DNA of 64,000 nt from Candidatus Nomurabacteria bacterium RIFCSPHIGHO2_02_40_30 (GTDB lineage: Bacteria; Patescibacteriota; Minisyncoccia; Phycocordibacterales; UBA9973). The notes beneath the pieces were generated by a model. That model saw only the letters and a program-made list of their open reading frames with translations. It was not told where the DNA came from and ran no database searches. Location: NCBI GenBank assembly GCA_001785445.1, contig MFTV01000010.1:19235-83234 (forward strand). The letters are read 5' to 3'. Of the stretch, positions 1-64,000 are shown piece by piece (positions within the stretch are counted from its first letter, which is position 1; each line of letters begins with the position of its first letter). Made by a program: the position numbers and the translations under genes.

Positions 1-225
1 GTAACAGTTGTGAATGCTTCAAAATTGCGTATTACAGACAAAAAGTTGGCGGAGATTTATCATACGAGGTATTCCGGTATTCCGGGCGGGCTACGTATCT
101 TGACGGGTACCCACACAGCTAAAACCAAAGGGTATAAAGAATTAATAAAACTTGCGACTTACGATATGTTACCGTCAAACAAATTACGCAGAACCATGAT
201 GAAGAATTTAAAAATTGAAGACTAA
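1..225 (+). CDS. rplM: 50S ribosomal protein L13, C-terminal fragment (gene starts upstream of the window)
   Basis: Frame 1 is open from base 1. The translation ...YHTRYSGIPGG...MLPSNKLRRTMMKNLKIED resembles the L13 C-terminus (YHHTGxxGG ... MLPKxxLGRxMxxKLKVY). The usual rplM-rpsI order is preserved. Confidence 0.6.
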   Translation, partial: VTVVNASKLRITDKKLAEIYHTRYSGIPGGLRILTGTHTAKTKGYKELIKLATYDMLPSNKLRRTMMKNLKIED

Positions 226-299
226 TAACTTGTCCCGTACTAAATTTTTGATTACGGGGCATAAAGATAAATATTATAAATTAAAATTTTAGTACTGGG

Positions 300-731
300 A
301 TGGAAAAAAATTTAACAAAAGAAAAATCAAAAGATACATATGTCGAAGCAGTCGGCAGAAGAAAGACTTCTACTGCGCGCGTGCGTATCACTCTGGCAAC
401 CAAAGCGAGTTTCGTGGTGAACGGCAAAGATGCAAAAGAATATTTTAAAACAGAAGACCAGCGCCGTTTGATTCTAGACCCGATACTCAAGGGAATGGCT
501 GGCAAAGAAAGTAGTAAATGGAGCGTAGAAGTACATGTCTCTGGTGGCGGAATCCACTCACAAGCTGAAGCGATAAGGCACGGACTTGCTCGAGCCTTAG
601 TTTCTTCTGATGCTGAACTCCGAGGAAGTATGAAAACACTAGGATACTTAAAACGTGATCCGAGAGCAAAAGAACGAAGAAAGTTCGGTCTCAAAAAAGC
701 TCGTAAGGCTCCGCAGTGGAGTAAGCGATAA
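300..731 (+). CDS. rpsI: 30S ribosomal protein S9
   Basis: GRRKTSTARVRI near the N-terminus, GGGIHSQAEAIRHGLARAL, and a basic C-terminus RDPRAKERRKFGLKKARKAPQWSKR are typical of S9. Confidence 0.9.
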   Translation: MEKNLTKEKSKDTYVEAVGRRKTSTARVRITLATKASFVVNGKDAKEYFKTEDQRRLILDPILKGMAGKESSKWSVEVHVSGGGIHSQAEAIRHGLARALVSSDAELRGSMKTLGYLKRDPRAKERRKFGLKKARKAPQWSKR

Positions 732-738
732 AAATTCT

Positions 739-830
739 AAAATCAAACTTTTTTCGGTACGGATTTTTCGAAGCTTGAAAAATCCTGAAGTTTTCGGCTC
801 GTCAGCCTCAAAACCCCTTCAAAAGTTTAT
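739..830 (+). repeat. RPE-like dispersed repeat, copy 1 (after rpsI)
   Basis: Contains hairpin ggatttttcGAAGCTTGaaaaatcc and ...ctgaagttttcggctcgtcagcctcaaaacccct.... About 85 nt are shared with 30541-30625 and with 34150-34240 in reverse complement. Confidence 0.7.
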
Positions 831-865
831 TTTAGAATTTTTTTATTTTATGCTAGTATGTTCAT

Positions 866-1471
866 ATGAATGATGAAGAAGAAATACAAAATAAATCCCT
901 CGATGCTACTCGGGATGATTCTGTTGAATCAGATACTACGGAAGTAGAGGAATTTGAATACAATGACGACGGCGAGGAAGATTTAAAGAAAACTCTGAAA
1001 AAGCTGCGAGCTGATTTAAAATCTTGCCAAAAGGAAAAGGAAGAATATCTGACCGGCTGGCAGAAAGAGCGGGCAGAGTTTGCTAATTATAGAAAAGGCG
1101 AAGATGACAGAAAGACGATGTTTTCGGAATCAATGCGTGAGCATATACTTTCGCGCTTTTTGACTGTTATAGACAGCTTCGATATGGCTTTCGCCAATAA
1201 GCAGGCTTGGGAGAAAGTTGACGAAAATTGGCGCAAGGGTGTGGAGTATATCCATTCTCAAATGAATACTATTTTTGAAGATTATGGGGTCAAGCAAGTA
1301 GGCACGGTAGGAGAAGCTTTTGATCCAAGTATTCATCAGTCTATAGAAGTAGTAGAAACGGACAAAAAAGAACTCGACCACACAGTTTCAGATGTTATTC
1401 AAAAAGGCTACAAGCTGGGCGAACGTGTTATGCGTCCAGCTCGAGTGAATATATACGAATATAAGGAATAA
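866..1471 (+). CDS. grpE: Nucleotide exchange factor GrpE
   Basis: Acidic N-terminus followed by a coiled coil, then a GrpE core: ...FANYRKGEDDRK...LTVIDSFDMAF...AFDPSIHQSIEVVETD...GYKLGERVMRPARV. Confidence 0.85.
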   Translation: MNDEEEIQNKSLDATRDDSVESDTTEVEEFEYNDDGEEDLKKTLKKLRADLKSCQKEKEEYLTGWQKERAEFANYRKGEDDRKTMFSESMREHILSRFLTVIDSFDMAFANKQAWEKVDENWRKGVEYIHSQMNTIFEDYGVKQVGTVGEAFDPSIHQSIEVVETDKKELDHTVSDVIQKGYKLGERVMRPARVNIYEYKE

Positions 1472-1502
1472 TATCTATTCTAATATTCTATAGAATTATA
1501 GA

Positions 1503-3158
1503 ATGAAAACAGAAACCAAAAACTGCGCAGACTGTCAAAATAAATTCATAATAGGTGAAGGAGATTTAAAATTATACGAACAAGTAGGGTTGAAGATTTC
1601 TCGCAAGTGTTTCGACTGCCGGACAAAACAGCATTTTATATTTTCTGTCTTCGGCAAATTTCGAAAAGGAGTTTCGGATTTATCTGGTGAGAGCTTAATA
1701 ACAGTTTTCCCAAATAAATCAAGATATCCAGTATATAAATCACATGAATGGTGGAGTGATGCTTGGGATCCGATGACCTACGGACAAGATTACGATCCAA
1801 ATCGCTCGTTTTTCGACCAACTCAAACAACTCCAAGAAAAGGTTCCGCGACCTCATCAAATAGGCCAAAATAACACTAATTGCGATTGGTGTGATGACGC
1901 TTGGAACTGTAAAAATTGCTATCTTTCTCGTTCCATGGATAAGTGTGAAAACTTGAGTTATGCCTATCGGGTGCTTGATAGCAAAGACTCGTTCGATATA
2001 ACTTACAGTTTCAACTTACAAAATTCTTACGACTGTCTTTTTTGCCATGATTCTTTTAATTTAAATTTTTCCGAAAACTCTCGGGATTGCATAGATTCTT
2101 ATTTTCTTTTCGATTGCCGCAATTGTCAAAATTGTTTCATGAGCTACAATTTACGCAACAAGCAATATTGCATTCGTAATAAACAATATTCTAAAGAAGA
2201 ATATAAACAAGAACTCAAAAAAATCAGATTAGATTCACATAAAAATCTAGAAACTCTAAAAAGTGAATTTGAAGACATATTAAAAAAAGAGGCTGTCCAT
2301 AGGGAAAATTTCAATGTCCGAACCAGTAGTTCAGTAGGCAATTATATGACTGATTGCGATAAATGCGTAAATGTTTTCTCTTGGGAAGAATCACAAAATT
2401 GCCGCAATTGCTTGCGAGGTCTTCGCGCAAAGGACTGTATCGATCAAAGTTTTTCGTGGAATACCGAACTATCAGGCAACAATGGAGTCGTAGACGGAGG
2501 ATATCAAATAAAGTACTCCGGCGGATCTTCGACCGGTAGATTCTGTGAATATGTTGATTTGTGCAAAGAGGTTGAGTATTGTTTCGGCTGTGTTGGCCTT
2601 CGCAAAAAGAAATACTGCATTTTAAATAAACAGTACAACAAAGAAGAATATGAAAAATTAAAAGCGCAAATTATTACCAGCATGGAAACGCGAGGCGAGT
2701 ATGGAGACTTTTTTCCTTATTCCATGGGAACCGGCTATTACAATTTATCCAATGGTATAATATATTTCCCCGATACAACCAAAGAAGAAGTTTTAAGAAA
2801 AGGCGGTTATTGGTTAGAAGAAGATCTTACGCAAACTGACGGCATACCATCTTCCAAACTTCCAGATAGTATATTAGATACCTCTCCGGAAATTTCCTCT
2901 CAAGCGTTGATTTGTCCTGAAACACACTATCGATTCAATATTGCAGTTGCAGAATATGAATTTCATAAAAGAAAAGGTTTTGCATTACCCCGCACTCATT
3001 TTGACCAAAGAATCTTAAATCGGATGCGAAAAATGGTTATTAAAAGTTATCCTTATACGTGCATTTACTGCCGAAAAGAGATAAGTGCTTATTATCCGCC
3101 GGAGTGGGAATATAAGAAAATAGCCTGCGAAGAATGTTACAAGCAAAACATAGCCTAA
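1503..3158 (+). CDS. Cysteine-rich multi-zinc-ribbon protein, paralog 1 of 5 (function unknown)
   Basis: 551 aa. N-terminal CxxC..CxxC ribbon, conserved W-W-S-D-x-W-D-P-x-x-Y-G-x-x-Y-D motif, and central Cys/Asn-rich repeats (DCRNCQNCF..NLRNKQYCIxNKQYxKEEY occurs twice). C-terminal CxxC...CxxC. Overall architecture is shared with ORFs at 3184, 4929, 15673 and 38008. Confidence 0.8.
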   Translation: MKTETKNCADCQNKFIIGEGDLKLYEQVGLKISRKCFDCRTKQHFIFSVFGKFRKGVSDLSGESLITVFPNKSRYPVYKSHEWWSDAWDPMTYGQDYDPNRSFFDQLKQLQEKVPRPHQIGQNNTNCDWCDDAWNCKNCYLSRSMDKCENLSYAYRVLDSKDSFDITYSFNLQNSYDCLFCHDSFNLNFSENSRDCIDSYFLFDCRNCQNCFMSYNLRNKQYCIRNKQYSKEEYKQELKKIRLDSHKNLETLKSEFEDILKKEAVHRENFNVRTSSSVGNYMTDCDKCVNVFSWEESQNCRNCLRGLRAKDCIDQSFSWNTELSGNNGVVDGGYQIKYSGGSSTGRFCEYVDLCKEVEYCFGCVGLRKKKYCILNKQYNKEEYEKLKAQIITSMETRGEYGDFFPYSMGTGYYNLSNGIIYFPDTTKEEVLRKGGYWLEEDLTQTDGIPSSKLPDSILDTSPEISSQALICPETHYRFNIAVAEYEFHKRKGFALPRTHFDQRILNRMRKMVIKSYPYTCIYCRKEISAYYPPEWEYKKIACEECYKQNIA

Positions 3159-3183
3159 TACACATTTACGCTATAGCGTATAT

Positions 3184-4872
3184 ATGCAAATGAACCAAGA
3201 AACAAAAAATTGTCAGAATTGTAAAAAAGACTTCACCATAGAGTCGGAGGATTTTAATTTTTACGAAAAGATAAAAGTTCCGCCACCGACAAGGTGTTTT
3301 GAGTGCCGACAACAGAGGCGCTATGCGTGGAGAAATGAACGGACACTATATAGGAGAAATTGTGATTTGTGTAAAAAAAGCACGGTGACGATTTATTCTC
3401 CAAACAAGCCGTACAAAGTTTACTGCAATGAATGCTGGTGGGGCGACGGCTGGGATGCTTCTTCCTATGGGCGAGATTTTGATTTTACTAGGCCATTCTT
3501 CGAGCAATTTGCAGAACTACAGCACGAAGTGCCCCGCATGGCGCTCCTCAATAAAAATAGTGTAAATTCCGACTATACCAACCATTCCGGTGACAACAAA
3601 AATATTTACCTTTCTTTTTCTACGTGGGGGTCTGAAGATGTGATGTATAGTACTTGGGTTTTTTATTCCCGTGACTGCATGGATTCTAGTTTTATTTATG
3701 AAAAAGGTGAACGATTATACGAAATTATTGATTCTCGCACATCCTATCAATGTCAATACGGGCTTTTCTTGAAAGACTGTTCATCTTGTTACTACTGCTA
3801 TGACTGCCGAGGGTGCAACAACTGCTTTATGTCCAGCAACTTGCGAAACAAAAGTTATGTCTTCAAAAATAAACAATATACGAGAGTTGAATATTTGAAA
3901 AAACTAAAGGAATACGATTTATCTTCTCACCTTGTTCGTGAAGGATTAAATAAAGAGTGGAAAGACATGATGCAAAAAGATGCAATTCATCGATATGTGA
4001 TAAGTGAGAGGAATGTGAATTCTACTGGGTCTTTAATTTTTGACTGCAAAAATGTGAAAGATTCTTTTGAAGTTAATAAAGGTGAAGATTCTAAATATCT
4101 GTATTCTACTATCGACCCCAAAAATTGTATGGATTTATATCATGTGGGGCTAAATCTAGAACTGTGTTATGAATTACAGGGTTGTACTCGCACATCCAAT
4201 TGCCAATTCTGCCATCTTTGTTATGACAACATGAACGCAGTGTACTGCGATACTTGCCAAAACAGCCAGAATCTATTCGGCTGTGTCTCAGTGAAAAAGG
4301 GCGAGTATATGATTTTTAATAAAAAGTACTCTAAAGAAGAATATTTGACACTAAAAGAAAAGATTATCGAACATATGAAAAAGACAGGCAGAGAGGAAGG
4401 TGAGTATGGAGAATTTTTCCCACCAAGTATCGCGCCTGTGTATTACAATGAAACACAGGGGAATTTATATATGCCTATGACTAAAGATGAAGTCTTAGCA
4501 AAAGGCTGGCATTGGGAGGACAATGTTCCGAGGACTTTCGGCAAGGAGACAATTAAGAGCGGAGCCATTCCAGACAAAATTGAAGATGTGTCGGACAGCT
4601 ATTTAAGTGAAATTTTTATTTGTATTGATTGTTCTAAAAATTACAATATAACCCAAAACGAGCTTCTTTTTTACCGCAAAGAAATTCTTCCACTCCCTAG
4701 GAAGTGTCCGAATTGTCGCTATAAAAGAAGATTTGATTTACGTCCACCGAGAAAGTTATGGCATAGACAGTGCATGAAAGAGGAGTGTCCAAATGAATTT
4801 GAAACTACTTATGCCCCCGAACGACCTGAAAAAGTGTATTGCGAAAGCTGCTACAACAAAGAAGTTTATTAG
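3184..4872 (+). CDS. Cysteine-rich multi-zinc-ribbon protein, paralog 2 of 5
   Basis: N-terminus QETKNCQNCKKDFTIESEDFNFYEKIKVPPPTRCFECRQQRR and the WWGDGWDASSYGRDFDFTRPFFEQF motif. C-terminus CPNEFETTYAPERPEKVYCESCY has C-x2-C-x17-C-x2-C spacing. Directly tandem to paralogs 1 and 3. Confidence 0.85.
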   Translation: MQMNQETKNCQNCKKDFTIESEDFNFYEKIKVPPPTRCFECRQQRRYAWRNERTLYRRNCDLCKKSTVTIYSPNKPYKVYCNECWWGDGWDASSYGRDFDFTRPFFEQFAELQHEVPRMALLNKNSVNSDYTNHSGDNKNIYLSFSTWGSEDVMYSTWVFYSRDCMDSSFIYEKGERLYEIIDSRTSYQCQYGLFLKDCSSCYYCYDCRGCNNCFMSSNLRNKSYVFKNKQYTRVEYLKKLKEYDLSSHLVREGLNKEWKDMMQKDAIHRYVISERNVNSTGSLIFDCKNVKDSFEVNKGEDSKYLYSTIDPKNCMDLYHVGLNLELCYELQGCTRTSNCQFCHLCYDNMNAVYCDTCQNSQNLFGCVSVKKGEYMIFNKKYSKEEYLTLKEKIIEHMKKTGREEGEYGEFFPPSIAPVYYNETQGNLYMPMTKDEVLAKGWHWEDNVPRTFGKETIKSGAIPDKIEDVSDSYLSEIFICIDCSKNYNITQNELLFYRKEILPLPRKCPNCRYKRRFDLRPPRKLWHRQCMKEECPNEFETTYAPERPEKVYCESCYNKEVY

Positions 4873-4928
4873 TAAACAGCACCAGCTACCATGTACTAGT
4901 ACATAGTAACAATAAATTGTCATTATAT

Positions 4929-6620
4929 ATGCAGAGTGAAACAAAAAATTGCCAAAACTGTAAAGGTGATTTCGTCATCGAACCGGATGATTTTGGGTTT
5001 TATGAACAGATGAAAGTGCCCCCACCAGTATGGTGTCCGCAGTGCAGGCTACTTCGCAGAATGAATTGGTATAGTTATAGAATTCTGTATAAAAGAAAAT
5101 GTGATTTTACCGGTGAGAATATTATTACAATCTATCATCCGGATTTGCCTTACAAAGTTTATAAACAAGATATTTGGTGGAGTGACAAGTGGGACCCAAA
5201 GAGTTATGGCCGGGAGTATGATTTTTCGCGGCCTTTTTTCGAGCAGTTTAAAGAGTTACTAGATGAGGTGCCAAAGGCGGCTCTGCATACAGAATATACT
5301 ACTATGATAAATAGTGAATATTGTAATGCTGCAAGTTACTTGAAAAATAGCTACCTTTGTTTTAAGCACATTACAGGGGAGGATTCTGCCTACACCAACG
5401 TTGTTTCAAATACAAAAGATTCTCTGGATGTAGCTTATTCTTTAGATCCTGAACTTTGCTATGAAATAGTGGACTGCCGTAAATGCTTCCAGGTATTTTT
5501 CTCACAGGATTGTGAAAATTGTCAGAATATTTATTTCTCACGAGATTTAATGAATTGTGGGGATTGTTTTGGCTGTACTTCACTTCGCAATAAAAATTAT
5601 TGCATTTTCAATCAGCAATACACCAGAGAAGAATATTACAAGAAACTTTCGACTTTTGATTTGGGTTCAGTAAAAAATTTACAAGATTTTAGAAAGAAAG
5701 CTTACGAACTTTCTCTGCGTTCTCCCCGAAGGGCATTTCAAGGCAGAAACAATACGAATGTCTCCGGAGACTATGTGTATAATTCAAGAAATGCCAAAAA
5801 TGTCTATTTTATATCCGACTCTGAAAATATAAGGTATACCCAGTTGTTTATAAAAGGAGGAGTACACAATTGTTATGACTTTACAGCTTTTGGTTCTGCC
5901 AGTGAATGGGTTTATGAGGCTACATGGACTGGTCTTAATACTTCCAATGTTAAATTCAGTGTCTGGAATTATCGCAATCACGATACGGAGTATACTTTTG
6001 GTTGTCATGGCAGTGAATACTTGTTTGGCTGTGTCAGTCTGACTAAAGCGTCATATTGTATTTTTAATAAACAATACACGAAAGAAGAATATTTCCCACT
6101 AGTTGAAAAAATTAAAAAACAAATGAATCAGATGCCTTTTGTAGATAGAAGGGGGCTGGAACACAAATATGGCACGCAAATTCCTATTGATCTTTGTCCG
6201 TGGGCATATAACGAGTCCACAGCTTATGAATTTTTTCCAATCACAAAAGAGGAAGCTATCGCTAAAGGTTTTACTTGGCGTGACTCTGACCCGCGGGAAT
6301 ATCTGGACGCTTCTATTACAGTGCCGGAACATATCAAAGATGTAACTGATGAGATTTTGAAAGCGATTTTGAAATGTGTTGCTTGTGGCAAAAATTATCA
6401 AATTATATCCAAAGAATTAGTATTTTTACGCCGTTTTAATTTTCCTATACCGAGCCATTGCCCACTATGTCGAGACCGAGCTCGTATTAAACAATTAAAT
6501 CCTATGGAGACATATGACCGCACGTGTGATAAATGCAGCATATCAATTACTACATCCTATGCCCCAGACCGTCCCGAAATAGTTTACTGCGAAAAATGCT
6601 ATCAGCAGGAAGTTTACTAG
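4929..6620 (+). CDS. Cysteine-rich multi-zinc-ribbon protein, paralog 3 of 5
   Basis: Start moved to ATG 4929 (MQSETKNCQNCKGDF...), which removes the overlap with paralog 2. Carries the same conserved motifs as the family. C-terminus CDKCSISITTSYAPDRPEIVYCEKCYQQEVY. Confidence 0.85.
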   Translation: MQSETKNCQNCKGDFVIEPDDFGFYEQMKVPPPVWCPQCRLLRRMNWYSYRILYKRKCDFTGENIITIYHPDLPYKVYKQDIWWSDKWDPKSYGREYDFSRPFFEQFKELLDEVPKAALHTEYTTMINSEYCNAASYLKNSYLCFKHITGEDSAYTNVVSNTKDSLDVAYSLDPELCYEIVDCRKCFQVFFSQDCENCQNIYFSRDLMNCGDCFGCTSLRNKNYCIFNQQYTREEYYKKLSTFDLGSVKNLQDFRKKAYELSLRSPRRAFQGRNNTNVSGDYVYNSRNAKNVYFISDSENIRYTQLFIKGGVHNCYDFTAFGSASEWVYEATWTGLNTSNVKFSVWNYRNHDTEYTFGCHGSEYLFGCVSLTKASYCIFNKQYTKEEYFPLVEKIKKQMNQMPFVDRRGLEHKYGTQIPIDLCPWAYNESTAYEFFPITKEEAIAKGFTWRDSDPREYLDASITVPEHIKDVTDEILKAILKCVACGKNYQIISKELVFLRRFNFPIPSHCPLCRDRARIKQLNPMETYDRTCDKCSISITTSYAPDRPEIVYCEKCYQQEVY

Positions 6621-6638
6621 AAACTTTTTAAAAAGTTT

Positions 6639-7154
6639 CTATCTCCCGAAAGCGTCGAAGAGAAATTTTTTAGTTTCTTCGTCTATGAATTGGGTGGTGA
6701 TTATCATCATCTCTGTCGTCAGACCTAAATCTTTTTTTATATTCGTGAATAGATGCTCGTACGGGTATGGGGAAATCCAAGCGGAATTTTTCAGGCAGAC
6801 GAAACCGGCTTTTTTCAGAAGATAACGCAAACTTTCGCGTTCGCTTTTTCTGTCTTCCGGCAAGTCGAGCAAAATTATTCTCCAGAGTCCGTCCCAAGAA
6901 ATATTTACCAGTGTCGTATCATTATCTAATTTTAAAGTATTCACTTTTTTCTTACCTTCTTTAGTGAGTCGTGCATATTCATTTTGTGGAGAAGAAATAT
7001 TCTCTATTAACCCAGCATCTCGAAGCCCTTTGAGGGAGCGAGTGATAGCGTATCTATTTTCAACATCTAAATTACGAAATTCAGGTAAAGAAACAGCTGT
7101 TTTTTGTCCTAGAATCTTAAGTATTTTATTTGAATAGTCTTTTTTACTTGACAT
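6639..7154 (-). CDS. Winged-helix transcriptional regulator, PaaX-like family
   Basis: N-terminal wHTH ([15 protein letters not shown]) and C-terminal [45 protein letters not shown], which matches the PaaX-type W.G.WR..DIPE...R..LR..L...GF..LQ.SVW pattern. Divergent from dnaK. Confidence 0.55.
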
Positions 7155-7254
7155 GCTTATAGACTATCATATATACTCTATTTATACAAGTTTTTCGTGT
7201 TCACGAACTACTTGTCAAATTAGCTTAATTATTAATAATAACTATATAAATCAT

Positions 7255-9168
7255 ATGTCAAAAATTATAGGTATAGACTTGGGTACAACGAATTCGGCAG
7301 TAGCCGTCATTGAGGGTGGCGCGCCGAAAATTATAGAAAATATTGAAGGCGCTCGCACTACGCCGTCAATCGTTTCTGTTGCGAGAAATGGCGACAGGCT
7401 GGTGGGGCTTTTAGCTAAGCGTCAGGCAGTTACCAATCCGGAAAATACAGTCTACGGCATCAAGCGCTTCATGGGACACAATTTTGACGACCCCGAAGTG
7501 CAGAAAGATTTGAAGAATGCGTCCTTCAAAGTTCAGAAATCTGCTAATGGCGGAGTGGAAGTAAAAATTGGCGACAAATGGATGCGTCCGGAAGAAATTT
7601 CGGCCATGATTTTAGGGAAAATAAAAGCAGACGTAGAAGCAAAATTGGGAGAAAAAATTACTGATGCGGTAATCACCGTGCCGGCATATTTTAATGACGC
7701 GCAGAGAAAAGCTACCAAGGATGCCGGTGCTATTGCCGGGCTGGATGTAAAACGCATCATCAACGAGCCTACGGCGGCGGCATTGGCCTATGGATTTAAT
7801 AAAAAGAAAAATGAAAAGATAGTGGTCTATGACTTTGGTGGTGGAACATTTGATGTATCTATTCTTGAAATCGGAGATGACGTGGTGGAAGTAAAGTCTA
7901 CCGATGGCGACAGTCACTTAGGTGGCCGGGACATTGACCACAAGATTATAAATTGGATTGCTGAAGAATTCAAAAAGACTACGGGTGTGGATGTGCGCAA
8001 TGACAAGCTGGCTCTACAGAGGCTCGACGAAGCGGCAGAAAAAGCAAAAATAGAACTTTCTACTTCTATCGAAACCGAAATAAATATTCCATTTATAACT
8101 TCTACATCTGCTGGCCCTCAACATCTCCTCCTTAAGATGACTCGCGCCCAGCTGGAGTCTATTGCTGACGAATATATTTCTCGCTCTATCGAGATAACCA
8201 AGCGCGCTATGACTGCATCCGGCTTCAAGATGGAAGATATGCATGAAATCATCATGGTGGGTGGACAGACTCGCATGCCTAAAATCGTAGACGAGGTTAA
8301 AAAAGTTTTCGGCAAGACTCCGAACTTATCTATCAACCCTGACGAAGTGGTGGCGCTCGGCGCTGCGGTGCAGGCCGGAGTGTTGCAGGGAGATGTGCGG
8401 GATGTTCTGCTCCTAGACGTTATTCCGCTTTCTCTCGGCATCGAAACTCTCGGTGGCGTGGCAACGAAGCTTATAGAAAGAAATACAACTATTCCTTCAA
8501 ACAAGTCGCAAGTATTCTCTACGGCTGCCGACAATCAAACTAGTGTGGAGATTCATATAGTGCAAGGTGAGCGCCCAATGGCTTCCGACAACAAATCTCT
8601 CGGTAGATTTATCCTAGACGGCGTGCCACCGGCTCCACGAGGTATGCCACAAATCGAAGTGTCTTTCGATGTGGATGCGAATGGAATCCTCAACGTGACT
8701 GCCAAAGACAAAGCTTCCGGCAAGACACAGTCTATCAAGATAGAAGCAAGCTCCGGACTAAAAGACGAAGACATCAAAAAAATGCAGGCGGATGCGGAGC
8801 TTCACGCCGAGGAAGATAAAAAGAAAAAGGAAGTTGTGGACGTGAAAAATACTGCCGAGATGATAATTTACACTGCCGAAAAAGCGCTGAAAGACAATGA
8901 AGCGAAAATTCCCGAGGAACTCAAAGATAGCGTAAACGCAAAAATCGCAACATTGCGAACTGCGAAAGATGGAACTGATTCTGAAGCAATCAAAAAAGCC
9001 ACCGAAGAACTTTCTGCCGAAATGTCAAAAATAGGGGAAGCGATAAGCAAAGCCACCGCCGAGGCGGGGCAAGCTGGTGCAGAAGCTCCTGCTGGAGCTT
9101 CTGCTGAAGAGCCAAAGGTCGAACCCAAAGATGCCGACTTCAAGGAAGGCGAAGAACCAAAAGCGTAA
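7255..9168 (+). CDS. dnaK: Chaperone DnaK (Hsp70)
   Basis: Start set at [18 protein letters not shown] (ATG 7255). Classic Hsp70 motifs present: [26 protein letters not shown], and a C-terminal lid with an acidic tail. Confidence 0.95.
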
Positions 9169-9191
9169 ATTATGTTAAAAAAATAAAAAGG

Positions 9192-9236
9192 AATGCCGTT
9201 CACTTGCGATGTTTTGCAATGTGAACGGCATTTTGC
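9192..9236 (+). terminator. Intrinsic terminator after dnaK
   Basis: aatgccgttcac ... gtgaacggcatt forms a 12-bp perfect stem, followed by TTTTG. Confidence 0.6.
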
Positions 9237-9240
9237 TGGC

Positions 9241-9456
9241 TTAGTACCAGCGACTGCTTGATTGATGCGCTCGGTTGGCGGCCTCAATGCGTGCCGCTAC
9301 TGTCGCCGAATCTTCGGCTATGGGAGCGCCTTTGGCTCGTTTGCGACTCACACAAGCCGCATTTCTGAGATCCAACAGTTTCTTTCCTGTTATCAACCCA
9401 GATTTGCGCGCACTTGCATACTTCTGTCCAGCGTTTGGGACTTGCGAATGTGCCAC
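9241..9456 (-). CDS. rpsU: 30S ribosomal protein S21 (GTG start)
   Basis: Basic 71-aa product: ...SARKSGLITGKKLLDLRNAACVSRKRAKGAPIA...ANRAHQSSSRWY. This resembles S21 (SCEKAGVL...ERKRAKASAV...RRTRLY). A GTG start is preceded by AAAGGAG with a 7-nt spacer. The locally GC-rich sequence produces overlapping spurious ORFs on the + strand. Confidence 0.5.
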   Translation of the reverse strand: MAHSQVPNAGQKYASARKSGLITGKKLLDLRNAACVSRKRAKGAPIAEDSATVAARIEAANRAHQSSSRWY

Positions 9457-9552
9457 TTTTAACTCCTTTCGTTCAAAAATTTAACACACACACACAGATA
9501 TATCAAGTATTTTTGATTTGTTGCAATTAAGTTTTTGTGATATCATATAGCT

Positions 9553-9771
9553 ATGAAGAAATTAAACTTACAAAATATAGTTTGGAAAGAGGGGAAATAC
9601 TATGTTTCTCAGTGTTTAAATGTAGATGTCTCTAGTTTTGGCAAGACAAAAAAAGAGGCGCTTAAAAATTTAAGTGAAGCTCTAGATTTGTATTTTGAAG
9701 AAAAAAGTATTCCAAAATTCCAAGAGGTTAAAAGCCCGGAAATATTCCCTATGGCTTTTAGGTATGCCTAA
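9553..9771 (+). CDS. hicB: HicB-like antitoxin (type II TA, UPF0150 fold)
   Basis: 72 aa; ...EGKYYVSQCLNVDVSSFGKTKKEALKNLSEALDLYFEE matches the HicB/UPF0150 pattern (..GGYxAxxPELPGCxxxGDTxEEAxxNxxEAIELYLE). Overlaps the next ORF by 8 nt. Confidence 0.55.
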   Translation: MKKLNLQNIVWKEGKYYVSQCLNVDVSSFGKTKKEALKNLSEALDLYFEEKSIPKFQEVKSPEIFPMAFRYA

Positions 9772-9985
9772 ACTTCTGTCTTCCGCACAAATAATAAGTA
9801 TCATTGAAAGAAAAGGTTTCGTTTTTATTTCCCAAAAAGGAAGCCATATGAAATTCAGAAAATACGGGAATAAAAATCTGACAGTAATTGTTCCAGCCAA
9901 TAAAAAAGAAATTCCTATGGGAACCCTTCACTCAATCATTCGTCAGTCTTCCCTTCTTAAAGAAGATTTTTTACTTTCTAAATAA
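9764..9985 (+). CDS. hicA: HicA-like mRNA interferase toxin (YcfA family)
   Basis: Start at internal ATG 9764 (MPKLLSSAQIISIIERKGFVFISQKGSHMKFRKYGNKNLTVIVPANKKEIPMGTLHSIIRQSSL). This matches HicA (..LLxxGFxxxRQKGSHxxxxHPDGRxxTVPxHxxKDLxxGTLxSIxKQAGL). Confidence 0.6.
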   Translation: MPKLLSSAQIISIIERKGFVFISQKGSHMKFRKYGNKNLTVIVPANKKEIPMGTLHSIIRQSSLLKEDFLLSK

Positions 9986-10090
9986 GTTTTACGTATAAAT
10001 CAGAAAGCATCAGAGAGCAATGCTTCTGATGCTGGTATTTTTCTCGCGATTTTTTAAATAGGGCTCGTGAGATGTACCCTGTTTGGTTCG

Positions 10091-10576
10091 TTAAGCCACG
10101 TTAGAAATTACGTGATTGTAGGAAATACAGAGTTTGCCTAGCTCCCAGTTTTGGGAGTCGCTGAACTCTTGTCTGGCCGCATACAGTTCTGCCGCTCGCT
10201 GTTGAACTTTGTCTTCGGAGACAGTAGCATTCTGAAGCTGATACTCTGCCAAAGCCCAGTCGAACCGTGCCCTGGCTTGTGAGATACATAGAGCAACGTG
10301 TCGAGCTGTGCTCGAAAAGGATTCAGGAGTCACTACGTGACGGTCCCGAGCCAGTCGAAGCGAGCCTTGATAGTAGGACGGCACATAGTATTCGCGTGAT
10401 ACCAACATCCACGCGAAGTGATGATCGACCCGTCGTTCCATTTCTTCTTCGTTTGTGTTCACTCGCCCAGTCTCCGCTCGCCAGCGCCAGATTCCATAGG
10501 CTACGCAAAGCACAAATTGGTCAAAGAACCCCTGTTTAACCGGTTGCTGAATTCTTCCCGATTCACTCAACGACAT
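10091..10576 (-). CDS. Hypothetical protein encoded by a compositionally atypical, GC-rich patch
   Basis: 161-aa ORF with ATG preceded by AAAGGAG (6-nt spacer). Local GC is roughly 50% against roughly 35% in flanking genes. Product is W/R-rich with no family recognised by eye. Confidence 0.5.
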   Translation of the reverse strand: MSLSESGRIQQPVKQGFFDQFVLCVAYGIWRWRAETGRVNTNEEEMERRVDHHFAWMLVSREYYVPSYYQGSLRLARDRHVVTPESFSSTARHVALCISQARARFDWALAEYQLQNATVSEDKVQQRAAELYAARQEFSDSQNWELGKLCISYNHVISNVA

Positions 10577-10697
10577 AAAGATCTCCTTTTAGCTAAACTT
10601 AAACTTCCTGATTTTTATACAACTTTTTCTTTTTTTTTGCAATAGATAACTAGGCTTTTTAGGGTGGCTATTTTTTGCTATAATTTCTAAATGAAAT

Positions 10698-10973
10698 CCC
10701 GTTAGAGATAACTTATGTTTCACTACACTTACATATTAAAAAGTCAAAAGGATGGTAAAATGTATACTGGCTATACAGAGGACCTACGGAAGCGCCTTAG
10801 TCAACATAACAAAGGTTTGTCTAACTACACGAAAGATAGAGGCCCATTTGATTTAATATATTATGAAGCGTGTTTACTGGAAGATAAAGCAAGGTCGAGA
10901 GAATTATTTTTAAAATCGGGAATGGGCAAGCGTTATCTAAAAAATAGATTAGGCGCTTCCTATCTCTAACGGG
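10698..10973. mobile_element. Minimal GIY-YIG-encoding element: 13-bp terminal inverted repeats flanked by a 7-bp direct repeat
   Basis: Left inverted repeat cccgttagagata (10698-10710) is the exact reverse complement of the right one, tatctctaacggg (10961-10973). Both are flanked outward by identical ATGAAAT (10691-10697 and 10974-10980). The downstream ATGAAAT copy is the start codon of the HAD gene. Confidence 0.6.
10715..10969 (+). CDS. GIY-YIG domain nuclease (small stand-alone, UPF0213-like)
   Basis: HYTYILKSQKDGKMYTGYTEDLRKRLSQHNKG...TKDRGPFDLIYYEA matches the GIY-YIG pattern (YxYILxS..G.xYxGxTxDLxxRLxxHN.G...T...GPW.LVYYE). The gene fills an element bounded by 13-bp inverted repeats. 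Confidence 0.75.
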   Translation: MFHYTYILKSQKDGKMYTGYTEDLRKRLSQHNKGLSNYTKDRGPFDLIYYEACLLEDKARSRELFLKSGMGKRYLKNRLGASYL

Positions 10974-11618
10974 ATGAAATATTCTTCGGTGATTTTTGAT
11001 TGGGATGGGACATTGGGGATGACTTTGCATTTGTGGTTTGAAGGATATAAAAGTGAATTGAAAAAGTTAGGGCGCGAATATTCAGACCAAGTTATCATAG
11101 ATGACTTTTTCTATGAGCATAAAAAGACAATGCTGAAATACCCTGATATGGACTTCGATGCTTTTATAGAGAATGTCCGAAAGTATATGATTAGCCATGT
11201 CTCCCATATGAAGCTATACGAAGGAGTACACGAAACATTAGAAAAGTTGCAGGAAAATAATATCAAGCTGGCGCTGGTTTCTTCAAGCCCTAGAAAATTA
11301 CTGGAAGAAGTTCTTGAACTCACAGATTTATCTAAATTTTTCTCTGCCATTTCTGGATTCGACGATATTATGAAACACAAACCCGACCCTGAACCATTTT
11401 TGTATATTATAGAAGTTGCAAAGCTAGACCCAAAAAATACTATTATCATAGGGGATTCACCTCATGATATTAGTGCTGCTAAAGCCGCTGGCATAGACTC
11501 CTGTCTTTTTTTACCGGAAGAAAACAAAATTTTTTATGACTTTGAAAAATTAAAACAAACCAACCCAACATATTGCGTGGAAACTCTGAAAGAATTCGCC
11601 AATATCGTTATAAGTTAG
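10974..11618 (+). CDS. HAD-superfamily hydrolase (phosphatase / phosphoglucomutase-like subfamily IA)
   Basis: Motif I VIFDWDGTL; motif III/IV ...KHKPDPEPF...IIIGDSPHDISAAKAAGI. Confidence 0.8.
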   Translation: MKYSSVIFDWDGTLGMTLHLWFEGYKSELKKLGREYSDQVIIDDFFYEHKKTMLKYPDMDFDAFIENVRKYMISHVSHMKLYEGVHETLEKLQENNIKLALVSSSPRKLLEEVLELTDLSKFFSAISGFDDIMKHKPDPEPFLYIIEVAKLDPKNTIIIGDSPHDISAAKAAGIDSCLFLPEENKIFYDFEKLKQTNPTYCVETLKEFANIVIS

Positions 11619-11648
11619 AAAGCACTAGAAGTGTGCTTTCTAGTGCTT
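11619..11648. terminator. Bidirectional hairpin between the HAD gene and a minus-strand small ORF
   Basis: aagcactagaa / ttctagtgctt forms an 11-bp perfect stem with a 7-nt loop, immediately after the HAD stop. It also lies 3' of the minus-strand ORF 11653-11835. Confidence 0.5.
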
Positions 11649-11652
11649 GATT

Positions 11653-11835
11653 TCACGTTTTTAATATTTCTTTGCCGTTGAATTCCACAATCAAGCGGGA
11701 ATTCTCAGCCCTGAAGTGGAGAACTTCTCCTCCTCCCAATATGAAGCAGATATTGCCATTTTCATTCACACTTATTCCTTCAATGGTTTTCCACAATATC
11801 ACTTTTTCAAGCTCTTTCTGTTTCTCTTCTTGCAT
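11653..11835 (-). CDS. Small hypothetical protein (60 aa)
   Basis: ATG preceded by GGGAGG with a 6-nt spacer. Product looks beta-rich (NGNICFILGGGEVLHFRAENSRLIVEFNGKEI). Divergent from the ATPase gene at 11905. Confidence 0.4.
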   Translation of the reverse strand: MQEEKQKELEKVILWKTIEGISVNENGNICFILGGGEVLHFRAENSRLIVEFNGKEILKT

Positions 11836-11904
11836 AGGTACCTCCCATTTATAATTATAACGTATTTATTTTGAAAAAATCTATAAAAAAGGTACAATTA
11901 ACAA

Positions 11905-13920
11905 ATGAGTGATTTACCGGAAATACCTCAAAATAAAGAGCTGACGTATCTTGGCGTCAGTACCTATCGGGACAAAAATGTTCTTTTTGGTATCAAGCGC
12001 AAAGACAGACGCCAGCATGTTTATATTCTTGGTAAGTCCGGCACAGGTAAGTCTGCCTTGATGTTTAACATGATTATTCAAAACATTCAGAACGGCGAGG
12101 GTGTTTGTATGGTAGACCCGCACGGCGAAAATGTGGAAGCGATTCTCTCCGCTATCCCGCCGCATCGCATGAAAGATGTGATTTATTTCAATCCGGCTGA
12201 TGCCGACCACCATATCGGCTTTAATGTTTTAGAACTTATTGACCCGCAGTACAAGCATTTGGTGGCTTCGGGGCTCATGGGTATTTTTACTAAAATTTGG
12301 GCCAATGCTTGGAGCGCCCGAATGGAATATATTTTGAACAATTGCATCCTAGCATTGCTTGACACTCCGGGGACGACGCTTCTCGGCATTCCGAGAATGT
12401 TAGTGGACAAAGATTATCGCCAAAAAATAATTTCTAACTTGAAAGACCCGGTCATCAAGGCTTTCTGGGTGCACGAGTATGAAGCCTGGCAGGACAAATT
12501 TAGGAATGAAGCTATCGCGCCGATTCAGAACAAAGTCGGGCAATTTCTCTCCACTTCTATAATCAGGAATGTCGTCGGTCAGAGCAAGAGCACGATAAAT
12601 ATTTTCGATATGATGAATGAGGGCAAAATTTTTCTGGTGAATGTTTCTAAGGGTCGCATTGGTGAAGACAATTCCGGTCTCTTGGGCGGCATGATTATTA
12701 CCAAAATTCAGCTAGCCGCTATGGAGCGGGTGCGCGTGCCGGAAGAGTCAAGACGCGATTTCTACCTATATGTGGATGAATTCCAGAACTTTGTGACAGA
12801 TGCTTTTGCCGGCATCTTATCCGAAGCTCGCAAGTACAGGCTGAACTTAACCGTGGCGCACCAGTACACCGCCCAGCTTGTCTCCGACAAAAGTACTGCG
12901 GTGCGCGATGCGGTTTTTGGCAACGTGGGCACGATGATAGTTTTTCGGGTTGGCGCTGACGATGCGGAATTTCTAGAAAAAGAATTTGACCCCGAGTTTA
13001 CTCCACAGGATTTAGTCAACCTGCCGAATTACAAAGCCTACCTGAAATTAATGATAGACGGTGTGACCTCCCGTCCTTTTTCCGCTAAAACTTTGCCGCC
13101 CATGGTCAAGTCGGGCAATAAAGAAGTTGAAGAAGAAGTGATTAAATCTTCCCGTGATTTGTATTGTCGGCCGAAAGCAGTAGTAGAAAGAGAGATTAAT
13201 GATTGGAGTGGAATGTCGCTCGGTGATGATAATGCTCACTCTTCTTCAACTTTGGAGAAGTTTCCAGCTATATGTTCAATGTGTAAAAAAGAAACTACGG
13301 TGCCATTCAAGCCAGAGCCAGGCAGAGCGGTGTATTGCAAAGAGTGTATAGCTAAAATAAAGTCAGGTGAAGTAAAAGTAGAGAAAGGTTCTGAAAATCA
13401 AATTAAATATGATGAATCTAAATTTTTCAAACCATTGGCTGACCTAGGCATAGAATTCGAACAGAAAGATAAAGGCGGGCACAACGGAGAAGACAGGCAT
13501 CCAGAGAGAGGCTTTACTCATACAGCAGCGCACACGAAAAGCCAACCCGGAATACTGGGAGCTATTAAAAAAGTATTCAATAAAACTCCTGCCCCAGTTG
13601 AGATTCCCAAAAAGCCAAAACCAGAAAATCTAGCTTTGAAAGAAGTTTTAGGTAAAATAAATGAACCAGCCTCGACTAGCGCGAGTCTAGGCGGGCCAGT
13701 TTCACTCGACACCCTAAAAGACAAAATCAAAGAAACAAATAAAAATTTAACACATTCTAAAGACCGTTCCGCCAGCCCAGAAGAAATGCATAAATTAAAA
13801 GATTTAATTATTGAGAAAATGGAAAAAAATGAAGATAAAAAAGTTTCAGAACCTCCTTTGACACCAGGCAACATAAAAGAAGTGCCGGAAGATGTCCTCC
13901 GAAAAATTTTAGAACAGTAA
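11905..13920 (+). CDS. TraD/TraG/VirD4-family (T4SS coupling-protein-like) P-loop ATPase with C-terminal DksA/TraR-like C4 zinc finger and charged tail
   Basis: Walker A YILGKSGTGKS, Walker B FYLYVDEFQNF, and a TraG-D_C-like region (SEARKYRLNLTVAHQYTAQL...FGNVGTMIVFRVGADD). Near the C-terminus CSMC-x17-CKEC with ...PEPGRAVYCKEC, then a long K/E-rich tail. Confidence 0.75.
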   Translation: MSDLPEIPQNKELTYLGVSTYRDKNVLFGIKRKDRRQHVYILGKSGTGKSALMFNMIIQNIQNGEGVCMVDPHGENVEAILSAIPPHRMKDVIYFNPADADHHIGFNVLELIDPQYKHLVASGLMGIFTKIWANAWSARMEYILNNCILALLDTPGTTLLGIPRMLVDKDYRQKIISNLKDPVIKAFWVHEYEAWQDKFRNEAIAPIQNKVGQFLSTSIIRNVVGQSKSTINIFDMMNEGKIFLVNVSKGRIGEDNSGLLGGMIITKIQLAAMERVRVPEESRRDFYLYVDEFQNFVTDAFAGILSEARKYRLNLTVAHQYTAQLVSDKSTAVRDAVFGNVGTMIVFRVGADDAEFLEKEFDPEFTPQDLVNLPNYKAYLKLMIDGVTSRPFSAKTLPPMVKSGNKEVEEEVIKSSRDLYCRPKAVVEREINDWSGMSLGDDNAHSSSTLEKFPAICSMCKKETTVPFKPEPGRAVYCKECIAKIKSGEVKVEKGSENQIKYDESKFFKPLADLGIEFEQKDKGGHNGEDRHPERGFTHTAAHTKSQPGILGAIKKVFNKTPAPVEIPKKPKPENLALKEVLGKINEPASTSASLGGPVSLDTLKDKIKETNKNLTHSKDRSASPEEMHKLKDLIIEKMEKNEDKKVSEPPLTPGNIKEVPEDVLRKILEQ

Positions 13921-13922
13921 GA

Positions 13923-15683
13923 ATGAAGATAGAAACCCAAAATTTATCATGGCTAGATATACCAAAGTCTATTTGGTATTTTCTAGAAAAAGATAAAAAG
14001 AAGTCTCTTTTTTATTTTATCGTCATTGTCATAGCATTTTTTTATGATCTCGTTCCCGCATATATTGTAGGTAAAATGGTTGATTTTTTTACTGGCTATA
14101 CACAGGGTCAATCACTTAGTCTTTTTTATTTTTATGTAGTTTTTGTAGGTGTTACTTGGATAGTAGCCTCTCTCATACGCTTAAAAAGCCATAAAGTTTT
14201 AAGTATCGCCAGTAAAAAAGCTCGTACCCGAGCACGTGTTTGGGGATTTGAGCGCTTAACCGAGTTTTCTCTCGGGTGGCATAATAAAGAAAATACAGGA
14301 AACAAATTTCAGCGAATTTTTACTGGAGCAGAAGCTATTGAAAAATGGGTATTAATATTAAGAAGAGATTTGCTTCGGATTATGGCTAACTCTGTCGGGG
14401 TGTTAATATTTTTTTTATTTCTAGACTTTAAATTTATTTCTTTAGTGCTTATATATGCGTTACTTTTTTTGTATGTCGAATTTTCGTTCGGTAAGAAAAT
14501 ACTTAGATTAAGTAATGATTTTAATCTATCTAATCAATCGGCAGGAGGGGTTTACATAGAAAGCGCAAACAATATGCTTGCTGTCAAAGCATTAGGTGCG
14601 AAAGATGGCTTGGTTTCTCGTGTTAAAGATAAAGAAACTATTTCCCGTGATCTTTCGATACAAAAAACAACTATTAGTAATTTCAAGTGGCAACTGTTGC
14701 AGTTTATAAACGGCTTTTCAATAAGTATTTTTCTTTTAATTGCTGGTTTTGCCAGTATTTCTAATGCTATAACAATTGGTATGGTTTTAGTAATATTCAC
14801 TTACTTCTCTAAACTGCAAACTTCATTAAGTGAAATAAGTAACTTACACATGGATGTAATAGATCTTCGTTCAGATCTTGGCAACATGATGCCAATATTT
14901 AAGGAGACAGAATTTATTAAGACAGGCAATGAAAGTTTTCCGAAAGATTGGCAAAAAGTTGAAATTAAAAATGGAGTTATGGATTATGGCTCTGGGCAAA
15001 TGGGGTTAAAAGATTTTAATTTAGTGTTAAAAAGGAATACCAAAACCGGTATTGCCGGGTTATCTGGCTCCGGCAAGTCTACGTTGGCAAAAATTATTTT
15101 AGGCTTATACGGCTTGAAAACAGGGACTTTTAAAGTAGGCAATAAAAATTATTATTCAATTGCGCACAACGAAACCTTGAGCAATATTAGTGTGGTTCTG
15201 CAAGAGACAGAACTTTTTAATCTTTCTTTGCGGGACAACATCACTATGATGCGCGTGGAAGACAAAGAACTTCTGGATATAGCAGTAGAAATTTCCAATC
15301 TTGATGAAGTTATAGGCCGTTTACCGGAGGGGCTCGATGCTATGATAGGTGAAAAAGGGTACATGCTCTCCGGCGGGGAGAGGCAACGTCTCGGCATTGC
15401 CCGTGCGATTTATAAAAATGCGCCAATTATAATTCTCGACGAAGCCACGTCTTCGCTTGATTCGGAGACGGAAGGCAAAATAATGGAGAAACTTTTAGGA
15501 GAGTACGGTAAAGACAAAACTTTCTTAATCATTGCGCACCGCTTGGGTACGCTTAAATATACTGACAACATTGCCGTGATGGAAAGAGGGAAAGTAGTGG
15601 AAGAAGGAAGTTATGATAAGTTAATGAACAACCAGAGCTCTGTCTTTTATAGAATGAATAAAGAAAAAAAAGATGAAAAATAG
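13923..15683 (+). CDS. ABC transporter, fused permease/ATP-binding protein (exporter type)
   Basis: N-terminal 6-TM domain. Nucleotide-binding domain has Walker A GLSGSGKST, signature LSGGERQRLGIARA, and Walker B IIILDEATSSLD. The 3' end overlaps the next gene by 11 nt. Confidence 0.85.
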   Translation: MKIETQNLSWLDIPKSIWYFLEKDKKKSLFYFIVIVIAFFYDLVPAYIVGKMVDFFTGYTQGQSLSLFYFYVVFVGVTWIVASLIRLKSHKVLSIASKKARTRARVWGFERLTEFSLGWHNKENTGNKFQRIFTGAEAIEKWVLILRRDLLRIMANSVGVLIFFLFLDFKFISLVLIYALLFLYVEFSFGKKILRLSNDFNLSNQSAGGVYIESANNMLAVKALGAKDGLVSRVKDKETISRDLSIQKTTISNFKWQLLQFINGFSISIFLLIAGFASISNAITIGMVLVIFTYFSKLQTSLSEISNLHMDVIDLRSDLGNMMPIFKETEFIKTGNESFPKDWQKVEIKNGVMDYGSGQMGLKDFNLVLKRNTKTGIAGLSGSGKSTLAKIILGLYGLKTGTFKVGNKNYYSIAHNETLSNISVVLQETELFNLSLRDNITMMRVEDKELLDIAVEISNLDEVIGRLPEGLDAMIGEKGYMLSGGERQRLGIARAIYKNAPIIILDEATSSLDSETEGKIMEKLLGEYGKDKTFLIIAHRLGTLKYTDNIAVMERGKVVEEGSYDKLMNNQSSVFYRMNKEKKDEK

Positions 15684-17451
15684 CGAAATAAAAAATTGCC
15701 AAAATTGCAAGAAAGATTTCACCGTTGAGCCGGAGGATTTTAATTTTTATGAAAAAATCAAAGTTCCTCCGCCAACTTTTTGCCCAGAATGCAGGCTGGT
15801 GCGGCGAATGCTGTGGCGTAATGAACGCTCGCTTTTCAAAAGGTCTTGCGCCAAAACGAGCAAACAAATAATCACCATGTTTCATCCGGATGCTAAGGTG
15901 GTGGTATATGACCATGACACATGGTGGAGTGACCAGTGGGAACCGACCGATTATGGAAAAGATTATGATTTTTCTAAACCGTTTTTTGAGCAATTCAAAG
16001 AATTACTTTACCGAACATCATTAGCGAATTTAGGAAATTCCAATAACGTTGGCAGTCCTTACGGCAATCACAATGCCGACTGCAAGTATTGCTATTTATT
16101 ATACGCTTCTTTCAACGTTGAACGAACACATTATTCTTATGGCGCGGTTAGATTGAAAGATTGCATGGATATGTATGTCTGTTTGCATTCCGAATTGTGT
16201 TATAACGATATTGTCAGCACTGATTTGTATAAAACTCATTTTTCTTATGACGCGGACGAGTCTGTTAATTGCTTTTTTCTGAAGTATTCTAAAAATATGC
16301 AAGACAGTATTGGCTGTATAAATTTGAGAAATAAAAGTCATTGCATTTTAAATGTAGAATATTCAAAAGAAGAGTACGAGAAAAGGAAAAAAGAGTTTGA
16401 TTTCGGCAGTTATAAAGTTTTGTTTGAATTTGAAAATTCTTTTAACAGACTTGTCCTTAATGTTCCGTACCGATATGCGCACATCATGAAATCTAAAGAT
16501 GTTACCGGAGACAATATTATAAACTCTAAAAATGTAAAGAATTGTTTTGATATTTATCAAAATGTGGAAGATTCAAAGTATTTAATTCATTGCTTGGACG
16601 CCAAGGACTGTTATGACTTATATGGCGGTGGCGCGGTGGCATCTTTAATGTACGAAGGAGTGGATATTGGAAAAGAATCGTCCAAGCAATTATTTTCCAT
16701 ACTCACTCATACTTGTTTCCAAACTTATTATACCTACATGTGCTATAACTCAAAAAATCTTTTTGGCTGTATCGGCTTGCGGGGGAAGCAGTACTGCATT
16801 TTGAATAAGCAGTATTCCAAAGAAAAATATTTTGAACTATTGCCGAAAATTATTGAGCATATGAATACCATGCCCTATAAAGATAAAAAAGGACTAATTT
16901 ATAAATATGGAGAATTTTTCCCAAGCGAATTATCGCCTTTTGCTTATAACGAGACAATTGCCCAAGAATATTTTACAAAAACTAAAGAAGAAATTGTTAA
17001 AGACGGATATACTTATAGAACTTCACCGGCAAAGGATTATCAAGCGACTATTTTGAACAAAGATTTACCAGATCATATCAAAGATGTTTCTGATTCTATT
17101 CTTAAAGAGGTGATTGCTTGTCCTAACGATGGCAAAGAACTGACTCAATGTACCAAAGCTTATCGTATTATTAAATCCGAGTTAGAATTTCTAAAAAATA
17201 ATAACATTGCTTTGCCGCGCTATTGCCCCAATTGCCGTCACTATAAAAGACTCAAGCAAAGAAATCCATTCAAACTCTGGCAGGCTAAATGTCAGTGCGC
17301 TGGGGCTAACTCTCAAAATAAAAAATACAAAAACACAATAAAACATACTCATGGAACCAAACCTTGTCCGAACGAATTTGAAACAAGCTATGCTCCTGAC
17401 CGACCGGAAATTATTTATTGTGAAAAATGTTACCAGCAGGAAGTTTATTGA
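15673..17451 (+). CDS. Cysteine-rich multi-zinc-ribbon protein, paralog 4 of 5
   Basis: MKNSEIKNCQNCKKDFTVEPEDFNFYEKIKVPPPTFCPECRLVRR..., the WWSDQWEPTDYGKDYDFSKPFFEQF motif, and C-terminus CPNEFETSYAPDRPEIIYCEKCYQQEVY. The ATG sits inside the ABC exporter stop region, which suggests translational coupling. Confidence 0.85.
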   Translation: MKNSEIKNCQNCKKDFTVEPEDFNFYEKIKVPPPTFCPECRLVRRMLWRNERSLFKRSCAKTSKQIITMFHPDAKVVVYDHDTWWSDQWEPTDYGKDYDFSKPFFEQFKELLYRTSLANLGNSNNVGSPYGNHNADCKYCYLLYASFNVERTHYSYGAVRLKDCMDMYVCLHSELCYNDIVSTDLYKTHFSYDADESVNCFFLKYSKNMQDSIGCINLRNKSHCILNVEYSKEEYEKRKKEFDFGSYKVLFEFENSFNRLVLNVPYRYAHIMKSKDVTGDNIINSKNVKNCFDIYQNVEDSKYLIHCLDAKDCYDLYGGGAVASLMYEGVDIGKESSKQLFSILTHTCFQTYYTYMCYNSKNLFGCIGLRGKQYCILNKQYSKEKYFELLPKIIEHMNTMPYKDKKGLIYKYGEFFPSELSPFAYNETIAQEYFTKTKEEIVKDGYTYRTSPAKDYQATILNKDLPDHIKDVSDSILKEVIACPNDGKELTQCTKAYRIIKSELEFLKNNNIALPRYCPNCRHYKRLKQRNPFKLWQAKCQCAGANSQNKKYKNTIKHTHGTKPCPNEFETSYAPDRPEIIYCEKCYQQEVY

Positions 17452-17454
17452 CCT

Positions 17455-17590
17455 CACCCCCAGCCTCTCTCAACCCTTCCAGACCTCCCCTTGTCAGGGG
17501 AGGCAAATGGTTTTCCCCTGATAAGGGGGATGCAAGATGGTTTAAGGAGAGGGTGGCCGAAGGTCGGGTGAGGTGAATTATGTTATAATA
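17455..17590 (+). other. GC-rich, multi-hairpin intergenic element between paralog 4 and the second TraD-like ATPase
   Basis: Outer stem acctcaccc / gggtgaggt. Inner hairpins cctcccc-ttgtca-ggggagg and tcccc-tgataa-ggggga. Very GC-rich compared with the flanking AT-rich coding sequence. Starts at the paralog 4 stop codon. Confidence 0.45.
17581..17589 (+). promoter_or_regulatory. Extended -10 promoter element (TGTTATAAT) upstream of the second TraD-like ATPase
   Basis: TGnTATAAT match 9 nt before ATG 17598. The same TTATGTTATAATA string recurs at 61898-61910 upstream of the gene at 61917. Confidence 0.4.
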
Positions 17591-17597
17591 CTTAATT

Positions 17598-19100
17598 ATG
17601 CCCAAGCCGAATCGAGTGCAGATAATAAAATATGGTCCGCCGCCGCCGGAGTTACCGGTCTTCGGAAAGGTTAAACCCGAAGACGTTTCTTTTATTGGGC
17701 GGACTAATTATGTGGCATCTCTCGAAGAAAAGAAATTTATTTTTGGCATTAAGCGCATAGACCGACGCAGGCATTTGTATATATTAGGGAAATCCGGTGT
17801 CGGCAAGAGCAAATTGCTCGAGCTTTTAATGCGCCAAGACATTACTTACAATCATGGACTTTGCCTGATTGATCCACATGGTGACGAACTTGAAGGAATA
17901 CTGGATTATATACCCAAAGAACGCATCGAAGATGTTTGCATTATTGACCCGACTGACGTTAATTTCCCGGCTTCTTTTAATCCGCTGGCGAACGTTGACC
18001 CGATGTTCAAGTTTCAGCTCACGCAAGGACTGATCGAAGTTTTTCAAAAACAATTCGGCGCCAACTGGACGCCTCGACTTGAGCACGTTTTCCGTTTCAC
18101 TTGTCTGGCGCTTTTGGATTATCCACATGCCACCATGCGTGGAATGATTTCCATGCTGACCGATAGAAATTACCGGCAGAAAGTGGTGGAGTATATTACG
18201 GATGACATGGTAAAAAGATTCTTCGCTATTGAATTCGCCGATTGGTCGGAAAAATTCGATACTGATGCGATTATTCCATTAGTTAACAAATTAGGGCAAT
18301 TTCTATCCGACCCCTTGCTTCGCAATATTTTCGGTCAAAAAGAAAATAAAATAGATATCAGCGAATTAATGAATCAGGAAAAAATAATTCTGATTAATAT
18401 TTCTAAAGGTCGGCTGGGAGAAGAAAATTCTTCTTTCCTCGGGTCAATCTTTCTCACTAAAATAAAACAAGCCGGTATGGAACGTGCCGCAATTCCGGAA
18501 AGAGAAAGAAAAGATTTCTATTTATATGTAGACGAGTTTCAAAATGTTGTTACCCAAACTTTTGAAAATATTTTATCGGAGGCCAGAAAATATGCCTTGA
18601 ATTTAACTATCGCGCACCAATATGTCGGACAGATTATTCCCAGAGTCCACCAAGCAGTGCTTGGTAATTGTGGTAGCGTGATTACTTTTCGCGTCGGCGG
18701 TGAAGACGCAGTCAAAATGAAACCTGAGTTTGCTCCGCTCTTTGATGTTAAGGACATGATCAATCTTGCCGTGACAGAGTTTTATATAAAAATGACTATT
18801 GACGGCGAATCTTACGACCCATTCTCGGCAGAAACCTTGAAAGTTTTGTCGCCAACTCATCCTTCATATAGAGAAGAAATAGTAGCCGCTTCTCACCGAA
18901 AATATTCGATACCGAAAGATGCCGCAGCCAAACTCATTGCCGAAGAAGAAGCCACTATCATTCGAAGTTCTGAGGAAAAAGCTATTATTGAAAGTAAAGC
19001 TAAGAGAAAAGAAAAAGAAAAAGGATTGGCAAGTGAAGAGGGAACAGCAGACACAAGTTCAAAAAAGAAAACTTCCCAAGAAGCTGAACCTATGATATAA
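17598..19100 (+). CDS. TraD/TraG/VirD4-family P-loop ATPase, paralog 2 (no zinc finger)
   Basis: YILGKSGVGKSKLLELL...DPHGDE, FYLYVDEFQNVV, and ARKYALNLTIAHQYVGQI...GNCGSVITFRVGGED. Colinear with the 11905 protein but lacks its CxxC tail. Confidence 0.75.
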   Translation: MPKPNRVQIIKYGPPPPELPVFGKVKPEDVSFIGRTNYVASLEEKKFIFGIKRIDRRRHLYILGKSGVGKSKLLELLMRQDITYNHGLCLIDPHGDELEGILDYIPKERIEDVCIIDPTDVNFPASFNPLANVDPMFKFQLTQGLIEVFQKQFGANWTPRLEHVFRFTCLALLDYPHATMRGMISMLTDRNYRQKVVEYITDDMVKRFFAIEFADWSEKFDTDAIIPLVNKLGQFLSDPLLRNIFGQKENKIDISELMNQEKIILINISKGRLGEENSSFLGSIFLTKIKQAGMERAAIPERERKDFYLYVDEFQNVVTQTFENILSEARKYALNLTIAHQYVGQIIPRVHQAVLGNCGSVITFRVGGEDAVKMKPEFAPLFDVKDMINLAVTEFYIKMTIDGESYDPFSAETLKVLSPTHPSYREEIVAASHRKYSIPKDAAAKLIAEEEATIIRSSEEKAIIESKAKRKEKEKGLASEEGTADTSSKKKTSQEAEPMI

Positions 19101-19115
19101 TGTCTTAATAAAGCC

Positions 19116-20213
19116 ATGAACAAAGACTACTACAACATATTAGGAGTAAATAAAAATGCTCCAAAAGAGGAAATCAAGAAGGCTTTTTATAAGCTGGCGC
19201 ATAAATATCACCCTGATAAAAAAGAGGGGAACGAAGCCAAGTTTAAACAAGTTAATGAGGCTTATCAAACTTTATCTGACGATGATAAACGAGCAAAGTA
19301 TGACCAATTTGGTCCGACGAATATGGATGGCGGCCACGCAGGACATCAGCAAGGTGGATTTGGCGGTTTTGATTTTAGTAATTTTTCAGGGGGCTTCCAG
19401 GACGGCAGTGCGAACTTTGACTTTGGCAACTTGAATGACATTTTTAGCGATTTTTTTACTGGTGGCATGGGAGAGGGCAGAAAGGAAGCTCGCCGCGGTC
19501 GAGATATCTCAACTGAAGTGCAAATTTCTTTTTCCGATTCTATTTTCGGTATTAATAGAAAAATTTTAATTACTAAAACCTCCAACTGTCTGACGTGTAA
19601 TGGTTCTGGCGCAAGGGCTGGCTCCAAAGTGGAAACCTGCAAACATTGCAATGGTCAAGGAAAGATTCGCGAATCTAAAAGAACTATTTTCGGCAATGTT
19701 GCCAGTACGAAAATCTGCGATACATGTTTGGGGACAGGCGAGGTACCGAAAGAATTATGTGAAAAATGCAAGGGTAAAGGCGTACTGCGCCGTGAAGAAG
19801 AAATCTCCATCACCATTCCAGCCGGCATACGCGACGGAGAAATGATTCGCATGACAGGTCATGGCGAAGCAATTTCCAAAGGCACAGCTGGAGACCTTTA
19901 TATTAAAATAAATGTGGCGCCGCATGCATTGTTCAAGCGCGAGGGTAATGATTTGGTTATGAATTTGAATTTAAAACTTTCCGACGCGCTTTTAGGCACA
20001 GAGTACCCAATTCAAACTCTAGACGGAGAAATCAAAGTTACTATTCCGGAAGGCGTTACCATCAATGAAATCTTGCGCGTGCGAGGCAAGGGCGTGCCTG
20101 TGTCTAAAAATAAACGTGGCGACCTATTGATTAAACTCAATATCAAACTTCCGTCAAAAATTTCTCGTACATCTCGCGCTCTCATAGAAGAACTCAAAAA
20201 AGAGGGGATATAA
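19116..20213 (+). CDS. dnaJ: Chaperone DnaJ (Hsp40)
   Basis: J-domain with HPD (YHPDKK), G/F-rich linker, four CxxCxGxG zinc-finger repeats (CLTCNGSG, CKHCNGQG, CDTCLGTG, CEKCKGKG), and a C-terminal substrate-binding domain. Confidence 0.9.
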   Translation: MNKDYYNILGVNKNAPKEEIKKAFYKLAHKYHPDKKEGNEAKFKQVNEAYQTLSDDDKRAKYDQFGPTNMDGGHAGHQQGGFGGFDFSNFSGGFQDGSANFDFGNLNDIFSDFFTGGMGEGRKEARRGRDISTEVQISFSDSIFGINRKILITKTSNCLTCNGSGARAGSKVETCKHCNGQGKIRESKRTIFGNVASTKICDTCLGTGEVPKELCEKCKGKGVLRREEEISITIPAGIRDGEMIRMTGHGEAISKGTAGDLYIKINVAPHALFKREGNDLVMNLNLKLSDALLGTEYPIQTLDGEIKVTIPEGVTINEILRVRGKGVPVSKNKRGDLLIKLNIKLPSKISRTSRALIEELKKEGI

Positions 20214-20216
20214 TTT

Positions 20217-20795
20217 ATGTTACCAGGACAAGTTGTTTATATTGGTTTACTTTTGCAGTTCATAGGGCAGATATCGTATATTGCAAGTATTTTTAGGGGA
20301 CATGCAAAACCTAACTTAGTTTCATGGTTTATTTGGATGTTGGCGCCCATGATTGGTTTCTTTTTTCTGGTTCAAGCTGGAGCAGGGTTCTCTGCTCTAC
20401 CTATTTTCATGGCTGGTTTTGGACCTGCTATAATTATTCTTTTTTCAATTTTTATTAAAAATGGATACTGGAAAATAAATGCTTTTGATTTATATTGTGG
20501 GGCTCTCGCTCTTCTTGCGTTGATATTCTATGTTGTTACTCATAACTTGGGTATCTCAATTATTTTTGCCATGTTGAGTGATAGTTTGGCCGCTGTTCCA
20601 ACTATTGTAAAATCATGGAAGTTTCCTGAGACAGAAAGTGGTCTACTCTTTTTTCTCGCAATGTTATCGAATATTCTTGGATTGCTTACAATTAAAGTCT
20701 GGTCTTTCTCAATATCCATATTCGGTATTTTTGTTGTAATTCAATGCGTTGTTATATTATTTTGTATTTATAGAAAAAAGATTTTCAAATTTTAG
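20217..20795 (+). CDS. Hypothetical integral membrane protein (about 6 TM)
   Basis: 192 aa, highly hydrophobic with several predicted TM helices. No recognisable family. Confidence 0.5.
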   Translation: MLPGQVVYIGLLLQFIGQISYIASIFRGHAKPNLVSWFIWMLAPMIGFFFLVQAGAGFSALPIFMAGFGPAIIILFSIFIKNGYWKINAFDLYCGALALLALIFYVVTHNLGISIIFAMLSDSLAAVPTIVKSWKFPETESGLLFFLAMLSNILGLLTIKVWSFSISIFGIFVVIQCVVILFCIYRKKIFKF

Positions 20796-22167
20796 AAATT
20801 TTTTGCCCTTCGGCTGTATCTTTTATTTCGTAGCCCAGAGAATTAATTTTTCCTCTTAATTCATCAGATTTTTTGAAATCTTTTTCTTTGCGTGCTTGCT
20901 CACGTTCTTCTACCAATTTCAAAACTTCTTCGGGTATTATTTTTTCTTTCAAGTCTGCAAAACCGAGTCCAAGAACTTTATCAAAGTCTAACACTGTGGC
21001 CTTTTTGTCGGCATCTGAAATTTTTTCATCTTTGATTACATCCCAAAGAATCGTTAATGCTCGGGGTGTGTCTAGGTCGTCAGCTAGGTATCCTTGGAAT
21101 TTTTGCTGGGACTCCTTATTTATTTTGCCCACCTTTTTCCCTAGGGCCGTGTAGAGCCCGTAGAGCCTTTTTAGGGCTATTTCGGCGCCTTCCAAGGCTT
21201 CCCAGACGAAATTTACCCTTGTCCTGTAGTTTGCCATCAACAGCCAGAATCTATAAGCTACAGGGTCTATGTCTCTTTCGATTACATCCCTCAAAGTGTA
21301 GAAATTGTTCTCGGATTTTGCCATTTTTTTCTGGTCTACAAGGACCCACTCATTATGCATCCAGTATTTTACAAATTGCTTGCCGGTCGCGCCTTCGGAC
21401 TGGGCTATTTCGTTTTCATGATGAGGAAATATATTGTCTACTCCGCCAGTGTGAATATCTAACTGCTTTCCTAGATTTTTCATGGACATTGCCGAACATT
21501 CTATGTGCCAGCCTGGACGGCCCTTGCCTAGTTCTGTCTCCCAAAAAACATCTCCGTCCTTTGAGTCCCACGCTTTCCAGAGCGCGAAGTCCTGCGCATT
21601 TTCTTTGTCATACTCGTCTTTTTTTATTCTACTCATTCTGCCAGCGGCATTTTCTTTCTGGTTTTCCAAAACTAGGTGTGAGAGTTTTCCGTAATTTTTA
21701 AACTTTTTAATATCAAAATAGACACTATCGTCCTCGCTTTTGTAGGCGAGTTTTTTGTCCAGCAATTTTTTTATGATTTCTACCATCTCGGGGGTGTAGT
21801 CGGTAGCTTTGGTGAATTTAGTAGGGTTCTCTATGTGGAGAGACTTAATATCTTTTAAAAATTCTTGCGTATAGAATTCCGTAAATTCTTTTAAGGACTT
21901 TTTTTCTTTTTGCGATTCACGAATAGTTTTGTCGTCAATGTCTGTCAGGTTCATGACGTGCTTCACTTTGTACCCACCATATTGCAACACTCTTTTCAAA
22001 ATGTCAGCAAAAACATAGGCGCGATAGTTCCCGATGTGGGGATAGTTATAAACTGTCGGTCCACAACTGTACATATGTACTTCGTCTTTATCAATAGGGG
22101 AGAAGACTTCTTTTTCGCGTGAAAGGGTATTATATAGTAGGATTTTGTGCATTTTCTTTGAATTCAT
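20785..22167 (-). CDS. cysS: Cysteinyl-tRNA synthetase
   Basis: Class I motifs: HIGN (YPHIGNYRAYVFADIL) and KMAKS (KMSKS-type). Length and internal cysteines are consistent with CysRS. Confidence 0.9.
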   Translation of the reverse strand: MNSKKMHKILLYNTLSREKEVFSPIDKDEVHMYSCGPTVYNYPHIGNYRAYVFADILKRVLQYGGYKVKHVMNLTDIDDKTIRESQKEKKSLKEFTEFYTQEFLKDIKSLHIENPTKFTKATDYTPEMVEIIKKLLDKKLAYKSEDDSVYFDIKKFKNYGKLSHLVLENQKENAAGRMSRIKKDEYDKENAQDFALWKAWDSKDGDVFWETELGKGRPGWHIECSAMSMKNLGKQLDIHTGGVDNIFPHHENEIAQSEGATGKQFVKYWMHNEWVLVDQKKMAKSENNFYTLRDVIERDIDPVAYRFWLLMANYRTRVNFVWEALEGAEIALKRLYGLYTALGKKVGKINKESQQKFQGYLADDLDTPRALTILWDVIKDEKISDADKKATVLDFDKVLGLGFADLKEKIIPEEVLKLVEEREQARKEKDFKKSDELRGKINSLGYEIKDTAEGQKISKI

Positions 22168-23206
22168 TTCTATATATCGAAATAAGAGTATAAAGCATAC
22201 TTACGGATAGTGGCCCTATTAAGATACCTATCGGCCCCAAAAGTGAAATTCCACCAAGGACCGAAAACAGAATAAAAAGCGCAGGTATATTTATTTTTTT
22301 ACCGACAATAAGTGGGCCTAGAAAGTTATCAATAGTTCCTACTAAAATCACCGCCCACAGCAAAAGGCCAAAAGCCGAAGTCGTGTTGCCTGCAGTGAAA
22401 AGAAAAATAATAGCAGGAACAGAAACCAGGGCAGTGCCGAAAGTTGGGATGAGAGACATAAATGCAGCCACTAAACCCCAAAGGGCACCATTGGGAATAT
22501 TAAAAATCCAAAATCCAACCCCCAAAAGCGTTCCTTGGATGACAGCTATTAAGAGAGATCCCTTTATAACACTATTTACAGCCTGAGTTAATCTAGCAAT
22601 TATTTTTTCATCGTCTTTATCAGAAAGAGGGGACAGCATAATCACAGCTTTTTTCCATTTTGTGCCGTCTTTTAAAAAATAAAAGATAATTAAAAGCATT
22701 AACATAAATGAAAAGAAGGCAGAAATTGTAGTGCTAAATATGTTTGCTATATTATTTGATACGTAAGAAACAAAACTTGCAGCTTTCTCGTTTATATCAA
22801 AAACTATGCTAGAGGGCAGTATTTTGTTCACGGCAGTATTTATTGAAGTCATAAATGGTCCGGTACTTTTATTGTCTACAACTTGGTGGTATATATCTTG
22901 GCTTTGATTAAAAACTAAGACACCAGTGCCCAAAATCGGCCCGCATAAAACTAGAGCAAAAATAAAAACAGTTAAAAGAGCAGAGAGCCAATTGGGTAAT
23001 TTATTTTTGTTGAACCATTGATGTAAGGGGTAAAGCACAATAGCGAAAGATAGTCCTAATACTATAACCACCCAAAAAGGTTGAAAAATAAAAAAAGTAA
23101 AAATAAGAGTTGCTAGCAAGAGCCCAAAGAAGAAATATCTTTCAATGATTTTCGTTTGCATATAAGGACATTGTACCACAAGCCTTGCATTTTGGGAAAA
23201 ATTCAT
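22130..23206 (-). CDS. AI-2E family transporter (UPF0118/PerM-like permease)
   Basis: 358 aa with about 8 TM helices and a large central loop. Its topology and length resemble AI-2E/TqsA family permeases. The assignment is from overall pattern only. Confidence 0.55.
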   Translation of the reverse strand: MNFSQNARLVVQCPYMQTKIIERYFFFGLLLATLIFTFFIFQPFWVVIVLGLSFAIVLYPLHQWFNKNKLPNWLSALLTVFIFALVLCGPILGTGVLVFNQSQDIYHQVVDNKSTGPFMTSINTAVNKILPSSIVFDINEKAASFVSYVSNNIANIFSTTISAFFSFMLMLLIIFYFLKDGTKWKKAVIMLSPLSDKDDEKIIARLTQAVNSVIKGSLLIAVIQGTLLGVGFWIFNIPNGALWGLVAAFMSLIPTFGTALVSVPAIIFLFTAGNTTSAFGLLLWAVILVGTIDNFLGPLIVGKKINIPALFILFSVLGGISLLGPIGILIGPLSVSMLYTLISIYRNEFKENAQNPTI

Positions 23207-23220
23207 ATAATATAAGCCCT

Positions 23221-23547
23221 ATGAATAAAGAGGAATTCGCAGTTATACAGACAGGTGGCAAGCAATACAAGGTCTCAAAGGGAGGCTTTCTTTCTATTGA
23301 AAAGATAACAGGAGAATACAAAAAAGGCGATAAATTATCTTTTGACAAAGTCTTGCTCGTAGATGACGGTAAGGACACGACCATAGGCACACCTTATATC
23401 AAGGGCGCTAAAGTGGAAGGAGAATTGGTAGAAATCGGCCGTGCTCGAAAAATCCTAGTTGTAAAATATAAACAGAAATCTCGCTACCTCCGCCGCAACG
23501 GTCACCGCCAGCCATTTTTCAAAGTGAAAATTATTTCTATAAAATAA
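23221..23547 (+). CDS. rplU: 50S ribosomal protein L21
   Basis: Start at internal ATG 23221 (MNKEEFAVIQTGGKQYKVSKGGFLSIEKI...). Matches L21 ([24 protein letters not shown]). Basic C-terminus. Confidence 0.8.
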   Translation: MNKEEFAVIQTGGKQYKVSKGGFLSIEKITGEYKKGDKLSFDKVLLVDDGKDTTIGTPYIKGAKVEGELVEIGRARKILVVKYKQKSRYLRRNGHRQPFFKVKIISIK

Positions 23548-23557
23548 ATAAAAAAAT

Positions 23558-23584
23558 CCCTAATTGGGATTTTTTTATTGCCGA
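23558..23584. terminator. Bidirectional hairpin between rplU and recR
   Basis: aaaaaaatccc-taattg-gggattttttt gives an 11-bp stem with A/T runs on both sides. It lies between the convergent gene ends. Confidence 0.5.
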
Positions 23585-24195
23585 TTCTTTAATGCATTTT
23601 TGAGGGTGTCGTTGTCGGAATATTCGAGTTCGGTACCTGTCGAGAGGCCACGGCCGAGGGAAGAGATTTTTACTGTTTGTTTTTCGGATACGTCTTTTAT
23701 TTGTTCTCGTACATATTGGTCTGTATGGTCGCCTTGTGGGCTTAGTGAAAAGGCCAAAATTATTTCGCTTAATTTATTTGGTTCTTTGCTTCCAGAAATT
23801 TTTTGTTTCAATTCTTCGATTCGAATTCTACTTTTAGTAGTTTTCTCTACTATAGGGACTAGCCCACCCAATATAAAATATTTGCCATGATACATTCGGC
23901 TTTTTTTCACACTTTCTAAATCAGAATCTTTTTCTACTACGAGTAGGGTAGATGAGTCTGCATTTACATTGCTACAAATATCACACAATTTTTCTTTTTT
24001 ATTATTTAAAATAAAAAACCTAAAACATTCTCCACATTGTGCCACTTCTTTTTTCAAATCCAAAATCAGCCCCGATAAATTTTCATTGTAGGCGGGAGTT
24101 CTCGACATTAAAAAATAAACAAAACGCTTCGCTTGGCGTTCTCCAATCCCCGGAAACTCTTTAAAAATTTCAGCCAATTTTTCTATAATATCCAT
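23575..24195 (-). CDS. recR: Recombination protein RecR
   Basis: N-terminal helix-hairpin-helix (FPGIGERQAKRFVYFL), C4 zinc finger (CGECFRF...CDIC), and a Toprim domain. Confidence 0.9.
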   Translation of the reverse strand: MDIIEKLAEIFKEFPGIGERQAKRFVYFLMSRTPAYNENLSGLILDLKKEVAQCGECFRFFILNNKKEKLCDICSNVNADSSTLLVVEKDSDLESVKKSRMYHGKYFILGGLVPIVEKTTKSRIRIEELKQKISGSKEPNKLSEIILAFSLSPQGDHTDQYVREQIKDVSEKQTVKISSLGRGLSTGTELEYSDNDTLKNALKNRQ

Positions 24196-24213
24196 TAGAC
24201 AAGCATTATATCA

Positions 24214-25614
24214 TTAGAATTCATCCAAGTCCCCTTTAACTTTCGAAGCAGAAAATTCACTAATGTTACTTTTTTCCAATGTTAGGAATGTTGTCGTTTT
24301 TTCGTCAAAATATAGGTCGATTTTACCAGTCGGACCATTGCGGTGTTTTTCAATTAAGATTTCGGCGATATTTGTTTTTTCAGATTCCTCTTTTCCTTTG
24401 TCGTCTCGGTGAATGAACATTACCACATCCGCGTCCTGTTCTATACTTCCAGAGTCACGCAGATCTGAGAGACGAGGCTTGCCACCACGAGCTTCCACAG
24501 CGCGAGACAGCTGAGATAAGGCAAGTACTGGTACATCGAGCTCTTTGGCCAAGCTTTTGAGCGAACGGGAAATTTCTGTCACTTGGTTTACCATGCTATC
24601 GTAATTTTTTGAGGTTGTCATTAATTGCAAGTAATCTACGACTATGAGGTCAAGCCCTTTTTCTGCTTTTAGTCTGCGGGAAAGTGCTTTCATTCGTACG
24701 ATAGAGTTTCCCGGTTGGTCGTCAATATAAATTTTAGCTTTTGCTAACTTGTCCAGTGAGTCACGAAGTTGCGAAAATTCTCGGTCGGAAGAAAGCCGGC
24801 CGGTGCGCAAATTCCAAGCATTCACTCGGCTCTCGGCAGAGAGCATTCTGTCCACCAATTGCTGGGAAGACATTTCCAGAGAAAATATAACCACTGATTT
24901 TTCATGGATGACTGATGTCATGCGTGCGATATCTAGCGCAAGCGTGGTCTTACCCATACTTGGGCGAGCTGCGATAATAATCAAGTCGGACTTTTGTAAA
25001 CCAGAGAGCATCAAATCCAAATCTTTAAATCCAGTTGGCAGTCCTCTCAGCATGCCTTTGTTTTCGTGTAGTTTTTCCAAGCGTTCATAAGCTTCCGGCA
25101 AGGCATCTTTTAAATTCACAAATTTTTGATTTTTTGGAGAGGAGACCACGCTAAAAATTTTCTTTTCAGCCATGTCGAGGATGTCGTCCATGTGGTCGTC
25201 GCCTTCTTCAAAGGCGAGTTCAGACACATAGTCAGCAGCTTCTATTAAACTCCTCAAGACATATTTTTTCTGCACTATGTCAGCATAGTGTTTTACGTTG
25301 GTGGAAGAGGGAACGACATTTACTATTTCCGCCAGATACTGATTGCCTCCGACTTGTTCAAGTAATTTTTGCTCTCCGAGCTTGGTAGAAAGAGAGAGCA
25401 TATCTATCGGCTCATTTTTTACCGACAAATCAAGCATCGCTTGGAAAATTTTCTTATGCTTCTCAACATAAAAAGATTCTGATGTTATCATGTCTTCCAC
25501 TTCATGCATTGCATCTTTACGGAGCATAATAGATCCCAAGACTGCTTGTTCGGATTCGATGCTCTGGGGAGGTATACGCAGATTGTTTTGTTTATTTTTT
25601 ATGACTTTCGGCAT
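24214..25614 (-). CDS. dnaB: Replicative DNA helicase DnaB
   Basis: N-terminal DnaB domain, Walker A IIAARPSMGKTTLAL, and RecA-like motifs (VVDYLQLM, HRDD). Confidence 0.9.
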   Translation of the reverse strand: MPKVIKNKQNNLRIPPQSIESEQAVLGSIMLRKDAMHEVEDMITSESFYVEKHKKIFQAMLDLSVKNEPIDMLSLSTKLGEQKLLEQVGGNQYLAEIVNVVPSSTNVKHYADIVQKKYVLRSLIEAADYVSELAFEEGDDHMDDILDMAEKKIFSVVSSPKNQKFVNLKDALPEAYERLEKLHENKGMLRGLPTGFKDLDLMLSGLQKSDLIIIAARPSMGKTTLALDIARMTSVIHEKSVVIFSLEMSSQQLVDRMLSAESRVNAWNLRTGRLSSDREFSQLRDSLDKLAKAKIYIDDQPGNSIVRMKALSRRLKAEKGLDLIVVDYLQLMTTSKNYDSMVNQVTEISRSLKSLAKELDVPVLALSQLSRAVEARGGKPRLSDLRDSGSIEQDADVVMFIHRDDKGKEESEKTNIAEILIEKHRNGPTGKIDLYFDEKTTTFLTLEKSNISEFSASKVKGDLDEF

Positions 25615-25694
25615 AAATTTATTCTCTACTATGCTAACAGTGTTGTCAAAGATTTAAGTTGATAAGACTGTTACTAAAATGTTAATATAGCCAT

Positions 25695-26645
25695 ATGTCT
25701 AAAAAGGTATTTTTATCGGGGATTCAGCCTTCAGGAAAACCACATATTGGCAACTATTTTGGCATGATGAAGCAGTTATTGGGCCAGCCGGAAGATTATG
25801 AGGTCTATGTTTTGATAGTTGACTACCATGCAATGAAATCTGTTAGGGATTCGAAAGAAATGAAAGAAAATATTATAGCGGTTGTGCTGGATTATTTAGC
25901 CTTGGGTCTTGATCCAAACAAAGTTACTTTTTTTAAACAAAGCGATGTTTCAGAGCATACTGAGCTCTGCTGGATTTTCGACACTATCACCACTATGCCG
26001 TATTTGATGCGCGCCCATGCTTTTAAAGATGCAGAAGCCAAGAATAAAGAAATAGATGTAGGTACCTTTAACTACCCGATGCTTATGGCTGCAGACATCC
26101 TGCTTTATGGTCCGGACATAATACCAGTGGGGGCTGACCAAAAACAACACATTGAAATTGCACGAGATACAGCTTTGAAATTCAACAACACTTACGGAGA
26201 AACTTTCAAACTACCCGAAGCCATGATTATGAAAGAAGTAGCAATAATTCCGGGCACAGACGGGCAGAAAATGTCTAAAAGTTATAACAACACTATTCCG
26301 CTTTTCGCCGAGTACGAGGAAATTAAAAAAGCGGTGATGAGCATAGTGACAGACTCTAGAGGCGGAGTGCCACAAAATGTTTTTGCTATACACAAACTAT
26401 TTCGCAATGAAAATGAATTAAATAAAATTTATGCAGAAAAAGCCGGCAAGTACAAAGAGCTGAAAGAACTTCTTGTGGAAGATTTAGAGAAATTTATTGC
26501 CCCACTTAGAGAAAAGCGTAAAGAATTTGCCAAAGACATTCCAAAAGCACTTGCCATACTTAAAGCGGGGGGTGAAAAAGCCAAAAAAGTTGCTTCCGCC
26601 AAAATGGACGAAGTCCGAGAGAAAATCGGTGTAAGTGTATACTAA
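25695..26645 (+). CDS. trpS: Tryptophanyl-tRNA synthetase
   Basis: Class I HIGN (SGKPHIGNYFG) and KMSKS. The roughly 316-aa length fits TrpRS. Confidence 0.9.
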   Translation: MSKKVFLSGIQPSGKPHIGNYFGMMKQLLGQPEDYEVYVLIVDYHAMKSVRDSKEMKENIIAVVLDYLALGLDPNKVTFFKQSDVSEHTELCWIFDTITTMPYLMRAHAFKDAEAKNKEIDVGTFNYPMLMAADILLYGPDIIPVGADQKQHIEIARDTALKFNNTYGETFKLPEAMIMKEVAIIPGTDGQKMSKSYNNTIPLFAEYEEIKKAVMSIVTDSRGGVPQNVFAIHKLFRNENELNKIYAEKAGKYKELKELLVEDLEKFIAPLREKRKEFAKDIPKALAILKAGGEKAKKVASAKMDEVREKIGVSVY

Positions 26646-26649
26646 AACA

Positions 26650-26946
26650 ATGAAGCACAATCGTCAAAAAGTTTTTGAATACAAAAAAGAATTGGTGGAA
26701 GTTTTTTCTAAGTTATCTGGGAATAAAGAGTTTATAGACATCTTTTTAAAAGACATTCTTACGCCTAACGAATTTGAAACCTTGGCTCTACGGTGGCAGA
26801 TAGTCAAGAAATTAAATAAGGGAGAAGACCATAGGTCTATAGTAGGGGATTTGGGTCTTGGAATGAGTACTGTTACTAGGGGGTCTCGCATGCTTCGCAA
26901 CAAAAATGGTGGGTTCAATGTAATGTTGAAAAAGTTTGGCAAATAA
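26650..26946 (+). CDS. TrpR/YerC-family (Trp repressor-like) small DNA-binding protein
   Basis: ...DILTPNEFETLALRWQIVKKLNKGEDHRSIVGDLGLGMSTVTRGSRMLRN matches the TrpR-like helix-turn-helix pattern (LTPxExxxLxxRxxI...L..G..SQREI...LG.SIATITRGS). A GTG at 26635 could extend it by 5 aa. Sits immediately downstream of trpS. Confidence 0.6.
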   Translation: MKHNRQKVFEYKKELVEVFSKLSGNKEFIDIFLKDILTPNEFETLALRWQIVKKLNKGEDHRSIVGDLGLGMSTVTRGSRMLRNKNGGFNVMLKKFGK

Positions 26947-27271
26947 AGCTTGCCCAGTATCGAGCTTCGCTCTATTTTGGGTTATCCACAGCCCTTATCT
27001 AAAAACTCTTGCTTTATATCTTTACCTATGCTACCATGCACTAGTGCATAGATGTAAGAGTGATGATGAGAAATAATATGAAAAATAACTTTCAAACAAA
27101 TAAAATAGAGAAATTATCAAACAAAGCTTGGTGGGGCGCAAGTTTCGCTTTTGCGTCTATTTGTTGATTTCTTTTTCTACTTAACCAAGCAAGGAATCCA
27201 CCAACCGGCGCAAAAATCGCTGGTTTTCTGGTTTTTGTGCTAGAAAAAATTGTTCTTCGAAAGGAAAATAT

Positions 27272-27430
27272 ATGACACAGGAAGAAAAAAATTCTTGCGA
27301 GCTTGTATCGCAAGAATTGGTTGGGACAGGACTACTTTCTCTGGAAAAGTTCAACGCTCTGTGCGAAAAACACGGCGTGGATCCGAAGCTTGTTAAGCTT
27401 TACAATATGGCGATTGCTTCGACGAAGTAA
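27272..27430 (+). CDS. Candidate small protein (52 aa) in a low-coding region
   Basis: ATG with upstream AAGGAAA. Product MTQEEKNSCELVSQELVGTGLLSLEKFNALCEKHGVDPKLVKLYNMAIASTK. It falls below the 60-aa ORF track cutoff. Confidence 0.3.
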   Translation: MTQEEKNSCELVSQELVGTGLLSLEKFNALCEKHGVDPKLVKLYNMAIASTK

Positions 27431-27949
27431 CTAACTTTCCTAAAAGGAGGTGATCTGATATGTGGCCTGCCGCAGACGAAGTCTGGTCCTAAGGGCTAAG
27501 TAAATAGCGTCTAGCCCAACGCAAAAATTTGGAGGCGTCGCTTGTTATGCAAGTGGCGTCACCAAATACTATTTCATTTAAATTAAAATTAACACTTGCA
27601 TTTTTGTGAGGGTTGGTTATACTAAAAAGGTGAATAAGAAAATACAAGCAAATAGTTATTATTTTTTCAGCTTTACTCAAAGTCTTAGAAGGCTGATATT
27701 TGCGCTGTAAAATCTCTCAACACAAAACTACAACTCAAAAATTAGCCCTCTAAAGGGGCTATTTTTTGTTCTTCGCCCAACAAAGGGCAGAAAGGAGGTA
27801 AAATGTTTTGTTTTTTTAACGGTCCATGGGATTACCCACTGGACAAAAAAAAGAAAAAGCGTCCCAAAAAATAGGGCGTAGAACGAGCAACACCGAAAGG
27901 AGAAATGTTGCTCGTTTTTTCATTTTATTCATGATAAAATGCTGTTACC

Positions 27950-29284
27950 ATGAAAGACAGAATTTATATAAAAGATTTGAAAGGTAATGTGGGCAAGGAG
28001 GTAGTTATTGCCGGATGGGTGGATGTGCGGCGGGACCAAGGTAAAATGGTATTTTTCGATATGCGGGATGTGACAGGTAAGGTGCAGGCTATTGCCGTAC
28101 CAAACAGAAAGGAGGTAATGGAAATTGCCGGGAAAATGAGACCTGAATGGGTTTTAAAAATTACCGGCATAGTCAACAAGCGTCCAGAGAAAAATATAAA
28201 AGCTGGAGTAGTAAACGGAAACGTTGAGCTTGAGGTAACAAATATTGAAGTACTTAGTCAGGCGACAGAATTGCCATTTGCTTTGGATGCCGAGCTTAAT
28301 TTTGATACTTATCTCGACTATTTACCGCTGACACTGCGCACAGAACGCGCCAGAGATATTTTCACTATGCAAGCCACGATTCTTGATGCGTATCGAAAGT
28401 CTTTGCAGACTCAAAATTTTAGTGAATTTGAAGCTCCAGCAATAGTGGGAGGTGATGCCGAAGGCGGAGCGGCCGCCTTCAAGGTGGATTATTATTATGA
28501 CCAGACTGCATATCTTGCCACCAGTCCCCAGTTTTATAAGCAAATTATGGTGGGACCGTTTGAACGCGCTTTTACTGTGGCAAAGATCTTTAGAGCTGAA
28601 AAAAGCGCCACAACACGACACTTAAGCGAAGCGACTTGCCTTGATTTCGAAATGGGCTTTATTGAGAATGAATTAGAACCCATGAAAGTTCTTGAAAATG
28701 CAATTCGCGATACTGTGAAAATAGTGGGAGAGTTGCATGGAGATATGTTTGCTCGTTTTAATACGACTGTGCCCGAAGTCCCAACCGAGATTCCCATTTT
28801 TACTCTTGCCGAAGCGCAAGCGTTAATAGCTAAAGAATTTAAAAGAACCATAGAAGATAGCAACGATATGTCCCCTGAAGACGAACGGCAGATTTGCGAG
28901 TATGCCAAGAAAAATCTTAAGTCTGATTTTGTATTTATCACTAGATTCCCAACAAAAAAGCGCGCCTTCTATACTTACGAGGAACCGTCAGAAACTCCAT
29001 ATTCCAGAGGTTTTGATTTGCTTTTCCGAGGACTGGAAATAAACAGTGGAGCGCAACGCATACACAATTATGAGGACCTTGTAAGACGCATCATAGAGCG
29101 AGGAATGAATCCTGAAAAGTTTTCATATTATTTGCAGACTTTTAAATACGGCATGCCTCCGCACGGGGGATCATCAACAGGCTTGGAGCGTTTCACGGCG
29201 CGAATGTTGGAACTGCCGAATGTAAAAGAAGCAACGGCTTTCCCTCGCGACATGAATCGCATTGACATAAGACTTTCAGAATAA
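27950..29284 (+). CDS. aspS: Class IIb aminoacyl-tRNA synthetase, AspRS/AsnRS type (archaeal-like short form)
   Basis: N-terminal OB-fold anticodon-binding domain. Class II motifs FRAEKS (motif 2), ...GGSSTGLERF (motif 3), and a FPRD C-terminus. At 444 aa it fits a non-discriminating AspRS or an AsnRS. Confidence 0.8.
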   Translation: MKDRIYIKDLKGNVGKEVVIAGWVDVRRDQGKMVFFDMRDVTGKVQAIAVPNRKEVMEIAGKMRPEWVLKITGIVNKRPEKNIKAGVVNGNVELEVTNIEVLSQATELPFALDAELNFDTYLDYLPLTLRTERARDIFTMQATILDAYRKSLQTQNFSEFEAPAIVGGDAEGGAAAFKVDYYYDQTAYLATSPQFYKQIMVGPFERAFTVAKIFRAEKSATTRHLSEATCLDFEMGFIENELEPMKVLENAIRDTVKIVGELHGDMFARFNTTVPEVPTEIPIFTLAEAQALIAKEFKRTIEDSNDMSPEDERQICEYAKKNLKSDFVFITRFPTKKRAFYTYEEPSETPYSRGFDLLFRGLEINSGAQRIHNYEDLVRRIIERGMNPEKFSYYLQTFKYGMPPHGGSSTGLERFTARMLELPNVKEATAFPRDMNRIDIRLSE

Positions 29285-29291
29285 ATTTATA

Positions 29292-29630
29292 ATGCTCTAT
29301 AATATTTCTGGTAAGGTTATCAAAGGGGATGGATATGGTAGAAAAATTGGTTTTCCTACCGTAAATTTAGCAAGAGACTTCAGCAAAGAGAAAGAATTTC
29401 CACCAGATGGAGTATATGCTGGAACTGCATTACTGGATAGTGTAGAATACAGAGCAGGAATTGTAATAGGTCCACTGGATAAAGTTGAAGCACATTTAAT
29501 AGGCTACGCCGGAGATGCTTACGGGAAAGAAGTAACTTTGCAAATAAAAAAATTTATAAGAGATTATAAAAAATTTAACACAGAGCAGGAATTGATTATT
29601 CAAATAAAAAAAGATATGGAATTATGTTAA
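29292..29630 (+). CDS. Riboflavin kinase domain protein (stand-alone RibF C-terminal domain)
   Basis: GKVIKGDGYGRKIGFPTVNL...PDGVYAG...GIVIGP...EAHLIGYAGDAYGKEVTLQIKKFIRDYKKF...QIKKD matches the riboflavin kinase fold motifs. Confidence 0.6.
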   Translation: MLYNISGKVIKGDGYGRKIGFPTVNLARDFSKEKEFPPDGVYAGTALLDSVEYRAGIVIGPLDKVEAHLIGYAGDAYGKEVTLQIKKFIRDYKKFNTEQELIIQIKKDMELC

Positions 29631-30523
29631 AAAATTACTCGGGCCCTGTTTTTATTATCGTCGCTGCATTTCTTTGGGCATTTGACGGGCTGATTCGTCA
29701 GCATTTGTATTCTCTGCCGCCCATAACCATAATATTCTTCGAGCATCTCTTTGGGCTTATAATACTGTTTCCTTTTGTTTATAAATATGTTTTAAAAACA
29801 CAGCTTACTAAACGGGATTGGTGGCTTTTGGTTTTGATATCAGTTTTAAGCGGGCTTTTCGGGACTTTGTGGTTTACCACAGCCCTTGGCAAAGTACATT
29901 TTATTTCTATATCAGTAGTATTTCTTTTGCAAAAACTTCAGCCTATATTTGCCATCACTACTGCCAGAATCTTTTTGAAAGAAAAGTTGGATAGTAAATA
30001 CATAAAGTGGGCGGTGTTGGCCATAGTTTCTGCATATTTTGTCACTTTCCCAAATGGAGTTGTGAATCTAGAGACTGGCGAGGGGACTATTATCGCTGCC
30101 TTGTATGCCCTCGGCGCAGCTTTTGCTTGGGGTTCATCCACCACATTTTCTAAAATGCTTTTAACCAAAGTGGATGCCAAGGTCAGCACTTTCTTCAGAT
30201 TTTTTATTACGGTACTTATAGCTTTTCCAATATTGATTTTATTTGGTCATGGAGGAAGCCTGCTCTCGCCAACTACTTCACAATTTGGATTTTTGGCCCT
30301 TATAGCTATCTCCACTGGCATGGTGGCACTACTTATATACTATAAAGGCCTAGCAAAGACTCCAGTGCATATCTCTACCATACTTGAGCTTACTTTCCCA
30401 TTTATCGCTATTTTTCTAGATATGACCATAAACGGCACTTCACTTGCATTTTCACAATGGGTAGGGGCTATCGTCCTTGTCTTTTCTATTTATCAAATCG
30501 CTAGATTGCGAGAACATTCATAA
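29624..30523 (+). CDS. DMT-superfamily (EamA-like) transporter
   Basis: 299 aa with about 10 TM helices arranged as two EamA-like halves. Confidence 0.6.
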   Translation: MLKNYSGPVFIIVAAFLWAFDGLIRQHLYSLPPITIIFFEHLFGLIILFPFVYKYVLKTQLTKRDWWLLVLISVLSGLFGTLWFTTALGKVHFISISVVFLLQKLQPIFAITTARIFLKEKLDSKYIKWAVLAIVSAYFVTFPNGVVNLETGEGTIIAALYALGAAFAWGSSTTFSKMLLTKVDAKVSTFFRFFITVLIAFPILILFGHGGSLLSPTTSQFGFLALIAISTGMVALLIYYKGLAKTPVHISTILELTFPFIAIFLDMTINGTSLAFSQWVGAIVLVFSIYQIARLREHS

Positions 30524-30540
30524 AAAGAAATTAGGAGCAA

Positions 30541-30625
30541 GATTTTTACCGGTACGGATTTTTTGAAGCTTAAAAAATCCTGAAGTTCTCGGCTCGTCAG
30601 CCTCAAAACCCCTCAAAAACCTTCT
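30541..30625 (+). repeat. RPE-like dispersed repeat, copy 2 (after the DMT transporter gene)
   Basis: ggattttttGAAGCTTaaaaaatcc. The stem carries a compensatory c>t / g>a change relative to copy 1. Confidence 0.7.
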
Positions 30626-30765
30626 CCCAATTTCTTTTTAACTTGTATAGCGAAACTCGTCGCAGGCGCACTTTTTAGAAAGCCTTGCGCAGGAAATTAG
30701 AAAATAAAGAAAGTATTCTTTCTGTTATTTTCTTGATTGACGAGCAGTTCGCTAGCAAAGCTTTG

Positions 30766-31617
30766 CTAGATAGATTGCTTTATAAAAAGTTGTGCCAAGG
30801 AAGAGTTTTGCTGTTCAATAGCGTTTGTCACAAAAAGGTGAGTACAGCCATTTTTTAATATTTTCTCGGCGATTTTTTCGCCAGCGAAAACTCCATGTGT
30901 CGTGCCTACTATTATTTTCTTTGCTCCCCGGGACTTTAAGTGTTCTATGGCCCGTATTATCGTGCCGCCGGTAGATATGATGTCGTCCAAGATGCAGACA
31001 TTTTTGCCACGCACAGGCACTTCTCCTTCCATTTTATGTATACGAGCATGAATCTGATTTTTTGTTGCCTTGCTTTCATGGCGTACCTTTTTCAAAGAAT
31101 GTCCTTGCGCACTTTCGGTAAAGTATGATGCACCTTCATCTGGAGAAATAACAACAAATTTCTCTTTGCCGAAATATTTTTTTGCATGAGCCAGAAGTTG
31201 TTTGCCCGCAGATATATTTTCTATCGATAGTCCTGCCCGAGAAAATTTTCCGGGACGGGATAAAAAATGACAATCATAAGTAATTAATTTCTTCACTCCA
31301 AAGTTTCTTAAAAGCTCACAGAGTACATCTGCACTTACTGCCTCACCGATTTTATTTTCTCTATCTTGCCTAGCGTAAGGGAGATAAGGTACAAAAAGCT
31401 CTATGTATTTTGTTTCCTTTTTTACGCGAGACAAAATGAGCAATAATTCAAAGATTCTTTTATCTGGTTCCGGAAACAGCCTGTGGTATATGGCCAACTT
31501 CTTGTTTTTTAGAGATTTGATACTAGGTATCAATACATAGGATTCAGTATCCGGAAAATGCTTGATTATAATGTTGGATTTCCCAAAGTCGGTGGCATAT
31601 GGGGTGATTAATTTCAT
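30766..31617 (-). CDS. prs: Ribose-phosphate pyrophosphokinase
   Basis: Start trimmed to MKLITPY (ATG complement at 31617) to avoid overlapping the divergent gene. PRPP-binding motif VCILDDIISTGGTI is present. Confidence 0.85.
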   Translation of the reverse strand: MKLITPYATDFGKSNIIIKHFPDTESYVLIPSIKSLKNKKLAIYHRLFPEPDKRIFELLLILSRVKKETKYIELFVPYLPYARQDRENKIGEAVSADVLCELLRNFGVKKLITYDCHFLSRPGKFSRAGLSIENISAGKQLLAHAKKYFGKEKFVVISPDEGASYFTESAQGHSLKKVRHESKATKNQIHARIHKMEGEVPVRGKNVCILDDIISTGGTIIRAIEHLKSRGAKKIIVGTTHGVFAGEKIAEKILKNGCTHLFVTNAIEQQNSSLAQLFIKQSI

Positions 31618-31631
31618 GCTAGAATAGTACC

Positions 31632-31967
31632 ATGGATTTATTAAAGAAAAAATGTGTGCCGTGTGAGGGCAGGGGAATAAAACCTTTTGATAGGGCTGAA
31701 GCGCAAGACTATGTGGATGAGTCTCACGGCTGGACCCTAAGTGAAGATGCAAAGGAAATTTCCAAAGAATATAAGTTCCAAGATTTTATCGGAGCAATAA
31801 ACTTCGTAAATAAAGTAGCCGACATTGCCGAAATGGAAGGCCACCATCCGGACATCCAAGTACACTATAACAAAGTTCTCCTAGAACTCTCTACTCACGC
31901 CATCGGCGGCCTCTCCGAAAATGATTTCATCGTAGCTACCAAAGTGGACGCGCATAATAGGTTTTAG
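31632..31967 (+). CDS. Pterin-4a-carbinolamine dehydratase (PCD/DCoH)
   Basis: W..S....I.KEYKF.DF..A..FVNKVA..AE..GHHPD....YN.V.....TH...GL...D is the PCD signature. Confidence 0.75.
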   Translation: MDLLKKKCVPCEGRGIKPFDRAEAQDYVDESHGWTLSEDAKEISKEYKFQDFIGAINFVNKVADIAEMEGHHPDIQVHYNKVLLELSTHAIGGLSENDFIVATKVDAHNRF

Positions 31968-32545
31968 CTAGGGAACTTGCTTTTGAAGACGAGGTCGGAG
32001 AGGGGCTTTCTGTCGCTTGGATTTTCGCGGGCGCGCAGAGGCTCGGGCAAATCTGCGACATTGCCATGTTTGCCGACGGCTATCATCATCTCAACGGTGT
32101 AGTTTTCTGGGATGCCAAGCTTTTCTTTGGCCAGAGCGTAATCAAAACCTTCCATGCCATGCGCTACGAGGTTCATAGTGGATGCCTGTAAAGCGAAGTT
32201 TTCCCATGCGGCACCGGTGTCGAATGAATGAGTGCGAGACACTGTGCCTTTATAATGTAGGTCATGTGAAATGGTCACAACAAGAGCGCTTGCATTTTTG
32301 CACCAGTCTTGGTTGAAGGGGATTAAGAGTGAAAACAAAACATCAAACTCCGGCGTGCCACGCATAGCATATATGAACCTCCATGGCTGCATGTTGCTAG
32401 CTGAAGGCGCCCAACGCGCAGCCTCAAAGAGGGTCATAAGCTCTTCCTCACTTATACTTTCCCCCGACATTGCTCGTGGCGAATACCTCTCCAAAAATAT
32501 GTCATCTATCTCGTATTCCGTTTTTCTTCCGTTCACAGTTTTCAT
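31964..32545 (-). CDS. Nitroreductase-family protein
   Basis: RYSPRAMSGESISEEELMTLFEAARWAPSASNMQPWRFIY is the nitroreductase N-terminal signature. The roughly 190-aa length fits. Confidence 0.75.
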   Translation of the reverse strand: MKTVNGRKTEYEIDDIFLERYSPRAMSGESISEEELMTLFEAARWAPSASNMQPWRFIYAMRGTPEFDVLFSLLIPFNQDWCKNASALVVTISHDLHYKGTVSRTHSFDTGAAWENFALQASTMNLVAHGMEGFDYALAKEKLGIPENYTVEMMIAVGKHGNVADLPEPLRARENPSDRKPLSDLVFKSKFPS

Positions 32546-33066
32546 CTATTTGTGATATTTTCTGTATTGGGTTTATTTTGATTTAGTTCATTTATTTTAT
32601 TTTGACTTATTAAATTCAGCCAACTAAAAATAATAAGGGTTATTATTGCGAAAGGAAGAGAAGTCAGCACAACATAGGTAGTTATTTTTGCACGAAATCT
32701 ATATTTTTTTATTTTATCATCTGTATCTATTTTTTTATTAAAATCACCATCGTAAGGAAATCCATGTGCTCTTTCTTCGTTTACTAATTGAAAGCTTCTC
32801 TCTGCTATTTTAGCTGTCACAAAGTGTGCTAAAAAATTAAAAGTTATAGGTAGGAATAAAAAACACCAAGAAATTAATAAAAAATAAGAGTGAGTAATAT
32901 AATTTTTTAAATACCCTATAAGACTTATTGTAAGTACAAATGATCCAGTACTTAAAACAAATATTATGTTATTCATTGAACGATAAGCCGTGTTACCTAG
33001 CTCTGTTTGTCGTTCTTGATTTATATCAGAAACCTGTATTAAATGATCTTTTCTTTCTTTATCCAT
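32542..33066 (-). CDS. Hypothetical membrane protein
   Basis: 174 aa with 3-4 TM helices and no recognisable family. Confidence 0.45.
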   Translation of the reverse strand: MDKERKDHLIQVSDINQERQTELGNTAYRSMNNIIFVLSTGSFVLTISLIGYLKNYITHSYFLLISWCFLFLPITFNFLAHFVTAKIAERSFQLVNEERAHGFPYDGDFNKKIDTDDKIKKYRFRAKITTYVVLTSLPFAIITLIIFSWLNLISQNKINELNQNKPNTENITNR

Positions 33067-33088
33067 ATTACATTATTATATACTAAGT

Positions 33089-35728
33089 TTACTCCAAAAA
33101 CCCTTCAATTTTCTTACCGTCTCTTTTGAGCCAAAGGGTGTTGCCTTCGAGGCGTTCGAGGACTTGCTGGATGGCGCGCTTGGCGCCCGGAGCGTCGTGA
33201 GTGGCAAAGAACTCTTTAAATGATTTCAAATGTTTTTCTTCAGCGCTGCCGGAAATAGCTTTTATAAGTCTCGCAAGTGTATGCCCGCCGTCGCCATAAC
33301 GCGAGACGAGAATTTTCCAATTTAATTTAATGCATTTAAGCCAAATGTCACGGCCCTCGGGATTGGCTCCTATGGAGGAGAGGATGCCTACAGTGTCTTG
33401 GGTGCGGACATGTTTCGACATTGCGAATTCGCAAGTAAGCTTTAGAATTTTTGGGTCAGAGAAGTCTCCCAGCACTCCGCCTATTCTATTCTTCTCTTCA
33501 TGTAATGTTTCTTTTTTATATTTTTCAATAAATATTTTATATTCTTTCATGCCACCACTGGATGCGACAACTGAATATACAGCTCCGCGAATGTCCGGAT
33601 TTATTTTTCCAGTTTTAAACATTGCTCTTGCTTTGTTTATTATTCCTGTGTGCCCGGAGCGTCCTAAACGAGAAATACAAAGGGAGCGAAGCAATGTGTC
33701 GGTATGCATTTCATTTTTTCTAGGACTCCATCCCAAGCGTTTCATGGTGGGGGAGAAAAGGTCGAGAATAAGTTTATCCAAATTACTTTTTGTGGGTCGA
33801 AGATGCCGAGCTTGTCGAGGTACTATCAATTGTTCAAGTCGCGCAAGGCCGAGAGCAATTTCAAGCCAAACAGTGTAATTGTCTTCCCCGCCTGCAACAG
33901 CTTTGCCGTAGGCATTGCGGGCAGGATTTTTATATGCAGATAAAAATTCTAATGCATCAGTAGTGGGTATAGTGCCAGCCTCCGAGAGAGCAAAGAGGTC
34001 GCGAATAACGCCGAGCCTGTCGCGAGGTGACAAAATCTTTCTCTCTACTGGCATTTTTAACTTTTCCAACAATTCTTTACTATATGCAGTCCTAAAGAAT
34101 CCCGTCTCTCCAAAGTTTACTTTTAAATAAGAGTTTTCTAAAATAAACTTTTTAAGGGGTTTGGCGAGCGACGGCGAGCCAATTTCAGGATTTTTCAAGC
34201 TTCGAAAAATCCGTACCGGCAAAAAGTTTGATTTTTGAGAACTCTGATACTGCACATTCGATGAATTATGTAAGGGCACTTGCCAGATAGTTTTATCTTT
34301 TGATTTTTTCTTTGAAATAGGGCTAGCGAAAAATCTTTCTTGCGAAAGAGCAAGTTTACCGTTTTTGATTTCAGCTTTGACGACAGGGTAGCCGGGTTTG
34401 CTGGTCCAATTGCGCATCATTTTTGCGACAGGCTTGCCGGAAACTTTTTCAAACGCTTGCCATAGGTGAAGCGTTTCGGTATTTTTATAACTGTGCTTTT
34501 TCAGATAGTGATGCAGGCCGGCTCGGAAATCTTTTTCTCCCAAGTAGCTCGCCAGCATGCGAATGACTGATGCGCCTTTGGCATACGAGACTTCATCAAA
34601 TATTTCTCCTATTTCATCCGGATGATGCACGGGTATCTCTATCGGATGTGTATTTAGTAGAGCATCCAAGTGCAATGCTCTACCGAGGTCGTTGGTAGAG
34701 AATTGTGTCCAAATGTCCCACTTTGGGAAAAGTTTGTCCACGGCGAGGTATTCTATATATGTAGCGAAGCCTTCATTGAGCCATAAGTGTGTCCACCATT
34801 CCATAGTTACAAGGTTGCCGAACCATTGATGGGCGAGCTCGTGGGCTATCACGAGCGCCACCCATTGTTTGTTGGAAACAGAAGAATGGTTTTCATCCAC
34901 CAAGAGCGCGCTTTCGCGATAGGTAACGGCACCCCAGTTCTCCATGGCTCCGGACTGGAAGTCTGGTATAGCTATCATGTCTAAAGTATTCAGAGGATAT
35001 TTTATATCAAAATATTTTTCATAAAATTCCAGAGTTTTCACTGCGCAGTCGAGCGCGAAGCCTGCCTGATGTTTTTTGCCGTGGGTGGTGTAGACGCGCA
35101 CTTGCACTCCAGTCTTTGTTTTCTTTTCAATATATTCGAAATCACCAACAATGAAGGCGAGGAGGTAAGTAGACATCTTGGGTGTAGGGTGGAACCGAAT
35201 GACTTCAAAACCACTTTCATGTTCTTCTACTGACTTTGGCAAGGTATTGGAAATAGCGGTTTTGCCTTTTGGCACTACAAGAGAGACATGGAATACTGCT
35301 TTCTGCGCCGGCTCGTCAAAACAGGGAAAAGCTCTTCGCGCATCGGTGGCTTCGAACTGCGTGGTGGCCATGTGGTGCTCTTTGCCATCTATGTAGTAGC
35401 GACTGCGATAAAATCCACGCATTTTGTCATTCAGTATGCCTTTGAATACTATGGTCAATTTATTTTTTCCGGCAGGAATATTTTCTGGGAAAGTGAAAGT
35501 TGCTGTCTCTGATTTTTCATCATAAGAAATTTTACCCCACATGTCAGACATGTGGGCAGTCTCGATTTCCAGCTCTTTAGAATGGAGAGTTAATGTCTTT
35601 GTCTTTTTTAAAATAGAGAGGGTAATGGTTTCAACTCCTTCAAAAGTGAAATTTTTCAAATCAGGACGTATCTTGAGGTCGTACTCTATCGGTATGACAT
35701 TTTTCGAAAGGCGAACGGTCTGTTTCAT
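33089..35728 (-). CDS. pepN: Aminopeptidase N (M1 family zinc metallopeptidase)
   Basis: GAMEN motif (QSGAMENWG) and zinc site HELAHQWFGNLVTMEWW...LWLNEGFA (HExxH-x18-E). Large C-terminal ERAP1-like helical domain. An internal segment at about 34150-34240 coincides with a dispersed 85-nt repeat. Confidence 0.9.
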   Translation of the reverse strand: MKQTVRLSKNVIPIEYDLKIRPDLKNFTFEGVETITLSILKKTKTLTLHSKELEIETAHMSDMWGKISYDEKSETATFTFPENIPAGKNKLTIVFKGILNDKMRGFYRSRYYIDGKEHHMATTQFEATDARRAFPCFDEPAQKAVFHVSLVVPKGKTAISNTLPKSVEEHESGFEVIRFHPTPKMSTYLLAFIVGDFEYIEKKTKTGVQVRVYTTHGKKHQAGFALDCAVKTLEFYEKYFDIKYPLNTLDMIAIPDFQSGAMENWGAVTYRESALLVDENHSSVSNKQWVALVIAHELAHQWFGNLVTMEWWTHLWLNEGFATYIEYLAVDKLFPKWDIWTQFSTNDLGRALHLDALLNTHPIEIPVHHPDEIGEIFDEVSYAKGASVIRMLASYLGEKDFRAGLHHYLKKHSYKNTETLHLWQAFEKVSGKPVAKMMRNWTSKPGYPVVKAEIKNGKLALSQERFFASPISKKKSKDKTIWQVPLHNSSNVQYQSSQKSNFLPVRIFRSLKNPEIGSPSLAKPLKKFILENSYLKVNFGETGFFRTAYSKELLEKLKMPVERKILSPRDRLGVIRDLFALSEAGTIPTTDALEFLSAYKNPARNAYGKAVAGGEDNYTVWLEIALGLARLEQLIVPRQARHLRPTKSNLDKLILDLFSPTMKRLGWSPRKNEMHTDTLLRSLCISRLGRSGHTGIINKARAMFKTGKINPDIRGAVYSVVASSGGMKEYKIFIEKYKKETLHEEKNRIGGVLGDFSDPKILKLTCEFAMSKHVRTQDTVGILSSIGANPEGRDIWLKCIKLNWKILVSRYGDGGHTLARLIKAISGSAEEKHLKSFKEFFATHDAPGAKRAIQQVLERLEGNTLWLKRDGKKIEGFLE
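34150..34240 (-). repeat. RPE-like dispersed repeat, copy 3, embedded in-frame in pepN
   Basis: Reverse-complement copy. It is translated within pepN as ...FLPVRIFRSLKNPEIGSPSLAKPLKKFILE... The copy 1 frame gives ...FSVRIFRSLKNPEVFGSSASKPLQKFILE. Confidence 0.65.
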
Positions 35729-35772
35729 TTAGTCAGTATATCTTTTTTCGTTAAAAATGCTAATATATAAGC

Positions 35773-36510
35773 GTGGAAAGCAAAACTTATCAAATAAAAA
35801 CAGGAAATTTCGAGGGGCCGTTTGGGCTACTTTTGGACTTAGTGGAAAAGCGCAAACTTTTCATAAATGATGTGTCTCTGGCCTCTGTTACTGAAGACTA
35901 TTTGCAGTACATGAATAAGCTAGGGGGCTTAAGCCCGGGAGAGGTTGCGAGCTTCATATTGGTGGCATCCACGCTTATTTTAATAAAGTCGAAGTCACTT
36001 TTGCCGAATTTAAATCTGACAACAGAAGAAGAGGGCGACATAAAGAATCTGGAAGAAAGGCTTCGCCTTTATGAGCTTTTCATGAAACTCGGAGGTAATA
36101 TAAAAAATAATTTCGGTAAGAAAATAATCTTTGCCCCACAAGAAAGAAAAAGTGAGGTGCTGATATTTTTGCCGGACGAACAGATAACCAAAAAGAGCAT
36201 GATGACTTTCGCGCAGGATGTCCTCGGCGCTATGCCGAAAAAAGTATTCTTGCCCGAAGTGGAAGTGAAAAAAGTCATCAGCATCGAAGAGATGATAGAT
36301 AAACTAACAGACAGAATAAAAAATTCGCTCAAATTAAATTTCAAAGATCTCAACGGCAAAGTCTCGAACCGCGAGGAGAAAGTGGTGGTCATCGTCGGGT
36401 TCTTGGCGATGCTCGAGCTTGTAAGGCAAGGAATTATGGATGCAGTGCAAGAGAATGATGGCGCAGACATTATTATGGAGAGAATAGAAATTACTGAAAT
36501 TCATGATTAA
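35773..36510 (+). CDS. scpA: Segregation and condensation protein A (GTG start)
   Basis: FEGPFGLLLDLVEKRKLFINDVSLASVTEDYLQYM is the ScpA N-terminal signature. Followed directly by an ScpB-like gene. Confidence 0.8.
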   Translation: MESKTYQIKTGNFEGPFGLLLDLVEKRKLFINDVSLASVTEDYLQYMNKLGGLSPGEVASFILVASTLILIKSKSLLPNLNLTTEEEGDIKNLEERLRLYELFMKLGGNIKNNFGKKIIFAPQERKSEVLIFLPDEQITKKSMMTFAQDVLGAMPKKVFLPEVEVKKVISIEEMIDKLTDRIKNSLKLNFKDLNGKVSNREEKVVVIVGFLAMLELVRQGIMDAVQENDGADIIMERIEITEIHD

Positions 36511-37060
36511 TTTAGAAAATAAAATCGAAGCAATATTATTCTGGAAAGGAGAGCCAATGTCACGCAAAAAGTTGGCAGAGATTTTGAAAGTGGGACAAAC
36601 GGAACTAAATGAGGGAATAGAAAAGCTCAAAGAAAATTTAAGCGGTAGAGGAATAGTGTTGATAGAAAAGGAAAATGATTTAATGCTTGGCACAATGCCC
36701 GAGCTTTCCAAGCTCATTGAAGATTTACAAAAAGAAGAATTAAATAAAGACCTTTCTAAAGCGAGCCTTGAGACACTTTCTATTATTCTCTATAAAAATG
36801 GTGCAAATAGAGCCGAGATAGACTATATACGGGGAGTGAACTCTAGCTTCACTCTACGCGCGCTTTCTATTCGTGGATTAGTAGAAAAAACTACCGACCC
36901 AAAGGATAGCCGACGCTATATTTACAAACCAAGCTTCGAACTCTTGTCCTTCATGGGCGTAAAATCCGTGGAAGAATTACCGGACTATAGTGAAGTAAAC
37001 AATGGCATCGAAATTGCCGCTAAAAATTTAGAGGAGGAAATTAAAGAAGAGAGTAATTAG
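36503..37060 (+). CDS. scpB: Segregation and condensation protein B
   Basis: IEAILFWKGEPMSRKKLAEIL followed by tandem winged-helix domains. Overlaps scpA by 8 nt. Confidence 0.8.
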   Translation: MINLENKIEAILFWKGEPMSRKKLAEILKVGQTELNEGIEKLKENLSGRGIVLIEKENDLMLGTMPELSKLIEDLQKEELNKDLSKASLETLSIILYKNGANRAEIDYIRGVNSSFTLRALSIRGLVEKTTDPKDSRRYIYKPSFELLSFMGVKSVEELPDYSEVNNGIEIAAKNLEEEIKEESN

Positions 37061-37899
37061 AGGCAGTCGGGGTTGATGCTCAAAACATAATTCTTGATTA
37101 AATCTTCTCCTTCTACAAATTCACCTCCTTCAAAACCCGAGATATCTTTTTCTTTTACTAAATTTTTATACTCTTCCGTAAAAGTTCGTGCAAGTGGCAG
37201 ATATGACCAGTGCCATTTTTCTTCATTGTGGCCGGTTGGCCTGTTCTCGCCTTTTAAATTATAAGTCTGACAAAATCCGAAATCTTTGGCATTTTTTACC
37301 AGCCAGTCATAAACTTTTCCTCCTGTTTCTCCTTCGAAATACTTTGGATTGGCATTATTTATGTCTATATCCGTACCCCAGTGGTGGCGAGAGGCGCTGG
37401 GCACGGCGCTATACTCCAATATTTTTTTAAATCTTTCTCGTCCATCCGATATACTTTTCGATAAATCTTCTCCGTCCACTATGGTGTAACCGGTCCACTT
37501 TTTATTCCACAAATCTTTTTGGTAGTCGAAATTTCTGGCAGCTGAAGCTATTTTTAGCTCTACTCCATCAGCTTCTGCAGCTTCCCTCATTTTCAGAAAT
37601 GCGTTCAGAGTTTCTTTTCTCAAATACATTTTGTAGCCACCAATATTGTATTTTTCTGGCACCGGAGCGAAATCTTTTCTCTCGGCTGGGTCAAATTTGC
37701 CTAATAAATAAACTTTTACTTTGGCTTCTTTGAGTGCCTGTTCGGCTTTCAAGATTCTCTGTTCGATTTCTTCGTTTTCCTTTTTCTGTCGCAAGTCCAT
37801 AAAATCTGAAGTTAGGCGGGGGGTCAGCACAATAAATATCATAAAGAAAGTTACAAACGCGTATATGAAATTTGGAGCATGTTTTTCGATGGGATTCAC
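37057..37899 (-). CDS. M15-family peptidase (VanY-like D-Ala-D-Ala carboxypeptidase)
   Basis: N-terminal TM helix. ...AARNFDYQKDLW...SRHHWGTDIDI... is a VanY/M15B-type zinc-binding arrangement (H..G.A.D). Confidence 0.6.
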   Translation of the reverse strand: MNPIEKHAPNFIYAFVTFFMIFIVLTPRLTSDFMDLRQKKENEEIEQRILKAEQALKEAKVKVYLLGKFDPAERKDFAPVPEKYNIGGYKMYLRKETLNAFLKMREAAEADGVELKIASAARNFDYQKDLWNKKWTGYTIVDGEDLSKSISDGRERFKKILEYSAVPSASRHHWGTDIDINNANPKYFEGETGGKVYDWLVKNAKDFGFCQTYNLKGENRPTGHNEEKWHWSYLPLARTFTEEYKNLVKEKDISGFEGGEFVEGEDLIKNYVLSINPDCL

Positions 37900-38007
37900 T
37901 TGAAAACATTACCATATAAAGCTATATTTAGGCAATGGAGGCTCAAACAAAAACCTGTCACCCCGAACGAAAGCAAAGCTTCGTACGGGGCAGGAAATTG
38001 TAAAAAT

Positions 38008-39726
38008 ATGGAAAAGAAATCACAAAAGGTGGTGTGTCAGAATTGTAGGGCTAATTTCGTCATCGAACCGAATGATTTCGGTTTTTATGAAAAAATAAAA
38101 GTTCCACCACCGACCTTTTGTCCAGAATGCCGAAGACAGCGCAGATGGGCTTGGAGGAACAATATGTCTCTTTACTCTAGGAAATGTAAACTATGCGACG
38201 AATCTGTAATTTCTATTTATTCTCCGGATTCTAGTATTATTATTTACTGCAATAAATGCTGGTGGAGCGATAAGTGGGACCCAAAAAGCTACGGAAAAGA
38301 GTATGATTTCTCAAAACCATTTTTTACGCAGTTCAAGGAGCTAATGCAGAAAGTGCCTCATATGTCAGTGGTCAATGATGATGGTATTGCGAGCGTAAAC
38401 TGTGAGTACACCCACGATTGGTGGTTTTCCAAAGACTGCTATATGTGCTTCTCCGGCTGGAATGTGCAGAGCGTTATGTATAGTTTTTTTATGTTGCAGG
38501 GACGGGACATGATGGACTGCAATATTATTCGTTCCAAAAGTGAAAATCTATATGAATGCGTGCGCGGCAAAAATTCGTATCAATTGAAATATTCCCAACT
38601 ATGCTTGGCTTGCATCGATTCCCAATTTTTATATGATTGCGCCAACTGCTCGAATTGTTTTATGTGCGCCAACCTAAGGAACAAAAAATATCATTTTAAG
38701 AATAAAGAGTATTCCAAAGAGGAGTATGAAAAGATTTTAGCAAGTTACCGGCTCGATACATTTTCTGGTGTAGAGAGAGCGCAAAAAGAATACGATGAGT
38801 TTATTTTGCAGTATCCCAGAAGGTATGTGTTTATAACCCACAGCTTGAATTGCAATGGTGACCATATTTCTTTTTCTAAAAATTTAAAAAATTGTTTCGT
38901 GGCTAAAAATTGTGAAAACTGCAGGTATTCTGAATTTATCGGTGATGCCAATAACCCGAACAAAGACTGCTACGATATCACCATGTCCGGCGGGGTGTCA
39001 GAAAGCTATGAAGGGGTAGTCATAGATCACTCACAGCTCAATCTTTTCTCTGTATTCTCCGTTAAGAGCCAAGACTTGAAGTACACACAACATTGCCACA
39101 ACTGCAAGCACTGCTTCGGCTGTGTCGGTTTGCGGAATGCAAACTACTGCATTTTTAACAAACAATATACGAAAGAAGAATATGAAAAGCTTATGCCGAA
39201 AATTATAGGACACATGAATAAAATGCCCTATGTTGACCACATAGGAAATTCCTATGGATATGGGGAATTTTACCCCATAGAGATGTCACCCTTCGGCTAT
39301 AATGAAACATACGCTCCAGAGCTTCAGATGTTTACAAGGGAGGAAGCAGAAAATAACGGCTACAACTGGCGGGAGAATGTACAAAGAACTAAAGGCAAGG
39401 AAACTATTTATCCGGAGGACATTCCGAATTCTGTTGATGATGTGGCAGACAATATACTCGACGAAGTTTTGTGCTGCATTGTCTGTGAAAGAAATTATAA
39501 AATTGTTCCAAAGGAGCTTATTTTTTATAGAAAGTTAAAAATTCCGATTCCACGCAGATGTTTCTACTGCCGTTACCAAATGCGCCTACTCAAAACAAAC
39601 TCTTTGAAGCTCTGGCATAGAAAGTGCATGAAAGAAGGCTGTAAAAATGAATTTGAGACCTCATATGCACCGGAGCGGCCGGAAATTGTTTATTGTGAAA
39701 AATGTTATCAGAGTGAGGTATATTAA
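38008..39726 (+). CDS. Cysteine-rich multi-zinc-ribbon protein, paralog 5 of 5
   Basis: Start set at MEKKSQKVVCQNCRANFVIEPNDFGFYEKIKVPPPTFCPECRRQRR (ATG 38008); the longer 37879 start would overlap the divergent gene. Has the WWSDKWDPKSYGKEYDFSKPFF motif and C-terminus CKNEFETSYAPERPEIVYCEKCYQSEVY. The stop lies 15 nt before mraY. Confidence 0.85.
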   Translation: MEKKSQKVVCQNCRANFVIEPNDFGFYEKIKVPPPTFCPECRRQRRWAWRNNMSLYSRKCKLCDESVISIYSPDSSIIIYCNKCWWSDKWDPKSYGKEYDFSKPFFTQFKELMQKVPHMSVVNDDGIASVNCEYTHDWWFSKDCYMCFSGWNVQSVMYSFFMLQGRDMMDCNIIRSKSENLYECVRGKNSYQLKYSQLCLACIDSQFLYDCANCSNCFMCANLRNKKYHFKNKEYSKEEYEKILASYRLDTFSGVERAQKEYDEFILQYPRRYVFITHSLNCNGDHISFSKNLKNCFVAKNCENCRYSEFIGDANNPNKDCYDITMSGGVSESYEGVVIDHSQLNLFSVFSVKSQDLKYTQHCHNCKHCFGCVGLRNANYCIFNKQYTKEEYEKLMPKIIGHMNKMPYVDHIGNSYGYGEFYPIEMSPFGYNETYAPELQMFTREEAENNGYNWRENVQRTKGKETIYPEDIPNSVDDVADNILDEVLCCIVCERNYKIVPKELIFYRKLKIPIPRRCFYCRYQMRLLKTNSLKLWHRKCMKEGCKNEFETSYAPERPEIVYCEKCYQSEVY

Positions 39727-39741
39727 TGATATAGTGTATAT

Positions 39742-40800
39742 ATGTATCTAGATTTAGTTAAAATTTTTGTACCGACTACATTTGCCTTTTTTCTGGGTAT
39801 TTTTATTACGCCTTTGGCTACCCATTTTTTCTACAAATATAAAATGTGGAAGAAAAAAGCAAGGAGTGAAGATATAACATCCGCTGATTTCAAATTAATC
39901 CATCAACAGAAAGAAGAAACTGAAATTTCAACCCCATGCGTGGGCGGTATTGTCATCTGGGTTTCTGCACTCTTCACTGTTTTTGTATTTTTTCTGTTGT
40001 CAGTTATTTTTCCGAATGATTTGTTTTCAAAATTAAATTTTTTCAGTCGTTCGCAAACTTTTATCCCTGTGGGCATATTTATATTGGGAGCCATATTGGG
40101 ACTGGTGGACGACGTTTTGGAAATTAGAGGCAAAGTGGATATAACCAGAAATTCAGCTTGGTATACCAGAATAAAATTATTTATCATAACAATACTGGGC
40201 TTACTCGCAGGCTTTTGGTTCTTTTTCAAACTAGATATGCATTCTGTTCATATTCCTTTTAACGGCAATGTGGAGCTTGGAATTTTATTTATACTGTTTG
40301 TCGTTATTGTGATGCTCTCTACTTTCTCCGGCGGAGTAATAGACGGGCTAGACGGACTCTCCGGCGGAGTTTTGGCATCTATTTTTGGAGCTTACTCTGT
40401 TATCGCTTTCGTCAATAATCAAATAGATTTGGCGACTTTCTCCGGAGTAGTGACAGGCGCAATTTTGGCATTTCTTTGGTTCAATATTCCTCCGGCGCGT
40501 TTCTATATGGGGGAGACCGGCATGATGCCACTTACTATTACTCTCGCCACTATAGCGTTTTTGACGGATACAGTTTTGATTTTACCGATAATAGCCTTTC
40601 CGCTGGTTATTACTTCAGCTTCTTCCAGCCTGCAGCTTCTTGCCAAAAAGTTTTTTGGCAAGAAAGTTTTTCGAGTGGCGCCACTGCATCACCACTTTGA
40701 AGCTATTGGCTGGCCGTCTTACAAAGTTACTATGCGTTTTTGGGTTCTGGCGGTCGTGTCTGCTATTATTGGAATAATTTTAGCGGTCATTAGCAGATAG
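39742..40800 (+). CDS. mraY: Phospho-N-acetylmuramoyl-pentapeptide transferase
   Basis: 10-TM protein with the MraY signature VIDGLDGLSGG and conserved HHHFE near the C-terminus. Confidence 0.85.
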   Translation: MYLDLVKIFVPTTFAFFLGIFITPLATHFFYKYKMWKKKARSEDITSADFKLIHQQKEETEISTPCVGGIVIWVSALFTVFVFFLLSVIFPNDLFSKLNFFSRSQTFIPVGIFILGAILGLVDDVLEIRGKVDITRNSAWYTRIKLFIITILGLLAGFWFFFKLDMHSVHIPFNGNVELGILFILFVVIVMLSTFSGGVIDGLDGLSGGVLASIFGAYSVIAFVNNQIDLATFSGVVTGAILAFLWFNIPPARFYMGETGMMPLTITLATIAFLTDTVLILPIIAFPLVITSASSSLQLLAKKFFGKKVFRVAPLHHHFEAIGWPSYKVTMRFWVLAVVSAIIGIILAVISR

Positions 40801-40838
40801 AGCTTTAGACTCTTAGATAGAGTCTAAAGCTCTATCTG
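40794..40838. repeat. 45-nt perfect palindrome (copy A) at the mraY/ftsW junction
   Basis: cagatagagctttagactct-tagat-agagtctaaagctctatctg has 20-bp arms and a 5-nt loop. It overlaps the mraY stop. A second copy lies at 50029-50075. Confidence 0.7.
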
Positions 40839-40845
40839 CAAAAGT

Positions 40846-41943
40846 ATGAAAACAAAGAAAGTAGACAAATTTTTTCTCGGTATCGTACTTATCTTGATTT
40901 TTTTCGGGCTGGCTATTTTTGTTTCCGCATCTTTGGGCATCTTGGCAAAAAATGAAAAGATTTTTTATTCCGTGCTTTTCAGCCAGCTTGTCTTAGGGCT
41001 TGGGATGGGGTTCGTCGGCATGTACCTTTGTTTTAAAATTGACTACAAGTTTTGGCGTAAATACGCCTTTTATATTTTTTTAGCTTCGACACTGCTCACC
41101 GCGGCTGTTTTTATTCCCGAGCTAGGGTGGAGCCACGGCGGAGCTCAAAGGTGGATACAGTTTGGAGGATTTTCTTTTCAACCGGTAGAAATTTTAAAGT
41201 TTGGTTTTGTGATTTATTTTGCTGCCTGGCTGTCCTGGGCAAAAAACAAAGTGCAGGATTTCAAATTCGGCATATTGCCATTTTTTATAATGATTTCTAT
41301 AATAGCTCTGATTTTAATAAATCAACCCGACACCAAAAGCTTCATTTTAATAGCCACAACAGGCATATCAATGCTTTTTATTTCTGGTGTGTCGATGAAA
41401 AAGATTTTTGGAGCAGGAATTTGTATAGTGTTAGTTTTGATGGCGCTATTGTTATATAAACCTTATTTGCAAGAAAGATTTAAAACTTTTTTAGACCCCT
41501 CGAGTGATCCTAGAGGTTCTTCCTACCAAATCCAACAGTCGTTAATTGCCTTGGGCTCTGGGGGCGCCATAGGCCGTGGATTTGGCCAAAGCGTTCAAAA
41601 ATTTAGCTACTTACCTGAACCGCAGGGAGACTCCATCTTTGCTGTTTTAGGTGAAGAATTAGGTTTTGTGGGAGCAGGCGCAACCATATTTCTTTATCTG
41701 CTTTTTGCTCTGCGCGGATTTCGCATCGCAAATCGCGCACCGGACCCTTTTGGTGGACTTTTAGTCTCGGGGATTGTTATACTGATTACGGTGCAGTCAT
41801 TTATGCACATTGCTTCCATTACCGGAGTCTTCCCGCTTACCGGCGTGCCGCTTCCTTTTATGAGCCATGGCGGCACATCCCTCATGATCTATATGGCAGC
41901 TATGGGTATTGTATTAAACATATCAAAATTTAACAAAAATTAA
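40846..41943 (+). CDS. ftsW: SEDS-family peptidoglycan glycosyltransferase FtsW/RodA
   Basis: 10 TM helices. Conserved SEDS loop ...SDPRGSSYQIQQSLIALGSGGAIGRGFGQS...LPEPQGDSIFAVLGEELGFVG. Confidence 0.85.
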   Translation: MKTKKVDKFFLGIVLILIFFGLAIFVSASLGILAKNEKIFYSVLFSQLVLGLGMGFVGMYLCFKIDYKFWRKYAFYIFLASTLLTAAVFIPELGWSHGGAQRWIQFGGFSFQPVEILKFGFVIYFAAWLSWAKNKVQDFKFGILPFFIMISIIALILINQPDTKSFILIATTGISMLFISGVSMKKIFGAGICIVLVLMALLLYKPYLQERFKTFLDPSSDPRGSSYQIQQSLIALGSGGAIGRGFGQSVQKFSYLPEPQGDSIFAVLGEELGFVGAGATIFLYLLFALRGFRIANRAPDPFGGLLVSGIVILITVQSFMHIASITGVFPLTGVPLPFMSHGGTSLMIYMAAMGIVLNISKFNKN

Positions 41944-41944
41944 C

Positions 41945-43075
41945 ATGAAAATAGTTTTTACAGGCGGAGGAACAGGCGGACACTTTTATCCCATCATCGC
42001 TGTTGTTCAAAAAGTAAACCAAATCATCGACCATGAGAATATAATAGGAGCCAAGCTCTATTATATTTCCAACAGTCCCTATGACAAAGAGATGCTATTT
42101 GAAAACGGACTTTTATACGAAGAAGTAACTTCTGGGAAAATGCGAACCTATTTTTCCCTTAAAAACTTTTCTGATGTGTTTAAAATATTTTTCGGCACAA
42201 TAAATGCAATTTATAAATTATTTTCAATTTACCCTGATGTTGTTTTCGGCAAAGGGGGCTACGCGTCCTTCCCGACAATTTTTGCCGCGAGGTGTCTTCG
42301 CATTCCTGTGGTGATTCACGAATCAGACTCGGCGCCAGGGCGGGTAAATAAATGGGCTGGGCACTTCGCTAAAAAAATAGCCATCTCTTTCCAAGAAGCG
42401 AGCGACTTTTTCCCTAAGAATAGTGTGGCTTGGACTGGACAGCCGATAAGAGCTGAAGTAGAACATCCTGCGCCCAAGGAAGAAGCCTTCGAGTATTTTA
42501 AATTGGAGTCGAAGTTGCCGGTTATTTTAATTTTAGGAGGCTCACAGGGCGCGGAACTTATAAATAACACCATTTTAGATGCAGTTCCAAGACTGGTAAA
42601 AAGTTATCAAGTTATCCACCAAACTGGAGTTAATAATTTTAAAATGGTTGAGGCTCGAGGGAGGGTAGTATTAACCGACAATGAATACAAGCTAAGATAT
42701 CTATCATTTCCTTTTTTAAACAACTTGCAACTGAAAATGGCGGCAGGGGCGGCAACTATTGTTATTTCCCGAGCGGGTTCGGCTCTTTTTGAAATAGCCT
42801 CTTGGGGGTTGCCTTCAATCTTAATACCGTTTACACAATCTAATGCCGACCATGCCAAGAAAAATGCTTTCAACTATGCTCGCGCTGGCGCCTGCAGTGT
42901 CATCGAAGAGGCGAATATGACCGCTAATATTTTAAGTTCAGAAATTGAGAGAATTGTAGGAGATAAGGAAGATTATGCTCGAATGGCAGAAGCGGCAAAA
43001 GTCTTCAATAAACCCGATGCGGCGACGAAAATCGCCCGCGCGCTCGTGGACATAGCTTTAAGCCACGAGAAATAA
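41945..43075 (+). CDS. murG: UDP-GlcNAc:lipid I N-acetylglucosaminyltransferase MurG
   Basis: MKIVFTGGGTGGHFYPIIAV, the MurG N-terminal G-loop, on a GT-B fold. Placement after ftsW is the usual order. Confidence 0.85.
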   Translation: MKIVFTGGGTGGHFYPIIAVVQKVNQIIDHENIIGAKLYYISNSPYDKEMLFENGLLYEEVTSGKMRTYFSLKNFSDVFKIFFGTINAIYKLFSIYPDVVFGKGGYASFPTIFAARCLRIPVVIHESDSAPGRVNKWAGHFAKKIAISFQEASDFFPKNSVAWTGQPIRAEVEHPAPKEEAFEYFKLESKLPVILILGGSQGAELINNTILDAVPRLVKSYQVIHQTGVNNFKMVEARGRVVLTDNEYKLRYLSFPFLNNLQLKMAAGAATIVISRAGSALFEIASWGLPSILIPFTQSNADHAKKNAFNYARAGACSVIEEANMTANILSSEIERIVGDKEDYARMAEAAKVFNKPDAATKIARALVDIALSHEK

Positions 43076-43091
43076 ATGTTAAACTGTTTAA

Positions 43092-44417
43092 ATGGATAAA
43101 AAAGTTGTAACCAGATTTGCACCCAGTCCTACGGGGAAGTTTCATGTAGGCGGTGTTAGGTCGGCGCTTTATAATTACCTTTATGCTAGAAAAAATGGGG
43201 GGAAGTTCATTTTGCGTTGCGAAGATACGGACAAAGAAAGATCCAAAAAAGAATATGAAGATTACTTTCTTGATGTATTTAAATGGCTAGGTTTGAACTA
43301 CGACGAATACTACCGCCAATCTGAACGCACCGCTATTTATAAAAAATACTTGAGTAAACTCATAGAAGAAGGTAAGGCGTATATTTCAAAAGAAGAAATA
43401 AAGGAAGAGGGGCAAAGAAGTGAAGTTATTCGTTTTAAAAATCCCAATATAAGAATTAATTTTCACGACGAAGTATTAGGCGACCTCTCTTTTGACACTA
43501 CGGATTCCAAAGACTTTATTATAGCGCGCGATCTTGAAACTCCGCTTTTTAATTTTACCAATGTTGTGGATGATTTTGAAATGGGAGTCACTCACGTGAT
43601 TCGCGGGCAAGAACATGTGTCCAACACTCCGCGGCAAATTTTAATTGGCGAAGCCATAGGTGCTCCAAGGCTCATTTATGCCCACTGCTCTATTATCTTA
43701 AACGAAGAAAGAGCCAAACTGTCCAAGCGCGACCCTTTGGTGCTTCCAGCTCTTGGCTACAAAGAAGAGGGGTATTTACCGGAGGGCATACTTAACTTCA
43801 TGTCTCTTTTGGGCTGGAACCCCGGTACTCCGGAAGAAATTTTCACCCTGAAAGAATTAGTGGAAGCTTTTTCTATAGAAAGAATGCAAAAGCAGCCAGC
43901 TATATTTAATGTAGATAAGTTACATTGGGTAAATAAAGAACATATCAAGAAGTTGTCTGGAGAGGAAATAGAAAAAAATATTTTAGCATGGCTGAAACCT
44001 GCTTACGCAGGTTTCAGGGAGAGTATCCTTATAAAACTAATTCCGGTGATTCTGGAGAGAATTTCAAAATGGAGCGATGTGAAAAACATGGCCGAAAAGG
44101 GGGAGCTCGACTTCTTCTTTAAACAGCCGGAATATGATAAGAGTAAATTAATTTATAAAAATGCTGCACTCGAAAAAATAGTTTCTAATCTAGGCAAAGC
44201 TATTGTAGTTTTGAAAAATTTAGATGAAAAAGATTTTAATAAAGAAAATATAAAAACAAAATTAATGGATACAGCAGATAGTCTAGATAGTCGAGGTGAA
44301 TTACTACATCCGGTGCGTTTTGCCCTTTCCGGACTAGACAAGTCTCCAGACCCATTTATTATTGCCGAGATTTTAGGTAAAAATGAAACTATTTCAAGAT
44401 TACAGAAAGCTATTTAG
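43092..44417 (+). CDS. gltX: Glutamyl-tRNA synthetase (short form)
   Basis: Class I motifs RFAPSPTGKFHVGGVRSALYNY (HIGH-type HVGG) and KLSKRD (KMSKS-type). Confidence 0.8.
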   Translation: MDKKVVTRFAPSPTGKFHVGGVRSALYNYLYARKNGGKFILRCEDTDKERSKKEYEDYFLDVFKWLGLNYDEYYRQSERTAIYKKYLSKLIEEGKAYISKEEIKEEGQRSEVIRFKNPNIRINFHDEVLGDLSFDTTDSKDFIIARDLETPLFNFTNVVDDFEMGVTHVIRGQEHVSNTPRQILIGEAIGAPRLIYAHCSIILNEERAKLSKRDPLVLPALGYKEEGYLPEGILNFMSLLGWNPGTPEEIFTLKELVEAFSIERMQKQPAIFNVDKLHWVNKEHIKKLSGEEIEKNILAWLKPAYAGFRESILIKLIPVILERISKWSDVKNMAEKGELDFFFKQPEYDKSKLIYKNAALEKIVSNLGKAIVVLKNLDEKDFNKENIKTKLMDTADSLDSRGELLHPVRFALSGLDKSPDPFIIAEILGKNETISRLQKAI

Positions 44418-45663
44418 TATAATTATTTTTACAATACTGATAATACCTTTGGCTTTTTCCCATGCGCAAACAGCCGGAGATTTAAAAGATAAAATAAATC
44501 AAAAAGATGCTGACATTCAGCAACTGGAGAAAGAAATAGCTGCTTATCAGCTAGAGCTTGATACTCTAGGAGAACAAAAAAGCTCCCTCAATAGCGCCAT
44601 CAAACAGCTTGATTTAACAAAGAAAAAATTAAATACCGATATTGCCGTAACGGAGAAAAAGATTGATAAAACAAATCTAAAAATAGAAAGTTTAAGCTCC
44701 GACATAAGTACGAAACAGGACACAATAACAAACAACGTAGAATCTATCAAGTTGGAAATTCGAAAAACCAACGAATTTGAGATGAACAGCATCCTTTCAA
44801 CTCTGCTTTCTGAAAATGACTTTACGGTCATCTGGAACGACATAGACAATATAGCCACGGTGCGGGAAAAAATAAGGCAAGACATAGTCAAGCTAAAAGA
44901 AATAAAGGGGGAACTGGAAGATACCAGGAAAGAAACCATTTCTGCTAAAAATGAACTTACTAAGCTTAAGTCCAGACTTTCTGACCAGAAGAAAATAGTG
45001 GTGCAAAATACAAATGAAAAAAACAAACTGCTAAAGCAGACGAAAAACAATGAAGCTAATTACCAAAAACTGCTTAAAGAGCGAATGGCCGAGAGGGATG
45101 CCTTTGAGAAAGAGTTGCGCGACTACGAAGCCCAGTTGGAATTTATTCTAGATCCGTCCAAACTGCCTTCGGGCGGAGTATTAAGCTGGCCGCTTGAAAG
45201 AATATTTGTGACCCAGCTATTTGGCAAGACAGTAGACTCCAAACGCCTGTATGCATCGGGCACCCACAACGGCGTGGACTTTCGCGCCTCGGTGGGGACG
45301 CCGGTCATGGCTATGGCTGACGGCACAGTTTTGGGGGTAGGAAATACTGACACAACTTGCTATGGAGCATCTTTCGGCAAATTTGTTTTTATAAAATACA
45401 ACAACGGCCTTGCGAGCACCTTTGGGCATTTGTCACTTATAAAGTCATATGAAGGGCAAAGAGTTAGAAGGGGCGAAGTGGTAGGCTATACCGGCAACAC
45501 TGGGCATACCACCGGCCCTCATTTGCACATATCTCTATACGCTTCGGAAGCTGTCAAAATGGCTTCCAAGCCCTCTAAAGCCTGTGGCGGGCGTATTTAC
45601 AGGCTACCCGTTGCGCCGATTAATGCTTACCTTGATGCGTTGTATTATTTGCCTCGGTTGTAG
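44383..45663 (+). CDS. M23 peptidase with N-terminal signal peptide and long coiled coil (EnvC-like)
   Basis: Signal/TM segment, roughly 230 aa of heptad-rich sequence, then a LytM domain: HNGVDFRASVGTPVMAMADGTV...GHLSLIK...GNTGHTTGPHLHISLY. Confidence 0.8.
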   Translation: MKLFQDYRKLFSIIIFTILIIPLAFSHAQTAGDLKDKINQKDADIQQLEKEIAAYQLELDTLGEQKSSLNSAIKQLDLTKKKLNTDIAVTEKKIDKTNLKIESLSSDISTKQDTITNNVESIKLEIRKTNEFEMNSILSTLLSENDFTVIWNDIDNIATVREKIRQDIVKLKEIKGELEDTRKETISAKNELTKLKSRLSDQKKIVVQNTNEKNKLLKQTKNNEANYQKLLKERMAERDAFEKELRDYEAQLEFILDPSKLPSGGVLSWPLERIFVTQLFGKTVDSKRLYASGTHNGVDFRASVGTPVMAMADGTVLGVGNTDTTCYGASFGKFVFIKYNNGLASTFGHLSLIKSYEGQRVRRGEVVGYTGNTGHTTGPHLHISLYASEAVKMASKPSKACGGRIYRLPVAPINAYLDALYYLPRL

Positions 45664-45678
45664 TATAATTTATAGGTT

Positions 45679-45867
45679 ATGAAAAATAAAAAGAGTGGTT
45701 TTATTCAAATAATTATTCTTATCGTCGTTGCTCTTCTAGTGATGCGTTATTTTGGTCTCACTATTTCCGGAATCTTGGATTATTTTGGTCTTACGTGGAC
45801 TGAAATTATTAGTTGGCTCAAAAAAGCCTTGGATTGGCTCAAAGAGTTATTTCAAAGTGTAAAGTAA
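45679..45867 (+). CDS. Small membrane protein (62 aa)
   Basis: Single TM helix (IQIIILIVVALLVMRYF) plus an amphipathic C-terminus. Followed by a terminator-like hairpin and T-run at about 45885-45930. Confidence 0.35.
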   Translation: MKNKKSGFIQIIILIVVALLVMRYFGLTISGILDYFGLTWTEIISWLKKALDWLKELFQSVK

Positions 45868-45944
45868 ATAAAAAATAAAAATACCCCGAAGACCGAAAGG
45901 TAATCGAGGTTCTTTTGGTTTCATTTTTTCTAAAGAACTTACCC

Positions 45945-46380
45945 AGACGAGGGTGACGTGAGATCTGTCCGCTCCTTGCTTAAGATCCAATCACGTCACC
46001 CTTTGCGCTTGGTCAGTGCGTACTGCGTTAGATACCACTGACCTCATTCGGTGTGCGACTTCGAGAGGCACACCGAATGGAACTTTACTCGTCGCCTTGT
46101 AACGACCGAGGCAGGGCAAATGGGTCGCCCTCCTCTGCTACTTCTTCCGTCGTCTTGGCGAGTGGTTCAGGCTTTGTTGCCCGAGTTAAGAAAACAAAAA
46201 TTTGGGCTATCATTGCTAGCGCTAGGCCGGCAAATTCAAGCCACATCAACCTTTCCCATGTCATACGTATCCTCCTATCCATGTTTATACCACAAAGTTA
46301 GAAATAAACAAGGAAAACTAAAGGAGCCTGCCCCAACCGAGTTTCGTTCTGGTTCGGGGTTATCCACAGCTTAGGCTTGG
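45945..46380. other. GC-rich, highly structured region of about 430 nt (candidate structured RNA gene, or foreign DNA carrying a small ORF)
   Basis: Consecutive perfect hairpins: gggtgacgtga/tcacgtcaccc (11 bp), ggtcagtg/cactgacc (8 bp), cattcggtgtgc/gcacaccgaatg (12 bp). Local GC is far above background. No conserved tmRNA or RNase P motif was recognised. A minus-strand 59-65-aa ORF (46085-46282) with an AGGAGG Shine-Dalgarno sequence and one TM helix also lies here. Confidence 0.4.
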
Positions 46381-46393
46381 TGTTATTTTCTGA

Positions 46394-46440
46394 TGTGGAA
46401 TATAATGTATATTAAGTGGGAAAAAGTGGGAAATGTGTGG
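46394..46440 (+). promoter_or_regulatory. mraZ promoter with MraZ-type GTGGG direct-repeat operator
   Basis: -35 TTGGTG (about 46378), 17-nt spacer, -10 TATAAT (46401-46406). GTGGG / GTGGG / GTGTGG repeats at 46416, 46426 and 46435 have 10-bp periodicity, with an extra TGTGG at 46394. This lies 25-70 nt upstream of the mraZ ATG. Confidence 0.55.
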
Positions 46441-46462
46441 ATAATGATTTTTAAATAAAAAT

Positions 46463-46900
46463 ATGCTCATCGGTGAATACATACATACAATAGACGAGAA
46501 AAACAGAGTTTCCTTGCCGGTAAAGTTCAGGAAGGAAATGGGCAGAAAAATTATTATCACACCGGGGCTGGGGCAGTGTTTATTTATTTTTACAACTGCC
46601 GAGTGGGCAAAAGTAAGTAAAAAACTTTCCGACTCGGAGGCCGACCTTTCTTTCCTGAAAGCAGACCAGAGAAGTTTCAACAGATATATGTTTGGACGAG
46701 CGGCGGAAGTGGAAATTGATGCAATCGGCAGAATGCTGATACCGGAATTCCTGCAAGAGGGTATCAGACTTCGAGACAAAGCGGCAATTATCGGAGTCAA
46801 AGATAGGGTGGAGATTTGGAACGAAAAGGCATGGAGAGAGCAGAAAGAAAAAATCGGGAAAGAAGCGGAGCAATTGGCAGAGAAGTTAGGAAATGAATGA
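46463..46900 (+). CDS. mraZ: Transcriptional regulator MraZ
   Basis: Tandem MraZ/SpoVT-AbrB-like halves: MLIGEYIHTIDEKNRVSLPVKFRKEM... and ...EVEIDAIGRMLIPEFL. Confidence 0.85.
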   Translation: MLIGEYIHTIDEKNRVSLPVKFRKEMGRKIIITPGLGQCLFIFTTAEWAKVSKKLSDSEADLSFLKADQRSFNRYMFGRAAEVEIDAIGRMLIPEFLQEGIRLRDKAAIIGVKDRVEIWNEKAWREQKEKIGKEAEQLAEKLGNE

Positions 46901-47867
46901 TATGGAAAGCGTGCATAAGACAGTTCTTTTACAAGAGACAATAGATGGTTTGAATTTGAAAAATAATTCTGTAGTCGTGGATGCCACATTCGGTGGAGGC
47001 GGGCATAGCTTAGAAATTTTATTAAGAAACCCAAATACAAAAGTTATCGCCATTGATCAAGATAGTACCGTTTGGGAAAGGGTGAAAGAAAAATTTAAAG
47101 GATTAGAGAACAGAATTTCTTTTACCAATAAAAATTTCCGAGACATAGATAAACTGGAGAATATTGATCCCGTTAGAAGCCGCCCTCTCGAACACGAGAG
47201 TGCTACGATCACCTTGGGGCGACCTGCTTCTAACGGGATTGATGGAATTATTTTTGATTTAGGTTTAAGTTCCGACCAGCTAGAGAATTCCGGACGAGGA
47301 TTTTCTTTCATGAAAGATGAGCCCTTGCTCATGCAAATGAAAAGTTCAGCGAAAGAAAATCCTTCTCCAGAAGATGTTACAGCACTTGATGTGGTAAATA
47401 CATGGAGCGAGAAAAGTTTAGCCGATATTATTTATGGCTATGGAGAGGAAAAATTTAGCCGGAGAATAGCCAAGGGCATAGTGGAGACACGACAAAAGAA
47501 AAAGATTGAAACCACGACCGAACTAGTCGAAATCATCAGTCAGGCAGTTCCGGCAGCATATAGGAGAGCCAGATTACACTTTGCCACCAGAACCTTTCAG
47601 GCCATAAGAATAGCAGTAAATGACGAGCTGGGTAGCTTGGAACAAGGATTGAGTAAAGGATTTGACGCATTAAAAATAGGTGGACGAATAGCAACAATTT
47701 CTTTCCACAGCTTGGAAGACCGAATAGTAAAAAGATTTTATAAAAAAAAGGTTACGGAGGGAAAAGGAAAATTAGTAAATAAAAAGATAATTTTAGCAGA
47801 TAATAGTGAAATTAAAAATAATCCAAGAGCCAGAAGCGCAAAATTACGAATAATAGAAAAAATATAA
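46893..47867 (+). CDS. rsmH: 16S rRNA (cytosine1402-N4)-methyltransferase RsmH (MraW)
   Basis: HKTVLLQETIDGL...VVDATFGGGGHS (SAM-binding) ...FDLGLSSDQLE...ISFHSLEDRIVK is the RsmH signature. Confidence 0.9.
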   Translation: MNDMESVHKTVLLQETIDGLNLKNNSVVVDATFGGGGHSLEILLRNPNTKVIAIDQDSTVWERVKEKFKGLENRISFTNKNFRDIDKLENIDPVRSRPLEHESATITLGRPASNGIDGIIFDLGLSSDQLENSGRGFSFMKDEPLLMQMKSSAKENPSPEDVTALDVVNTWSEKSLADIIYGYGEEKFSRRIAKGIVETRQKKKIETTTELVEIISQAVPAAYRRARLHFATRTFQAIRIAVNDELGSLEQGLSKGFDALKIGGRIATISFHSLEDRIVKRFYKKKVTEGKGKLVNKKIILADNSEIKNNPRARSAKLRIIEKI

Positions 47868-47942
47868 AAAATATGAGTCCCGTTAGAAGTTCACTGGCGG
47901 GAGATAAAAAGAAAAATTATAAATTTTAAAACTTCTAACGGG

Positions 47943-48323
47943 ATGAGTGCGATAGCTTCAAAAATAAATATGCAAATCAGGAGTATCAATGTTATAAACA
48001 ACAATGTTGAAAAACTCTTTTTGCGTATCTTACTTTGGTCTTTCGCGACATTTCTTTTGTGGTATATTTTCCTTTTAGGCAGTATGGTTTTCAATATTGT
48101 AGAACGCCGAACCCTTGAAAAAGAAGCGTTGGTTTTATCTAATCAAGTTCATGAATTGGAGCTTAACTACCTATCAATGTCTAACAAGATTGATCTTACT
48201 TTTGCATATTCTGTGGGTTTTAAGGAGACGAATATCAAGTTTGCAACTCGTAAATTTTTAGGATTTAACCCTAGCAACGGGTCATCTGGTAATATTGATA
48301 GTATTTCTAAAAATGAAATTTAG
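47943..48323 (+). CDS. Putative cell-division protein FtsL-like (single TM plus coiled coil)
   Basis: 126 aa with one TM helix and a short heptad region. Sits between rsmH and ftsI, where ftsL normally lies. No sequence signature. Confidence 0.4.
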   Translation: MSAIASKINMQIRSINVINNNVEKLFLRILLWSFATFLLWYIFLLGSMVFNIVERRTLEKEALVLSNQVHELELNYLSMSNKIDLTFAYSVGFKETNIKFATRKFLGFNPSNGSSGNIDSISKNEI

Positions 48324-50028
48324 TTTTCTCTTTAGGTCCAGAGTCATTCTTTTTTGCTTGATTTTATTTTCTTTGGTTTTGATGTCCAAGCTGTTTTTGG
48401 TGCAAATAATGCATGGTGGAGCGTATGGAGAGGAAGCGAACCGTCAGTATGCCACACCGTCATCAAACATTTATGAACGCGGAACTATTTATTTTATGCG
48501 CAAAGACGGAGAACCAGTATCTGCGGCTACCCAGACGTCTGGATTTAAGCTAGCTATTGAGCCTACTAAAATTATCGACTTTGAAAATACTTACAAAAAG
48601 TTGTCAGACATAGTAGCTATAAGTCGTGATGATTTTCTAGCTAAAGCGCTGAAGAAAAACGACCCCTACGAAGAAGTCGCAAGCCATCTTTCCAAAGAGG
48701 AAGCCGACGCTGTATCGGCGTTAAAGCTTTCCGGAGTAAATATTTTTAAAGAAAAGTGGCGTTTTTATCCCGGAGTTTCTTTAGCTTCGCATACTCTTGG
48801 CTTTGTGGGGTATAAAGGCGACGAACTTGGCGGACGCTATGGCCTAGAGAGGCAGTATAACACAGAGCTGGCGCGCAATAACGGCAACCCATATATAAAT
48901 TTTTTCGCCGAAGTTTTTTCCAATATTAATAAAACTTTATTTCAAAACGGAGTGCGGGAAGGGGACGTAATAACAACCATCGAGCCTTCGGTTCAAGATT
49001 TTTTGGAAAAGAAATTAAGAGACGTCAAGGAAAAATATCAAGTTGACTCTATTGGAGGAATAATAATGAATCCAATGGACGGCTCTATTTACGCTCTTGG
49101 TGTCAAGCCTGACTTTGACCCGAATAATTTTTCCAAAGTTAAGTCAACCAATACATTTTCTAACCCGCTAGTGGAAAGTGTATTAGAATTCGGGTCTGTG
49201 GTCAAACCATTGGTTATGGCTGCGGCACTTGATGCCAAGGTTCTAACTCCGGAGACAACTTATACCGACAACGGGTCGGTAATAGTTGAAAATAAAGAAA
49301 TATTTAACTTTGATAAAAAGGCCCGAGGTCCGAATACCAGCATGCAGGAAGTTCTCAATCAGTCCTTAAATACCGGCATGGTTTTCGTAGAAAAGAAATT
49401 AGGTAAAGAGCTTTTGCGCGAATATCTTTTGTCCTACGGTATTAAAGATAAAACAGGAATTGACTTACCTAATGAGACTTCTGGACTTGTTTCCAATATA
49501 CTAAATAGCCCTCGTGAAATCGAGTACGCCAATGCGGCTTTCGGCCAGGGCATAGCCCTTACGCCGGTAGAATTAATTCGAGCATTGGCCACCCTAGCAA
49601 ATGGCGGGAATCTAGTTACTCCGCATGTTGTGAAAGAAATAAAATACAATGACGGCACTCGCAAAGAAAACAAGTATCCCACAATGCCTGCCAAGATTAC
49701 GAAAGCTACGAGTGAGGAGATAACCAGAATGCTGGTGACTGTAATGGACAAAGCTATAAAAAGCGGGCTAGGAAAATTAGAACATTTCAGTGTAGCTGTA
49801 AAGACGGGCACAGCTCAAGTTGCCGATAATACCACCGGAGGCTATTATACAGATAGGCACACGCACTCATTTGTTGGTTATTTTCCAGCATATGACCCGA
49901 AATTTATAGTATTTCTTTATGCAGTGAATCCTCGTGGGGTAGAATACGCTGCCACCACTTGGACGGATGCTTTTTTAGACATTACTAAATTTTTATTAAA
50001 TTATTACGAAATTCCACCGGACAGATAA
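48295..50028 (+). CDS. ftsI: Penicillin-binding protein 2/3-type transpeptidase (FtsI-like)
   Basis: N-terminal TM helix, PBP dimerisation domain, and transpeptidase motifs SVVKP (SxxK), SLN (SxN) and KTGTA (KTG). Confidence 0.85.
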   Translation: MIVFLKMKFSFLFRSRVILFCLILFSLVLMSKLFLVQIMHGGAYGEEANRQYATPSSNIYERGTIYFMRKDGEPVSAATQTSGFKLAIEPTKIIDFENTYKKLSDIVAISRDDFLAKALKKNDPYEEVASHLSKEEADAVSALKLSGVNIFKEKWRFYPGVSLASHTLGFVGYKGDELGGRYGLERQYNTELARNNGNPYINFFAEVFSNINKTLFQNGVREGDVITTIEPSVQDFLEKKLRDVKEKYQVDSIGGIIMNPMDGSIYALGVKPDFDPNNFSKVKSTNTFSNPLVESVLEFGSVVKPLVMAAALDAKVLTPETTYTDNGSVIVENKEIFNFDKKARGPNTSMQEVLNQSLNTGMVFVEKKLGKELLREYLLSYGIKDKTGIDLPNETSGLVSNILNSPREIEYANAAFGQGIALTPVELIRALATLANGGNLVTPHVVKEIKYNDGTRKENKYPTMPAKITKATSEEITRMLVTVMDKAIKSGLGKLEHFSVAVKTGTAQVADNTTGGYYTDRHTHSFVGYFPAYDPKFIVFLYAVNPRGVEYAATTWTDAFLDITKFLLNYYEIPPDR

Positions 50029-50075
50029 CCAGATAGAGCCTTAGACTCTATCTAAGAGTCTAAGGCTCTATCTGG
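50029..50075. repeat. 47-nt perfect palindrome (copy B) at the ftsI/murF junction
   Basis: ccagatagagccttagactct-atcta-agagtctaaggctctatctgg has 21-bp arms. Compared with copy A the arm substitution t>c is compensated by a>g, and the loop is reverse-complemented. Confidence 0.7.
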
Positions 50076-50082
50076 AAACACC

Positions 50083-51399
50083 ATGAAAACAATTTTGAAA
50101 AAAATAATAACTTACATTTTGCGGCTAGAGTCGGTTTTGGTACTTTTCAAATATAAACCAAAAATCATTGCTATTACCGGCTCGGTCGGCAAGACTTCCA
50201 CCAAAGATGCGGTGTATGCGGTCTTATCGGGAATTACATATGTTCGTAAAAGTGAAAAAAGCTACAACAGCGAAATAGGTTTGCCCCTTACTATCTTAGG
50301 TGTTCCAAATGGGTGGAATAATCCATTAATCTGGCTCAAAAATATATTTGCTGGTTTATGGCTTTTTATATATCCTCACAAATACCCCAAAATGCTTGTG
50401 CTGGAAGTAGGCGTCGGCAAAGAGGGGGATATGAAGAAAACCGCATCATGGCTTAAAACCGATGTAGTCATTATTACGGCCGTAGGTGAGACTCCGGTGC
50501 ATATTGAATTTTTTAATTCACGCAAAAACTTGATAGAGGAAAAAAGTCAACTCATAAAAACTTTAAAAAAGGACGGTCTTCTTGTATTGAATGCTGATGA
50601 CGAAGATGTGCTGCAAATGGGAACAAACAGCAAGCACCTTGTTAAAACTTATGGATTTAAAGAAGGTGCTAATATTTTGGGTTCCAGCGATAGTATTTTT
50701 TACGATGAACATGGAGTACCCAAGGGAGTAATTTTCAGAGTTGATGAAGAGGGCAGGAGTCTGCCCGTAACCATAGAAGGAGTTTTTGGAAGGAATCACG
50801 TTTATGCAACTTTGGGTGCTCTTGCTCTCTCTTCTGGTTTAAAATTTAATATGCTTGATGCTGTAAATGCGCTCAAAAATTACGATATTCCGCCCGGACG
50901 AATGCGGCTTTTAGAAGGCATCAATGATTCTCTTATAATTGACGATAGCTACAATTCTTCTCCGTTTGCTTGCGAGTCGGCGCTCCGAACCTTAGGCGAA
51001 GTAAAAAATTTGGGAAGAAAAATAGCTGTCTTGGGAGACATGCTGGAACTTGGCAAGCACACGCAGGAAGCTCATAAGAATATTGGTCGTATTGCCAAAG
51101 AATACACAGATGTTCTTATTGTTGTAGGTCCTAGAGCTCAAGATATAAAAGACGGAGCGTTAGAGGTTTACCCGTCTTCCGGCGGGCGAGGGATTAATCC
51201 TGCTAACATTTTTGAATTTTTAGATTCGTATCATGCAGCAGAATTTATAAAAACTTTTGTGCAAAAAGGAGACCTAGTACTAGTGAAAGGTTCCCAAGGT
51301 ATGCGCATGGAGCGGATAGTGGAAGCTATACTTTTAGACCAAATAAATAAAGAAAAACTACTCGTCCGCCAAGACAAAGAGTGGCTGGAGAAAAAGTAG
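50083..51399 (+). CDS. murF: UDP-MurNAc-pentapeptide synthetase MurF (Mur ligase)
   Basis: Mur ligase P-loop ITGSVGKTSTKD and the central/C-terminal Mur ligase domains. Its position after ftsI, with murE absent, favours MurF, but MurE cannot be excluded by eye. Confidence 0.7.
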   Translation: MKTILKKIITYILRLESVLVLFKYKPKIIAITGSVGKTSTKDAVYAVLSGITYVRKSEKSYNSEIGLPLTILGVPNGWNNPLIWLKNIFAGLWLFIYPHKYPKMLVLEVGVGKEGDMKKTASWLKTDVVIITAVGETPVHIEFFNSRKNLIEEKSQLIKTLKKDGLLVLNADDEDVLQMGTNSKHLVKTYGFKEGANILGSSDSIFYDEHGVPKGVIFRVDEEGRSLPVTIEGVFGRNHVYATLGALALSSGLKFNMLDAVNALKNYDIPPGRMRLLEGINDSLIIDDSYNSSPFACESALRTLGEVKNLGRKIAVLGDMLELGKHTQEAHKNIGRIAKEYTDVLIVVGPRAQDIKDGALEVYPSSGGRGINPANIFEFLDSYHAAEFIKTFVQKGDLVLVKGSQGMRMERIVEAILLDQINKEKLLVRQDKEWLEKK

Positions 51400-51402
51400 A
51401 AA

Positions 51403-51651
51403 TTATATTTCTCCGAAAATCTTGGCAACTAAGTTCTCGGTCTTTTTTATTAATTTAAACAAGTGAGGGTATTTGGCTGTGTGTTTTTCTAGCCATAAGC
51501 GAATTTTCGGGGAAGAGAAAGACAAAAGAACCAAGCCAATAAATAGAAAAATAATCCCCTGCAGAAAAGGCAGTGCCAGACCCAGCAGTCCGAATATTAT
51601 AAAAATAATTCCAAGAGTTAAAACTACTGCCCTTTTGATTTTCTTTTGCAT
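51403..51651 (-). CDS. DUF454/YbaN-like small inner-membrane protein
   Basis: GLLGLALPFLQGIIFLFIGLVLLSFSSPKIRLWLEKH matches the YbaN pattern (G.LG..LP.LP..PF.LL...F...S.R...WL). Confidence 0.5.
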   Translation of the reverse strand: MQKKIKRAVVLTLGIIFIIFGLLGLALPFLQGIIFLFIGLVLLSFSSPKIRLWLEKHTAKYPHLFKLIKKTENLVAKIFGEI

Positions 51652-51734
51652 GATGCTAATTATAGCAGAAATTTTTTGAAGGTACTGATTTTGTTGACAA
51701 ATTTTATATGTATGTAAATATGGTATTACTCACG

Positions 51735-51900
51735 GGCTGGGATAGTTAGGCAGAACCTCATAACCCTGTCTAAACTATGTGTCCCCGCGCCTTCACACGT
51801 GGTGTGAAGCCCAGTCTCGTGAGCGCTCTCATAATATTAAGAGCATCCCAGAAGGCTAGCGTCGAGAACTTTCTCCGCTAGTCTTTTATATTTTTATTTT
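51735..51900 (+). ncRNA. Candidate small structured RNA (about 150 nt) with its own promoter and intrinsic terminator; identity unknown
   Basis: Consensus -35 TTGACA at 51694-51699. GC-rich hairpins follow: cttcacac/gtgtgaag, and cacgggctggg paired with cccag..tcgtg. Terminal hairpin ggctagcg/cgctagtc (51854-51883) is followed by TTTTATATTTTTATTTT. No ORF with an RBS lies inside. Confidence 0.45.
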
Positions 51901-51943
51901 ACAATTTATTATTTTTTACAAAAGTGTTGTATTATTGAAAGAT

Positions 51944-52015
51944 GGCCCTATCGTCTAATAGTTAGGACAAGAGCTTCTCAAGCTTTAAATCTGGGTGCGA
52001 TCCCCAGTAGGGTCA
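51944..52015 (+). tRNA. tRNA-Glu (anticodon CTC)
   Basis: 72 nt. Acceptor stem GGCCCTA/TAGGGTC (one G-U pair). D-arm GTCT..AGGAC. Anticodon stem AGAGC/GCTTT with loop TTCTCAA (CTC at 34-36). T-arm CTGGG-TGCGATC-CCCAG. Discriminator A. No encoded CCA. Confidence 0.8.
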
Positions 52016-52020
52016 CAAAT

Positions 52021-53061
52021 TTATTCTTCAATTTTTGGCTTTTCGACTTCGAGAAGTGCGAGGTCAGGGGAGGAGCCGGCGATGCGGAGAACATCTTTGT
52101 CTATCTTTTTGAGTTCTTTGTTTGAAGCATTGTAATGGTTTACTACTGTGCCGAGGGCGTTGCCGAGTTTGTTGTGGTATTCATCGTAAGATTTTAAATG
52201 TTTTCCTAAGTCTTCCACCTTTTTAATTATTTCCTTGGCGGACTCTTCTATTTGAAGCGCTTTCAAGCCTTGGAGCACTGTCTGCAAATATGCGAGGAAG
52301 GAAGTAGGGGATGTAATTATGACTTTATACTTTCCGGCAGCACGCTGGATTAAATTTTCATTGTCGTCTCCTGCTCCAACTTTATTTGTAATTAAATCAT
52401 AATATATAGCTTCATGGGGGATGAACATAAAAGCGAAATCAGTGGTGCCTTTCGTGGGCTGGATGTATTTAGCAGTCTCGGTAATTCTATTTTTCAAATC
52501 ATTTACGAAAATTGTTTCCAATCTTTTTTTCTCCGTGGCGTCACGCTCCTCAACCATTTTATTATAATTCTCCAATGAGAATTTTGAATCTATTGGAATT
52601 ATTTTATCTTTTACGAATACTACAGCATCCACGATGGTTTTATCAGGGAATTCATATTGCATTTGGTAGCTTCCGGGAGGGAGAACATTTTTTAAAACTG
52701 TTTCCAAATAGTACTCTCCCAGTATTCCGCGCTGTTTAGGATTTTTTAAAATATTCTCCAAGCTCTGCAACTGGTCGGCGAAAGATATGACTTGCTTGTT
52801 CGTCTCGTCCAGCCTAGTGAGTCGCTCTGTAACATCGCGTATTATTTTATTCGATTCACTCGAATGAAACTTTAAGTTTTCACTAACCTGCTTATGGCTC
52901 TCTGCCATTTTATTATCTACGGTTCGCGAGAGTTCATTGATTTGGGTAAGTATAAGGTTGAGCCCAATATCATCTTTCTTTTCTTCCTTATCTTTATTCA
53001 AAAAAAGGTAAACAATAATACCTCCTACAATTATTCCCAAAACTATCCAAAGAATTTGCAT
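52021..53061 (-). CDS. rmuC: DNA recombination protein RmuC-family
   Basis: N-terminal TM helix, coiled coil, then the RmuC core (...QRGILGEYYLETVLKNVLPPG...FAFMFIPHEAIYYD...). Confidence 0.7.
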   Translation of the reverse strand: MQILWIVLGIIVGGIIVYLFLNKDKEEKKDDIGLNLILTQINELSRTVDNKMAESHKQVSENLKFHSSESNKIIRDVTERLTRLDETNKQVISFADQLQSLENILKNPKQRGILGEYYLETVLKNVLPPGSYQMQYEFPDKTIVDAVVFVKDKIIPIDSKFSLENYNKMVEERDATEKKRLETIFVNDLKNRITETAKYIQPTKGTTDFAFMFIPHEAIYYDLITNKVGAGDDNENLIQRAAGKYKVIITSPTSFLAYLQTVLQGLKALQIEESAKEIIKKVEDLGKHLKSYDEYHNKLGNALGTVVNHYNASNKELKKIDKDVLRIAGSSPDLALLEVEKPKIEE

Positions 53062-53150
53062 AACTATATTTTAACATTTTTTAAAATTCTTGTACAAAAG
53101 AAGAAACACCGATGAAACATGGTGTCTCCTCGGTGTTGTTGCTCGTGGTC

Positions 53151-53399
53151 TTACTCAACCACGAATATATGCGTTGACCAGTCCTTTTCTCTTATCTTGC
53201 ACTGTTTTTCCCCAGCCAACGCAGACAAGAGGTTTTTCAACTGGTCGAAGCTTAGCTTCGTAGGAACCTCAATTTCGTGGATAAACTTAATCATTTTTTC
53301 GTCGTACACATAAACCTTCCACGATTTGAGTTTAGTTTCTCGATCCTTGACCACAATCAGGTGTTGTCCTTTTTGCAAGGCAGGGTCCTCTCTTTCCAT
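53151..53399 (-). CDS. Small hypothetical protein (82 aa)
   Basis: Longest ORF in an otherwise empty gap. No clear Shine-Dalgarno sequence. Weak call. Confidence 0.3.
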   Translation of the reverse strand: MEREDPALQKGQHLIVVKDRETKLKSWKVYVYDEKMIKFIHEIEVPTKLSFDQLKNLLSALAGEKQCKIREKDWSTHIFVVE

Positions 53400-53455
53400 A
53401 GGAGCTTATTTCCGTACAGTATTATACATAAAAAACTAAATATTTCAAGGGGATG

Positions 53456-54193
53456 CTATTTCCCCAAATAATGCTTCAAAGTGTAGATCCAGTCTTCGTC
53501 AATGCCGTCCCCATTTAATTTCTGGGCTAAAAGCCATTCGAGGTAGCCTTTGTCTATTTGCATGACTTCTTCTATTCTCTTGCCATTGTATTTGCCGAAT
53601 TTGAAAGTGTGCAACAAGGATGGGTGTGAGGAAATTTCTATCATTTTTTCTATTACTGCATTTTCCTCCAAGCTCTCTTCTGCTAATTTTTTCTGCATTT
53701 TATTTTTGAGATATATAAAAAGTTTCTCCAACACTAAAACATCTCCCATGGCGTCATGCGCGGTGGCTTCCACCTCGAGGTCGAGCAGGTAGCGTAAGTA
53801 TTGCAGGTTGTATCTTTCTATTTTTTCTTCTTTGTCTAAATGTCTAGCTACTCGCAGAGTACAGATAAATTTCTTTGGCTCAATGCCTTCTTTCTTTATC
53901 ATTATTAAATCAAAAGGCGCATTGTGAGCCACAACAATAGAATCTTTGTCTTCGAAAAGTATTTTGATTTTTGGAAAGTCACTACTTTTTTGGAAAGATT
54001 CCTTTTCAGCAAGCATTTTGTTTGTTATGTGATGTACAGCTGAAGCTTCAGGAGGGATTTTAATCGGGGGCTTGTAGAGACCAGAAAAAGTTTCGCTGTT
54101 GTCTTTATCTGCAACTTTGTATGCAATTTGACACAAAAAATCTTTGTCTGTATTTCCAGTAGTCTCTGTGTCGAAAAATATTAACTTAGACAT
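53456..54193 (-). CDS. DEDDh 3'-5' exonuclease (DnaQ/epsilon-like) with a C-terminal extension
   Basis: Exo I IFFDTETTG, Exo II VAHNAPFDL, Exo III HDAMGDV. The C-terminal roughly 60 aa is FGKYNGKRIEEV..DKGYLEWL. Confidence 0.75.
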   Translation of the reverse strand: MSKLIFFDTETTGNTDKDFLCQIAYKVADKDNSETFSGLYKPPIKIPPEASAVHHITNKMLAEKESFQKSSDFPKIKILFEDKDSIVVAHNAPFDLIMIKKEGIEPKKFICTLRVARHLDKEEKIERYNLQYLRYLLDLEVEATAHDAMGDVLVLEKLFIYLKNKMQKKLAEESLEENAVIEKMIEISSHPSLLHTFKFGKYNGKRIEEVMQIDKGYLEWLLAQKLNGDGIDEDWIYTLKHYLGK

Positions 54194-54222
54194 TTCATTA
54201 TTTTATCATAATTTGGTACAAT

Positions 54223-54675
54223 ATGTGCATGTTACATGAACAAATAAAAAACAATATCAAAGAGGCGATGATGGCCAAAGATGCCGTGAAGCTCCGCACC
54301 TATAGAGGGATGGTGGCGGCATTTACCAATGAGTTGGTTGCAAAAAACAGAAAGCCGAGTGAAATACTGGAAGATGCTGACGTGCTTGTGGTGATAGCCC
54401 GTCTCGTTAAACAAAGAAAAGATTCTATAGAACAATATAAAAAGGGTAACAGAGATGATTTAGTAAAAGAAGAAGAAGCTGAGCTTGCCATCCTAGAAAC
54501 ATATTTACCAAAAATGATGGACAGGTCGGAAGTGGAAAAAATTGCTCAAGCCAAAAAAGATGAGCTCAACATTGATGCTACCAAGAAAGGCATGCTTATG
54601 TCGGCGCTGATGAAAGATTTGAGGGGTAAAGCTGATGGTAGCATAGTCAAAGAAGTCGTAGATTCTCTTTTTTAA
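54223..54675 (+). CDS. GatB/YqeY domain-containing protein
   Basis: LHEQIKNNIKEAMMAKD..KLRTYRGMVAAF...DADVLVVIARLVKQRKDSIEQYKKGNRDDLVKEEEAELAILETYLP...LMKDLRGKADGSIVKEVV matches the YqeY/GatB C-terminal-like fold. Confidence 0.8.
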   Translation: MCMLHEQIKNNIKEAMMAKDAVKLRTYRGMVAAFTNELVAKNRKPSEILEDADVLVVIARLVKQRKDSIEQYKKGNRDDLVKEEEAELAILETYLPKMMDRSEVEKIAQAKKDELNIDATKKGMLMSALMKDLRGKADGSIVKEVVDSLF

Positions 54676-54687
54676 TTCGACCTCTTT

Positions 54688-55290
54688 ATGTATACGATAA
54701 ATTTTCTGGCTAACCTAGTAGAGAATCATCAGATATTGGTGTATGCTTTGATTTTTCTCGGCATAATCATTGAGGGAGAATTTATTTTATTATGCACCGG
54801 TGTTCTTGTGCATCTCGGAGCTCTAAATTTTTATTTTGCCCTTCCATTTGTTTTTATGGCGGGGTTCTGTAAAACTTTCTTAGGCTACAGTATCGGGTCT
54901 TTGATGCAAGACAAATGGAATCATACAAAATTTTTCAAATATATTGAAAAACGAGTTTCCAATATAATGCCTCACTTCAAGCAAAAACCCTTTTGGTCAA
55001 TTTTTATTTCAAAATTTATAATGATAAATCATTTCGTTATTGTTTTTGCCGGTTATCAAAAGATAAATTTCAAGAAATATTTGAAAGCCGAACTTCTTTC
55101 TACTGTTATATGGGCTCCGGGGTTAATATTGTTGGGATACTTTTTTTCTTATACCGCCATCAGTGTTAGCCACGAGATTTGGAGATTTTTGATGATAGTG
55201 CTAGTTTTGATTATAGCTTTTGTTTTGTTTGATAAATTAGTTAGTCGAATTTACGAGATTTTTGAAGAATTTTATCACAACCACAGTTAA
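54688..55290 (+). CDS. DedA/SNARE-associated (VTT-domain) membrane protein
   Basis: About 5 TM helices, with an N-terminal ...IEGEFILLCTGVLVHLGALN region typical of the DedA family. Confidence 0.6.
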   Translation: MYTINFLANLVENHQILVYALIFLGIIIEGEFILLCTGVLVHLGALNFYFALPFVFMAGFCKTFLGYSIGSLMQDKWNHTKFFKYIEKRVSNIMPHFKQKPFWSIFISKFIMINHFVIVFAGYQKINFKKYLKAELLSTVIWAPGLILLGYFFSYTAISVSHEIWRFLMIVLVLIIAFVLFDKLVSRIYEIFEEFYHNHS

Positions 55291-55291
55291 T

Positions 55292-56206
55292 ATGAACCAA
55301 TCTAGTAAAAAATTAATTACCCACAACGGCTCTTTCCATACAGATGATATTTTCGCTGCGGCCACGCTTTCTCTTTTACTGGAACGGAAAGGCGAGTCGT
55401 ATGAAATAATTCGCACCCGAGATGAGGAAATAATAAAAAATGGCAAAAAAGATGGACAGTATGTTTTTGATGTAGGAGGAGTGTATGACGCAGAGCAAAA
55501 CAGATTTGACCATCATCAAGTCGGCGGGGCGGGAAAAAATAAAAATAATATAGAATATTCTTCTTTCGGCTTGGTTTGGGAAAAATTCGGAGAGGAATTT
55601 TGTGGCTCTAGCGAAGTTGCCGACATAATAGAGAAAAAGTTAGTAGCTCCAGTGGACGCGCATGACAATGGAGTGGATTTAGTAAAAAATATTTCTGATG
55701 TTTCGCCGTATCATATACAACATTTCTTCTCTTCAATGAATCCAACATGGCGCGAAGAAGATTTTGATTCCGACAAGATGTTTTTAGAGGCTGTGGCAAT
55801 TGCAAAAAAAATATTATTACGAGAAGTTACCCATATTACCGATTTTGTTTTAGCTGAAAAGTCAGTAATTTCTTTTTATAGCAAAGCACAAGATAAAAGA
55901 ATTATTATTTTAGACAAGAATTATCCTTCTGAATATATATTGACTAATTTTCCAGAACCTCTTTTTGTAATTTATCCAAGAGAAAGAGATACTTGGGGAG
56001 CCAAAGCAATCAGGACTGACGTAAAAAGTTTCAAAAATCGCAAAGATTTCCCAGTATCTTGGGCAGGGTTACGAGATGAAGAATTGCAAAAGGCTAGCGG
56101 AGTATCTGATGCAGTATTTTGCCACCGCGCCCTTTTTCTAGCTGTAGCAAAGTCCCCCGAGGGAGCTACTAAATTAGCGCAAATTGCCTTAGAATCATTA
56201 GAATAA
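55292..56206 (+). CDS. MYG1/UPF0160-family metal-dependent hydrolase
   Basis: Start set at MNQSSKKLITHNGSFHTDDIFA (ATG 55292, directly after the DedA stop). Conserved THNGSFHTDD and FDHHQ motifs. Confidence 0.75.
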   Translation: MNQSSKKLITHNGSFHTDDIFAAATLSLLLERKGESYEIIRTRDEEIIKNGKKDGQYVFDVGGVYDAEQNRFDHHQVGGAGKNKNNIEYSSFGLVWEKFGEEFCGSSEVADIIEKKLVAPVDAHDNGVDLVKNISDVSPYHIQHFFSSMNPTWREEDFDSDKMFLEAVAIAKKILLREVTHITDFVLAEKSVISFYSKAQDKRIIILDKNYPSEYILTNFPEPLFVIYPRERDTWGAKAIRTDVKSFKNRKDFPVSWAGLRDEELQKASGVSDAVFCHRALFLAVAKSPEGATKLAQIALESLE

Positions 56207-56213
56207 AATTAGC

Positions 56214-57209
56214 ATGGCCTTTATTGATGAAATAAATATATACGGTCAAGCCGGCCGAGGCGGGGACGGTGTGGTGCGCTGGCGTCAGGAGAAATTCGTG
56301 CCTAAGGGTGGTCCTTCCGGAGGTGACGGTGGCCGAGGCGGGGACTTTTATGTGCAAGCAGTGCGAGATGTGCATATTCTTTCCAAATACAAAGCTAAGA
56401 AAAAATTTATCGCCGAGAGGGGTGAAGATGGCAGTAATAAAAGCCTACATGGGAAATCAGGGGATGACTTTGTTTTAGAGTTGCCCATAGGCTCTATAAT
56501 TACCAACCTTGATACGGACGAAAGTTGGCAGTTAAACAAAGAAGGAGAAAAAATTATGCTTTTAAAAGGCGGATACGGCGGCTTCGGCAATGAACATTTT
56601 AAAAGTTCTCTCAACACTACTCCAAAAGAATCTCGCCCAGGGGCTGTTGGCGAGCACGGAAATTTTAAAATAGAGTTAGAACTTTTTGCAGATATCGGGC
56701 TCATTGGCCTTCCAAACGCCGGCAAGACTTCGCTTTTAAATGCATTTACTAATGCGGAAGCTAAAGTGGGAGATTATGAATTCACTACTCTTGACCCCAA
56801 TTTGGGAGATTTTTATGGCTTTATCATTGCTGATATTCCAGGGCTGATTGAAGGAGCTTCGGAGGGCAGAGGCTTGGGAGTCAAATTCTTACGTCACATC
56901 AAGCGCACTAAAATGCTGGCGCATCTAGTGTCATTCGAAAATTCTAGTATGCTCAAGACTTATAAAGAAGTGCGTAAAGAATTGGCCAAGTATGATAAAA
57001 AATTAAATTTAGGAGACGAAGGTTTGTCGGCAAAAGACGAGATAATCATTCTCACCAAGACAGATGTCAAAGAAGATCAAAAAATAGTTGCAAAAAAGAT
57101 CAAAGAATTTAAAAAAATAAGTAAAAATGTTTTCACAATTTCGTTATTTGATGATAAAATGATTAAGAAATTAAGAGATGAATTAGTGAAGATTTTAAAG
57201 AAGAAATAA
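56214..57209 (+). CDS. obg: GTPase Obg
   Basis: Obg fold with glycine-rich repeats (GRGGDGVVRW..GGPSGGDGGRGGDFY) and a G-domain (GLPNAGKTSLLN, DIPGLIEGA, TKTD). Confidence 0.9.
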   Translation: MAFIDEINIYGQAGRGGDGVVRWRQEKFVPKGGPSGGDGGRGGDFYVQAVRDVHILSKYKAKKKFIAERGEDGSNKSLHGKSGDDFVLELPIGSIITNLDTDESWQLNKEGEKIMLLKGGYGGFGNEHFKSSLNTTPKESRPGAVGEHGNFKIELELFADIGLIGLPNAGKTSLLNAFTNAEAKVGDYEFTTLDPNLGDFYGFIIADIPGLIEGASEGRGLGVKFLRHIKRTKMLAHLVSFENSSMLKTYKEVRKELAKYDKKLNLGDEGLSAKDEIIILTKTDVKEDQKIVAKKIKEFKKISKNVFTISLFDDKMIKKLRDELVKILKKK

Positions 57210-57211
57210 AT

Positions 57212-58642
57212 ATGGAAAATAAATATTACACAACGATAGGGCTGGAAATACACGCGGAGCTCAAGACAAAAACGAAAATGTTTTGCTCTTGCAAGAATGA
57301 CCCTGATGAAGAGAAGCCGAATGTAAATATCTGCCCAGTGTGTATGGCGCATCCGGGGGCGTTGCCGGTAATAAATAAGAAAGCTATTGAATATGTGATA
57401 AAAGTTGGCTTAGCGCTAGATTCAAGTATTGCGGATTTTTCAGAATTTGACCGTAAAAATTATTTCTATCCAGATATTCCCAAAGGTTACCAGATTTCCC
57501 AATATAAATACCCGATAGTTTCCGGTGGACACTTAGCAGACTTTGACATTACCCGTGTGCACTTGGAGGAAGATACTGCCAATAATAAGCACGACAGAGG
57601 GGACTACTCGCTGATAGATTTCAACCGTGCAGGCGTGCCGCTGATGGAACTTGTCACTGAAGCTCATACTTTTGACAGTGCCGAAAAGGCTGCAAAAGCT
57701 GCCAGTAATTTTGCAAAAGAGTATCAACTTATCCTTTGGTACATAGACGTGTCGGAAGCCAATATGGAAAAAGGGGAGATGCGAGTGGAAGCTAATATTT
57801 CAATTTCCAAAGACCGGAAAACTTTGGGGACAAAAGTAGAAGTGAAGAATTTGAATTCTTTTAAAAGTGTTGAACGTGCCATATTATTTGAAGTAAACAG
57901 GATGACGCAGTTGCACGATAGTGGCAAGGAAACGGAAATAGTGCAGGAGACGCGTGGCTGGGATGAAAATAAGCAAAAAACTTTTTCCCAGAGAAAAAAA
58001 GAGTCCAGTGAAGGCTATAGATATTTTCCGGAGCCTGATTTACCAAAATTAAAGCTCCACGAAGCTTTTGACTTAGAAAAAATGAAGAAAGATTTGCCTG
58101 AGTTGCCTATAGCAAAACGAGCAAGATATAAAAATGATTTCGAAATAAAAGATGAAGATATCCAAGTTTATGTTAATGATGTTGATTTAGGAAGGTGGTT
58201 TGAGGAGGTGGCAAAAAACTTAATGAAAAAAGATAGTGTGAAAATTCTTTCAAATTATGTTACTTCAGATTATCTTGGGTTCAAAAAAAATAATCCAGAA
58301 ATAAAACTACCAAGCTCTAAAAATTTTGTTGAACTTATAAACTTAGTTGCAGAAAATAAAATTTCTTCTCGAGTGGCTAAAGATGTTTTGGCAATGATTG
58401 TATTCAATGATGAGTCACCACTCAAAATTGCTACTGAGAAAAATTTACTGCAAAGCAACGATGAAAGCGCGCTTAAAGGAATAGTAGAGAAAATTATAAA
58501 AGAAAACCCTGAAGTTGTGGCTACCTATAAAGGTGGAAAAGAAAATGCCATGATGTCTCTCGTGGGTAAGATAATAAAAGAATCCAATGGCTCTGCAAAT
58601 CCGCAAATCGTTATTAAATTATTAAAAGAAATGCTAACATAA
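57212..58642 (+). CDS. gatB: Asp-tRNA(Asn)/Glu-tRNA(Gln) amidotransferase subunit B
   Basis: IGLEIHAELKTKTKMFCSC...NICPVCMAHPGALPV is the GatB N-terminal signature. C-terminal YqeY-like domain. Confidence 0.9.
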   Translation: MENKYYTTIGLEIHAELKTKTKMFCSCKNDPDEEKPNVNICPVCMAHPGALPVINKKAIEYVIKVGLALDSSIADFSEFDRKNYFYPDIPKGYQISQYKYPIVSGGHLADFDITRVHLEEDTANNKHDRGDYSLIDFNRAGVPLMELVTEAHTFDSAEKAAKAASNFAKEYQLILWYIDVSEANMEKGEMRVEANISISKDRKTLGTKVEVKNLNSFKSVERAILFEVNRMTQLHDSGKETEIVQETRGWDENKQKTFSQRKKESSEGYRYFPEPDLPKLKLHEAFDLEKMKKDLPELPIAKRARYKNDFEIKDEDIQVYVNDVDLGRWFEEVAKNLMKKDSVKILSNYVTSDYLGFKKNNPEIKLPSSKNFVELINLVAENKISSRVAKDVLAMIVFNDESPLKIATEKNLLQSNDESALKGIVEKIIKENPEVVATYKGGKENAMMSLVGKIIKESNGSANPQIVIKLLKEMLT

Positions 58643-58646
58643 TAGT

Positions 58647-59513
58647 ATGAAAACACTTCGTGAATGTATAAAAGAATCAGAAGAAAAAGGTGTAGCGATA
58701 GGGCATTTTAATATTTCAAATCTGGAAGGATTCCATGCTATATACAATGCCGCTAAAAAACTCAATGTTCCTATTGTTATTGGTTTGTCGGAAGGGGAAG
58801 CCGGAGCTGTCGGTCATACTGAAGGAGTAGCCTTGGTTCGTGCCATAAGAGAACGGGACAACTACCCGATATTCATAAATGCAGACCACCATGGCAGCTT
58901 TGAGGCAGTAAAACAAGCTATAGATGCTGGTTTTGATGCCGTAATTATAGACGGAGCAAAATTAAGTTTTGAGGAAAATGTAAAAATTACTAAAGAGTGT
59001 GTTGAGTATGCCAAAAAAGTGAGTAGTGAAACAGGAAGAGGTATCTTAGTAGAAGGTGAGCTAGGATATATCGGTTCCGGTTCAATCATCAGAGACACCA
59101 TTCCGGAAGGCGCAGGAATTTTAACAAAAGTGGAAGATGCGAAGAAATTTGTTGAACTCACAGACATAGACTTGCTGGCTCCGTCAGTTGGTAGCATTCA
59201 TGGACTAATAAAATCCGGCAAGCCACATATAAATGCAGAGCTTGTAGCTGAAATAAGAAAAGCCACAGGTGTGCCTTTAGTTCTACATGGTGGTTCAGGG
59301 CTAAGAGGTGAAGATTTTACTAACGCAATAAAATCCGGAATTTCAACAGTTCATATAAATACTGAAATTAGAATTGCTTTCGTGGAAGGTCTAAAAAAGT
59401 CTCTTCTTGAAAAGCCGAATGAAGTTACTCCTTATAAAGTTACAAAGCCTGCTCAGGATGCAGTGGAAAAAGTGGTAGAAGAAAGATTGAAACTTTTTAA
59501 TGGGATTAAGTAA
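58647..59513 (+). CDS. fba: Class II fructose-bisphosphate aldolase family protein
   Basis: GVAIGHFNISNLEG...NADHHGSFE...GELGYIGSGS...LHGGSG are class II FBA/TBP aldolase motifs. Confidence 0.8.
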   Translation: MKTLRECIKESEEKGVAIGHFNISNLEGFHAIYNAAKKLNVPIVIGLSEGEAGAVGHTEGVALVRAIRERDNYPIFINADHHGSFEAVKQAIDAGFDAVIIDGAKLSFEENVKITKECVEYAKKVSSETGRGILVEGELGYIGSGSIIRDTIPEGAGILTKVEDAKKFVELTDIDLLAPSVGSIHGLIKSGKPHINAELVAEIRKATGVPLVLHGGSGLRGEDFTNAIKSGISTVHINTEIRIAFVEGLKKSLLEKPNEVTPYKVTKPAQDAVEKVVEERLKLFNGIK

Positions 59514-61170
59514 TCTCATGAAAGAAGAAATTAAAAAAATTTTTAAAGGGGAAGTAGCGGATGATGAAGCGACTATATTAATGTATTCACATGATGCGAG
59601 TCTCTTGGAAGTGCGGCCGAAGGTTGTGGTATACCCGAAAGATGCACAAGATGTGAAAAATTTAGTTAAGTGGGTGGACGAAAATAAAAATAAATATAAA
59701 GACCCAGAAAAAAACAAAGATTGGAAAAGTTTATCTATTACCGCTCGTTGCGCGGGGACAGACATGTCTGGTGGAGCCATAGGAGAGTCTATAATAATGG
59801 ATTTCACGAGGCATATGAATAAGCTCGTGTCTTTTAAAGGTGACAGAATTACGGTACAGCCAGGGATGTTTTACCGAGATTTTGAAAAAATCACTTTAGA
59901 AAGAGGACTAATTTTACCTTGCTATACGGCTTCCAAAAGCCTCAATGCCATGGGTGGAATGTTCGGCAATAATTCTGCCGGAGAAAGAACTTTGAAATAC
60001 GGCAAAACTGAAGATTACATTTTAGAGAGTAGAGTTGTTTTTTCTGACGGAGTCGAAAGAATAATAAAACCTTTCCCCGTTAGTGAAATTCTAAAAAAAG
60101 AAGAAATTAATAAAAAAATTTATCAATTAATTAAAAAAAACGAAGAAGAGATAGAAAAAGCGAAACCAAAAGTACATAAAAACTCGGCAGGCTATTATAT
60201 TTGGAATGTTATACATGATAATGTTTTTGATTTAAACAAACTCCTTGTGGGTTCGCAGGGGACTTTGGGCATAGCCACGGAAATTACTTTCAAAGTTATA
60301 CAAAATAATAAATATTCCAAATTGGTGGTTATTTTTATGAACGACCTAGAGCCACTTGGTCGACTGGTGGACGAGATTTTGATGTTTAGTCCAGAAACAC
60401 TGGAAGCTTACGACGACAAAACCATGAAGTTGGCAGTTAGATTTTTCCCAGATTTTTTGAAAAATAAAGGATTATTCGGAATGCTCAAACTCATGTGGAG
60501 TTTTCTACCGGAATTTTTAATGATGGTAACGGGAGGCTTCCCGAAGTTAATTCTTCTAGCAGAGTTCGCTGGGAAAAATGACGTTGAGGTGCAAAGTAAA
60601 TGCATAAAAATGCAAAATAATATTAAAAATTTCAAATTAAAAGTTCATATAACAAGGTCGGAAGATGAAGCCAATAAATATTGGGACATAAGAAGAGAAA
60701 GCTTTGCTCTCTTGCGCAAGCACGTCAAAGGACTTCGCACTGCTCCGTTTATTGACGATATCATAGTGCGTCCGGAGTTCTTGCCGAAGTTTCTGCCTCA
60801 ACTGAACACTATTTTAGCTAAATACGATTTAAAATATACTATTGCGGGGCACGCTGGGGACGGCAATTTCCACATTATTCCGCTAATGGATTTTTCAAGC
60901 CCTGACACTGCAAAAATCATAACTGACCTATCTTTGAAAGTGTATACCCTTGTATCACAATATCATGGCTCGATTACTGCCGAGCATAATGATGGCATTA
61001 TCCGTACACCATACCTAGACAAGATGTATTCTCCGGCTGTACTTGAAATTTTTAAGAATATTAAAGAGATTTTTGACCCTAAAAGTATTTTTAATCCGGG
61101 CAAGAAAATTGCCACAGAGAACTTAGGTGGTACCAAAGAATATATAACAAATCACATTGCAAAAGAATAA
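59500..61170 (+). CDS. FAD-linked oxidase (FAD_binding_4 / GlcD-D-lactate dehydrogenase-like)
   Basis: PCMH-type FAD-binding domain (..RCAGTDMSGGAIGESIIMDF..) and a C-terminal FAD-oxidase domain (...GSITAEHNDGIIRTPYL..). Confidence 0.7.
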   Translation: MGLSNLMKEEIKKIFKGEVADDEATILMYSHDASLLEVRPKVVVYPKDAQDVKNLVKWVDENKNKYKDPEKNKDWKSLSITARCAGTDMSGGAIGESIIMDFTRHMNKLVSFKGDRITVQPGMFYRDFEKITLERGLILPCYTASKSLNAMGGMFGNNSAGERTLKYGKTEDYILESRVVFSDGVERIIKPFPVSEILKKEEINKKIYQLIKKNEEEIEKAKPKVHKNSAGYYIWNVIHDNVFDLNKLLVGSQGTLGIATEITFKVIQNNKYSKLVVIFMNDLEPLGRLVDEILMFSPETLEAYDDKTMKLAVRFFPDFLKNKGLFGMLKLMWSFLPEFLMMVTGGFPKLILLAEFAGKNDVEVQSKCIKMQNNIKNFKLKVHITRSEDEANKYWDIRRESFALLRKHVKGLRTAPFIDDIIVRPEFLPKFLPQLNTILAKYDLKYTIAGHAGDGNFHIIPLMDFSSPDTAKIITDLSLKVYTLVSQYHGSITAEHNDGIIRTPYLDKMYSPAVLEIFKNIKEIFDPKSIFNPGKKIATENLGGTKEYITNHIAKE

Positions 61171-61191
61171 GTTTTAGGCTATACTCTTCCG

Positions 61192-61881
61192 ATGTTTGCC
61201 ATTAAAGCCACCAAGAGAGATTTAAAAGTAAAGCTAGATACCTTAAGGAAAGGAGGGGAAATTCCGGCTGTTTTTTATGGTTTGGGTAAAGTTTCCACTT
61301 CTATTTCAATTCCTATTATTCAGTTTAAAAAAGTCTGGCGCGAAGCGGGGGAATCTTCAGCTGTTAAAGTATCAATGACAGATGCGGATATTGATGTGCT
61401 GATTCATGAAGTGCAGGTAGACCCTGTTACAGATGAGCCAATTCATGTGGACTTTTTGGCTATAGACATGAATAAGAAGATACGAGTGAAAGTGGCTTTG
61501 GTATTCGAAGGTGTATCGAATGCAGTGAAGAGTGGCATAGGCAATCTCGTAAAAGTATTGCATGAGATTGAAGTAGAAGCGTTGCCTAAAGACCTCCCCC
61601 ACAATCTTGTCGCTGACATATCTTCACTCGAAACGTTAGACAATAATATTTTGGTCTCTGATATAAAATTGCCGTCTGGAGTTGTGGTTGTTACAAATGG
61701 CGGGGACGTAGTTGCTTCTGTAGTTGCCCAAGTGGAAGAAAAAGAAGAAATTGTGGTGCCGGTTGACCTCACTGCAATCGAAGTAGAAAAGAAAGGCAAG
61801 AAAGATGAGGAGGGAGTGGAAGGCGAGGCTGCTACTCCGGTTCCAGAAGAAAAAGTAGAAAAGAAAACAGATAAAAAATAA
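61192..61881 (+). CDS. rplY: 50S ribosomal protein L25 / general stress protein Ctc
   Basis: L25 N-terminal beta-barrel (RKGGEIPAVFYG...) followed by an acidic C-terminal extension typical of the Ctc form. Confidence 0.8.
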   Translation: MFAIKATKRDLKVKLDTLRKGGEIPAVFYGLGKVSTSISIPIIQFKKVWREAGESSAVKVSMTDADIDVLIHEVQVDPVTDEPIHVDFLAIDMNKKIRVKVALVFEGVSNAVKSGIGNLVKVLHEIEVEALPKDLPHNLVADISSLETLDNNILVSDIKLPSGVVVVTNGGDVVASVVAQVEEKEEIVVPVDLTAIEVEKKGKKDEEGVEGEAATPVPEEKVEKKTDKK

Positions 61882-61900
61882 AACGGCAGGGTCTAATTTA

Positions 61901-61909
61901 TGTTATAAT
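61901..61909 (+). promoter_or_regulatory. Extended -10 element TGTTATAAT upstream of the transglycosylase-like gene
   Basis: Same TTATGTTATAATA string as upstream of 17598. Lies 8 nt before ATG 61917. Confidence 0.35.
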
Positions 61910-61916
61910 AATAACT

Positions 61917-63251
61917 ATGGTGCAAAAAACCGTAGTTATTATTTTTATATTACTTATCTTTTTCGGCTTCAAGACGCATAAATCCTATGCTCAATTTGAC
62001 TGTCTTACACTAACAACCTCTTCAGCCGAAGCTGACAAGGACTTCTGTAAAAGTGAATTAAATCAGATAGAAGCTCAACTTTCGGAACTTCTAGCTAAAC
62101 AACAAGAACAAAAAAAGCAAACAGGTACTATAAAGGGTGATGTGGATTATTTAACCAGCCAGATTAATGCCCTAAAAACAAAAATTAAAGCAAGGAGTCT
62201 AGCTATTGCTCAGTTAAAAGTAAACATAACAGAAAAGAAAAATAAAATAGAATCACTTTCCGACAAAATAGAGCGTGAGCATGAATCCTTGGCGCAACTT
62301 TTGCGTAATACTAACGAATCTGACGACGAAACTATTGTGCATCTCATTCTTTCTGATGCCAGTATTTCAAATTTTTATAGTGATTTAGAATCTTATGCTT
62401 CCATCAAGCAGGCGGTTAAAGCCTCAGCAGACATTATTAGGGGCATAAAAACTGAAACCGAAGTCGCCAAAAAGGATCTTGAAAAAAAGCAAAATGCTGA
62501 AACAGATGCCAAAGTTGAACTAGAAAATGCTCAAAAAAAAGTAGCCAAATCTGAAGCCGAGAAAAAACAGCTTCTAGCTATTTCAAAAGAAAAAGAGCAA
62601 GTATATCAAAAACTAGCGGCTGAAAAAAAGTCTCGCGCGGATAAAATTCGCGCCGCCTTATTCCAACTTCGTGATACGAAGGCTATTCCTTTCGGTATCG
62701 CATTGCAATATGCCAAAGAAGCTGAAATTCAAACCGGAGTCCGCCCGGCATTTCTGCTTGCTTTAATCACTCAAGAAACAAATCTCGGAGCAAATGTGGG
62801 CACTTGCAATCGCTCGGATGACCCTCCGTCGAAAAGTTGGAAAAATATTATGAAGCCTGAGCGAGACATTGCGCCATTTGAAAGAATAACTTCGGCATTG
62901 GGAATAAATCCTTTCGGGACTCCGCTTTCTTGTCCACAAGGCGGAGGCTGGGGTGGGGCCATGGGTCCTTCGCAATTTATTCCTTCCACTTGGGAACTTT
63001 ATGCAAAAAAGATTGCAACTGCCTTAGGCATCAGCGGAATGCCAAATCCATGGGAGCCGGAGCACGCATTTATGGCTTCCTCTATTTATCTCGGAGAGCT
63101 GGGGGCAGACAATGGAGGCTATACTGCGGAGAGAACTGCGGCGCTTAAATATTTTGCCGGCAGTAATTGGAATAAAAAAGCTAATGCTTTTTATGGCAAT
63201 AGTGTCATGAGTTTAGCCAATAAAATTCAAGCAAACATAGATTTGCTTTAA
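61917..63251 (+). CDS. Secreted lytic transglycosylase-like protein (MltB-type domain) with N-terminal coiled coil
   Basis: Signal/TM segment and roughly 220 aa of coiled coil. C-terminal domain carries ...GAMGPSQFIPSTW..., which resembles the MltB family GxMQFMPxTW motif. Confidence 0.6.
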   Translation: MVQKTVVIIFILLIFFGFKTHKSYAQFDCLTLTTSSAEADKDFCKSELNQIEAQLSELLAKQQEQKKQTGTIKGDVDYLTSQINALKTKIKARSLAIAQLKVNITEKKNKIESLSDKIEREHESLAQLLRNTNESDDETIVHLILSDASISNFYSDLESYASIKQAVKASADIIRGIKTETEVAKKDLEKKQNAETDAKVELENAQKKVAKSEAEKKQLLAISKEKEQVYQKLAAEKKSRADKIRAALFQLRDTKAIPFGIALQYAKEAEIQTGVRPAFLLALITQETNLGANVGTCNRSDDPPSKSWKNIMKPERDIAPFERITSALGINPFGTPLSCPQGGGWGGAMGPSQFIPSTWELYAKKIATALGISGMPNPWEPEHAFMASSIYLGELGADNGGYTAERTAALKYFAGSNWNKKANAFYGNSVMSLANKIQANIDLL

Positions 63252-63277
63252 AATAAAATTCGTGATAAAGTTTCTGG

Positions 63278-63496
63278 GTGAAAAAAGATATCCACCCGAA
63301 ATATGATCTGAAAACCAAAGCTACCTGTGCCTGTGGAGCTGTTTTTTATGTTGGCTCCACGATGCCTTCTATTGCCATGGAAATTTGTAGTAAGTGCCAT
63401 CCTTTCTATACTGGTAATGAAAAAATAATGGATACCGCCGGACGTGTTGAACGTTTCAACAAAAGAAAGGCTGCTACAGCTAAGGTCAAAAAATAA
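63278..63496 (+). CDS. rpmE: 50S ribosomal protein L31
   Basis: MKKDIHPKY...CACG...ICSKCHPFYTG..K...GRVERF is the L31 signature with a C4 zinc site. Confidence 0.85.
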   Translation: MKKDIHPKYDLKTKATCACGAVFYVGSTMPSIAMEICSKCHPFYTGNEKIMDTAGRVERFNKRKAATAKVKK

Positions 63497-63587
63497 ATTA
63501 AGCTGCTCTTTCTCAGGTCCTCGGAATCCTCCGTCCCTATCCCAGCCAGACCATTCGAAAAAGCACTTAATTTATTTTTTTAATTAT

Positions 63588-64000
63588 ATGGATATAGAAG
63601 AATTAAAAAAAGATCATAGAACCAGCTATTTGGCAGTTGCGTTAGAAAAACTCCTTCGTGAAGAGGCGGAAGTGCGCGAAATGCTCGCAGGTGATGACAG
63701 CCTGCATGAAATGGCTGCTAAAGAACTCAAGCTGATACAGGAAGAAAAAGAAAGAGTGGAGAAGCAAGTGCAAGAAATTCTGGACAAAGACAAAGCAGAA
63801 GAAAAATTAAGAGATGAATTTCCGAATGAAATAGTGCTGGAAGTGCGGGCAGGGGCTGGCGGAGACGAAGCTTCTCTTTTCGCTTGGGAGCTTGCGCATA
63901 TGTATGAGAAGTTTTCAGAGGGTCAAGGATGGCAGTGGAGAGTGAATTATGAATCCAAGAGTGATCTTAATGGCTACAAAGAAGCAAGTTTTGAAATAAA
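63588..64000 (+). CDS. prfA: Peptide chain release factor (RF1-type), N-terminal part; runs off the window end
   Basis: ...EIVLEVRAGAGGDEASLFAWELAHMYEKFSEGQGWQW... matches the RF1/RF2 domain 2 signature (VLEIRAGAGGDEAALFA). It is not in the ORF track because there is no stop within the window. Confidence 0.7.
   Translation, partial: MDIEELKKDHRTSYLAVALEKLLREEAEVREMLAGDDSLHEMAAKELKLIQEEKERVEKQVQEILDKDKAEEKLRDEFPNEIVLEVRAGAGGDEASLFAWELAHMYEKFSEGQGWQWRVNYESKSDLNGYKEASFEI

Follow-up and report, generated by a model that had tools for sequence, protein, structure and literature searches.

The locus described here raises the question of what a small GC-rich gene, lodged between a hicBA toxin-antitoxin pair and a GIY-YIG gene in Candidatus Nomurabacteria, may be, where it came from, and what is happening to it in its present host. 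Hypothetical proteins abound in candidate-phyla (CPR) genomes, and the 161-aa gene, taken by itself, adds one more to them, of limited general significance. ORFans that occupy a variable slot and decay by deletion are also a familiar kind of object. What makes the case useful is the population picture, in which a clonal background contains one small gene with seven deletions, six of them nested in 104 bp. This may provide a clean natural example of slippage at short repeats as a means by which a newly acquired gene is eroded or turned off, and the deletions single the gene out as one that this host either can do without or pays for.

The explanation that we favor, with moderate confidence, is that of a dispensable, acquired orphan accessory gene, which occupies a 2.7-kb slot and is eroding by slippage at a hotspot of repeats and hairpins. 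If, however, the pattern is driven by selection rather than by mutability, the gene could be counted among the candidates for a new function in conflict or addiction; to our knowledge, few systems of this type have been described in these bacteria.

The Open Reading Frame and Its Relatives

All coordinates (Table 1) refer to the window, i.e., the whole stretch of 64,000 nucleotides that was analyzed. The original prediction described an intact ORF preceded by AAAGGAG-N6-ATG, with a product rich in W, R, and Y, and both descriptions agree with the sequence, given that the 161-aa frame is open on the minus strand behind this signal, and that the protein, with 5 W, 15 R, and 8 Y among its 161 residues, includes the peptides WRWRAETGR and YYVPSYYQG.

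Table 1. Positions of the genes, sequence signals, and deletion alleles in and around the 161-aa gene.
Feature	Coordinates	Strand	Details
dnaK	ends at 9168		
Strain-variable slot	9169..11904		From dnaK to the VirD4-like ATPase gene; comparison with L028 and L029
71-aa GC-rich ORF	9241-9456		
hicB-like ORF	9553-9771		
hicA	9764-9985		PF07927, E = 1.8e-15
Hairpin between convergent hicA and 161-aa gene	10006..10033	plus	Terminator-like; terminator scan
161-aa protein-coding gene	10091..10576	minus	Intact ORF, ATG start, stop included
Deletion hotspot	10256..10359	minus	Codons ~73-107; six alleles; DNA alignments and junction mapping
Palindrome TCGAGC-ACA-GCTCGA	10301..10315		6-bp stem; in hotspot
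Palindrome GTCAC-GTA-GTGAC	10329..10341		5-bp stem; hairpin in centroid DNA fold; removed by the 21-bp deletion between CTC repeats
10-bp deletion (L011)	10310-10320		Junction homology 1 nt; out of frame
21-bp deletion (L027)	10327-10350		Junction homology CTC; in frame
45-bp deletion (L004)	10302-10351		Junction homology GCTCG; in frame
53-bp deletion (L012)	10300-10352		No junction homology; out of frame
57-bp deletion (L005)	10291-10351		Junction homology GCTC; in frame
95-bp deletion (P0006)	10256-10359		Junction homology TTCGACTGG; out of frame
61-bp deletion (L010)	10552-10614		Junction homology AA; Shine-Dalgarno, ATG, and first 8-9 codons lost
Shine-Dalgarno AAAGGAG	10583..10589	minus	6-nt spacer ATCTTT, then ATG at 10574-10576; read from sequence
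GIY-YIG ORF	10715-10969		PF01541, E = 1.4e-16
dnaJ	19116-20213		

The 161-aa gene belongs to a tiny orphan family. Searches of approximately 15 billion proteins place the family in three lineages only, i.e., the Candidatus Nomurabacteria population of the window (lineage 1), a lineage with 46-49% GC (lineage 2, contigs L001, L002, L006, and L023-L026), and Candidatus Doudnabacteria (lineage 3, contigs L003 and L007-L009). Two of the three are candidate-phyla (CPR) bacteria, and at least one family contig carries a groundwater label. The search combined a word-indexed search over 5.8 billion clusters with an exhaustive phmmer run over 1.84 billion representatives; a profile search of 5.8 billion clusters returned no further member, and the phmmer run revealed no other Nomurabacteria copy. 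One extra phmmer match, P0010, is a 919-aa repeat protein that aligned over approximately 30 residues, and it was treated as spurious.

The absence of a recognizable family, which had been noted from the sequence, is confirmed by the database comparisons. Pfam contains no family that matches the window protein at E up to 0.1, nor any that matches the representatives of all three lineages at E up to 10, while NCBIfam provides only a chance match (12 residues, 16 bits against a cut-off of 35). PADLOC-DB 2.0 (library of 2023) has no family at E up to 1, PHROGs has no match for the protein, and a profile search of the PDB sequences returned a single match, at E = 1.3. Similarly, no family member was confirmed in the IMG/VR viral contigs scanned, and tblastn found no match to the protein in phage records and only chance-level matches (E = 0.6) in plasmid records.

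Coding Status

The 161-aa ORF truly encodes a protein, and purifying selection has preserved it over the long term; its coding status follows from the excess of substitutions at the third codon position and the conservation of the frame between lineages. The intact lineage-2 homologue (164 aa, contigs L001, L002, and L006) has 69% protein identity and 70% DNA identity with the window gene, and the differences at codon positions 1, 2, and 3 number 36, 27, and 84, in a frame that is open across all 164 codons. Against this homologue, dN = 0.20 and dS = 4.2, which is saturated, for a dN/dS of approximately 0.05.

The original prediction allowed for a spurious frame in GC-rich non-coding DNA, and a structured non-coding RNA was considered here as well. 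A GC-rich island within an AT-rich genome is a classic signature of a structured RNA, and such an island is found here; several of the database “homologues” of the gene are, in addition, frame-shifted. We nevertheless consider this reading to be extremely improbable, as the frame and its coding pattern of substitutions are shared between lineages, a canonical Shine-Dalgarno stands in front of the ATG, the mRNA folds no better than its shuffles (z = -0.32), and an Rfam search provided no match, even at E = 10. The RNA gene was thus discarded as a candidate on the codon-position pattern, Rfam, and the folding z-score.

Genomic Context and Probable Horizontal Origin

The gene has a foreign composition. 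Its GC content (0.506) is the highest among the 51 long ORFs of the window (mean 0.39, sd 0.04), and its GC3 is 0.51, compared with a mean of 0.376 (sd 0.065) for the window ORFs. The contrast first proposed, of about 50% against a background of about 35%, stands for the ORF, at 50.6%, and for its immediate flanks, with GC of 0.30-0.35, although it was slightly overstated in relation to the window as a whole, at 0.39. The comparison of tetranucleotides and codon usage that had been suggested as a check also sets the ORF apart, given that it ranks 1st of 262 in tetranucleotide deviation among 486-nt chunks, and is second least host-like of 48 ORFs in its codon usage, with a log-likelihood ratio approximately 1.9 sd below the host genes. 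Local GC values of 0.45-0.52 are reached in dnaK and the VirD4-like gene, and some native genes attain 0.45-0.49. The high GC of the 161-aa gene could, for its part, partly reflect an amino-acid content rich in A, R, and E.

The position of the gene between hicBA and the GIY-YIG ORF is as originally described (Table 1), within what had been taken for an insertion block that splits dnaK from dnaJ. This block was tested against two relatives, L028 and L029, whose DnaK is at least 90% identical and which align with the window through dnaK and then again from the VirD4-like gene. The order of the PaaX-like gene, dnaK, and the VirD4-like ATPase with a Zn finger is common to all three. In the relatives, an ABC transporter and Zn-ribbon proteins come next, in a somewhat different order in each, followed in L029 by a second VirD4-like gene and then dnaJ. 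As the relatives keep VirD4-like ATPases, the ABC transporter, and the Zn-ribbon proteins between dnaK and dnaJ, only approximately 2.7 kb is variable, and the rest of the interval is conserved synteny. The gene map is thus corrected, with the variable portion restricted to a slot of seven small genes, i.e., the 71-aa ORF, hicB, hicA, the 161-aa gene, the GIY-YIG gene, a HAD hydrolase, and a 60-aa ORF. Directly after dnaK, L028 has a 333-aa AT-rich ORF, and L029, a 0.4-kb GC-rich stretch; the 161-aa gene is absent from the slot in both.

The HicAB module adjoins the 161-aa gene in a convergent orientation, and the two have a terminator-like hairpin in common. A U-rich tail can be read on the minus strand of this hairpin as well, which may thus be a bidirectional terminator. 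On the other hand, the 161-aa gene is on the opposite strand, is unrelated in sequence, and has no hicBA near its homologues in either lineage 2 or Doudnabacteria. HicAB is therefore a neighbor of the gene, not a component. General HicAB papers were all that a literature search on the module retrieved.

The neighbors differ in all three lineages, with membrane proteins, an Rce1-like protease, and NUDIX in lineage 2, and an HNH protein, a weak nucleotidyltransferase-like protein, and Fpg in Doudnabacteria; no conserved partner gene or shared neighborhood was found among them. An adjacent partner in a two-gene operon, as in type II toxin-antitoxin systems, is also lacking, and the only case of two ORFs is the Doudnabacteria split described below. 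Three other candidates were rejected. A paralogy between the 71-aa ORF and the C-terminal half of the protein had a BLASTP E of 0.03, a score equaled by 12 of 2000 shuffles, and an hhalign probability of 0.55%, while a tRNA suspected by eye beside the Doudnabacteria copy was not found by ARAGORN. The only repeat that might mark an insertion boundary of the 161-aa gene alone is a 10-nt AT-rich inverted repeat (10101-10110/10681-10690), which was judged to be due to chance.

The horizontal acquisition that had been proposed is supported by the foreign composition, by the absence of the gene from the slot of the two relatives, and by the unrelated neighborhoods of the homologues. The homologues have a GC of 0.50-0.52 in hosts of 0.46-0.49, and the GC of the window gene is nearer to these hosts than to Nomurabacteria. 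Given the composition, the variable slot, the unrelated neighbors, and the closeness of the homologues to the GC of their own hosts, the gene is probably accessory cargo acquired from a higher-GC donor, a direction and timing that we infer. The nearest homologue is the one with 69% identity, and no closer donor sequence is known. The alternative, that of a native, vertically inherited Nomurabacteria gene whose GC derives from its amino-acid composition and whose rarity reflects poor sampling, could appeal to the A, R, E, and G codons, which raise the GC at codon positions 1 and 2 (0.59 and 0.42), and to the 0.45 GC reached by dnaK and some other native genes. It is very unlikely all the same, as it leaves the GC3 well above the host mean, and is opposed by the absence of the gene from the slot of such close relatives, by the restriction of the homologues to other lineages with different neighborhoods, and by the lack of any second Nomurabacteria copy among the 1.84 billion representatives.

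Protein Architecture

The protein is predicted to be soluble and cytoplasmic, and mostly helical, with only helices in the predictions. It has no transmembrane segment (maximum Kyte-Doolittle average over 19 residues of 0.77) and a predicted pI of 6.5 (acidic to neutral). Between its two conserved helical halves, the N-half (approximately aa 10-68) and the C-half (approximately aa 95-161), runs a linker of poor conservation (approximately aa 69-94). In relation to the lineage-2 homologue, dN is 0.21 in the N-half, 0.32 in the linker, and 0.14 in the C-half, and the linker is the least conserved segment across the comparisons, with a dN of 0.32-1.13, against 0.14-0.28 in the halves. The halves do not resemble one another, and an internal duplication was rejected.

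The search with a predicted structure, which had been proposed as a check, provided no significant match. The AlphaFold models are poor, with a pLDDT of 42 from the single sequence and 50 from seven sequences, and the Foldseek matches to the PDB from these models have E-values of 1 or higher and TM-scores of approximately 0.24. Ferritin-like four-helix bundles headed these PDB matches, although they were rejected on these same values and on the lack in the sequence of any ExxH motif, which forms part of the E...ExxH di-iron signature.

In Doudnabacteria, the gene is split within the linker in every contig, into a 79-aa N-half ORF and a C-half ORF of 84 to 92 aa. The TTG start of the 84-aa version overlaps the stop of the N-half (TTGA), and the C-half is conserved to the same degree as the N-half. 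Two separable modules, a recent frameshift, or the product of a -1 frameshift would each fit this arrangement. Given that the linker is the least conserved segment, that it has lost 7, 15, or 19 residues through in-frame deletions, and that the Doudnabacteria gene is split there with its C-half still conserved, the linker appears to be dispensable.

Deletion Alleles in a Clonal Population

The deletion hotspot is an addition to the original prediction, in which it was overlooked. Seven distinct deletions were found in the 161-aa gene among otherwise identical loci, six of them within 104 bp (Table 1). For example, five loci of 12.4 kb each (L004, L010, L011, L012, and L027) match the window at 100% identity, save for one deletion apiece, which in every case lies inside this gene, and the clonal background as a whole presents 0-1 differences per 6.8-12.4 kb. 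The protein of the L010 allele (P0001) is called from a TTG start, and that of P0006 is rebuilt exactly by the 95-bp deletion between 9-bp repeats, TTCGACTGG, a direct repeat that belongs to the repeat family D3. The deletion alleles come from NCBI genome bins, JGI and ENA assemblies, and the SRC source.

Five of the six hotspot deletions have their left end within 10347-10359, in the motif TTCGACTGGCTCG, and their right ends fall on successive downstream copies of CTC, GCTC, GCTCG, or TTCGACTGG, with a junction microhomology of 0-9 nt across the alleles. The frame is not preserved, given that three of the six are out of frame, and the frameshift alleles all retain the N-half and lose the C-half. 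The palindrome at 10301..10315 loses one arm in the 10-bp deletion and is wholly or partly removed by the 45-, 53-, 57-, and 95-bp deletions. The hairpins of the hotspot are weak, as the folding of the 101-nt region is barely superior to that of its shuffles (z = -1.27). Among the short contigs, L019 starts at 10300 and L020 at 10247, which is what heterogeneity in the population would produce if it interrupts assembly there.

The intact allele is present on 76 contigs, and each deletion allele on one, except for P0006, which has no contig on record. No amino-acid substitution variant of the Nomurabacteria gene is known, and a few are found in the neighboring genes, while in lineage 2 the gene is intact and varies by substitutions only. 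Most of the variant loci were, however, retrieved through the protein variants of the 161-aa gene itself, so that the impression that this gene alone varies is partly built in. The set fetched through the 71-aa neighbor, which is free of this bias, contains one deletion among approximately nine full-length copies, and the read-level SRC assemblies present occasional deletions in neighboring genes, i.e., P0027 (the HAD gene) and P0043 (the PaaX-like gene).

It is unlikely that the deletions arose artificially, when libraries were prepared or contigs assembled and curated across a palindromic site, in which case the gene would be intact and an ordinary hypothetical one. Each deletion allele is known from a single contig, palindromes such as those of the hotspot can cause template switching, some contigs break there, and P0006 shares its read-level SRC source with the deletion variants of the neighboring genes. 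Against this, the alleles derive from the sources of different groups, a systematic error should repeat one deletion instead of producing seven different ones, and no other error is found across the 12.4 kb of the same contigs. In addition, the microhomology at the junctions is far shorter than assembler k-mers, and a match of 0-9 nt is too short for a de Bruijn assembler to create a deletion that is not already in the reads.

Likely Mechanism of Deletion

The nested deletions were likely generated by slippage, considering that one end is fixed, short repeats are found at most of the junctions, and palindromes lie in between. In the proposed sequence of events, a gene acquired from a higher-GC donor would have entered the variable slot after dnaK. 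In the hotspot, which encodes the linker, short GCTC/TCGAC repeats lie around the two small palindromes, and either slipped-strand mispairing or a joining mediated by microhomology would then connect the common donor site TTCGACTGGCTCG with several downstream acceptor sites, resulting in a nested series of deletions, half of which destroy the reading frame. A single double-strand-break site for all the hotspot deletions was rejected, because the 21-bp and 10-bp deletions do not overlap. The common donor site does not account for two of the alleles, the 61-bp deletion at the start codon and the 10-bp one.

Slipped-strand mispairing at short direct repeats that flank palindromes is known from Escherichia coli lacI and from the palindrome deletion hotspots of plasmids. 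The 161-aa gene is similar in having its junctions at short repeats (CTC, GCTC, GCTCG, and TTCGACTGG), small palindromes in the deleted segments, and a nested series with one common end. It differs in its stems of only 5-6 bp, with a predicted structure that is not significant by the above z-score, in the two junctions with a microhomology of 0-1 nt, and in that its deletions are known from environmental assemblies rather than from a controlled mutation assay.

Accessory ORFans of variable genomic islets, which are lost through the deletional bias of bacteria, offer a second comparison. Like them, the 161-aa gene has an atypical composition, a patchy distribution, no detectable family, and a slot that differs between close relatives, and it is inactivated by small deletions, not by substitutions. 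Unlike them, it has been caught decaying within one clonal natural population, in seven alleles concentrated in approximately 100 bp, and the strong long-term purifying selection on it between lineages indicates that it is not junk. We infer that the Nomurabacteria host can dispense with the gene, which may even be costly to it and appears to be under erosion there.

Erosion or Selected Loss

An alternative to the erosion of a dispensable gene is that its product is costly or toxic, e.g., an abortive-infection or defense effector, or a fused toxin-antitoxin-like protein with a harmful C-terminal module, and that its loss is positively selected, so that selection, and not the mutability of the site alone, would bring the deletions to consensus frequency. 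Such a scenario, which we regard as possible although rather unlikely, would account for seven independent deletions that disrupt or shorten the gene on a clonal background with no substitution variants, for the out-of-frame half of the hotspot deletions, and for the fact that every frameshift allele drops the same half of the protein. The 61-bp deletion, which takes the Shine-Dalgarno and the ATG, lies outside the hotspot, and this may be seen as an argument that the common target is the gene rather than a DNA site. In the same direction, the opportunity for microhomology in the ORF does not exceed that of the surrounding 12.4 kb, where no deletions were seen in these loci: short direct repeats are not in excess (one of 20 pairs of at least 9 nt), and 54 pairs of 5-mer repeats were counted against 88 expected. 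The company of hicBA and a GIY-YIG nuclease gene, with HNH and weak nucleotidyltransferase-like proteins in Doudnabacteria, would also be appropriate for an effector, as would the two overlapping Doudnabacteria ORFs, which resemble a coupled two-gene module.

Many of the same data point the other way. No PADLOC, PHROGs, or Pfam family matches the protein, every HEPN and toxin family of Pfam included, and the lineages have no partner or neighborhood in common. The intact allele dominates the population, lineage 2 has kept the gene whole, and the strong purifying selection over the long term shows the protein to be of use somewhere. Function may also survive in three of the six hotspot deletions, which keep the frame. 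The comparison with the neighboring genes, moreover, is subject to the retrieval bias described above, given that the unbiased set contains a single deleted copy and the SRC assemblies show deletions in the neighbors too.

The defense or addiction role that the original prediction read from the context goes further than these data, which favor neither side. As for the function itself, our best guess, made with low confidence, is that the two modules of the protein serve in conflict or addiction, and not in metabolism or housekeeping. In a more specific version, which we consider quite doubtful, the protein would be a fused system, with an N-terminal module that neutralizes or senses and a C-terminal module that acts as a harmful effector, and the linker DNA would function as a high-rate off-switch. 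The Doudnabacteria version would then represent two translationally coupled ORFs, and Nomurabacteria cells would repeatedly escape the cost through deletions that take away the C-terminal module, the start, or part of the linker. Fused toxin-antitoxins and single-gene abortive-infection proteins are comparable in logic to this arrangement.

One other lead comes from R48-x4-H53, which is invariant in the three lineages (ERRVDHHF, RERLGDHHF, and YRRADHHF, three sequences only) and resembles the HEPN RNase signature; it is treated here as a lead only, albeit one that would favor selected loss. HEPN RNase toxins have an Rx4-6H motif and an all-helical fold, and are often found in toxin-antitoxin or abortive-infection modules. 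The 161-aa family has such a motif, in these three sequences, and the protein is similarly small and predicted to be all-helical, with toxin-antitoxin and nuclease genes adjoining it and a weak nucleotidyltransferase-like neighbor in one lineage. In contrast with the HEPN toxins, it has no conserved MNT partner, and the Pfam scan of the three lineage representatives, at E up to 10, returned no HEPN family. The structure matches listed include no HEPN protein either, although the models behind them are too poor for the fold to be judged. Of the helices predicted in the N-terminal half of the 161-aa protein, it is the second that bears the motif, whereas its usual place in HEPN proteins is a C-terminal helix.

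A possible GIY-YIG cassette and the content of the slot after dnaK

The 84-aa GIY-YIG ORF is framed almost exactly by the arms of a perfect 15-nt inverted repeat, and the ORF together with its bracketing repeat fits a miniature mobile cassette. In the Nomurabacteria population, four full-length substitution variants were found in addition to the main allele over the 84 aa, and single-residue variants are commoner in this gene than in the neighbouring ones.

The 71-aa ORF and hicBA block is also matched by two short metagenome contigs, L021 and L022. The first is 100% identical to window positions 9168-9980 and the second 99.7% identical to positions 9040-9718, and past these segments both contigs run on into unrelated DNA. 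In L021 the match breaks off precisely at the stop codon of dnaK, and in L022 within hicB, beyond which lies a glycosyltransferase-like ORF. Either the block has a second genomic context, or these two contigs are chimeric.

A second GC-rich stretch lies immediately 3' of dnaK and contains the 71-aa ORF, for which homologues were found in the same Nomurabacteria population and none beyond it. This stretch folds much more stably than shuffled sequences on each strand (z = -5.1 and -5.25), which is due in part to the dnaK terminator hairpin that it includes, and an Rfam search of it returned no match. The region may encode either a structured RNA or, through this ORF, an orphan protein. In the same slot of the related Nomurabacteria locus L029, approximately 400 nt (11915-12310 of that locus) have a GC content of 54.5% and were called as a 131-aa ORF with an implausible-looking translation, with no match in an Rfam search; this segment may represent a decayed gene, or else a structured RNA that is missing from the annotation.

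Features of the dnaK region and of the ORF pair at 32 kb (window positions)
Feature	Position	Strand	Remarks
Zn-ribbon-like paralogues, several	1503-6620; 15673-17451		~550-590 aa, rich in cysteine pairs
GC-rich stretch	9170-9480		
dnaK terminator hairpin	9192-9232		
71-aa ORF	9241-9456	minus	AAAGGAG-N6-GTG start
15-nt inverted repeat	10696-10710; 10961-10975		ATCCCGTTAGAGATA / TATCTCTAACGGGAT
VirD4/TraG-like coupling-protein ATPases, two	11905-13920; 17598-19100		between dnaK and dnaJ
ORF	31964-32545	minus	GC3 0.54
ORF	32542-33066	minus	GC3 0.15

Neighbouring genes and a distant ORF pair

The dnaK and VirD4-like genes are flanked by the Zn-ribbon-like paralogues, two of which have the C-terminal motif APDRPEI(V/I)YCEKCYQQEVY in common, with no Pfam domain in any of them; similar ORFs occupy the same positions in L029 and in L028, another related Nomurabacteria locus. 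The first of the VirD4/TraG-like ATPases carries a treble-clef zinc finger (PF23477), and the arrangement of the two is syntenic in related Nomurabacteria.

Finally, the two adjacent ORFs at 32 kb have extreme GC3 values in opposite directions. The codon usage of the first is also less like that of the host than in any other ORF of the window, and this pair may represent another foreign insert.

What the first reader, a model, noticed from the sequence alone, without database searches (positions are those of the whole stretch)
10691..10980. Minimal mobile element: GIY-YIG nuclease gene bounded by perfect 13-bp inverted repeats and a 7-bp target duplication on the HAD gene start codon
- The left inverted repeat cccgttagagata (10698-10710) and the right one tatctctaacggg (10961-10973) are exact reverse complements. 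They enclose only the 84-aa GIY-YIG ORF, whose stop codon lies inside the right repeat.
- Immediately outside both ends is the same heptamer ATGAAAT (10691-10697 and 10974-10980).
- The downstream heptamer is the start codon (MKYSS...) of the intact HAD hydrolase gene.
- The upstream heptamer sits behind a TATAAT box and opens a dead 4-codon frame (MKSR*).
- This is the signature of a cut-and-paste style insertion with a 7-bp target-site duplication that recreated the host start codon.

Such small IR-bounded GIY-YIG cassettes are not a standard annotated element class.
Basis: seen in the sequence. Interest (0 to 1): 0.7.

Follow-up and report, generated by a model that had tools for sequence, protein, structure and literature searches.

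The report
Tiny GIY-YIG inverted-repeat mobile element
A 278-bp cassette that encodes only a small DNA-cutting enzyme between inverted repeats belongs to a large, apparently undescribed family of mobile DNA hairpins in ultra-small (CPR/Patescibacteria) bacteria that land on gene start codons and, as gene-less miniatures, in-frame inside genes.

Summary
It is one copy of a widespread element family.

- **Ends:** the repeats are 14-nt terminal inverted repeats, (T/C)CCCGTTAGAR...YTCTAACGGG(A/G).
- **Target duplication:** it is 4 nt across the family (consensus TNNA) and 5 nt here (TGAAA).
- **More copies in the window:** two gene-less miniatures share the same ends. One (69 nt) lies in-frame inside rsmH. 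One (64 nt) lies on the start codon of the next gene.
- **Recent mobility:** a near-identical strain lacks exactly the rsmH copy plus one TTGA.
- **Distribution:** in about 2 Mb of related Patescibacteria DNA I found about 270 such elements. Exact 4-nt duplications occur far above a shuffled control.
- **Coding capacity:** the only gene ever found between these ends is the 81-88-aa GIY-YIG nuclease (SLX1/UPF0213-like fold). It is under purifying selection.
- **Conserved fold:** two helices (P1, P2) show compensatory changes, even inside the coding sequence.
- **Sister subfamily:** a diverged nuclease subfamily carries different ends.

Best reading: a minimal transposon-like element plus MITE-like derivatives, mobilised by a nuclease resembling the recently described Ssn hairpin-specific ssDNA nucleases. 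The enzymology is inferred, not shown.

The parts
10676..10684 (+). Host extended -10-like box TGCTATAAT, 6 nt upstream of the left ATG. It probably drives the host gene and now the element.
   Evidence: Read by eye. Not confirmed by the two-hexamer scan. Similar TATAAT-N6-7-ATG arrangements occur at many occupied and empty sites.
10692..10696 (+). Left copy of the target-site duplication, TGAAA.
   Evidence: The family-wide duplication sits flush with the element ends, mode 4 nt, consensus TNNA.
10697..10710 (+). Left terminal inverted repeat TCCCGTTAGAGATA (5' arm of helix P1).
   Evidence: CCCGTTAG is invariant in 72 elements. Positions -1/+1, 10 and 12 show compensatory changes.
10715..10969 (+). 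84-aa single-domain GIY-YIG nuclease ORF. The stop codon lies inside the right repeat, 4 nt before the host ATG.
   Evidence: - Pfam PF01541, E 1.4e-16.
- PDB profile: UPF0213 1zg2 1e-11, SLX1 9e-4.
- AlphaFold pLDDT 93, with best folds UPF0213 and SLX1.
- Codon-position entropies 0.58/0.41/1.17, and 70 of 72 ORFs intact.
10788..10797 (+). 5' arm of inner helix P2 (GGAAGCGCCT), inside the coding sequence.
   Evidence: (I14). Eight of 14 P2 pairs show changes on both sides across 72 elements.
10951..10960 (+). 3' arm of P2 (AGGCGCTTCC), directly abutting the right terminal repeat.
10961..10974 (+). Right terminal inverted repeat TATCTCTAACGGGA (3' arm of P1). Its last base is the A of the host ATG.
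10975..10979 (+). Right copy of the target-site duplication, TGAAA.
10974..11618 (+). Host HAD-family hydrolase gene, whose start codon is the insertion site.
   Evidence: HAD_2, E 5e-38, full length. Searches show the same arrangement in all sampled assemblies.
47164..47242 (+). Miniature element B: TTGA [T CCCG...69 nt...CGGG A] TTGA. It is inserted in-frame (75 nt, 25 codons) in rsmH.
   Evidence: -.
- Precise empty site in L089 and in RsmH proteins P0123-P0125.
- The same element class, 66/69 identical, sits at the same codon with its own TAGA duplication in a 71%-identical RsmH.
47874..47947 (+). Miniature element C: TGAG [T CCCG...64 nt...CGGG A] TGAG. It sits on the start codon (47943) of the ORF downstream of rsmH.

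Best explanation
The region is one copy of a family of very small mobile DNA elements of Patescibacteria.

**Anatomy**
- Each element is bounded by 14-nt terminal inverted repeats, (T/C)CCCGTTAGAR...YTCTAACGGG(A/G).
- Each is flanked by a 4-nt (range 3-6) duplication of a TNNA target.
- The 276-280-bp form carries a single gene, an 81-88-aa GIY-YIG nuclease of the SLX1/UPF0213/Ssn-like branch.
- Forms of about 27 to 120 bp carry no nuclease gene and behave as MITE-like dependants.
- As a single strand the element folds into a long helix P1 (the two ends) stacked on an inner helix P2 next to the right end.

**Shown**
- The repeats and the duplications.
- Precise presence/absence polymorphism.
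- Independent insertions at the same site.
- Purifying selection on the nuclease.
- Covariation in P1 and P2.
- Different ends in a sister nuclease subfamily.
- No transposase gene between such ends.

**Inferred**
- The nuclease recognises the folded ends (hairpin or cruciform, probably as single-stranded DNA, as Ssn enzymes do) and nicks at their base.
- Target DNA is opened with a 4-nt stagger at TNNA.
- Host repair and ligation finish the job.

**Why copies persist where they do**
- Nuclease-bearing copies survive almost only on start codons in the sense orientation. There the element's last base plus the TG of the duplication rebuilds ATG or GTG.
- The nuclease stop codon lies 4 nt (or overlapping) upstream. 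The host gene can therefore still be translated by reinitiation, and the nuclease borrows the host promoter.
- Miniatures persist inside genes only when their length is a multiple of three. They are then translated as loop inserts.
For: **Window**
- Three inverted pairs of ATCCCGTTAGA against 0.84 hits expected.
- Each pair is flanked by its own direct repeat: TGAAA, TTGA, TGAG.

**Relatives**
- GIY homologues at 63-92% identity in 80 loci from many Patescibacteria genomes, several with 2-3 copies at different loci.
- Almost all carry the same ends.

**Census**
- 108 elements in 1.2 Mb, in size classes 46-48, 64-69, 77, 107-120 and 265-285 nt.

**Target duplication**
- Flush repeats of at least 4 nt in 57 of 108, against a shuffled-pair mean of 12.9 and maximum of 24.
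- Flush repeats of at least 4 nt in 99 of 160, against 14.4 and 27.
- Consensus T(91%)NNA(85%), symmetric.

**Empty sites**
- L089 against the window differs by exactly 75 bp, with 2 other substitutions in about 860 bp.
- L045 against L042 (TGGA), and L023/L045/L042 against L028 and others (TGCAA).

**Independent insertion**
- The rsmH element is 66/69 identical in a gene that is about 65% identical. Each copy has its own local duplication, TTGA or TAGA.

**Structure**
- 93% of cells are paired.
- 90 doubly-changed cells against 25±4 in shuffles.
- Eight of 14 P2 pairs are compensatory.
- Third-codon-position entropy is halved inside the stems.
- P1 and P2 appear in the DNA fold, z = -4.6.

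**Protein**
-.

**No other enzyme**
- No inverted pairs longer than 285 nt that contain a gene in 2.0 Mb. The few distant pairs enclose ordinary genes.

**Ends track the protein**
- A subfamily at 47-52% identity has ends CCnGTAGTAGA and its own miniatures.

**Selection**
- Miniatures lie in open frames 20% of the time, against 57% for random segments. Thirty of 31 of those have lengths that are multiples of three.

**Precedent**
- Ssn single-domain GIY-YIG enzymes cut ssDNA next to hairpin repeats that flank their own gene (PMC11893778).
Against: - No activity was measured. The link between nuclease and mobility is associative.
- GIY-YIG enzymes are hydrolytic nucleases with no known strand-transfer chemistry (established knowledge). 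A fixed short duplication with a symmetric target is the classic mark of DDE transposases.
- Nuclease-bearing copies within one genome are only 78-91% identical. No identical copies were seen, so recent bursts of the full-length form are not documented.
- This copy is fixed in all sampled assemblies, and an exact empty HAD site was not found in the metagenome collection.
- About a quarter to a third of elements show no flush duplication.
- The published Ssn motif pattern does not match.
- The counts of G·T against A·C mismatches (17 against 10) do not say which strand folds.
Confidence: 0.6

Rival explanations
1. The inverted-repeat elements are ordinary MITEs moved in trans by an unlinked DDE-type transposase. 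The GIY-YIG gene is only a passenger, or a selfish nuclease gene that colonised one MITE lineage.
For: - The 4-nt duplication with a symmetric TNNA target and sequence-conserved terminal repeats is typical of DDE insertion sequences (established knowledge of IS families).
- GIY-YIG enzymes have no known transposase chemistry.
- Miniatures outnumber nuclease copies about 160 to 1 in an unbiased sample.
Against: - No transposase gene lies between such ends in 2.0 Mb rich in these elements.
- The nuclease ORF is physically interlocked with the ends: its stop lies in the repeat and P2 lies inside the coding sequence.
- That arrangement is conserved in more than 70 loci under purifying selection.
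- A sister nuclease subfamily has correspondingly different ends.
- Some miniatures are visibly deletion derivatives of the nuclease element (L014:4635, L085:12863, L060).
Confidence: 0.2
2. It is a domesticated Ssn-like system. The hairpin repeats and the nuclease serve the host, for example by restricting or shaping recombination of incoming single-stranded DNA as in Neisseria. Mobility is historical.
For: - The Ssn/NTS precedent.
- The nuclease is strongly conserved and intact.
- This copy is fixed in the population.
- No identical intragenomic copies exist.
- Patescibacteria depend on DNA uptake (general knowledge).
Against: - There is a recent precise presence/absence polymorphism and there are independent insertions.
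- In-frame copies inside housekeeping genes, and their depletion from open frames, look like tolerated parasites rather than functional sites.
- The published motif is absent.
- This reading is not exclusive of the main explanation.
Confidence: 0.1
3. It is an RNA-level device. The paired ends form an mRNA stem (a processing site, translational coupler or intron-like unit), and the repeats are conserved for RNA function.
For: - P1/P2 covariation is equally compatible with RNA.
- Predicted RNA folds are strong, z = -7 for element B.
- The position in 5' regions and the stop/start spacing suggest coupling.
Against: - Target duplications and empty sites are DNA-level events.
- Interior sequences occur in both orientations relative to genes.
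- In-gene copies obey the multiple-of-three rule, so they appear to be translated, not removed.
- There is no Rfam match even at E ≤ 1.
Confidence: 0.05
4. It is a free-standing GIY-YIG homing endonuclease gene that spreads by cutting empty alleles and being copied in by recombinational repair.
For: - GIY-YIG homing endonucleases are well known; there is a weak match to TIGR01453.
- The same orthologous gene starts are occupied in several species.
Against: - It has only 84 aa and no DNA-binding domain.
- Its fold is nearer SLX1/UPF0213 than I-TevI.
- It occupies dozens of unrelated sites.
- Flush target duplications, terminal inverted repeats and gene-less miniatures are not features of homing.
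Confidence: 0.05

Closest known systems
Ssn nucleases with NTS/SRM hairpin repeats (cd10448; Chenal et al. 2025, PMC11893778)
   Same: - A single-domain GIY-YIG protein of about 85-95 aa.
- Its gene is framed by a hairpin-forming repeat that is also scattered through the genome.
- The authors already noted the IS-like look.
- A distant homologue of the window protein (38% identity) in Sinorhizobium is flanked by dRS3/NTS-like hairpins.
   Different: - Here the gene sits inside one long-range hairpin, with one arm on each side. It is not between two complete hairpins.
- The repeat sequence is unrelated, and the published SRM pattern gives 0 hits.
- Target duplications, empty sites, in-frame genic copies and start-codon targeting are documented here and were not reported there.
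- Membership of cd10448 could not be tested.
Bacterial MITEs and their parent insertion sequences (for example IS5-type elements with 4-bp duplications; Correia elements)
   Same: Terminal inverted repeats, a short fixed target duplication, many gene-less copies, and deletion derivatives of a coding element.
   Different: - The only coding member carries a GIY-YIG nuclease, not a DDE/HUH/serine/tyrosine transposase.
- The full element is only about 278 bp.
- It has a conserved inner helix, P2.
Rickettsia palindromic elements (RPEs)
   Same: Palindromic repeats inserted in-frame in protein-coding genes and translated as extra loops, with a patchy distribution among orthologues.
   Different: - A different lineage and a different sequence.
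- Here there are clear 4-nt duplications and an associated enzyme candidate; RPEs have none established.
- Sequence relatedness was not tested.
REP/REPIN elements with RAYT (IS200/IS605-like Y1 transposases)
   Same: Hairpin repeats dispersed in the genome, with one cognate small enzyme gene flanked by them. The proposed action is on single-stranded hairpins.
   Different: - The enzyme class differs (HUH tyrosine against GIY-YIG).
- REPs make no target duplication and lie outside genes.
SLX1 / UPF0213 (URI-type GIY-YIG structure-specific nucleases)
   Same: Closest sequence and fold. SLX1 cuts branched DNA and stem-loops, which fits recognition of a folded element.
   Different: SLX1 is a repair enzyme with a partner (SLX4) and a RING domain. 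It is not associated with repeats or mobility.

Membership tests
GIY-YIG nuclease superfamily (PF01541) | Profile match with the GIY/YIG tyrosines and the catalytic Arg and Glu conserved. | tested here: met
   PF01541 at E 1.4e-16. Y4, Y6, Y17, G19, R27, H31, E51 and N77 are invariant in 27 diverse members.
GIY-YIG nuclease superfamily (PF01541) | The beta-beta-alpha-beta-alpha core fold. | tested here: met
   AlphaFold pLDDT 93, with E-E-H-E-H-H order. Best PDB folds are UPF0213 1zg2 and SLX1, TM 0.64-0.69.
Ssn family (cd10448) | Single GIY-YIG domain, shorter than 150 aa. | tested here: met
   81-88 aa with no other domain.
Ssn family (cd10448) | Top CDD hit is cd10448, or blastp to N. meningitidis SsnA (CAX49033.1) gives E < 1e-10. 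| not testable with these tools
   Neither CDD nor the SsnA sequence is available here. The protein is about equally distant from B. subtilis YazA (UPF0213) and from a hairpin-flanked Sinorhizobium homologue.
Ssn family (cd10448) | The gene is flanked on both sides by SRM hairpins matching HGTCWYN(0-2)YYVSBRHN(0-5)WNVSBRGN(0-2)RNCYNB. | tested here: not met
   0 matches in the 64-kb window. The flanks are the two arms of one inverted repeat.
Ssn family (cd10448) | The cognate hairpin motif is dispersed in many copies in the genome. | tested here: met
   3 elements in this 64-kb window. 8 in 20 kb of L015. About 270 in 2 Mb.
Ssn family (cd10448) | Site-specific cleavage of single-stranded DNA only. 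| not testable with these tools
   Requires biochemistry.
Transposase-driven IS/MITE family | Terminal inverted repeats and a target duplication of characteristic length. | tested here: met
   14-nt repeats. The 4-nt duplication is the mode in two independent samples.
Transposase-driven IS/MITE family | An autonomous member encodes a recognised transposase (DDE, HUH, serine or tyrosine). | tested here: not met
   No such gene lies between matching ends in 2.0 Mb. Complete genomes were not scanned.
GIY-YIG homing endonuclease genes (I-TevI/Seg type) | A nuclease domain linked to a DNA-binding domain, one cognate homing site, and no duplication. | tested here: not met
   84 aa without a DNA-binding domain. 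Dozens of different sites with flush duplications.
Rickettsia-type palindromic elements | A palindromic repeat inserted in-frame in protein genes and tolerated as an extra peptide. | tested here: met
   75-nt in-frame insert in rsmH. 30 of 31 genic copies have lengths that are multiples of three.
Rickettsia-type palindromic elements | Sequence relationship to RPE-1 to RPE-8. | not tested
   No RPE sequences were compared.

The most novel reading that the evidence does not exclude
The 84-aa GIY-YIG protein is itself the mobilising enzyme. If so, this roughly 278-bp cassette is the smallest autonomous DNA transposon known and the first prokaryotic transposon driven by a GIY-YIG nuclease. That would be a new class of 'transposase', acting on a folded (hairpin or cruciform) form of its own ends and leaving 4-nt TNNA duplications. 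It would also give a concrete mechanism for how palindromic repeats such as RPEs and NTS/dRS3 spread, including in-frame into essential genes.
Probability: 0.4. Interest if true: 0.92.

Novelty: new variant of a known kind. Interest (0 to 1): 0.8.

Why it matters
- **Transposase classes.** The known catalogue is DDE, HUH, serine, tyrosine and Cas1. If the nuclease drives mobility, this adds a new enzymatic route to DNA transposition and sets a new lower size limit for an autonomous element.
- **Ssn nucleases.** It gives Ssn-type nucleases, whose biological role outside Neisseria is open, a testable selfish-element origin. The evidence the Ssn authors lacked is supplied here: target duplications and empty sites.
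- **CPR proteins.** It explains unexpected extra loops in Patescibacteria housekeeping proteins. It also offers a tractable model for the old question of how Rickettsia-type palindromic elements enter genes.
- **Practical uses.**
  - The repeats are a source of assembly chimeras and annotation errors in CPR genomes.
  - The enzyme–hairpin pairs could extend the ssDNA tool kit.

Tried and rejected
1. **Empty site for this copy.** Every contig with the exact HAD or GIY protein carries the insert. An exact 23-mer for the predicted empty site found nothing in the metagenome collection.
2. **Known RNA families.** Nothing but a tRNA at gathering thresholds in the window, and nothing at E ≤ 1 across 47100-48000, the stretch holding the two miniatures.
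3. **Published Ssn motif pattern.** 0 hits.
4. **Targeting of open promoter complexes of leaderless genes.**
   - A -10-like box 4-9 nt upstream occurs at 18 of 49 nuclease-element sites (37%).
   - That is not clearly above the 29% of ordinary gene starts.
   - The idea was dropped as a specific targeting mechanism.
5. **Which strand folds.** G·T against A·C mismatch counts (17 against 10) are inconclusive.
6. **Hidden transposase.** Distant inverted pairs (0.3-6 kb) enclose RecG-like, VirB4-like, PilM-like and capsid-like genes, or small ordinary genes.
7. **Phage vectors.** No GIY relative was found in IMG/VR. Ten viral contigs carry miniatures; these were not analysed further.
8. **Recent intragenomic bursts of the full-length element.** Copies within a genome are 78-91% identical.
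9. **NCBIfam.** It gave no family assignment.
10. **Structure prediction.** It was repeated with database homologues.
Full report
**1. The observation**

- A perfect inverted repeat encloses one ORF.
- The ORF is 10715-10969 (84 aa), a GIY-YIG domain (PF01541, E 1.4e-16). Its TAA lies inside the right arm.
- ATGAAAT flanks both ends.
- The right copy starts an intact HAD_2 hydrolase gene (E 5e-38).
- The left copy follows TGCTATAAT and opens ATG AAA TCC CGT TAG.
- The exact 13-mer occurs nowhere else in the window.

**2. It is not alone in the window**

The 11-mer ATCCCGTTAGA occurs six times, as three inverted pairs. The chance expectation is 0.84, and 0 of 100 shuffles reach six. The two extra pairs are gene-less.
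- **Element B** (47169-47237, 69 nt) lies inside rsmH, and the ORF reads through it. It is flanked by TTGA.
- **Element C** (47879-47942, 64 nt) lies between rsmH and the next ORF. It is flanked by TGAG, and its right copy provides that ORF's ATG.
- Both fold into long stems (z = -7.3 and -4.2).
- No Rfam family matches.

**3. Provenance and relatives**

- The window comes from a Rifle-aquifer Patescibacteria (Nomurabacteria-like) genome. Examples are GCA_000995705.1 and GCA_001787075.1.
- Every contig with the exact GIY or HAD protein has the same arrangement.
- The nuclease has 585 database homologues. The best 120 are 80-99% identical and come from Nomurabacteria, Woesebacteria, Paceibacterota and others.
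- In one-genome-per-species data, 442 stretches encode a relative. I fetched the best 80. Several genomes have two or three copies at unrelated loci.
- In virtually all of them the ORF is framed by (A/G)TCCCGTTAGAGAT...ATCTCTAACGGGAT. The right end abuts an ATG.

**4. Census and size classes**

- In 1.22 Mb (those loci plus the window) there are 108 inverted pairs of the motif.
- Their lengths cluster at 46-48, 64-69, 77, 107-120 and 265-285 nt. Only the last class holds the nuclease gene.
- One 20-kb locus (L015) has seven miniatures and one nuclease copy.
With ten viral-collection contigs it gave 162 further element pairs, 160 of them scorable for flanking repeats.
- Some miniatures are plain deletion derivatives of the nuclease element. 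They keep its 5' leader or its 3' end with a local hairpin in place of P2 (L014:4635, L085:12863, L060).

**5. Ends and target duplication**

- The bases immediately outside CCCG...CGGG are T..A (126) or C..G (131) and almost never anything else. They belong to the inverted repeat.
- With the ends so defined, a perfect direct repeat of at least 4 nt sits flush against both ends in 57 of 108 elements (mode 4 nt, n = 48). Randomly re-paired flanks give a mean of 12.9 and a maximum of 24 in 2000 trials.
- In the independent metagenome sample the figure is 99 of 160 (96 exactly 4 nt), against 14.4 and 27.
- The 146 exact 4-mers give T (91%) N N A (85%). Reverse-complement pairs are both common: TGAA/TTCA, TTTA/TAAA.
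- In C..G-type copies the host start becomes GTG.

**6. Proof of gain or loss**

- *Protein level.* RsmH proteins P0123-P0125 (94-100% identical to the window's) lack exactly the 25 residues IDPVRSRPLEHESATITLGRPASNG.
- *DNA level.* The contig of P0123 reads GAGAAT-ATTGAT-GGA where the window reads GAGAAT-ATTGAT-[CCCG...69 nt...CGGG]-ATTGAT-GGA. There are only two other substitutions in about 860 bp, and element C is present in both.
- *Other precise empty sites.*
  - L045 against L042: ...CCCT-A-TGGA-AACA against ...A-TGGA-[element]-TGGA-AACA.
  - Orthologues of a gene starting MQFKVPQF carry the nuclease element in six genomes and lack it in three or four.
- *Independent insertion.* A 71%-identical RsmH (L090) carries a 66/69-identical element at the same codon, although the gene is about 65% identical at the DNA level. 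It has its own local duplication, TAGA instead of TTGA. That implies independent insertion at a favoured or permissive site.
- *Tandem elements* share a single TGAA. This is expected if a new copy enters the duplication of an old one.

**7. A conserved fold**

I aligned 72 nuclease elements and tested two helices.
- P1 is formed by the two ends.
- P2 pairs 10788-10797 with 10951-10960 and directly abuts P1's 3' arm.

Results:
- 93% of cells are paired.
- 11 pairs show changes on both sides.
- 90 doubly-changed cells, against 25±4 in shuffles. Slid controls collapse to 28-49% paired.
- In P2, 8 of 14 pairs are compensatory (for example G-C 53 / A-T 16; C-G 48 / T-A 22), although both arms are coding.
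- Third-codon-position entropy falls from 1.17 to 0.58 inside the stems.
- The DNA fold of the whole element recovers P1 and P2 (z = -4.6).

This shows that a single-stranded folded form matters. It does not say whether that form is DNA or RNA. The mismatch asymmetry is uninformative.

**8. The protein**

- 70 of 72 ORFs are intact (81-88 aa).
- Codon-position entropies of 0.58/0.41/1.17 indicate purifying selection.
- The catalytic Tyr, Arg, His, Glu and Asn positions are invariant.
- The nearest solved relatives are UPF0213 proteins (1zg2, 1e-11) and SLX1 (9e-4).
- The AlphaFold model (pLDDT 93) matches UPF0213 and SLX1 (TM 0.64-0.69) better than UvrC or I-TevI.
- SLX1 is a structure-specific nuclease of branched DNA (established knowledge).

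**9. No other enzyme**

- Across 2.0 Mb no inverted pair longer than 285 nt encloses a gene of its own.
- The few distant pairs enclose ordinary genes: RecG-like, VirB4-like, PilM-like, capsid-like, MazG-like.
- A sister nuclease subfamily (47-52% identity; L027:6961, L031:13128, L061:18261) is framed by different ends (CCnGTAGTAGA...). Gene-less miniatures with those ends also exist.
- Ends that change with the protein argue that the protein reads the ends.

**10. Selection on position**

- Of 74 nuclease copies, 64 have ATG or GTG at the right junction.
- Across all 108 elements of the locus set, 76 have ATG or GTG at the right junction followed by at least 50 open codons. tblastn to orthologues starts at residues 1-4.
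- The nuclease is always in the sense orientation. Its stop lies 4 nt before the host ATG, or overlaps it as ATGA.
- Miniatures lie in open frames in 20% of cases, against 57% for random segments. Thirty of 31 of those have lengths that are multiples of three and are translated as ..PVR...SNG.. or ..PLE...LTG...
- I infer that insertion is only loosely sequence-specific (TNNA). Purifying selection then leaves the harmless positions.

**11. Comparison with what is known**

- The closest published system is the Ssn family (PMC11893778).
  - These are roughly 94-aa single-domain GIY-YIG enzymes.
  - They cut only single-stranded DNA next to NTS/SRM hairpins that flank their own gene and litter the genome.
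  - The authors remarked that NTS-ssnA-NTS looks like an insertion sequence.
  - They reported no duplications, no empty sites and no Patescibacteria.
- Here the published SRM pattern is absent, and the gene lies within a single long-range hairpin.
- Membership of cd10448 could not be tested.
- A distant Sinorhizobium homologue (38%) is flanked by dRS3/NTS-like hairpins. This supports a family resemblance.
- Searches of the paper library returned nothing describing a prokaryotic inverted-repeat element whose gene is a GIY-YIG nuclease. Among the listed papers containing CCCGTTAGA, none concerned such an element.
- The in-gene copies behave like Rickettsia palindromic elements.

**12. Verdict**

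- That this is a mobile inverted-repeat/duplication element family is, in my judgement, about 90% secure.
- That the GIY-YIG protein is the mobilising nuclease is about 55-60%.
- The chemistry is inference. This covers recognition of the folded ends, the 4-nt stagger and completion by host repair.
- The main rival is trans-mobilisation by an unseen transposase.

Noticed in passing
L222:574-650 (RsmH homologue P0160); protein alignment A2, columns about 135-160: A second, unrelated palindromic insert family occupies the same RsmH surface loop in other Patescibacteria. The peptide is KNF..GQGTH..KNSL. The DNA is GATAATTTAAAAAATTTCAGCG...CGCTTTAAATTTTTCAAATTATC. In-frame hairpin inserts may be a general feature of CPR proteins.
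   Followed up: partly
L006:2450-3010 (ERZ27254842 k141_1542435) against window 10400-11000: The HAD gene and the 3' third of the nuclease gene are identical to the window. The 5' part of the nuclease gene is about 12% diverged and the upstream flank is unrelated. This is either recombination between two element copies or an assembly chimera at the repeat.
   Followed up: partly
L014:5104-5221, L015:10687-10804, L061:10292-10406: Miniatures of about 115 nt often contain an 18-25-codon ORF that ends at the TAA inside the right terminal repeat (..IAICF*, ..TATCF*). This is the position where the nuclease ORF ends. It could be a micro-protein or simply a by-product of the conserved stem.
   Followed up: no
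L072:5259-5661, L054:9533-10260, L082:9959-10000, L070, L062: Elements occur in tandem, separated by a single shared TGAA. This is expected if new copies insert into the duplication left by an older copy.
   Followed up: partly
window 10091-10576 (- strand) and 9200-9500: A 161-aa ORF has about 50% G+C, against 39% for the window, and no Pfam match. Its length varies from 140 to 161 aa among near-identical strains. The G+C-rich stretch after dnaK is also unexplained.
   Followed up: no
window 9553-9985: A HicB-like (DUF7387, weak) and HicA toxin gene pair lies just upstream of the element's neighbourhood.
   Followed up: no
L085:12957-14699 (ArgS): Arginyl-tRNA synthetase carries an in-frame ..DPVRNGDSKEESVSNG.. 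insert from a short copy of the same element family.
   Followed up: no
L211-L220 (IMG/VR contigs): Ten contigs classed as viral carry miniatures with the same ends. No relative of the nuclease was found in the viral collection.
   Followed up: no
all loci: About 29% of first ATGs of ORFs of at least 150 aa have a TANNNT box 4-9 nt upstream. This suggests many leaderless transcripts in these genomes. Several occupied and empty insertion sites show TATAAT-N6-7-ATG.
   Followed up: partly
L055:3017-3268: A nuclease copy (74% identical) has lost both terminal repeats and lies next to a solitary right end. It may be a decaying or domesticated copy.
   Followed up: no

Follow-up and report, generated by a model that had tools for sequence, protein, structure and literature searches.

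The ATPases closest to those described here are the type IV coupling proteins (T4CPs), such as VirD4, TrwB, TraD, DotL and Cagbeta, which combine a P-loop nucleotide-binding domain of the FtsK-HerA type with an all-alpha insertion and a 2-TM N-terminal module. In F TraD the protein continues into a disordered C-terminal extension with a conserved terminal motif. T4CP and EccC-type ATPases recognise C-terminal signals of their substrates, which are often encoded nearby, and SecA carries a flexible linker with a small zinc-binding domain for partner docking. The DksA/TraR finger has the spacing CxxC-x17-CxxC, and two small Methanosarcina mazei proteins of the CxxC-x17-CxxC type bind zinc as shown by ICP-MS (PMC12704099). 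For Patescibacteria, PMC12102498 reports 5,713 VirD4-type matches across 2,918 genomes, or about 2 for each genome. Only 148 of these matches lie near virB4, and the authors say that exaptation is possible. These T4CP homologues are very probably the same proteins as the ATPases described below; the searched text of that paper makes no mention of a paralogue pair, a zinc finger, or a membrane partner or fusion, nor of Cys-rich gene arrays or dnaK-dnaJ or secDF contexts.

The window is a stretch of 64,000 nt from Candidatus Nomurabacteria bacterium RIFCSPHIGHO2_02_40_30, a Patescibacteria bacterium with a small genome (GCA_001785445.1, contig MFTV01000010.1, positions 19,235-83,234, forward strand). 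Its dnaK-dnaJ chaperone locus holds a module in which two T4CP-like ATPases bracket a Cys-rich zinc-finger gene. This position between dnaK and dnaJ had been missed by the first-pass annotation. The features are as follows.

866-1471, + strand: grpE (GrpE-like translation), at the upstream border of the module-bearing chaperone locus
1503-3158, 3184-4872 and about 4929-6620, + strand: Cys-rich paralogs 1-3, in tandem between grpE and dnaK
6639-7154, - strand: putative regulator with a PaaX_M domain (Pfam PF20803, E 1.6e-19), divergent from dnaK
7255-9168, + strand: dnaK (Hsp70; PF00012)
9190-11835, no strand: variable island inserted between dnaK and ATPase1
11871-11898, + strand: promoter-like TTGAAA-16-TACAAT (10/12 matches; a consensus match only)
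11905-13920, + strand: ATPase1, soluble T4CP-like P-loop ATPase, 671 aa
13923-15683, + strand: fused ABC exporter (TMD + NBD, MsbA/HlyB-like), 586 aa, with ABC_membrane and ABC_tran
15673-17451, + strand: Cys-rich paralog 4, 592 aa
17447-17578, no strand: GC-rich nested palindromic repeat with terminal inverted repeats ATTGACCTCACCC / GGGTGAGGTGAAT
17581-17589, + strand: extended -10-like TGTTATAAT, 8 nt before the ATG of ATPase2
17598-19100, + strand: ATPase2, soluble T4CP-like paralogue without the finger, 500 aa
19116-20213, + strand: dnaJ, directly downstream of ATPase2
about 38008-39726, + strand: Cys-rich paralog 5, separate from the chaperone locus and shortly before mraY-ftsW-murG

The four ORFs from ATPase1 to ATPase2 are tightly packed on one strand: 2 nt separate ATPase1 from the exporter gene, whose stop overlaps the start of paralog 4 by 11 nt (15673-15683), and 15 nt separate ATPase2 from dnaJ. 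The promoter-like site upstream of ATPase1 ends 6 nt before its ATG, and a -10-like site of dnaJ, TGATATAAT, overlaps the final codons and the stop of ATPase2. Much of this frame recurs in relatives, where PF01025 GrpE is called and the PaaX_M-domain gene is kept at the same positions, and where the slot grpE-CYS(n)-paaX(-)-dnaK is likewise occupied in six loci (L001, L010, L091, L092, L094 and L107). The island, in contrast, varies; in the window it contains two GC-rich orphan ORFs on the - strand, a HicB/HicA-like pair, GIY-YIG, a HAD hydrolase and a 60-aa ORF, whereas in L004 the gap between dnaK and ATPase1 is merely 62 nt. Here the annotation made earlier from the letters alone held well, as the five Cys-rich paralogs, the ATPase pair of 671 aa with and 500 aa without a finger, the 11-nt overlap, the hairpin element and the promoter-like site before ATPase2 were all recovered.

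Judged by their profile matches, both ATPases are soluble VirD4/TrwB-class (T4CP-like) P-loop ATPases, with TM segments predicted in neither. ATPase1 comprises a core (about aa 1-440), a zinc finger at aa 452-485 (nt 13258-13359) and a K/E/P-rich tail terminating in the conserved tip EVPEDVLRKILE. The TraG-D_C/VirD4-like label first given to it was borne out by the profile check, in which TrwB_AAD_bind (44 bits), DUF87, T4SS-DNA_transf and TraG-D_C all scored above the Pfam cut-offs, and the best PDB sequence match is TrwB. ATPase2 belongs to a monophyletic paralogue clade and closes with a short K/E-rich tail and the conserved tip EAEPMI; over 429 aa it shares 44% identity with ATPase1 (E 2e-133), and Walker A GKSGxGKS and Walker B DEF are invariant in both. 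The closest folds are DNA-handling T4CP, VirB4, DndH and HerA proteins of the FtsK-HerA superfamily; since the structure model of ATPase1 is poor (pLDDT 61), the assignment to T4CP versus VirB4 rests mainly on profiles. Moreover, the NCBIfam T4CP equivalog cut-offs lie far above the scores of these ATPases (for example 46 bits vs 366). At E <= 1e-30 this large family comprises 6,525 representative clusters, and it is strongly conserved: measured against the window proteins in dnaK-context relatives, identity is 83-95% for the ATPase1 core (88-95% without L011) and 77-92% for ATPase2 (84-92% without L011), compared with 79-92% for DnaK, 68-83% for DnaJ and 53-79% for CysS, and the C-terminal tips are conserved on both. 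The ATPases thus evolve as slowly as DnaK, with which the non-essentiality of the t4cp homologue of Ca. Southlakia epibionticum, as reported in PMC12102498, sits uneasily.

The finger of ATPase1, CSMC-x17-CKEC at aa 457-481, is by its profile matches a CxxC-x17-CxxC treble-clef zinc finger of PF23477 (45-51 bits, cut-off 27) and TIGR04272 (48 bits, cut-off 36). It had been taken for a DksA/TraR-type finger, an identity that we reject, given that zf-dskA_traR (PF01258) gives no match even at E <= 10. The further claim that ATPase1 and all five paralogs share one common finger stands at the family level, where hhalign aligns the ATPase1 finger with the Cys-rich C-terminus (probability 96%, E 4.8e-9) and indicates that the two are homologous, but not for each protein by itself: in paralogs 2-5 the C-terminal PF23477 matches stay below threshold (14.5-26.2 bits vs 27), and paralog 1, with x18 spacing, has no PF23477 match.

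The five Cys-rich paralogs of the window contain 29-39 Cys each at a pairwise identity of 28-44%. They have several CxxC...CxxC zinc-finger motifs of the sort usual in cytoplasmic zinc proteins, and no signal peptide or TM segment is predicted in them. Paralog 4, for example, opens with a zf_Tbcl-like finger at the N-terminus, probably forms a beta-solenoid in its centre and closes with a CxxC-x17-CxxC-like finger at the C-terminus, and Arg-rich helices (CRxxRRxxxRN) follow the N-terminal and C-proximal fingers of these proteins. Their orthologues are 72-78% identical where GrpE is 75-77% identical, and the ATPases are flanked by arrays of 1-7 paralogues whose C-terminus hardly varies.

In relatives the conserved core is ATPase1 with its finger, 1-7 Cys-rich genes and ATPase2. 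Among 80 metagenome loci anchored on a Cys-rich gene, a T4CP-like ATPase is present in 32, lies within 600 nt of a Cys-rich gene in 29 and is accompanied by its paralogue in 21, while 18 have ATPase and Cys-rich genes and no chaperone gene; because many loci come from related lineages, such counts are of non-independent events. Direct adjacency in 36% compares with well under 1% expected by chance (a rough estimate from about 2 ATPase genes among several hundred genes), and the species-representative loci show co-localisation of ATPase2 with Cys-rich genes (4/5 vs 1/74 loci; Fisher p 1.6e-5). At least four architectures occur, with or without dnaK/dnaJ:

dnaK-A1-CYSn-A2-dnaJ
MEMB-A1-CYSn-A2-CYSn
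MEMB-A2-CYS-A1
secDF-MEMB-A1-A2, with Cys-rich genes downstream

The three gene families stay together through several independent rearrangements, and the ATPase/Cys-rich linkage proposed beforehand is upheld by this neighbourhood check in many genomes. The ATPase pair lies between dnaK and dnaJ in the window and at least 15 related loci, and dnaK or grpE is immediately followed by a Cys-rich gene in L096, L147 and L163, which belong to other lineages. The association is not strict in either direction. Cys-rich genes stand away from any ATPase in 48/80 loci (in the window, paralogs 1-3 and 5), with polyamine genes (L006) and the dcw cluster (window) as other contexts, and in the close relatives L004 and L011 the locus reads dnaK-A1-A2-dnaJ and lacks any Cys-rich gene. 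The space between the two ATPases can hold unrelated genes as well, namely DUF5674 and a 96-aa ORF (L001), the ABC exporter (window) and palindromic repeats.

A 2-TM membrane-protein gene lies directly upstream of the ATPase in 44/79 loci, mostly at gaps of -41 to 30 nt. Its product has one hydrophobic N-terminal stretch of roughly 40 aa, and its HMM also matches about the first 400 aa of long ATPase homologues, which are fusions. This conserved and sometimes fused partner of other lineages was another point missed at first. No such gene was found in the 64-kb window, nor, in close relatives, at up to 10 kb from the ATPases. Outside the chaperone clade the ATPase is placed after secDF-HTH-MEMB, and in many Patescibacteria, including distant lineages, secA and secDF lie upstream of it. 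Since ATPase1 with its finger and the membrane partner are widespread in lineages without detectable Cys-rich genes nearby, the primary role of the motor would be independent of the Cys-rich genes.

Two of the five consecutive features once proposed as one module belong to it weakly; all five are in place and the ATPase/Cys-rich link stands. The ABC exporter, with 5 hydrophobic segments and no peptidase domain, has orthologues (66-69% identity) in only 4/80 Cys-rich-anchored loci besides the window (L108, L110, L122, L148), and a full-length exporter is found in 0/80 ATPase-anchored loci; it is a lineage-restricted accessory gene. The GC-rich element (57% GC vs 39% for the window; folding energy -71 kcal/mol, z = -5.3, with 0/200 shuffles as stable) is absent or elsewhere in relatives, and is a facultative palindromic repeat. 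The motif TGnTAnAAT, in similar form, recurs 8-14 nt before the ATG of ATPase2 in five loci (L091, L092, L110, L122, L148).

The recurrence of this arrangement in many relatives without nearby conjugation genes points to an undescribed non-conjugative machine. We give even credence to the reading, drawn from gene order and shared domains, that the locus encodes a non-conjugative ATPase and zinc-finger-protein system, conserved in Paceibacteria-type Patescibacteria and apparently undescribed, in which two paralogous VirD4/TrwB-class ring-type ATPases would work with a variable set of cytoplasmic multi-zinc-finger/beta-solenoid proteins. The two ATPases may cooperate in an oligomeric motor of T4CP-like type and would probably form a mixed ring; the membrane protein would ancestrally have tethered this motor to the membrane, and the motor's substrate polymer would be protein or nucleic acid. 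The Cys-rich proteins would be intracellular partners of the motor, as adaptors or clients, their constant finger-bearing ends docking while the solenoid bodies vary; the shared finger and the ATPase C-terminal tips may recognise these proteins, or a ligand that they have in common with ATPase1. In this lineage the module would have moved between dnaK and dnaJ, where its transcription probably starts at promoters of its own and gives very short leaders, and would have received the ABC exporter as a lineage-specific addition and the GC-rich element as a presumably mobile palindromic repeat.

The context of conjugation or DNA transfer suggested in the first-pass annotation, that is, a conjugative or T4SS module with a TraR-type regulator finger, draws on the partial Pfam and NCBIfam matches to TraD, VirD4 and TrwB families and on a finger spacing shared with DksA/TraR. 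We regard it as extremely improbable, considering that PF01258 is unmatched, that the scores fall far under all T4CP equivalog cut-offs and that the window proteins have no TM anchor. Moreover, no T4SS, VirB4 or relaxase family is found among the called genes of the window, nor any relaxase, VirB4 or other T4SS gene in L001/L004 or in the marker scans of related loci, and the neighbourhood is chromosomal housekeeping with conservation at the DnaK level, unlike mobile tra genes. That there is no functional unit at all, only inherited synteny, a hot-spot where a streamlined genome tolerates insertions, and a common finger reused independently, would agree with the unrelated genes admitted between the ATPases, with the relatedness of many loci and with the Cys-rich genes found elsewhere; it seems highly improbable against the trio kept through at least four gene orders in differing surroundings, the excess of adjacency and the Fisher test.

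Dedicated secretion would make the Cys-rich proteins surface or host-directed effectors, like neighbour-encoded T4SS/T7SS substrates, exported via their conserved C-terminus by the T4CP-like ATPases, together with the membrane protein as anchor or channel and, in certain lineages, with the ABC exporter. It is favoured by the C-terminal signals read by T4CPs and EccC-type ATPases in often nearby-encoded substrates, the near-invariant C-terminus of the arrays beside the ATPases, the adjacent or fused membrane partner, secA and secDF upstream in distant lineages, and an exporter within the array in the window, L110, L122 and L148. We consider it unlikely all the same, as the Cys-rich proteins lack signal peptides and TM segments and bear motifs of cytoplasmic zinc proteins, their orthologues are conserved at a housekeeping level unlike typical effectors, the same finger occurs in ATPase1 and in lineages without the Cys-rich family, no channel component was identified, and ABC exporters near Cys-rich genes at >= 100 bits (6/80, partly from one subclade) are by rough estimate little above chance. 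A membrane-tethered motor pumping DNA, for example in uptake or chromosome handling in nucleotide-auxotrophic cells, with the finger of ATPase1 and the multi-finger Cys-rich proteins binding the nucleic acid, is quite unlikely in our view; the FtsK-HerA membership and nearest folds, the treble-clef fingers with Arg-rich helices, which would suggest nucleic-acid binding, and the family's size, about 2 T4CP homologues per genome and extreme conservation speak for it, but DNA-processing genes are not consistently adjacent, and genes for Sec, chaperones and the cell wall make up the neighbourhood. More doubtful still is chaperone-linked remodelling, in which the pair forms an unfoldase/disaggregase-like ring with DnaK/DnaJ/GrpE and the Cys-rich proteins are holdase-like or redox-sensing co-factors or difficult-to-fold clients. 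The place of the pair between dnaK and dnaJ, the further Cys-rich genes after grpE or directly after dnaK, and the dnaJ -10-like site within the end of ATPase2 would fit; the embedding, however, is limited to one clade, and since L013, L018 and L052 carry grpE-dnaK-dnaJ a few kb upstream of the ATPase cluster, it may be a local rearrangement of old synteny. Moreover, chaperone genes are absent from the 18 loci noted above, and T4CP-type ATPases are not known as protein disaggregases.

Compared with the described systems, the proposed ATPase and zinc-finger-protein machine differs from type VII secretion, with its adjacent substrate arrays, in that EccC/EssC belong to a different ATPase subfamily, that WXG100/LXG-type substrates and EccB/D/E homologues are both missing here, and that the neighbours are large zinc-finger proteins. 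The likeness to SecA, a motor ATPase with a flexible linker and a small zinc-binding docking domain at its tail, is an analogy only, and the finger type differs from that of ATPase1. The DksA/TraR C4 finger shares the Cys spacing, whereas the finger here has no preceding coiled coil and a different consensus, FkPd.gRPvYC. With the T4CPs the ATPases share the P-loop domain with its all-alpha insertion, the above-cut-off Pfam matches TrwB_AAD_bind, T4SS-DNA_transf and TraG-D_C, and a disordered C-terminal extension with a conserved terminal motif as in F TraD, and the 2-TM N-terminal module has its counterpart fused or encoded upstream in relatives; unlike T4CPs, the window proteins have no TM anchor and no relaxase, VirB4 or mating-channel context, the membrane module of about 400 aa matches no known family, the scores are far below the NCBIfam equivalog cut-offs, and the genes are chromosomal, as slow-evolving as dnaK and duplicated into two fixed paralogues, one bearing a C-terminal zinc finger. 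The family of that finger is identical with that of the M. mazei proteins (TIGR04272 / PF23477), which are small and stand-alone, while here it is appended to an ATPase and to multi-finger proteins of ~580 aa.

Our results revealed a conserved gene association of non-conjugative character, in which two paralogous ATPases resembling type IV coupling proteins (T4CPs, the VirD4/TrwB/TraD group) go together with a family of Cys-rich zinc-finger proteins that shares the finger of the first ATPase; moreover, the ATPase is linked to a membrane protein by upstream adjacency and by gene fusion in long homologues. The window contains a head-to-tail series of four long ORFs, all on the + strand, in which the start of paralog 4 (the fourth of five Cys-rich paralogs) and the stop of the ABC exporter gene share 11 nt:

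11905-13920, + strand: ATPase1, the T4CP-like ATPase with the zinc finger, 671 aa
13923-15683, + strand: ABC exporter, 586 aa
15673-17451, + strand: Cys-rich paralog 4, 592 aa
17598-19100, + strand: ATPase2, the shorter fingerless paralogue, 500 aa

These genes are situated inside a chaperone locus, in which grpE (866) is followed by three Cys-rich genes, the gene of a PaaX_M-type regulator in divergent orientation, dnaK and a 2.7-kb variable island, and then by ATPase1, the ABC exporter, paralog 4, ATPase2 and dnaJ. The five features described by the first-pass annotation, with their ORFs, domains, finger, paralogs and GC-rich element, are all present, and as an observation the description stands as written. 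The PaaX_M-domain protein (6639-7154, - strand), divergent from dnaK, keeps its position in every related locus examined and is therefore a candidate heat-shock regulator, at the place usually occupied by hrcA in other bacteria. Directly after dnaJ comes a 192-aa protein (20217-20795) with six hydrophobic segments and without a Pfam match, which is kept there in most relatives having the dnaK-ATPase-dnaJ arrangement. The variable island between dnaK and ATPase1 (9190-11835) corresponds to a gap of 62 nt in the related locus L004 and looks like a set of horizontally acquired insertions, with the following content:

9241-9456, - strand: orphan ORF, GC about 52% against 39% for the window, without a Pfam match
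9553-9985: HicB/HicA-like toxin-antitoxin pair
10091-10576, - strand: orphan ORF, GC about 51% against 39% for the window, without a Pfam match
10715-10969: GIY-YIG gene
10974-11618: HAD hydrolase

As for the ATPases, ATPase1 matches the Pfam families TrwB_AAD_bind, DUF87, T4SS-DNA_transf and TraG-D_C, plus PF23477 (zf_Tbcl_2) at aa 452-484, and ATPase2, which is 44% identical to it over 429 aa, gives weaker matches to these ATPase families and lacks the finger. The P-loop NBD of both is of FtsK-HerA type, and its Walker A and Walker B motifs are invariant in the two paralogues. Of the proteins with a solved structure, TrwB gives the best sequence match, the TrwB_AAD_bind profile covering aa 33-350 of ATPase1 with 44 bits (cut-off 20.5); the predicted structure of ATPase1 shows helices at aa 114-224, which may be an all-alpha insert in the NBD, at a pLDDT of only around 60. 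The case that the first-pass annotation had set against its TraD-like assignment, namely a HerA/FtsK-like ATPase, did not hold, HerA/FtsK being no closer than the T4CPs. Therefore, with TrwB as the best relative and the Walker motifs invariant, "T4CP-like" is a fair description. Membership in the functional T4CP family nevertheless fails on the transmembrane (TM) anchor, the context and the curated thresholds: no hydrophobic segment, and so no N-terminal TM anchor, was found in either ATPase1 or ATPase2, and against the NCBIfam TraD/VirD4 equivalogs all ATPase scores are far below the cut-offs, the best being SXT_TraD with 46 bits against 366, and CD1115 giving 40 bits against 250. PADLOC returned just generic HerA and mad8 P-loop matches and no defence-system identity.

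In both ATPases the C-terminus is a variable, K/E/P-rich tail closed by a conserved tip, that of ATPase1 being (K/R)EVPEDVLRKILE in the window's clade and of KPG(E/Q)xVxF type in other classes, and that of ATPase2 being EAEPMI or EEPLI, also at loci without a following dnaJ. Such conserved extreme C-terminal peptides after disordered linkers look like short docking motifs. The tip regions, which were also compared in related loci, are as follows:

13885-13920, + strand: ATPase1 tip region, EVPEDVLRKILE
19080-19100, + strand: ATPase2 tip region, EAEPMI

The finger of ATPase1, with four Cys at x2/x17/x2 spacing, exceeds the curated cut-offs both of PF23477 (45-51 bits, with 51 for the isolated finger; cut-off 27) and of TIGR04272, the NCBIfam model of the CxxC-x17-CxxC domain (48 bits against 36), and the DksA/TraR model PF01258 (zf-dskA_traR) gave no match at E <= 10 with the isolated finger or with fragments of the paralogs. 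In the Cys-rich family, the C-termini of paralogs 2-5 match PF23477 below threshold (14.5-26.2 bits; cut-off 27), and that of paralog 1 has x18 spacing and no PF23477 match. Further, another finger resembling CxxC-x17-CxxC is present in paralog 2 at about aa 60-84, where paralog 5 shows this spacing as well, and the N-terminus of paralog 4 weakly matches PF13451 (zf_Tbcl). Two profiles, one of 60 ATPase fingers and the other of 177 Cys-rich C-termini from the collected loci, were aligned by hhalign with a probability of 96% (E 4.8e-9). From this family-level alignment, the earlier claim that ATPase and Cys-rich family carry the same finger holds; its assignment to the TraR/DksA type does not, PF23477 being the model that fits. 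By its sequence features the shared finger belongs to the treble-clef CxxC-x17-CxxC domain family, in which zinc binding has been shown for two members from Methanosarcina mazei (PMC12704099).

The five Cys-rich paralogs of the window are 28-44% identical to one another, and among the matches listed the family has "hypothetical" names only and no Pfam domain. For paralog 3, the mechanical ORF start is TTG 4839 (end 6620), which overlaps paralog 2; an ATG at about 4929 is likelier, where the N-terminus MQSETKNCQNC... matches the other paralogs. Paralog 5 probably starts at about 38008 and not at 37879, and its gene, at the border of a cluster for cell division and cell wall, is followed directly by mraY-ftsW-murG in the same orientation (37879-45663). 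In the related loci L006 and L007, a Cys-rich gene is found amid polyamine-biosynthesis genes. From these settings it follows that members of the family also occur outside the ATPase locus.

Close relatives keep the frame grpE...paaX(-)-dnaK-ATPase1-[...]-ATPase2-dnaJ-...-cysS(-) with a varying filling. For example, the two ATPases are directly adjacent in L004, two Cys-rich genes and a DUF5674 gene stand between them in L001, and L006 has dnaK-dnaJ without ATPases. Two wider scans were made, one anchored on the ATPase (one genome per species, 80 loci kept) and the other on the Cys-rich family (metagenome contigs, 80 loci kept); the results of the latter are listed below.

Gene content of the 80 Cys-rich-anchored loci
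Any T4CP-like ATPase: 32/80
Cys-rich gene at most 600 nt from an ATPase: 29/80
Both ATPase paralogues: 21/80
ATPase without a chaperone gene: 18/80
Chaperone genes (DnaK/DnaJ/GrpE): 16/80
Membrane-partner gene (MEMB): 8/80
Orthologous ABC exporter (>800 bits): 4/80

Four orders recur, in which A1, A2 and CYS stand for ATPase1, ATPase2 and Cys-rich genes: dnaK-A1-CYSn-(ABC)-A2-dnaJ, MEMB-A1-CYSn-A2-CYSn, MEMB-A2-CYS-A1, and secDF-MEMB-A1-A2 with Cys-rich genes downstream. In the species-representative set, ATPase2 and Cys-rich genes co-localise in 4/5 loci vs 1/74 (Fisher p 1.6e-5), and a neighbour-joining tree places the ATPase2 sequences together in one clade. Based on the locus counts, the recurring orders and this co-localisation, the association of ATPase1, Cys-rich genes and ATPase2 is robust, and the neighbourhood of ATPase and Cys-rich genes pointed out for the window alone is thus borne out in related genomes. 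The embedding next to dnaK is restricted in the ATPase-anchored scan to relatives at >= 80% identity. At L013, L018 and L052 the ATPase gene has grpE-dnaK-dnaJ a few kb upstream of it, and in L018 and L052 these chaperone genes stand directly before the secDF/HTH-MEMB-ATPase string; given these layouts, inherited synteny may account for part of the chaperone context.

In distant Patescibacteria of the ATPase-anchored scan, the ATPase, mostly still fingered, comes after a gene whose product, of about 400-530 aa, has one hydrophobic N-terminal stretch of about 40 aa and no match in Pfam or PDB. The gene of this membrane partner is directly upstream of the ATPase in 44 of 79 loci, with gaps mostly of -41 to 30 nt, and further upstream there are often a Sigma70_r4 + HARE-HTH gene (33 loci), secD/secF (30) and secA (12). 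An HMM of the membrane protein matches the N-terminal extension of long ATPase homologues, which at the sequence level is a gene-fusion link between the two. Searches of the window, and of 10 kb around the ATPases in close relatives, gave no homologue of the membrane protein. Across many Patescibacteria classes one meets the string (secA)...secD-secF, Sigma70_r4 + HARE-HTH, a 2-TM protein of about 450 aa and the T4CP-like ATPase (L014-L075 and other distant loci, e.g. L015:8502-9914 and L075:5395-6462); the 2-TM protein has a conserved EELAT.YHFP motif at its C-terminal end, and in many homologues this protein and the ATPase are fused.

Each of three protein searches gave at least 8,000 significant matches, and among the matches listed those with an organism name are all from Patescibacteria (Nomurabacteria, Paceibacteria, Parcubacteria, Berkelbacteria), the ATPase1 homologues being named "CxxC-x17-CxxC domain-containing" or "type IV secretion system DNA-binding domain-containing" protein. 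An exhaustive comparison with cluster representatives yielded 23,615 clusters at E <= 1e-3, of which 6,525 reach E <= 1e-30, and many of the representative proteins are extended N-terminally by about 400 residues. Conservation was compared over 13 dnaK-context loci with all of DnaK, ATPase1, ATPase2 and DnaJ, taking the window proteins as reference; three more distant loci score lower throughout.

Identity to the window proteins
ATPase1 core: 83-95%
ATPase2: 77-92%
DnaK: 79-92%
DnaJ: 68-83%
CysS: 53-79%
Paralog-4 orthologues: 72-78%
ABC exporter orthologues: 66-69%

With values akin to those of DnaK, the ATPases are therefore under Hsp70-like constraint.

The ABC exporter is a type-I exporter, an MsbA/HlyB-like half transporter with PF00664 (ABC_membrane TMD) followed by PF00005 (ABC_tran NBD) in one chain, lacks a C39 peptidase domain and scores below every NCBIfam equivalog cut-off. 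As a general member of the module it is rejected: a full-length exporter was detected in none of the 80 ATPase-anchored loci, an orthologue occurs in just the four Cys-rich-anchored ones, and the gene belongs to one subclade only.

The GC-rich element (17447-17578; 57% GC vs 39% for the window) folds far better than its shuffles (z -5.3) and has terminal inverted repeats of 13 nt. At the same junction L122 has a hairpin version of 65 nt, identical at 49 bases, and L148 has this version too, at the ATPase1/Cys-rich junction; L093 and L094 carry a related form upstream of ATPase2, and the element is absent from the junction in L091, L092, L095 and L110. Its extra inner two-hairpin unit recurs in L105:1-80, within the region coding for the disordered tail of ATPase1, upstream of the conserved tip, which suggests that palindromic repeats are tolerated in the ATPase tail linkers and may contribute sequence to them. 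At gathering thresholds Rfam finds tRNA-Glu only in the whole window, and a relaxed search of 17380-17680 gave chance-level matches only (e.g. whalefall-1, 17.5 bits vs 37). Thus a known RNA family is rejected, no Rfam family fitting, and so is an integral part of the module, the element being missing or elsewhere in relatives; the best reading is a small nested palindromic repeat, rather than a conserved regulatory RNA of the module.

Promoter-like sites are seen ahead of ATPase1 (TTGAAA-16-TACAAT, 6 nt before the ATG; 11871-11904) and of ATPase2 (TGTTATAAT, 8 nt before the ATG; 17581-17597; look-alikes in several relatives), and that of dnaJ (TGATATAAT, 19086-19115) overlaps the ATPase2 stop, being made of the final ATPase2 codons and the stop (CCT ATG ATA TAA T). 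Overall, such matches are no commoner than in shuffled sequence. The -10-like hexamers stand 6-14 nt from the ATG of ATPase1, ATPase2 and dnaJ with no Shine-Dalgarno between, and this closeness suggests leaderless or near-leaderless mRNAs for the three genes.

As to what the association does, the most likely reading, on which our confidence is evenly balanced, is that the two ATPases would form one motor and the Cys-rich proteins would be its intracellular adaptors or clients. One may also consider a motor that exports the Cys-rich proteins, which we consider rather unlikely, or a motor that translocates nucleic acid, an unlikely reading as well; a motor for chaperone-linked protein remodelling, set beside chaperone genes that may partly be inherited neighbours, appears improbable. 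That the genes form no functional unit at all is very improbable next to the robust association. The conjugation/TraR reading of the first-pass annotation is close to excluded by the housekeeping context, the lack of a TM anchor and the lack of a PF01258 match.

Going further with the adaptor-or-client reading, we tentatively picture a membrane-associated T4CP-derived motor freed from conjugation, which in Paceibacteria would have given rise by duplication to the fixed ATPase1/ATPase2 pair and would have recruited the expanded family of multi-zinc-finger beta-solenoid proteins, as interchangeable adaptors or clients docking via the shared CxxC-x17-CxxC finger. If true, this would add a new kind of substrate-handling system, tied into the Hsp70/Sec surroundings of protein biogenesis. 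The paralogue pair, its finger, the membrane partner and the large Cys-rich family, genomically tied to the ATPase pair and sharing the finger, together offer candidate partners and targets for truncation or mutation.

A considerable part of bacterial diversity belongs to the Patescibacteria, and much of their conserved gene content is without an assigned function. In the literature we found no described link of T4CP-like ATPases, dnaK and Cys-rich proteins in Patescibacteria, and no description of the Cys-rich family. According to the available text of a 2025 survey, there are about two VirD4-type homologues per Patescibacteria genome, 148 of 5,713 being near virB4, and a possible exaptation of these T4CP homologues was raised with their role left open (PMC12102498); when that text was searched for dnaK, Hsp70, chaperones and transmembrane segments, none of these terms turned up. 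To this question the present locus gives handles, namely distinct paralogues as slow as Hsp70, a finger on one of them and a membrane partner elsewhere. T4CPs are associated with a relaxase or a T4SS (VirB4 etc.) or both, whereas the called genes of the window belong to housekeeping families only, and those of L001 and L004 are likewise housekeeping, without relaxase or T4SS; if the inferred coupling is real, a conjugation-type motor would here have been re-used for a core cellular task.
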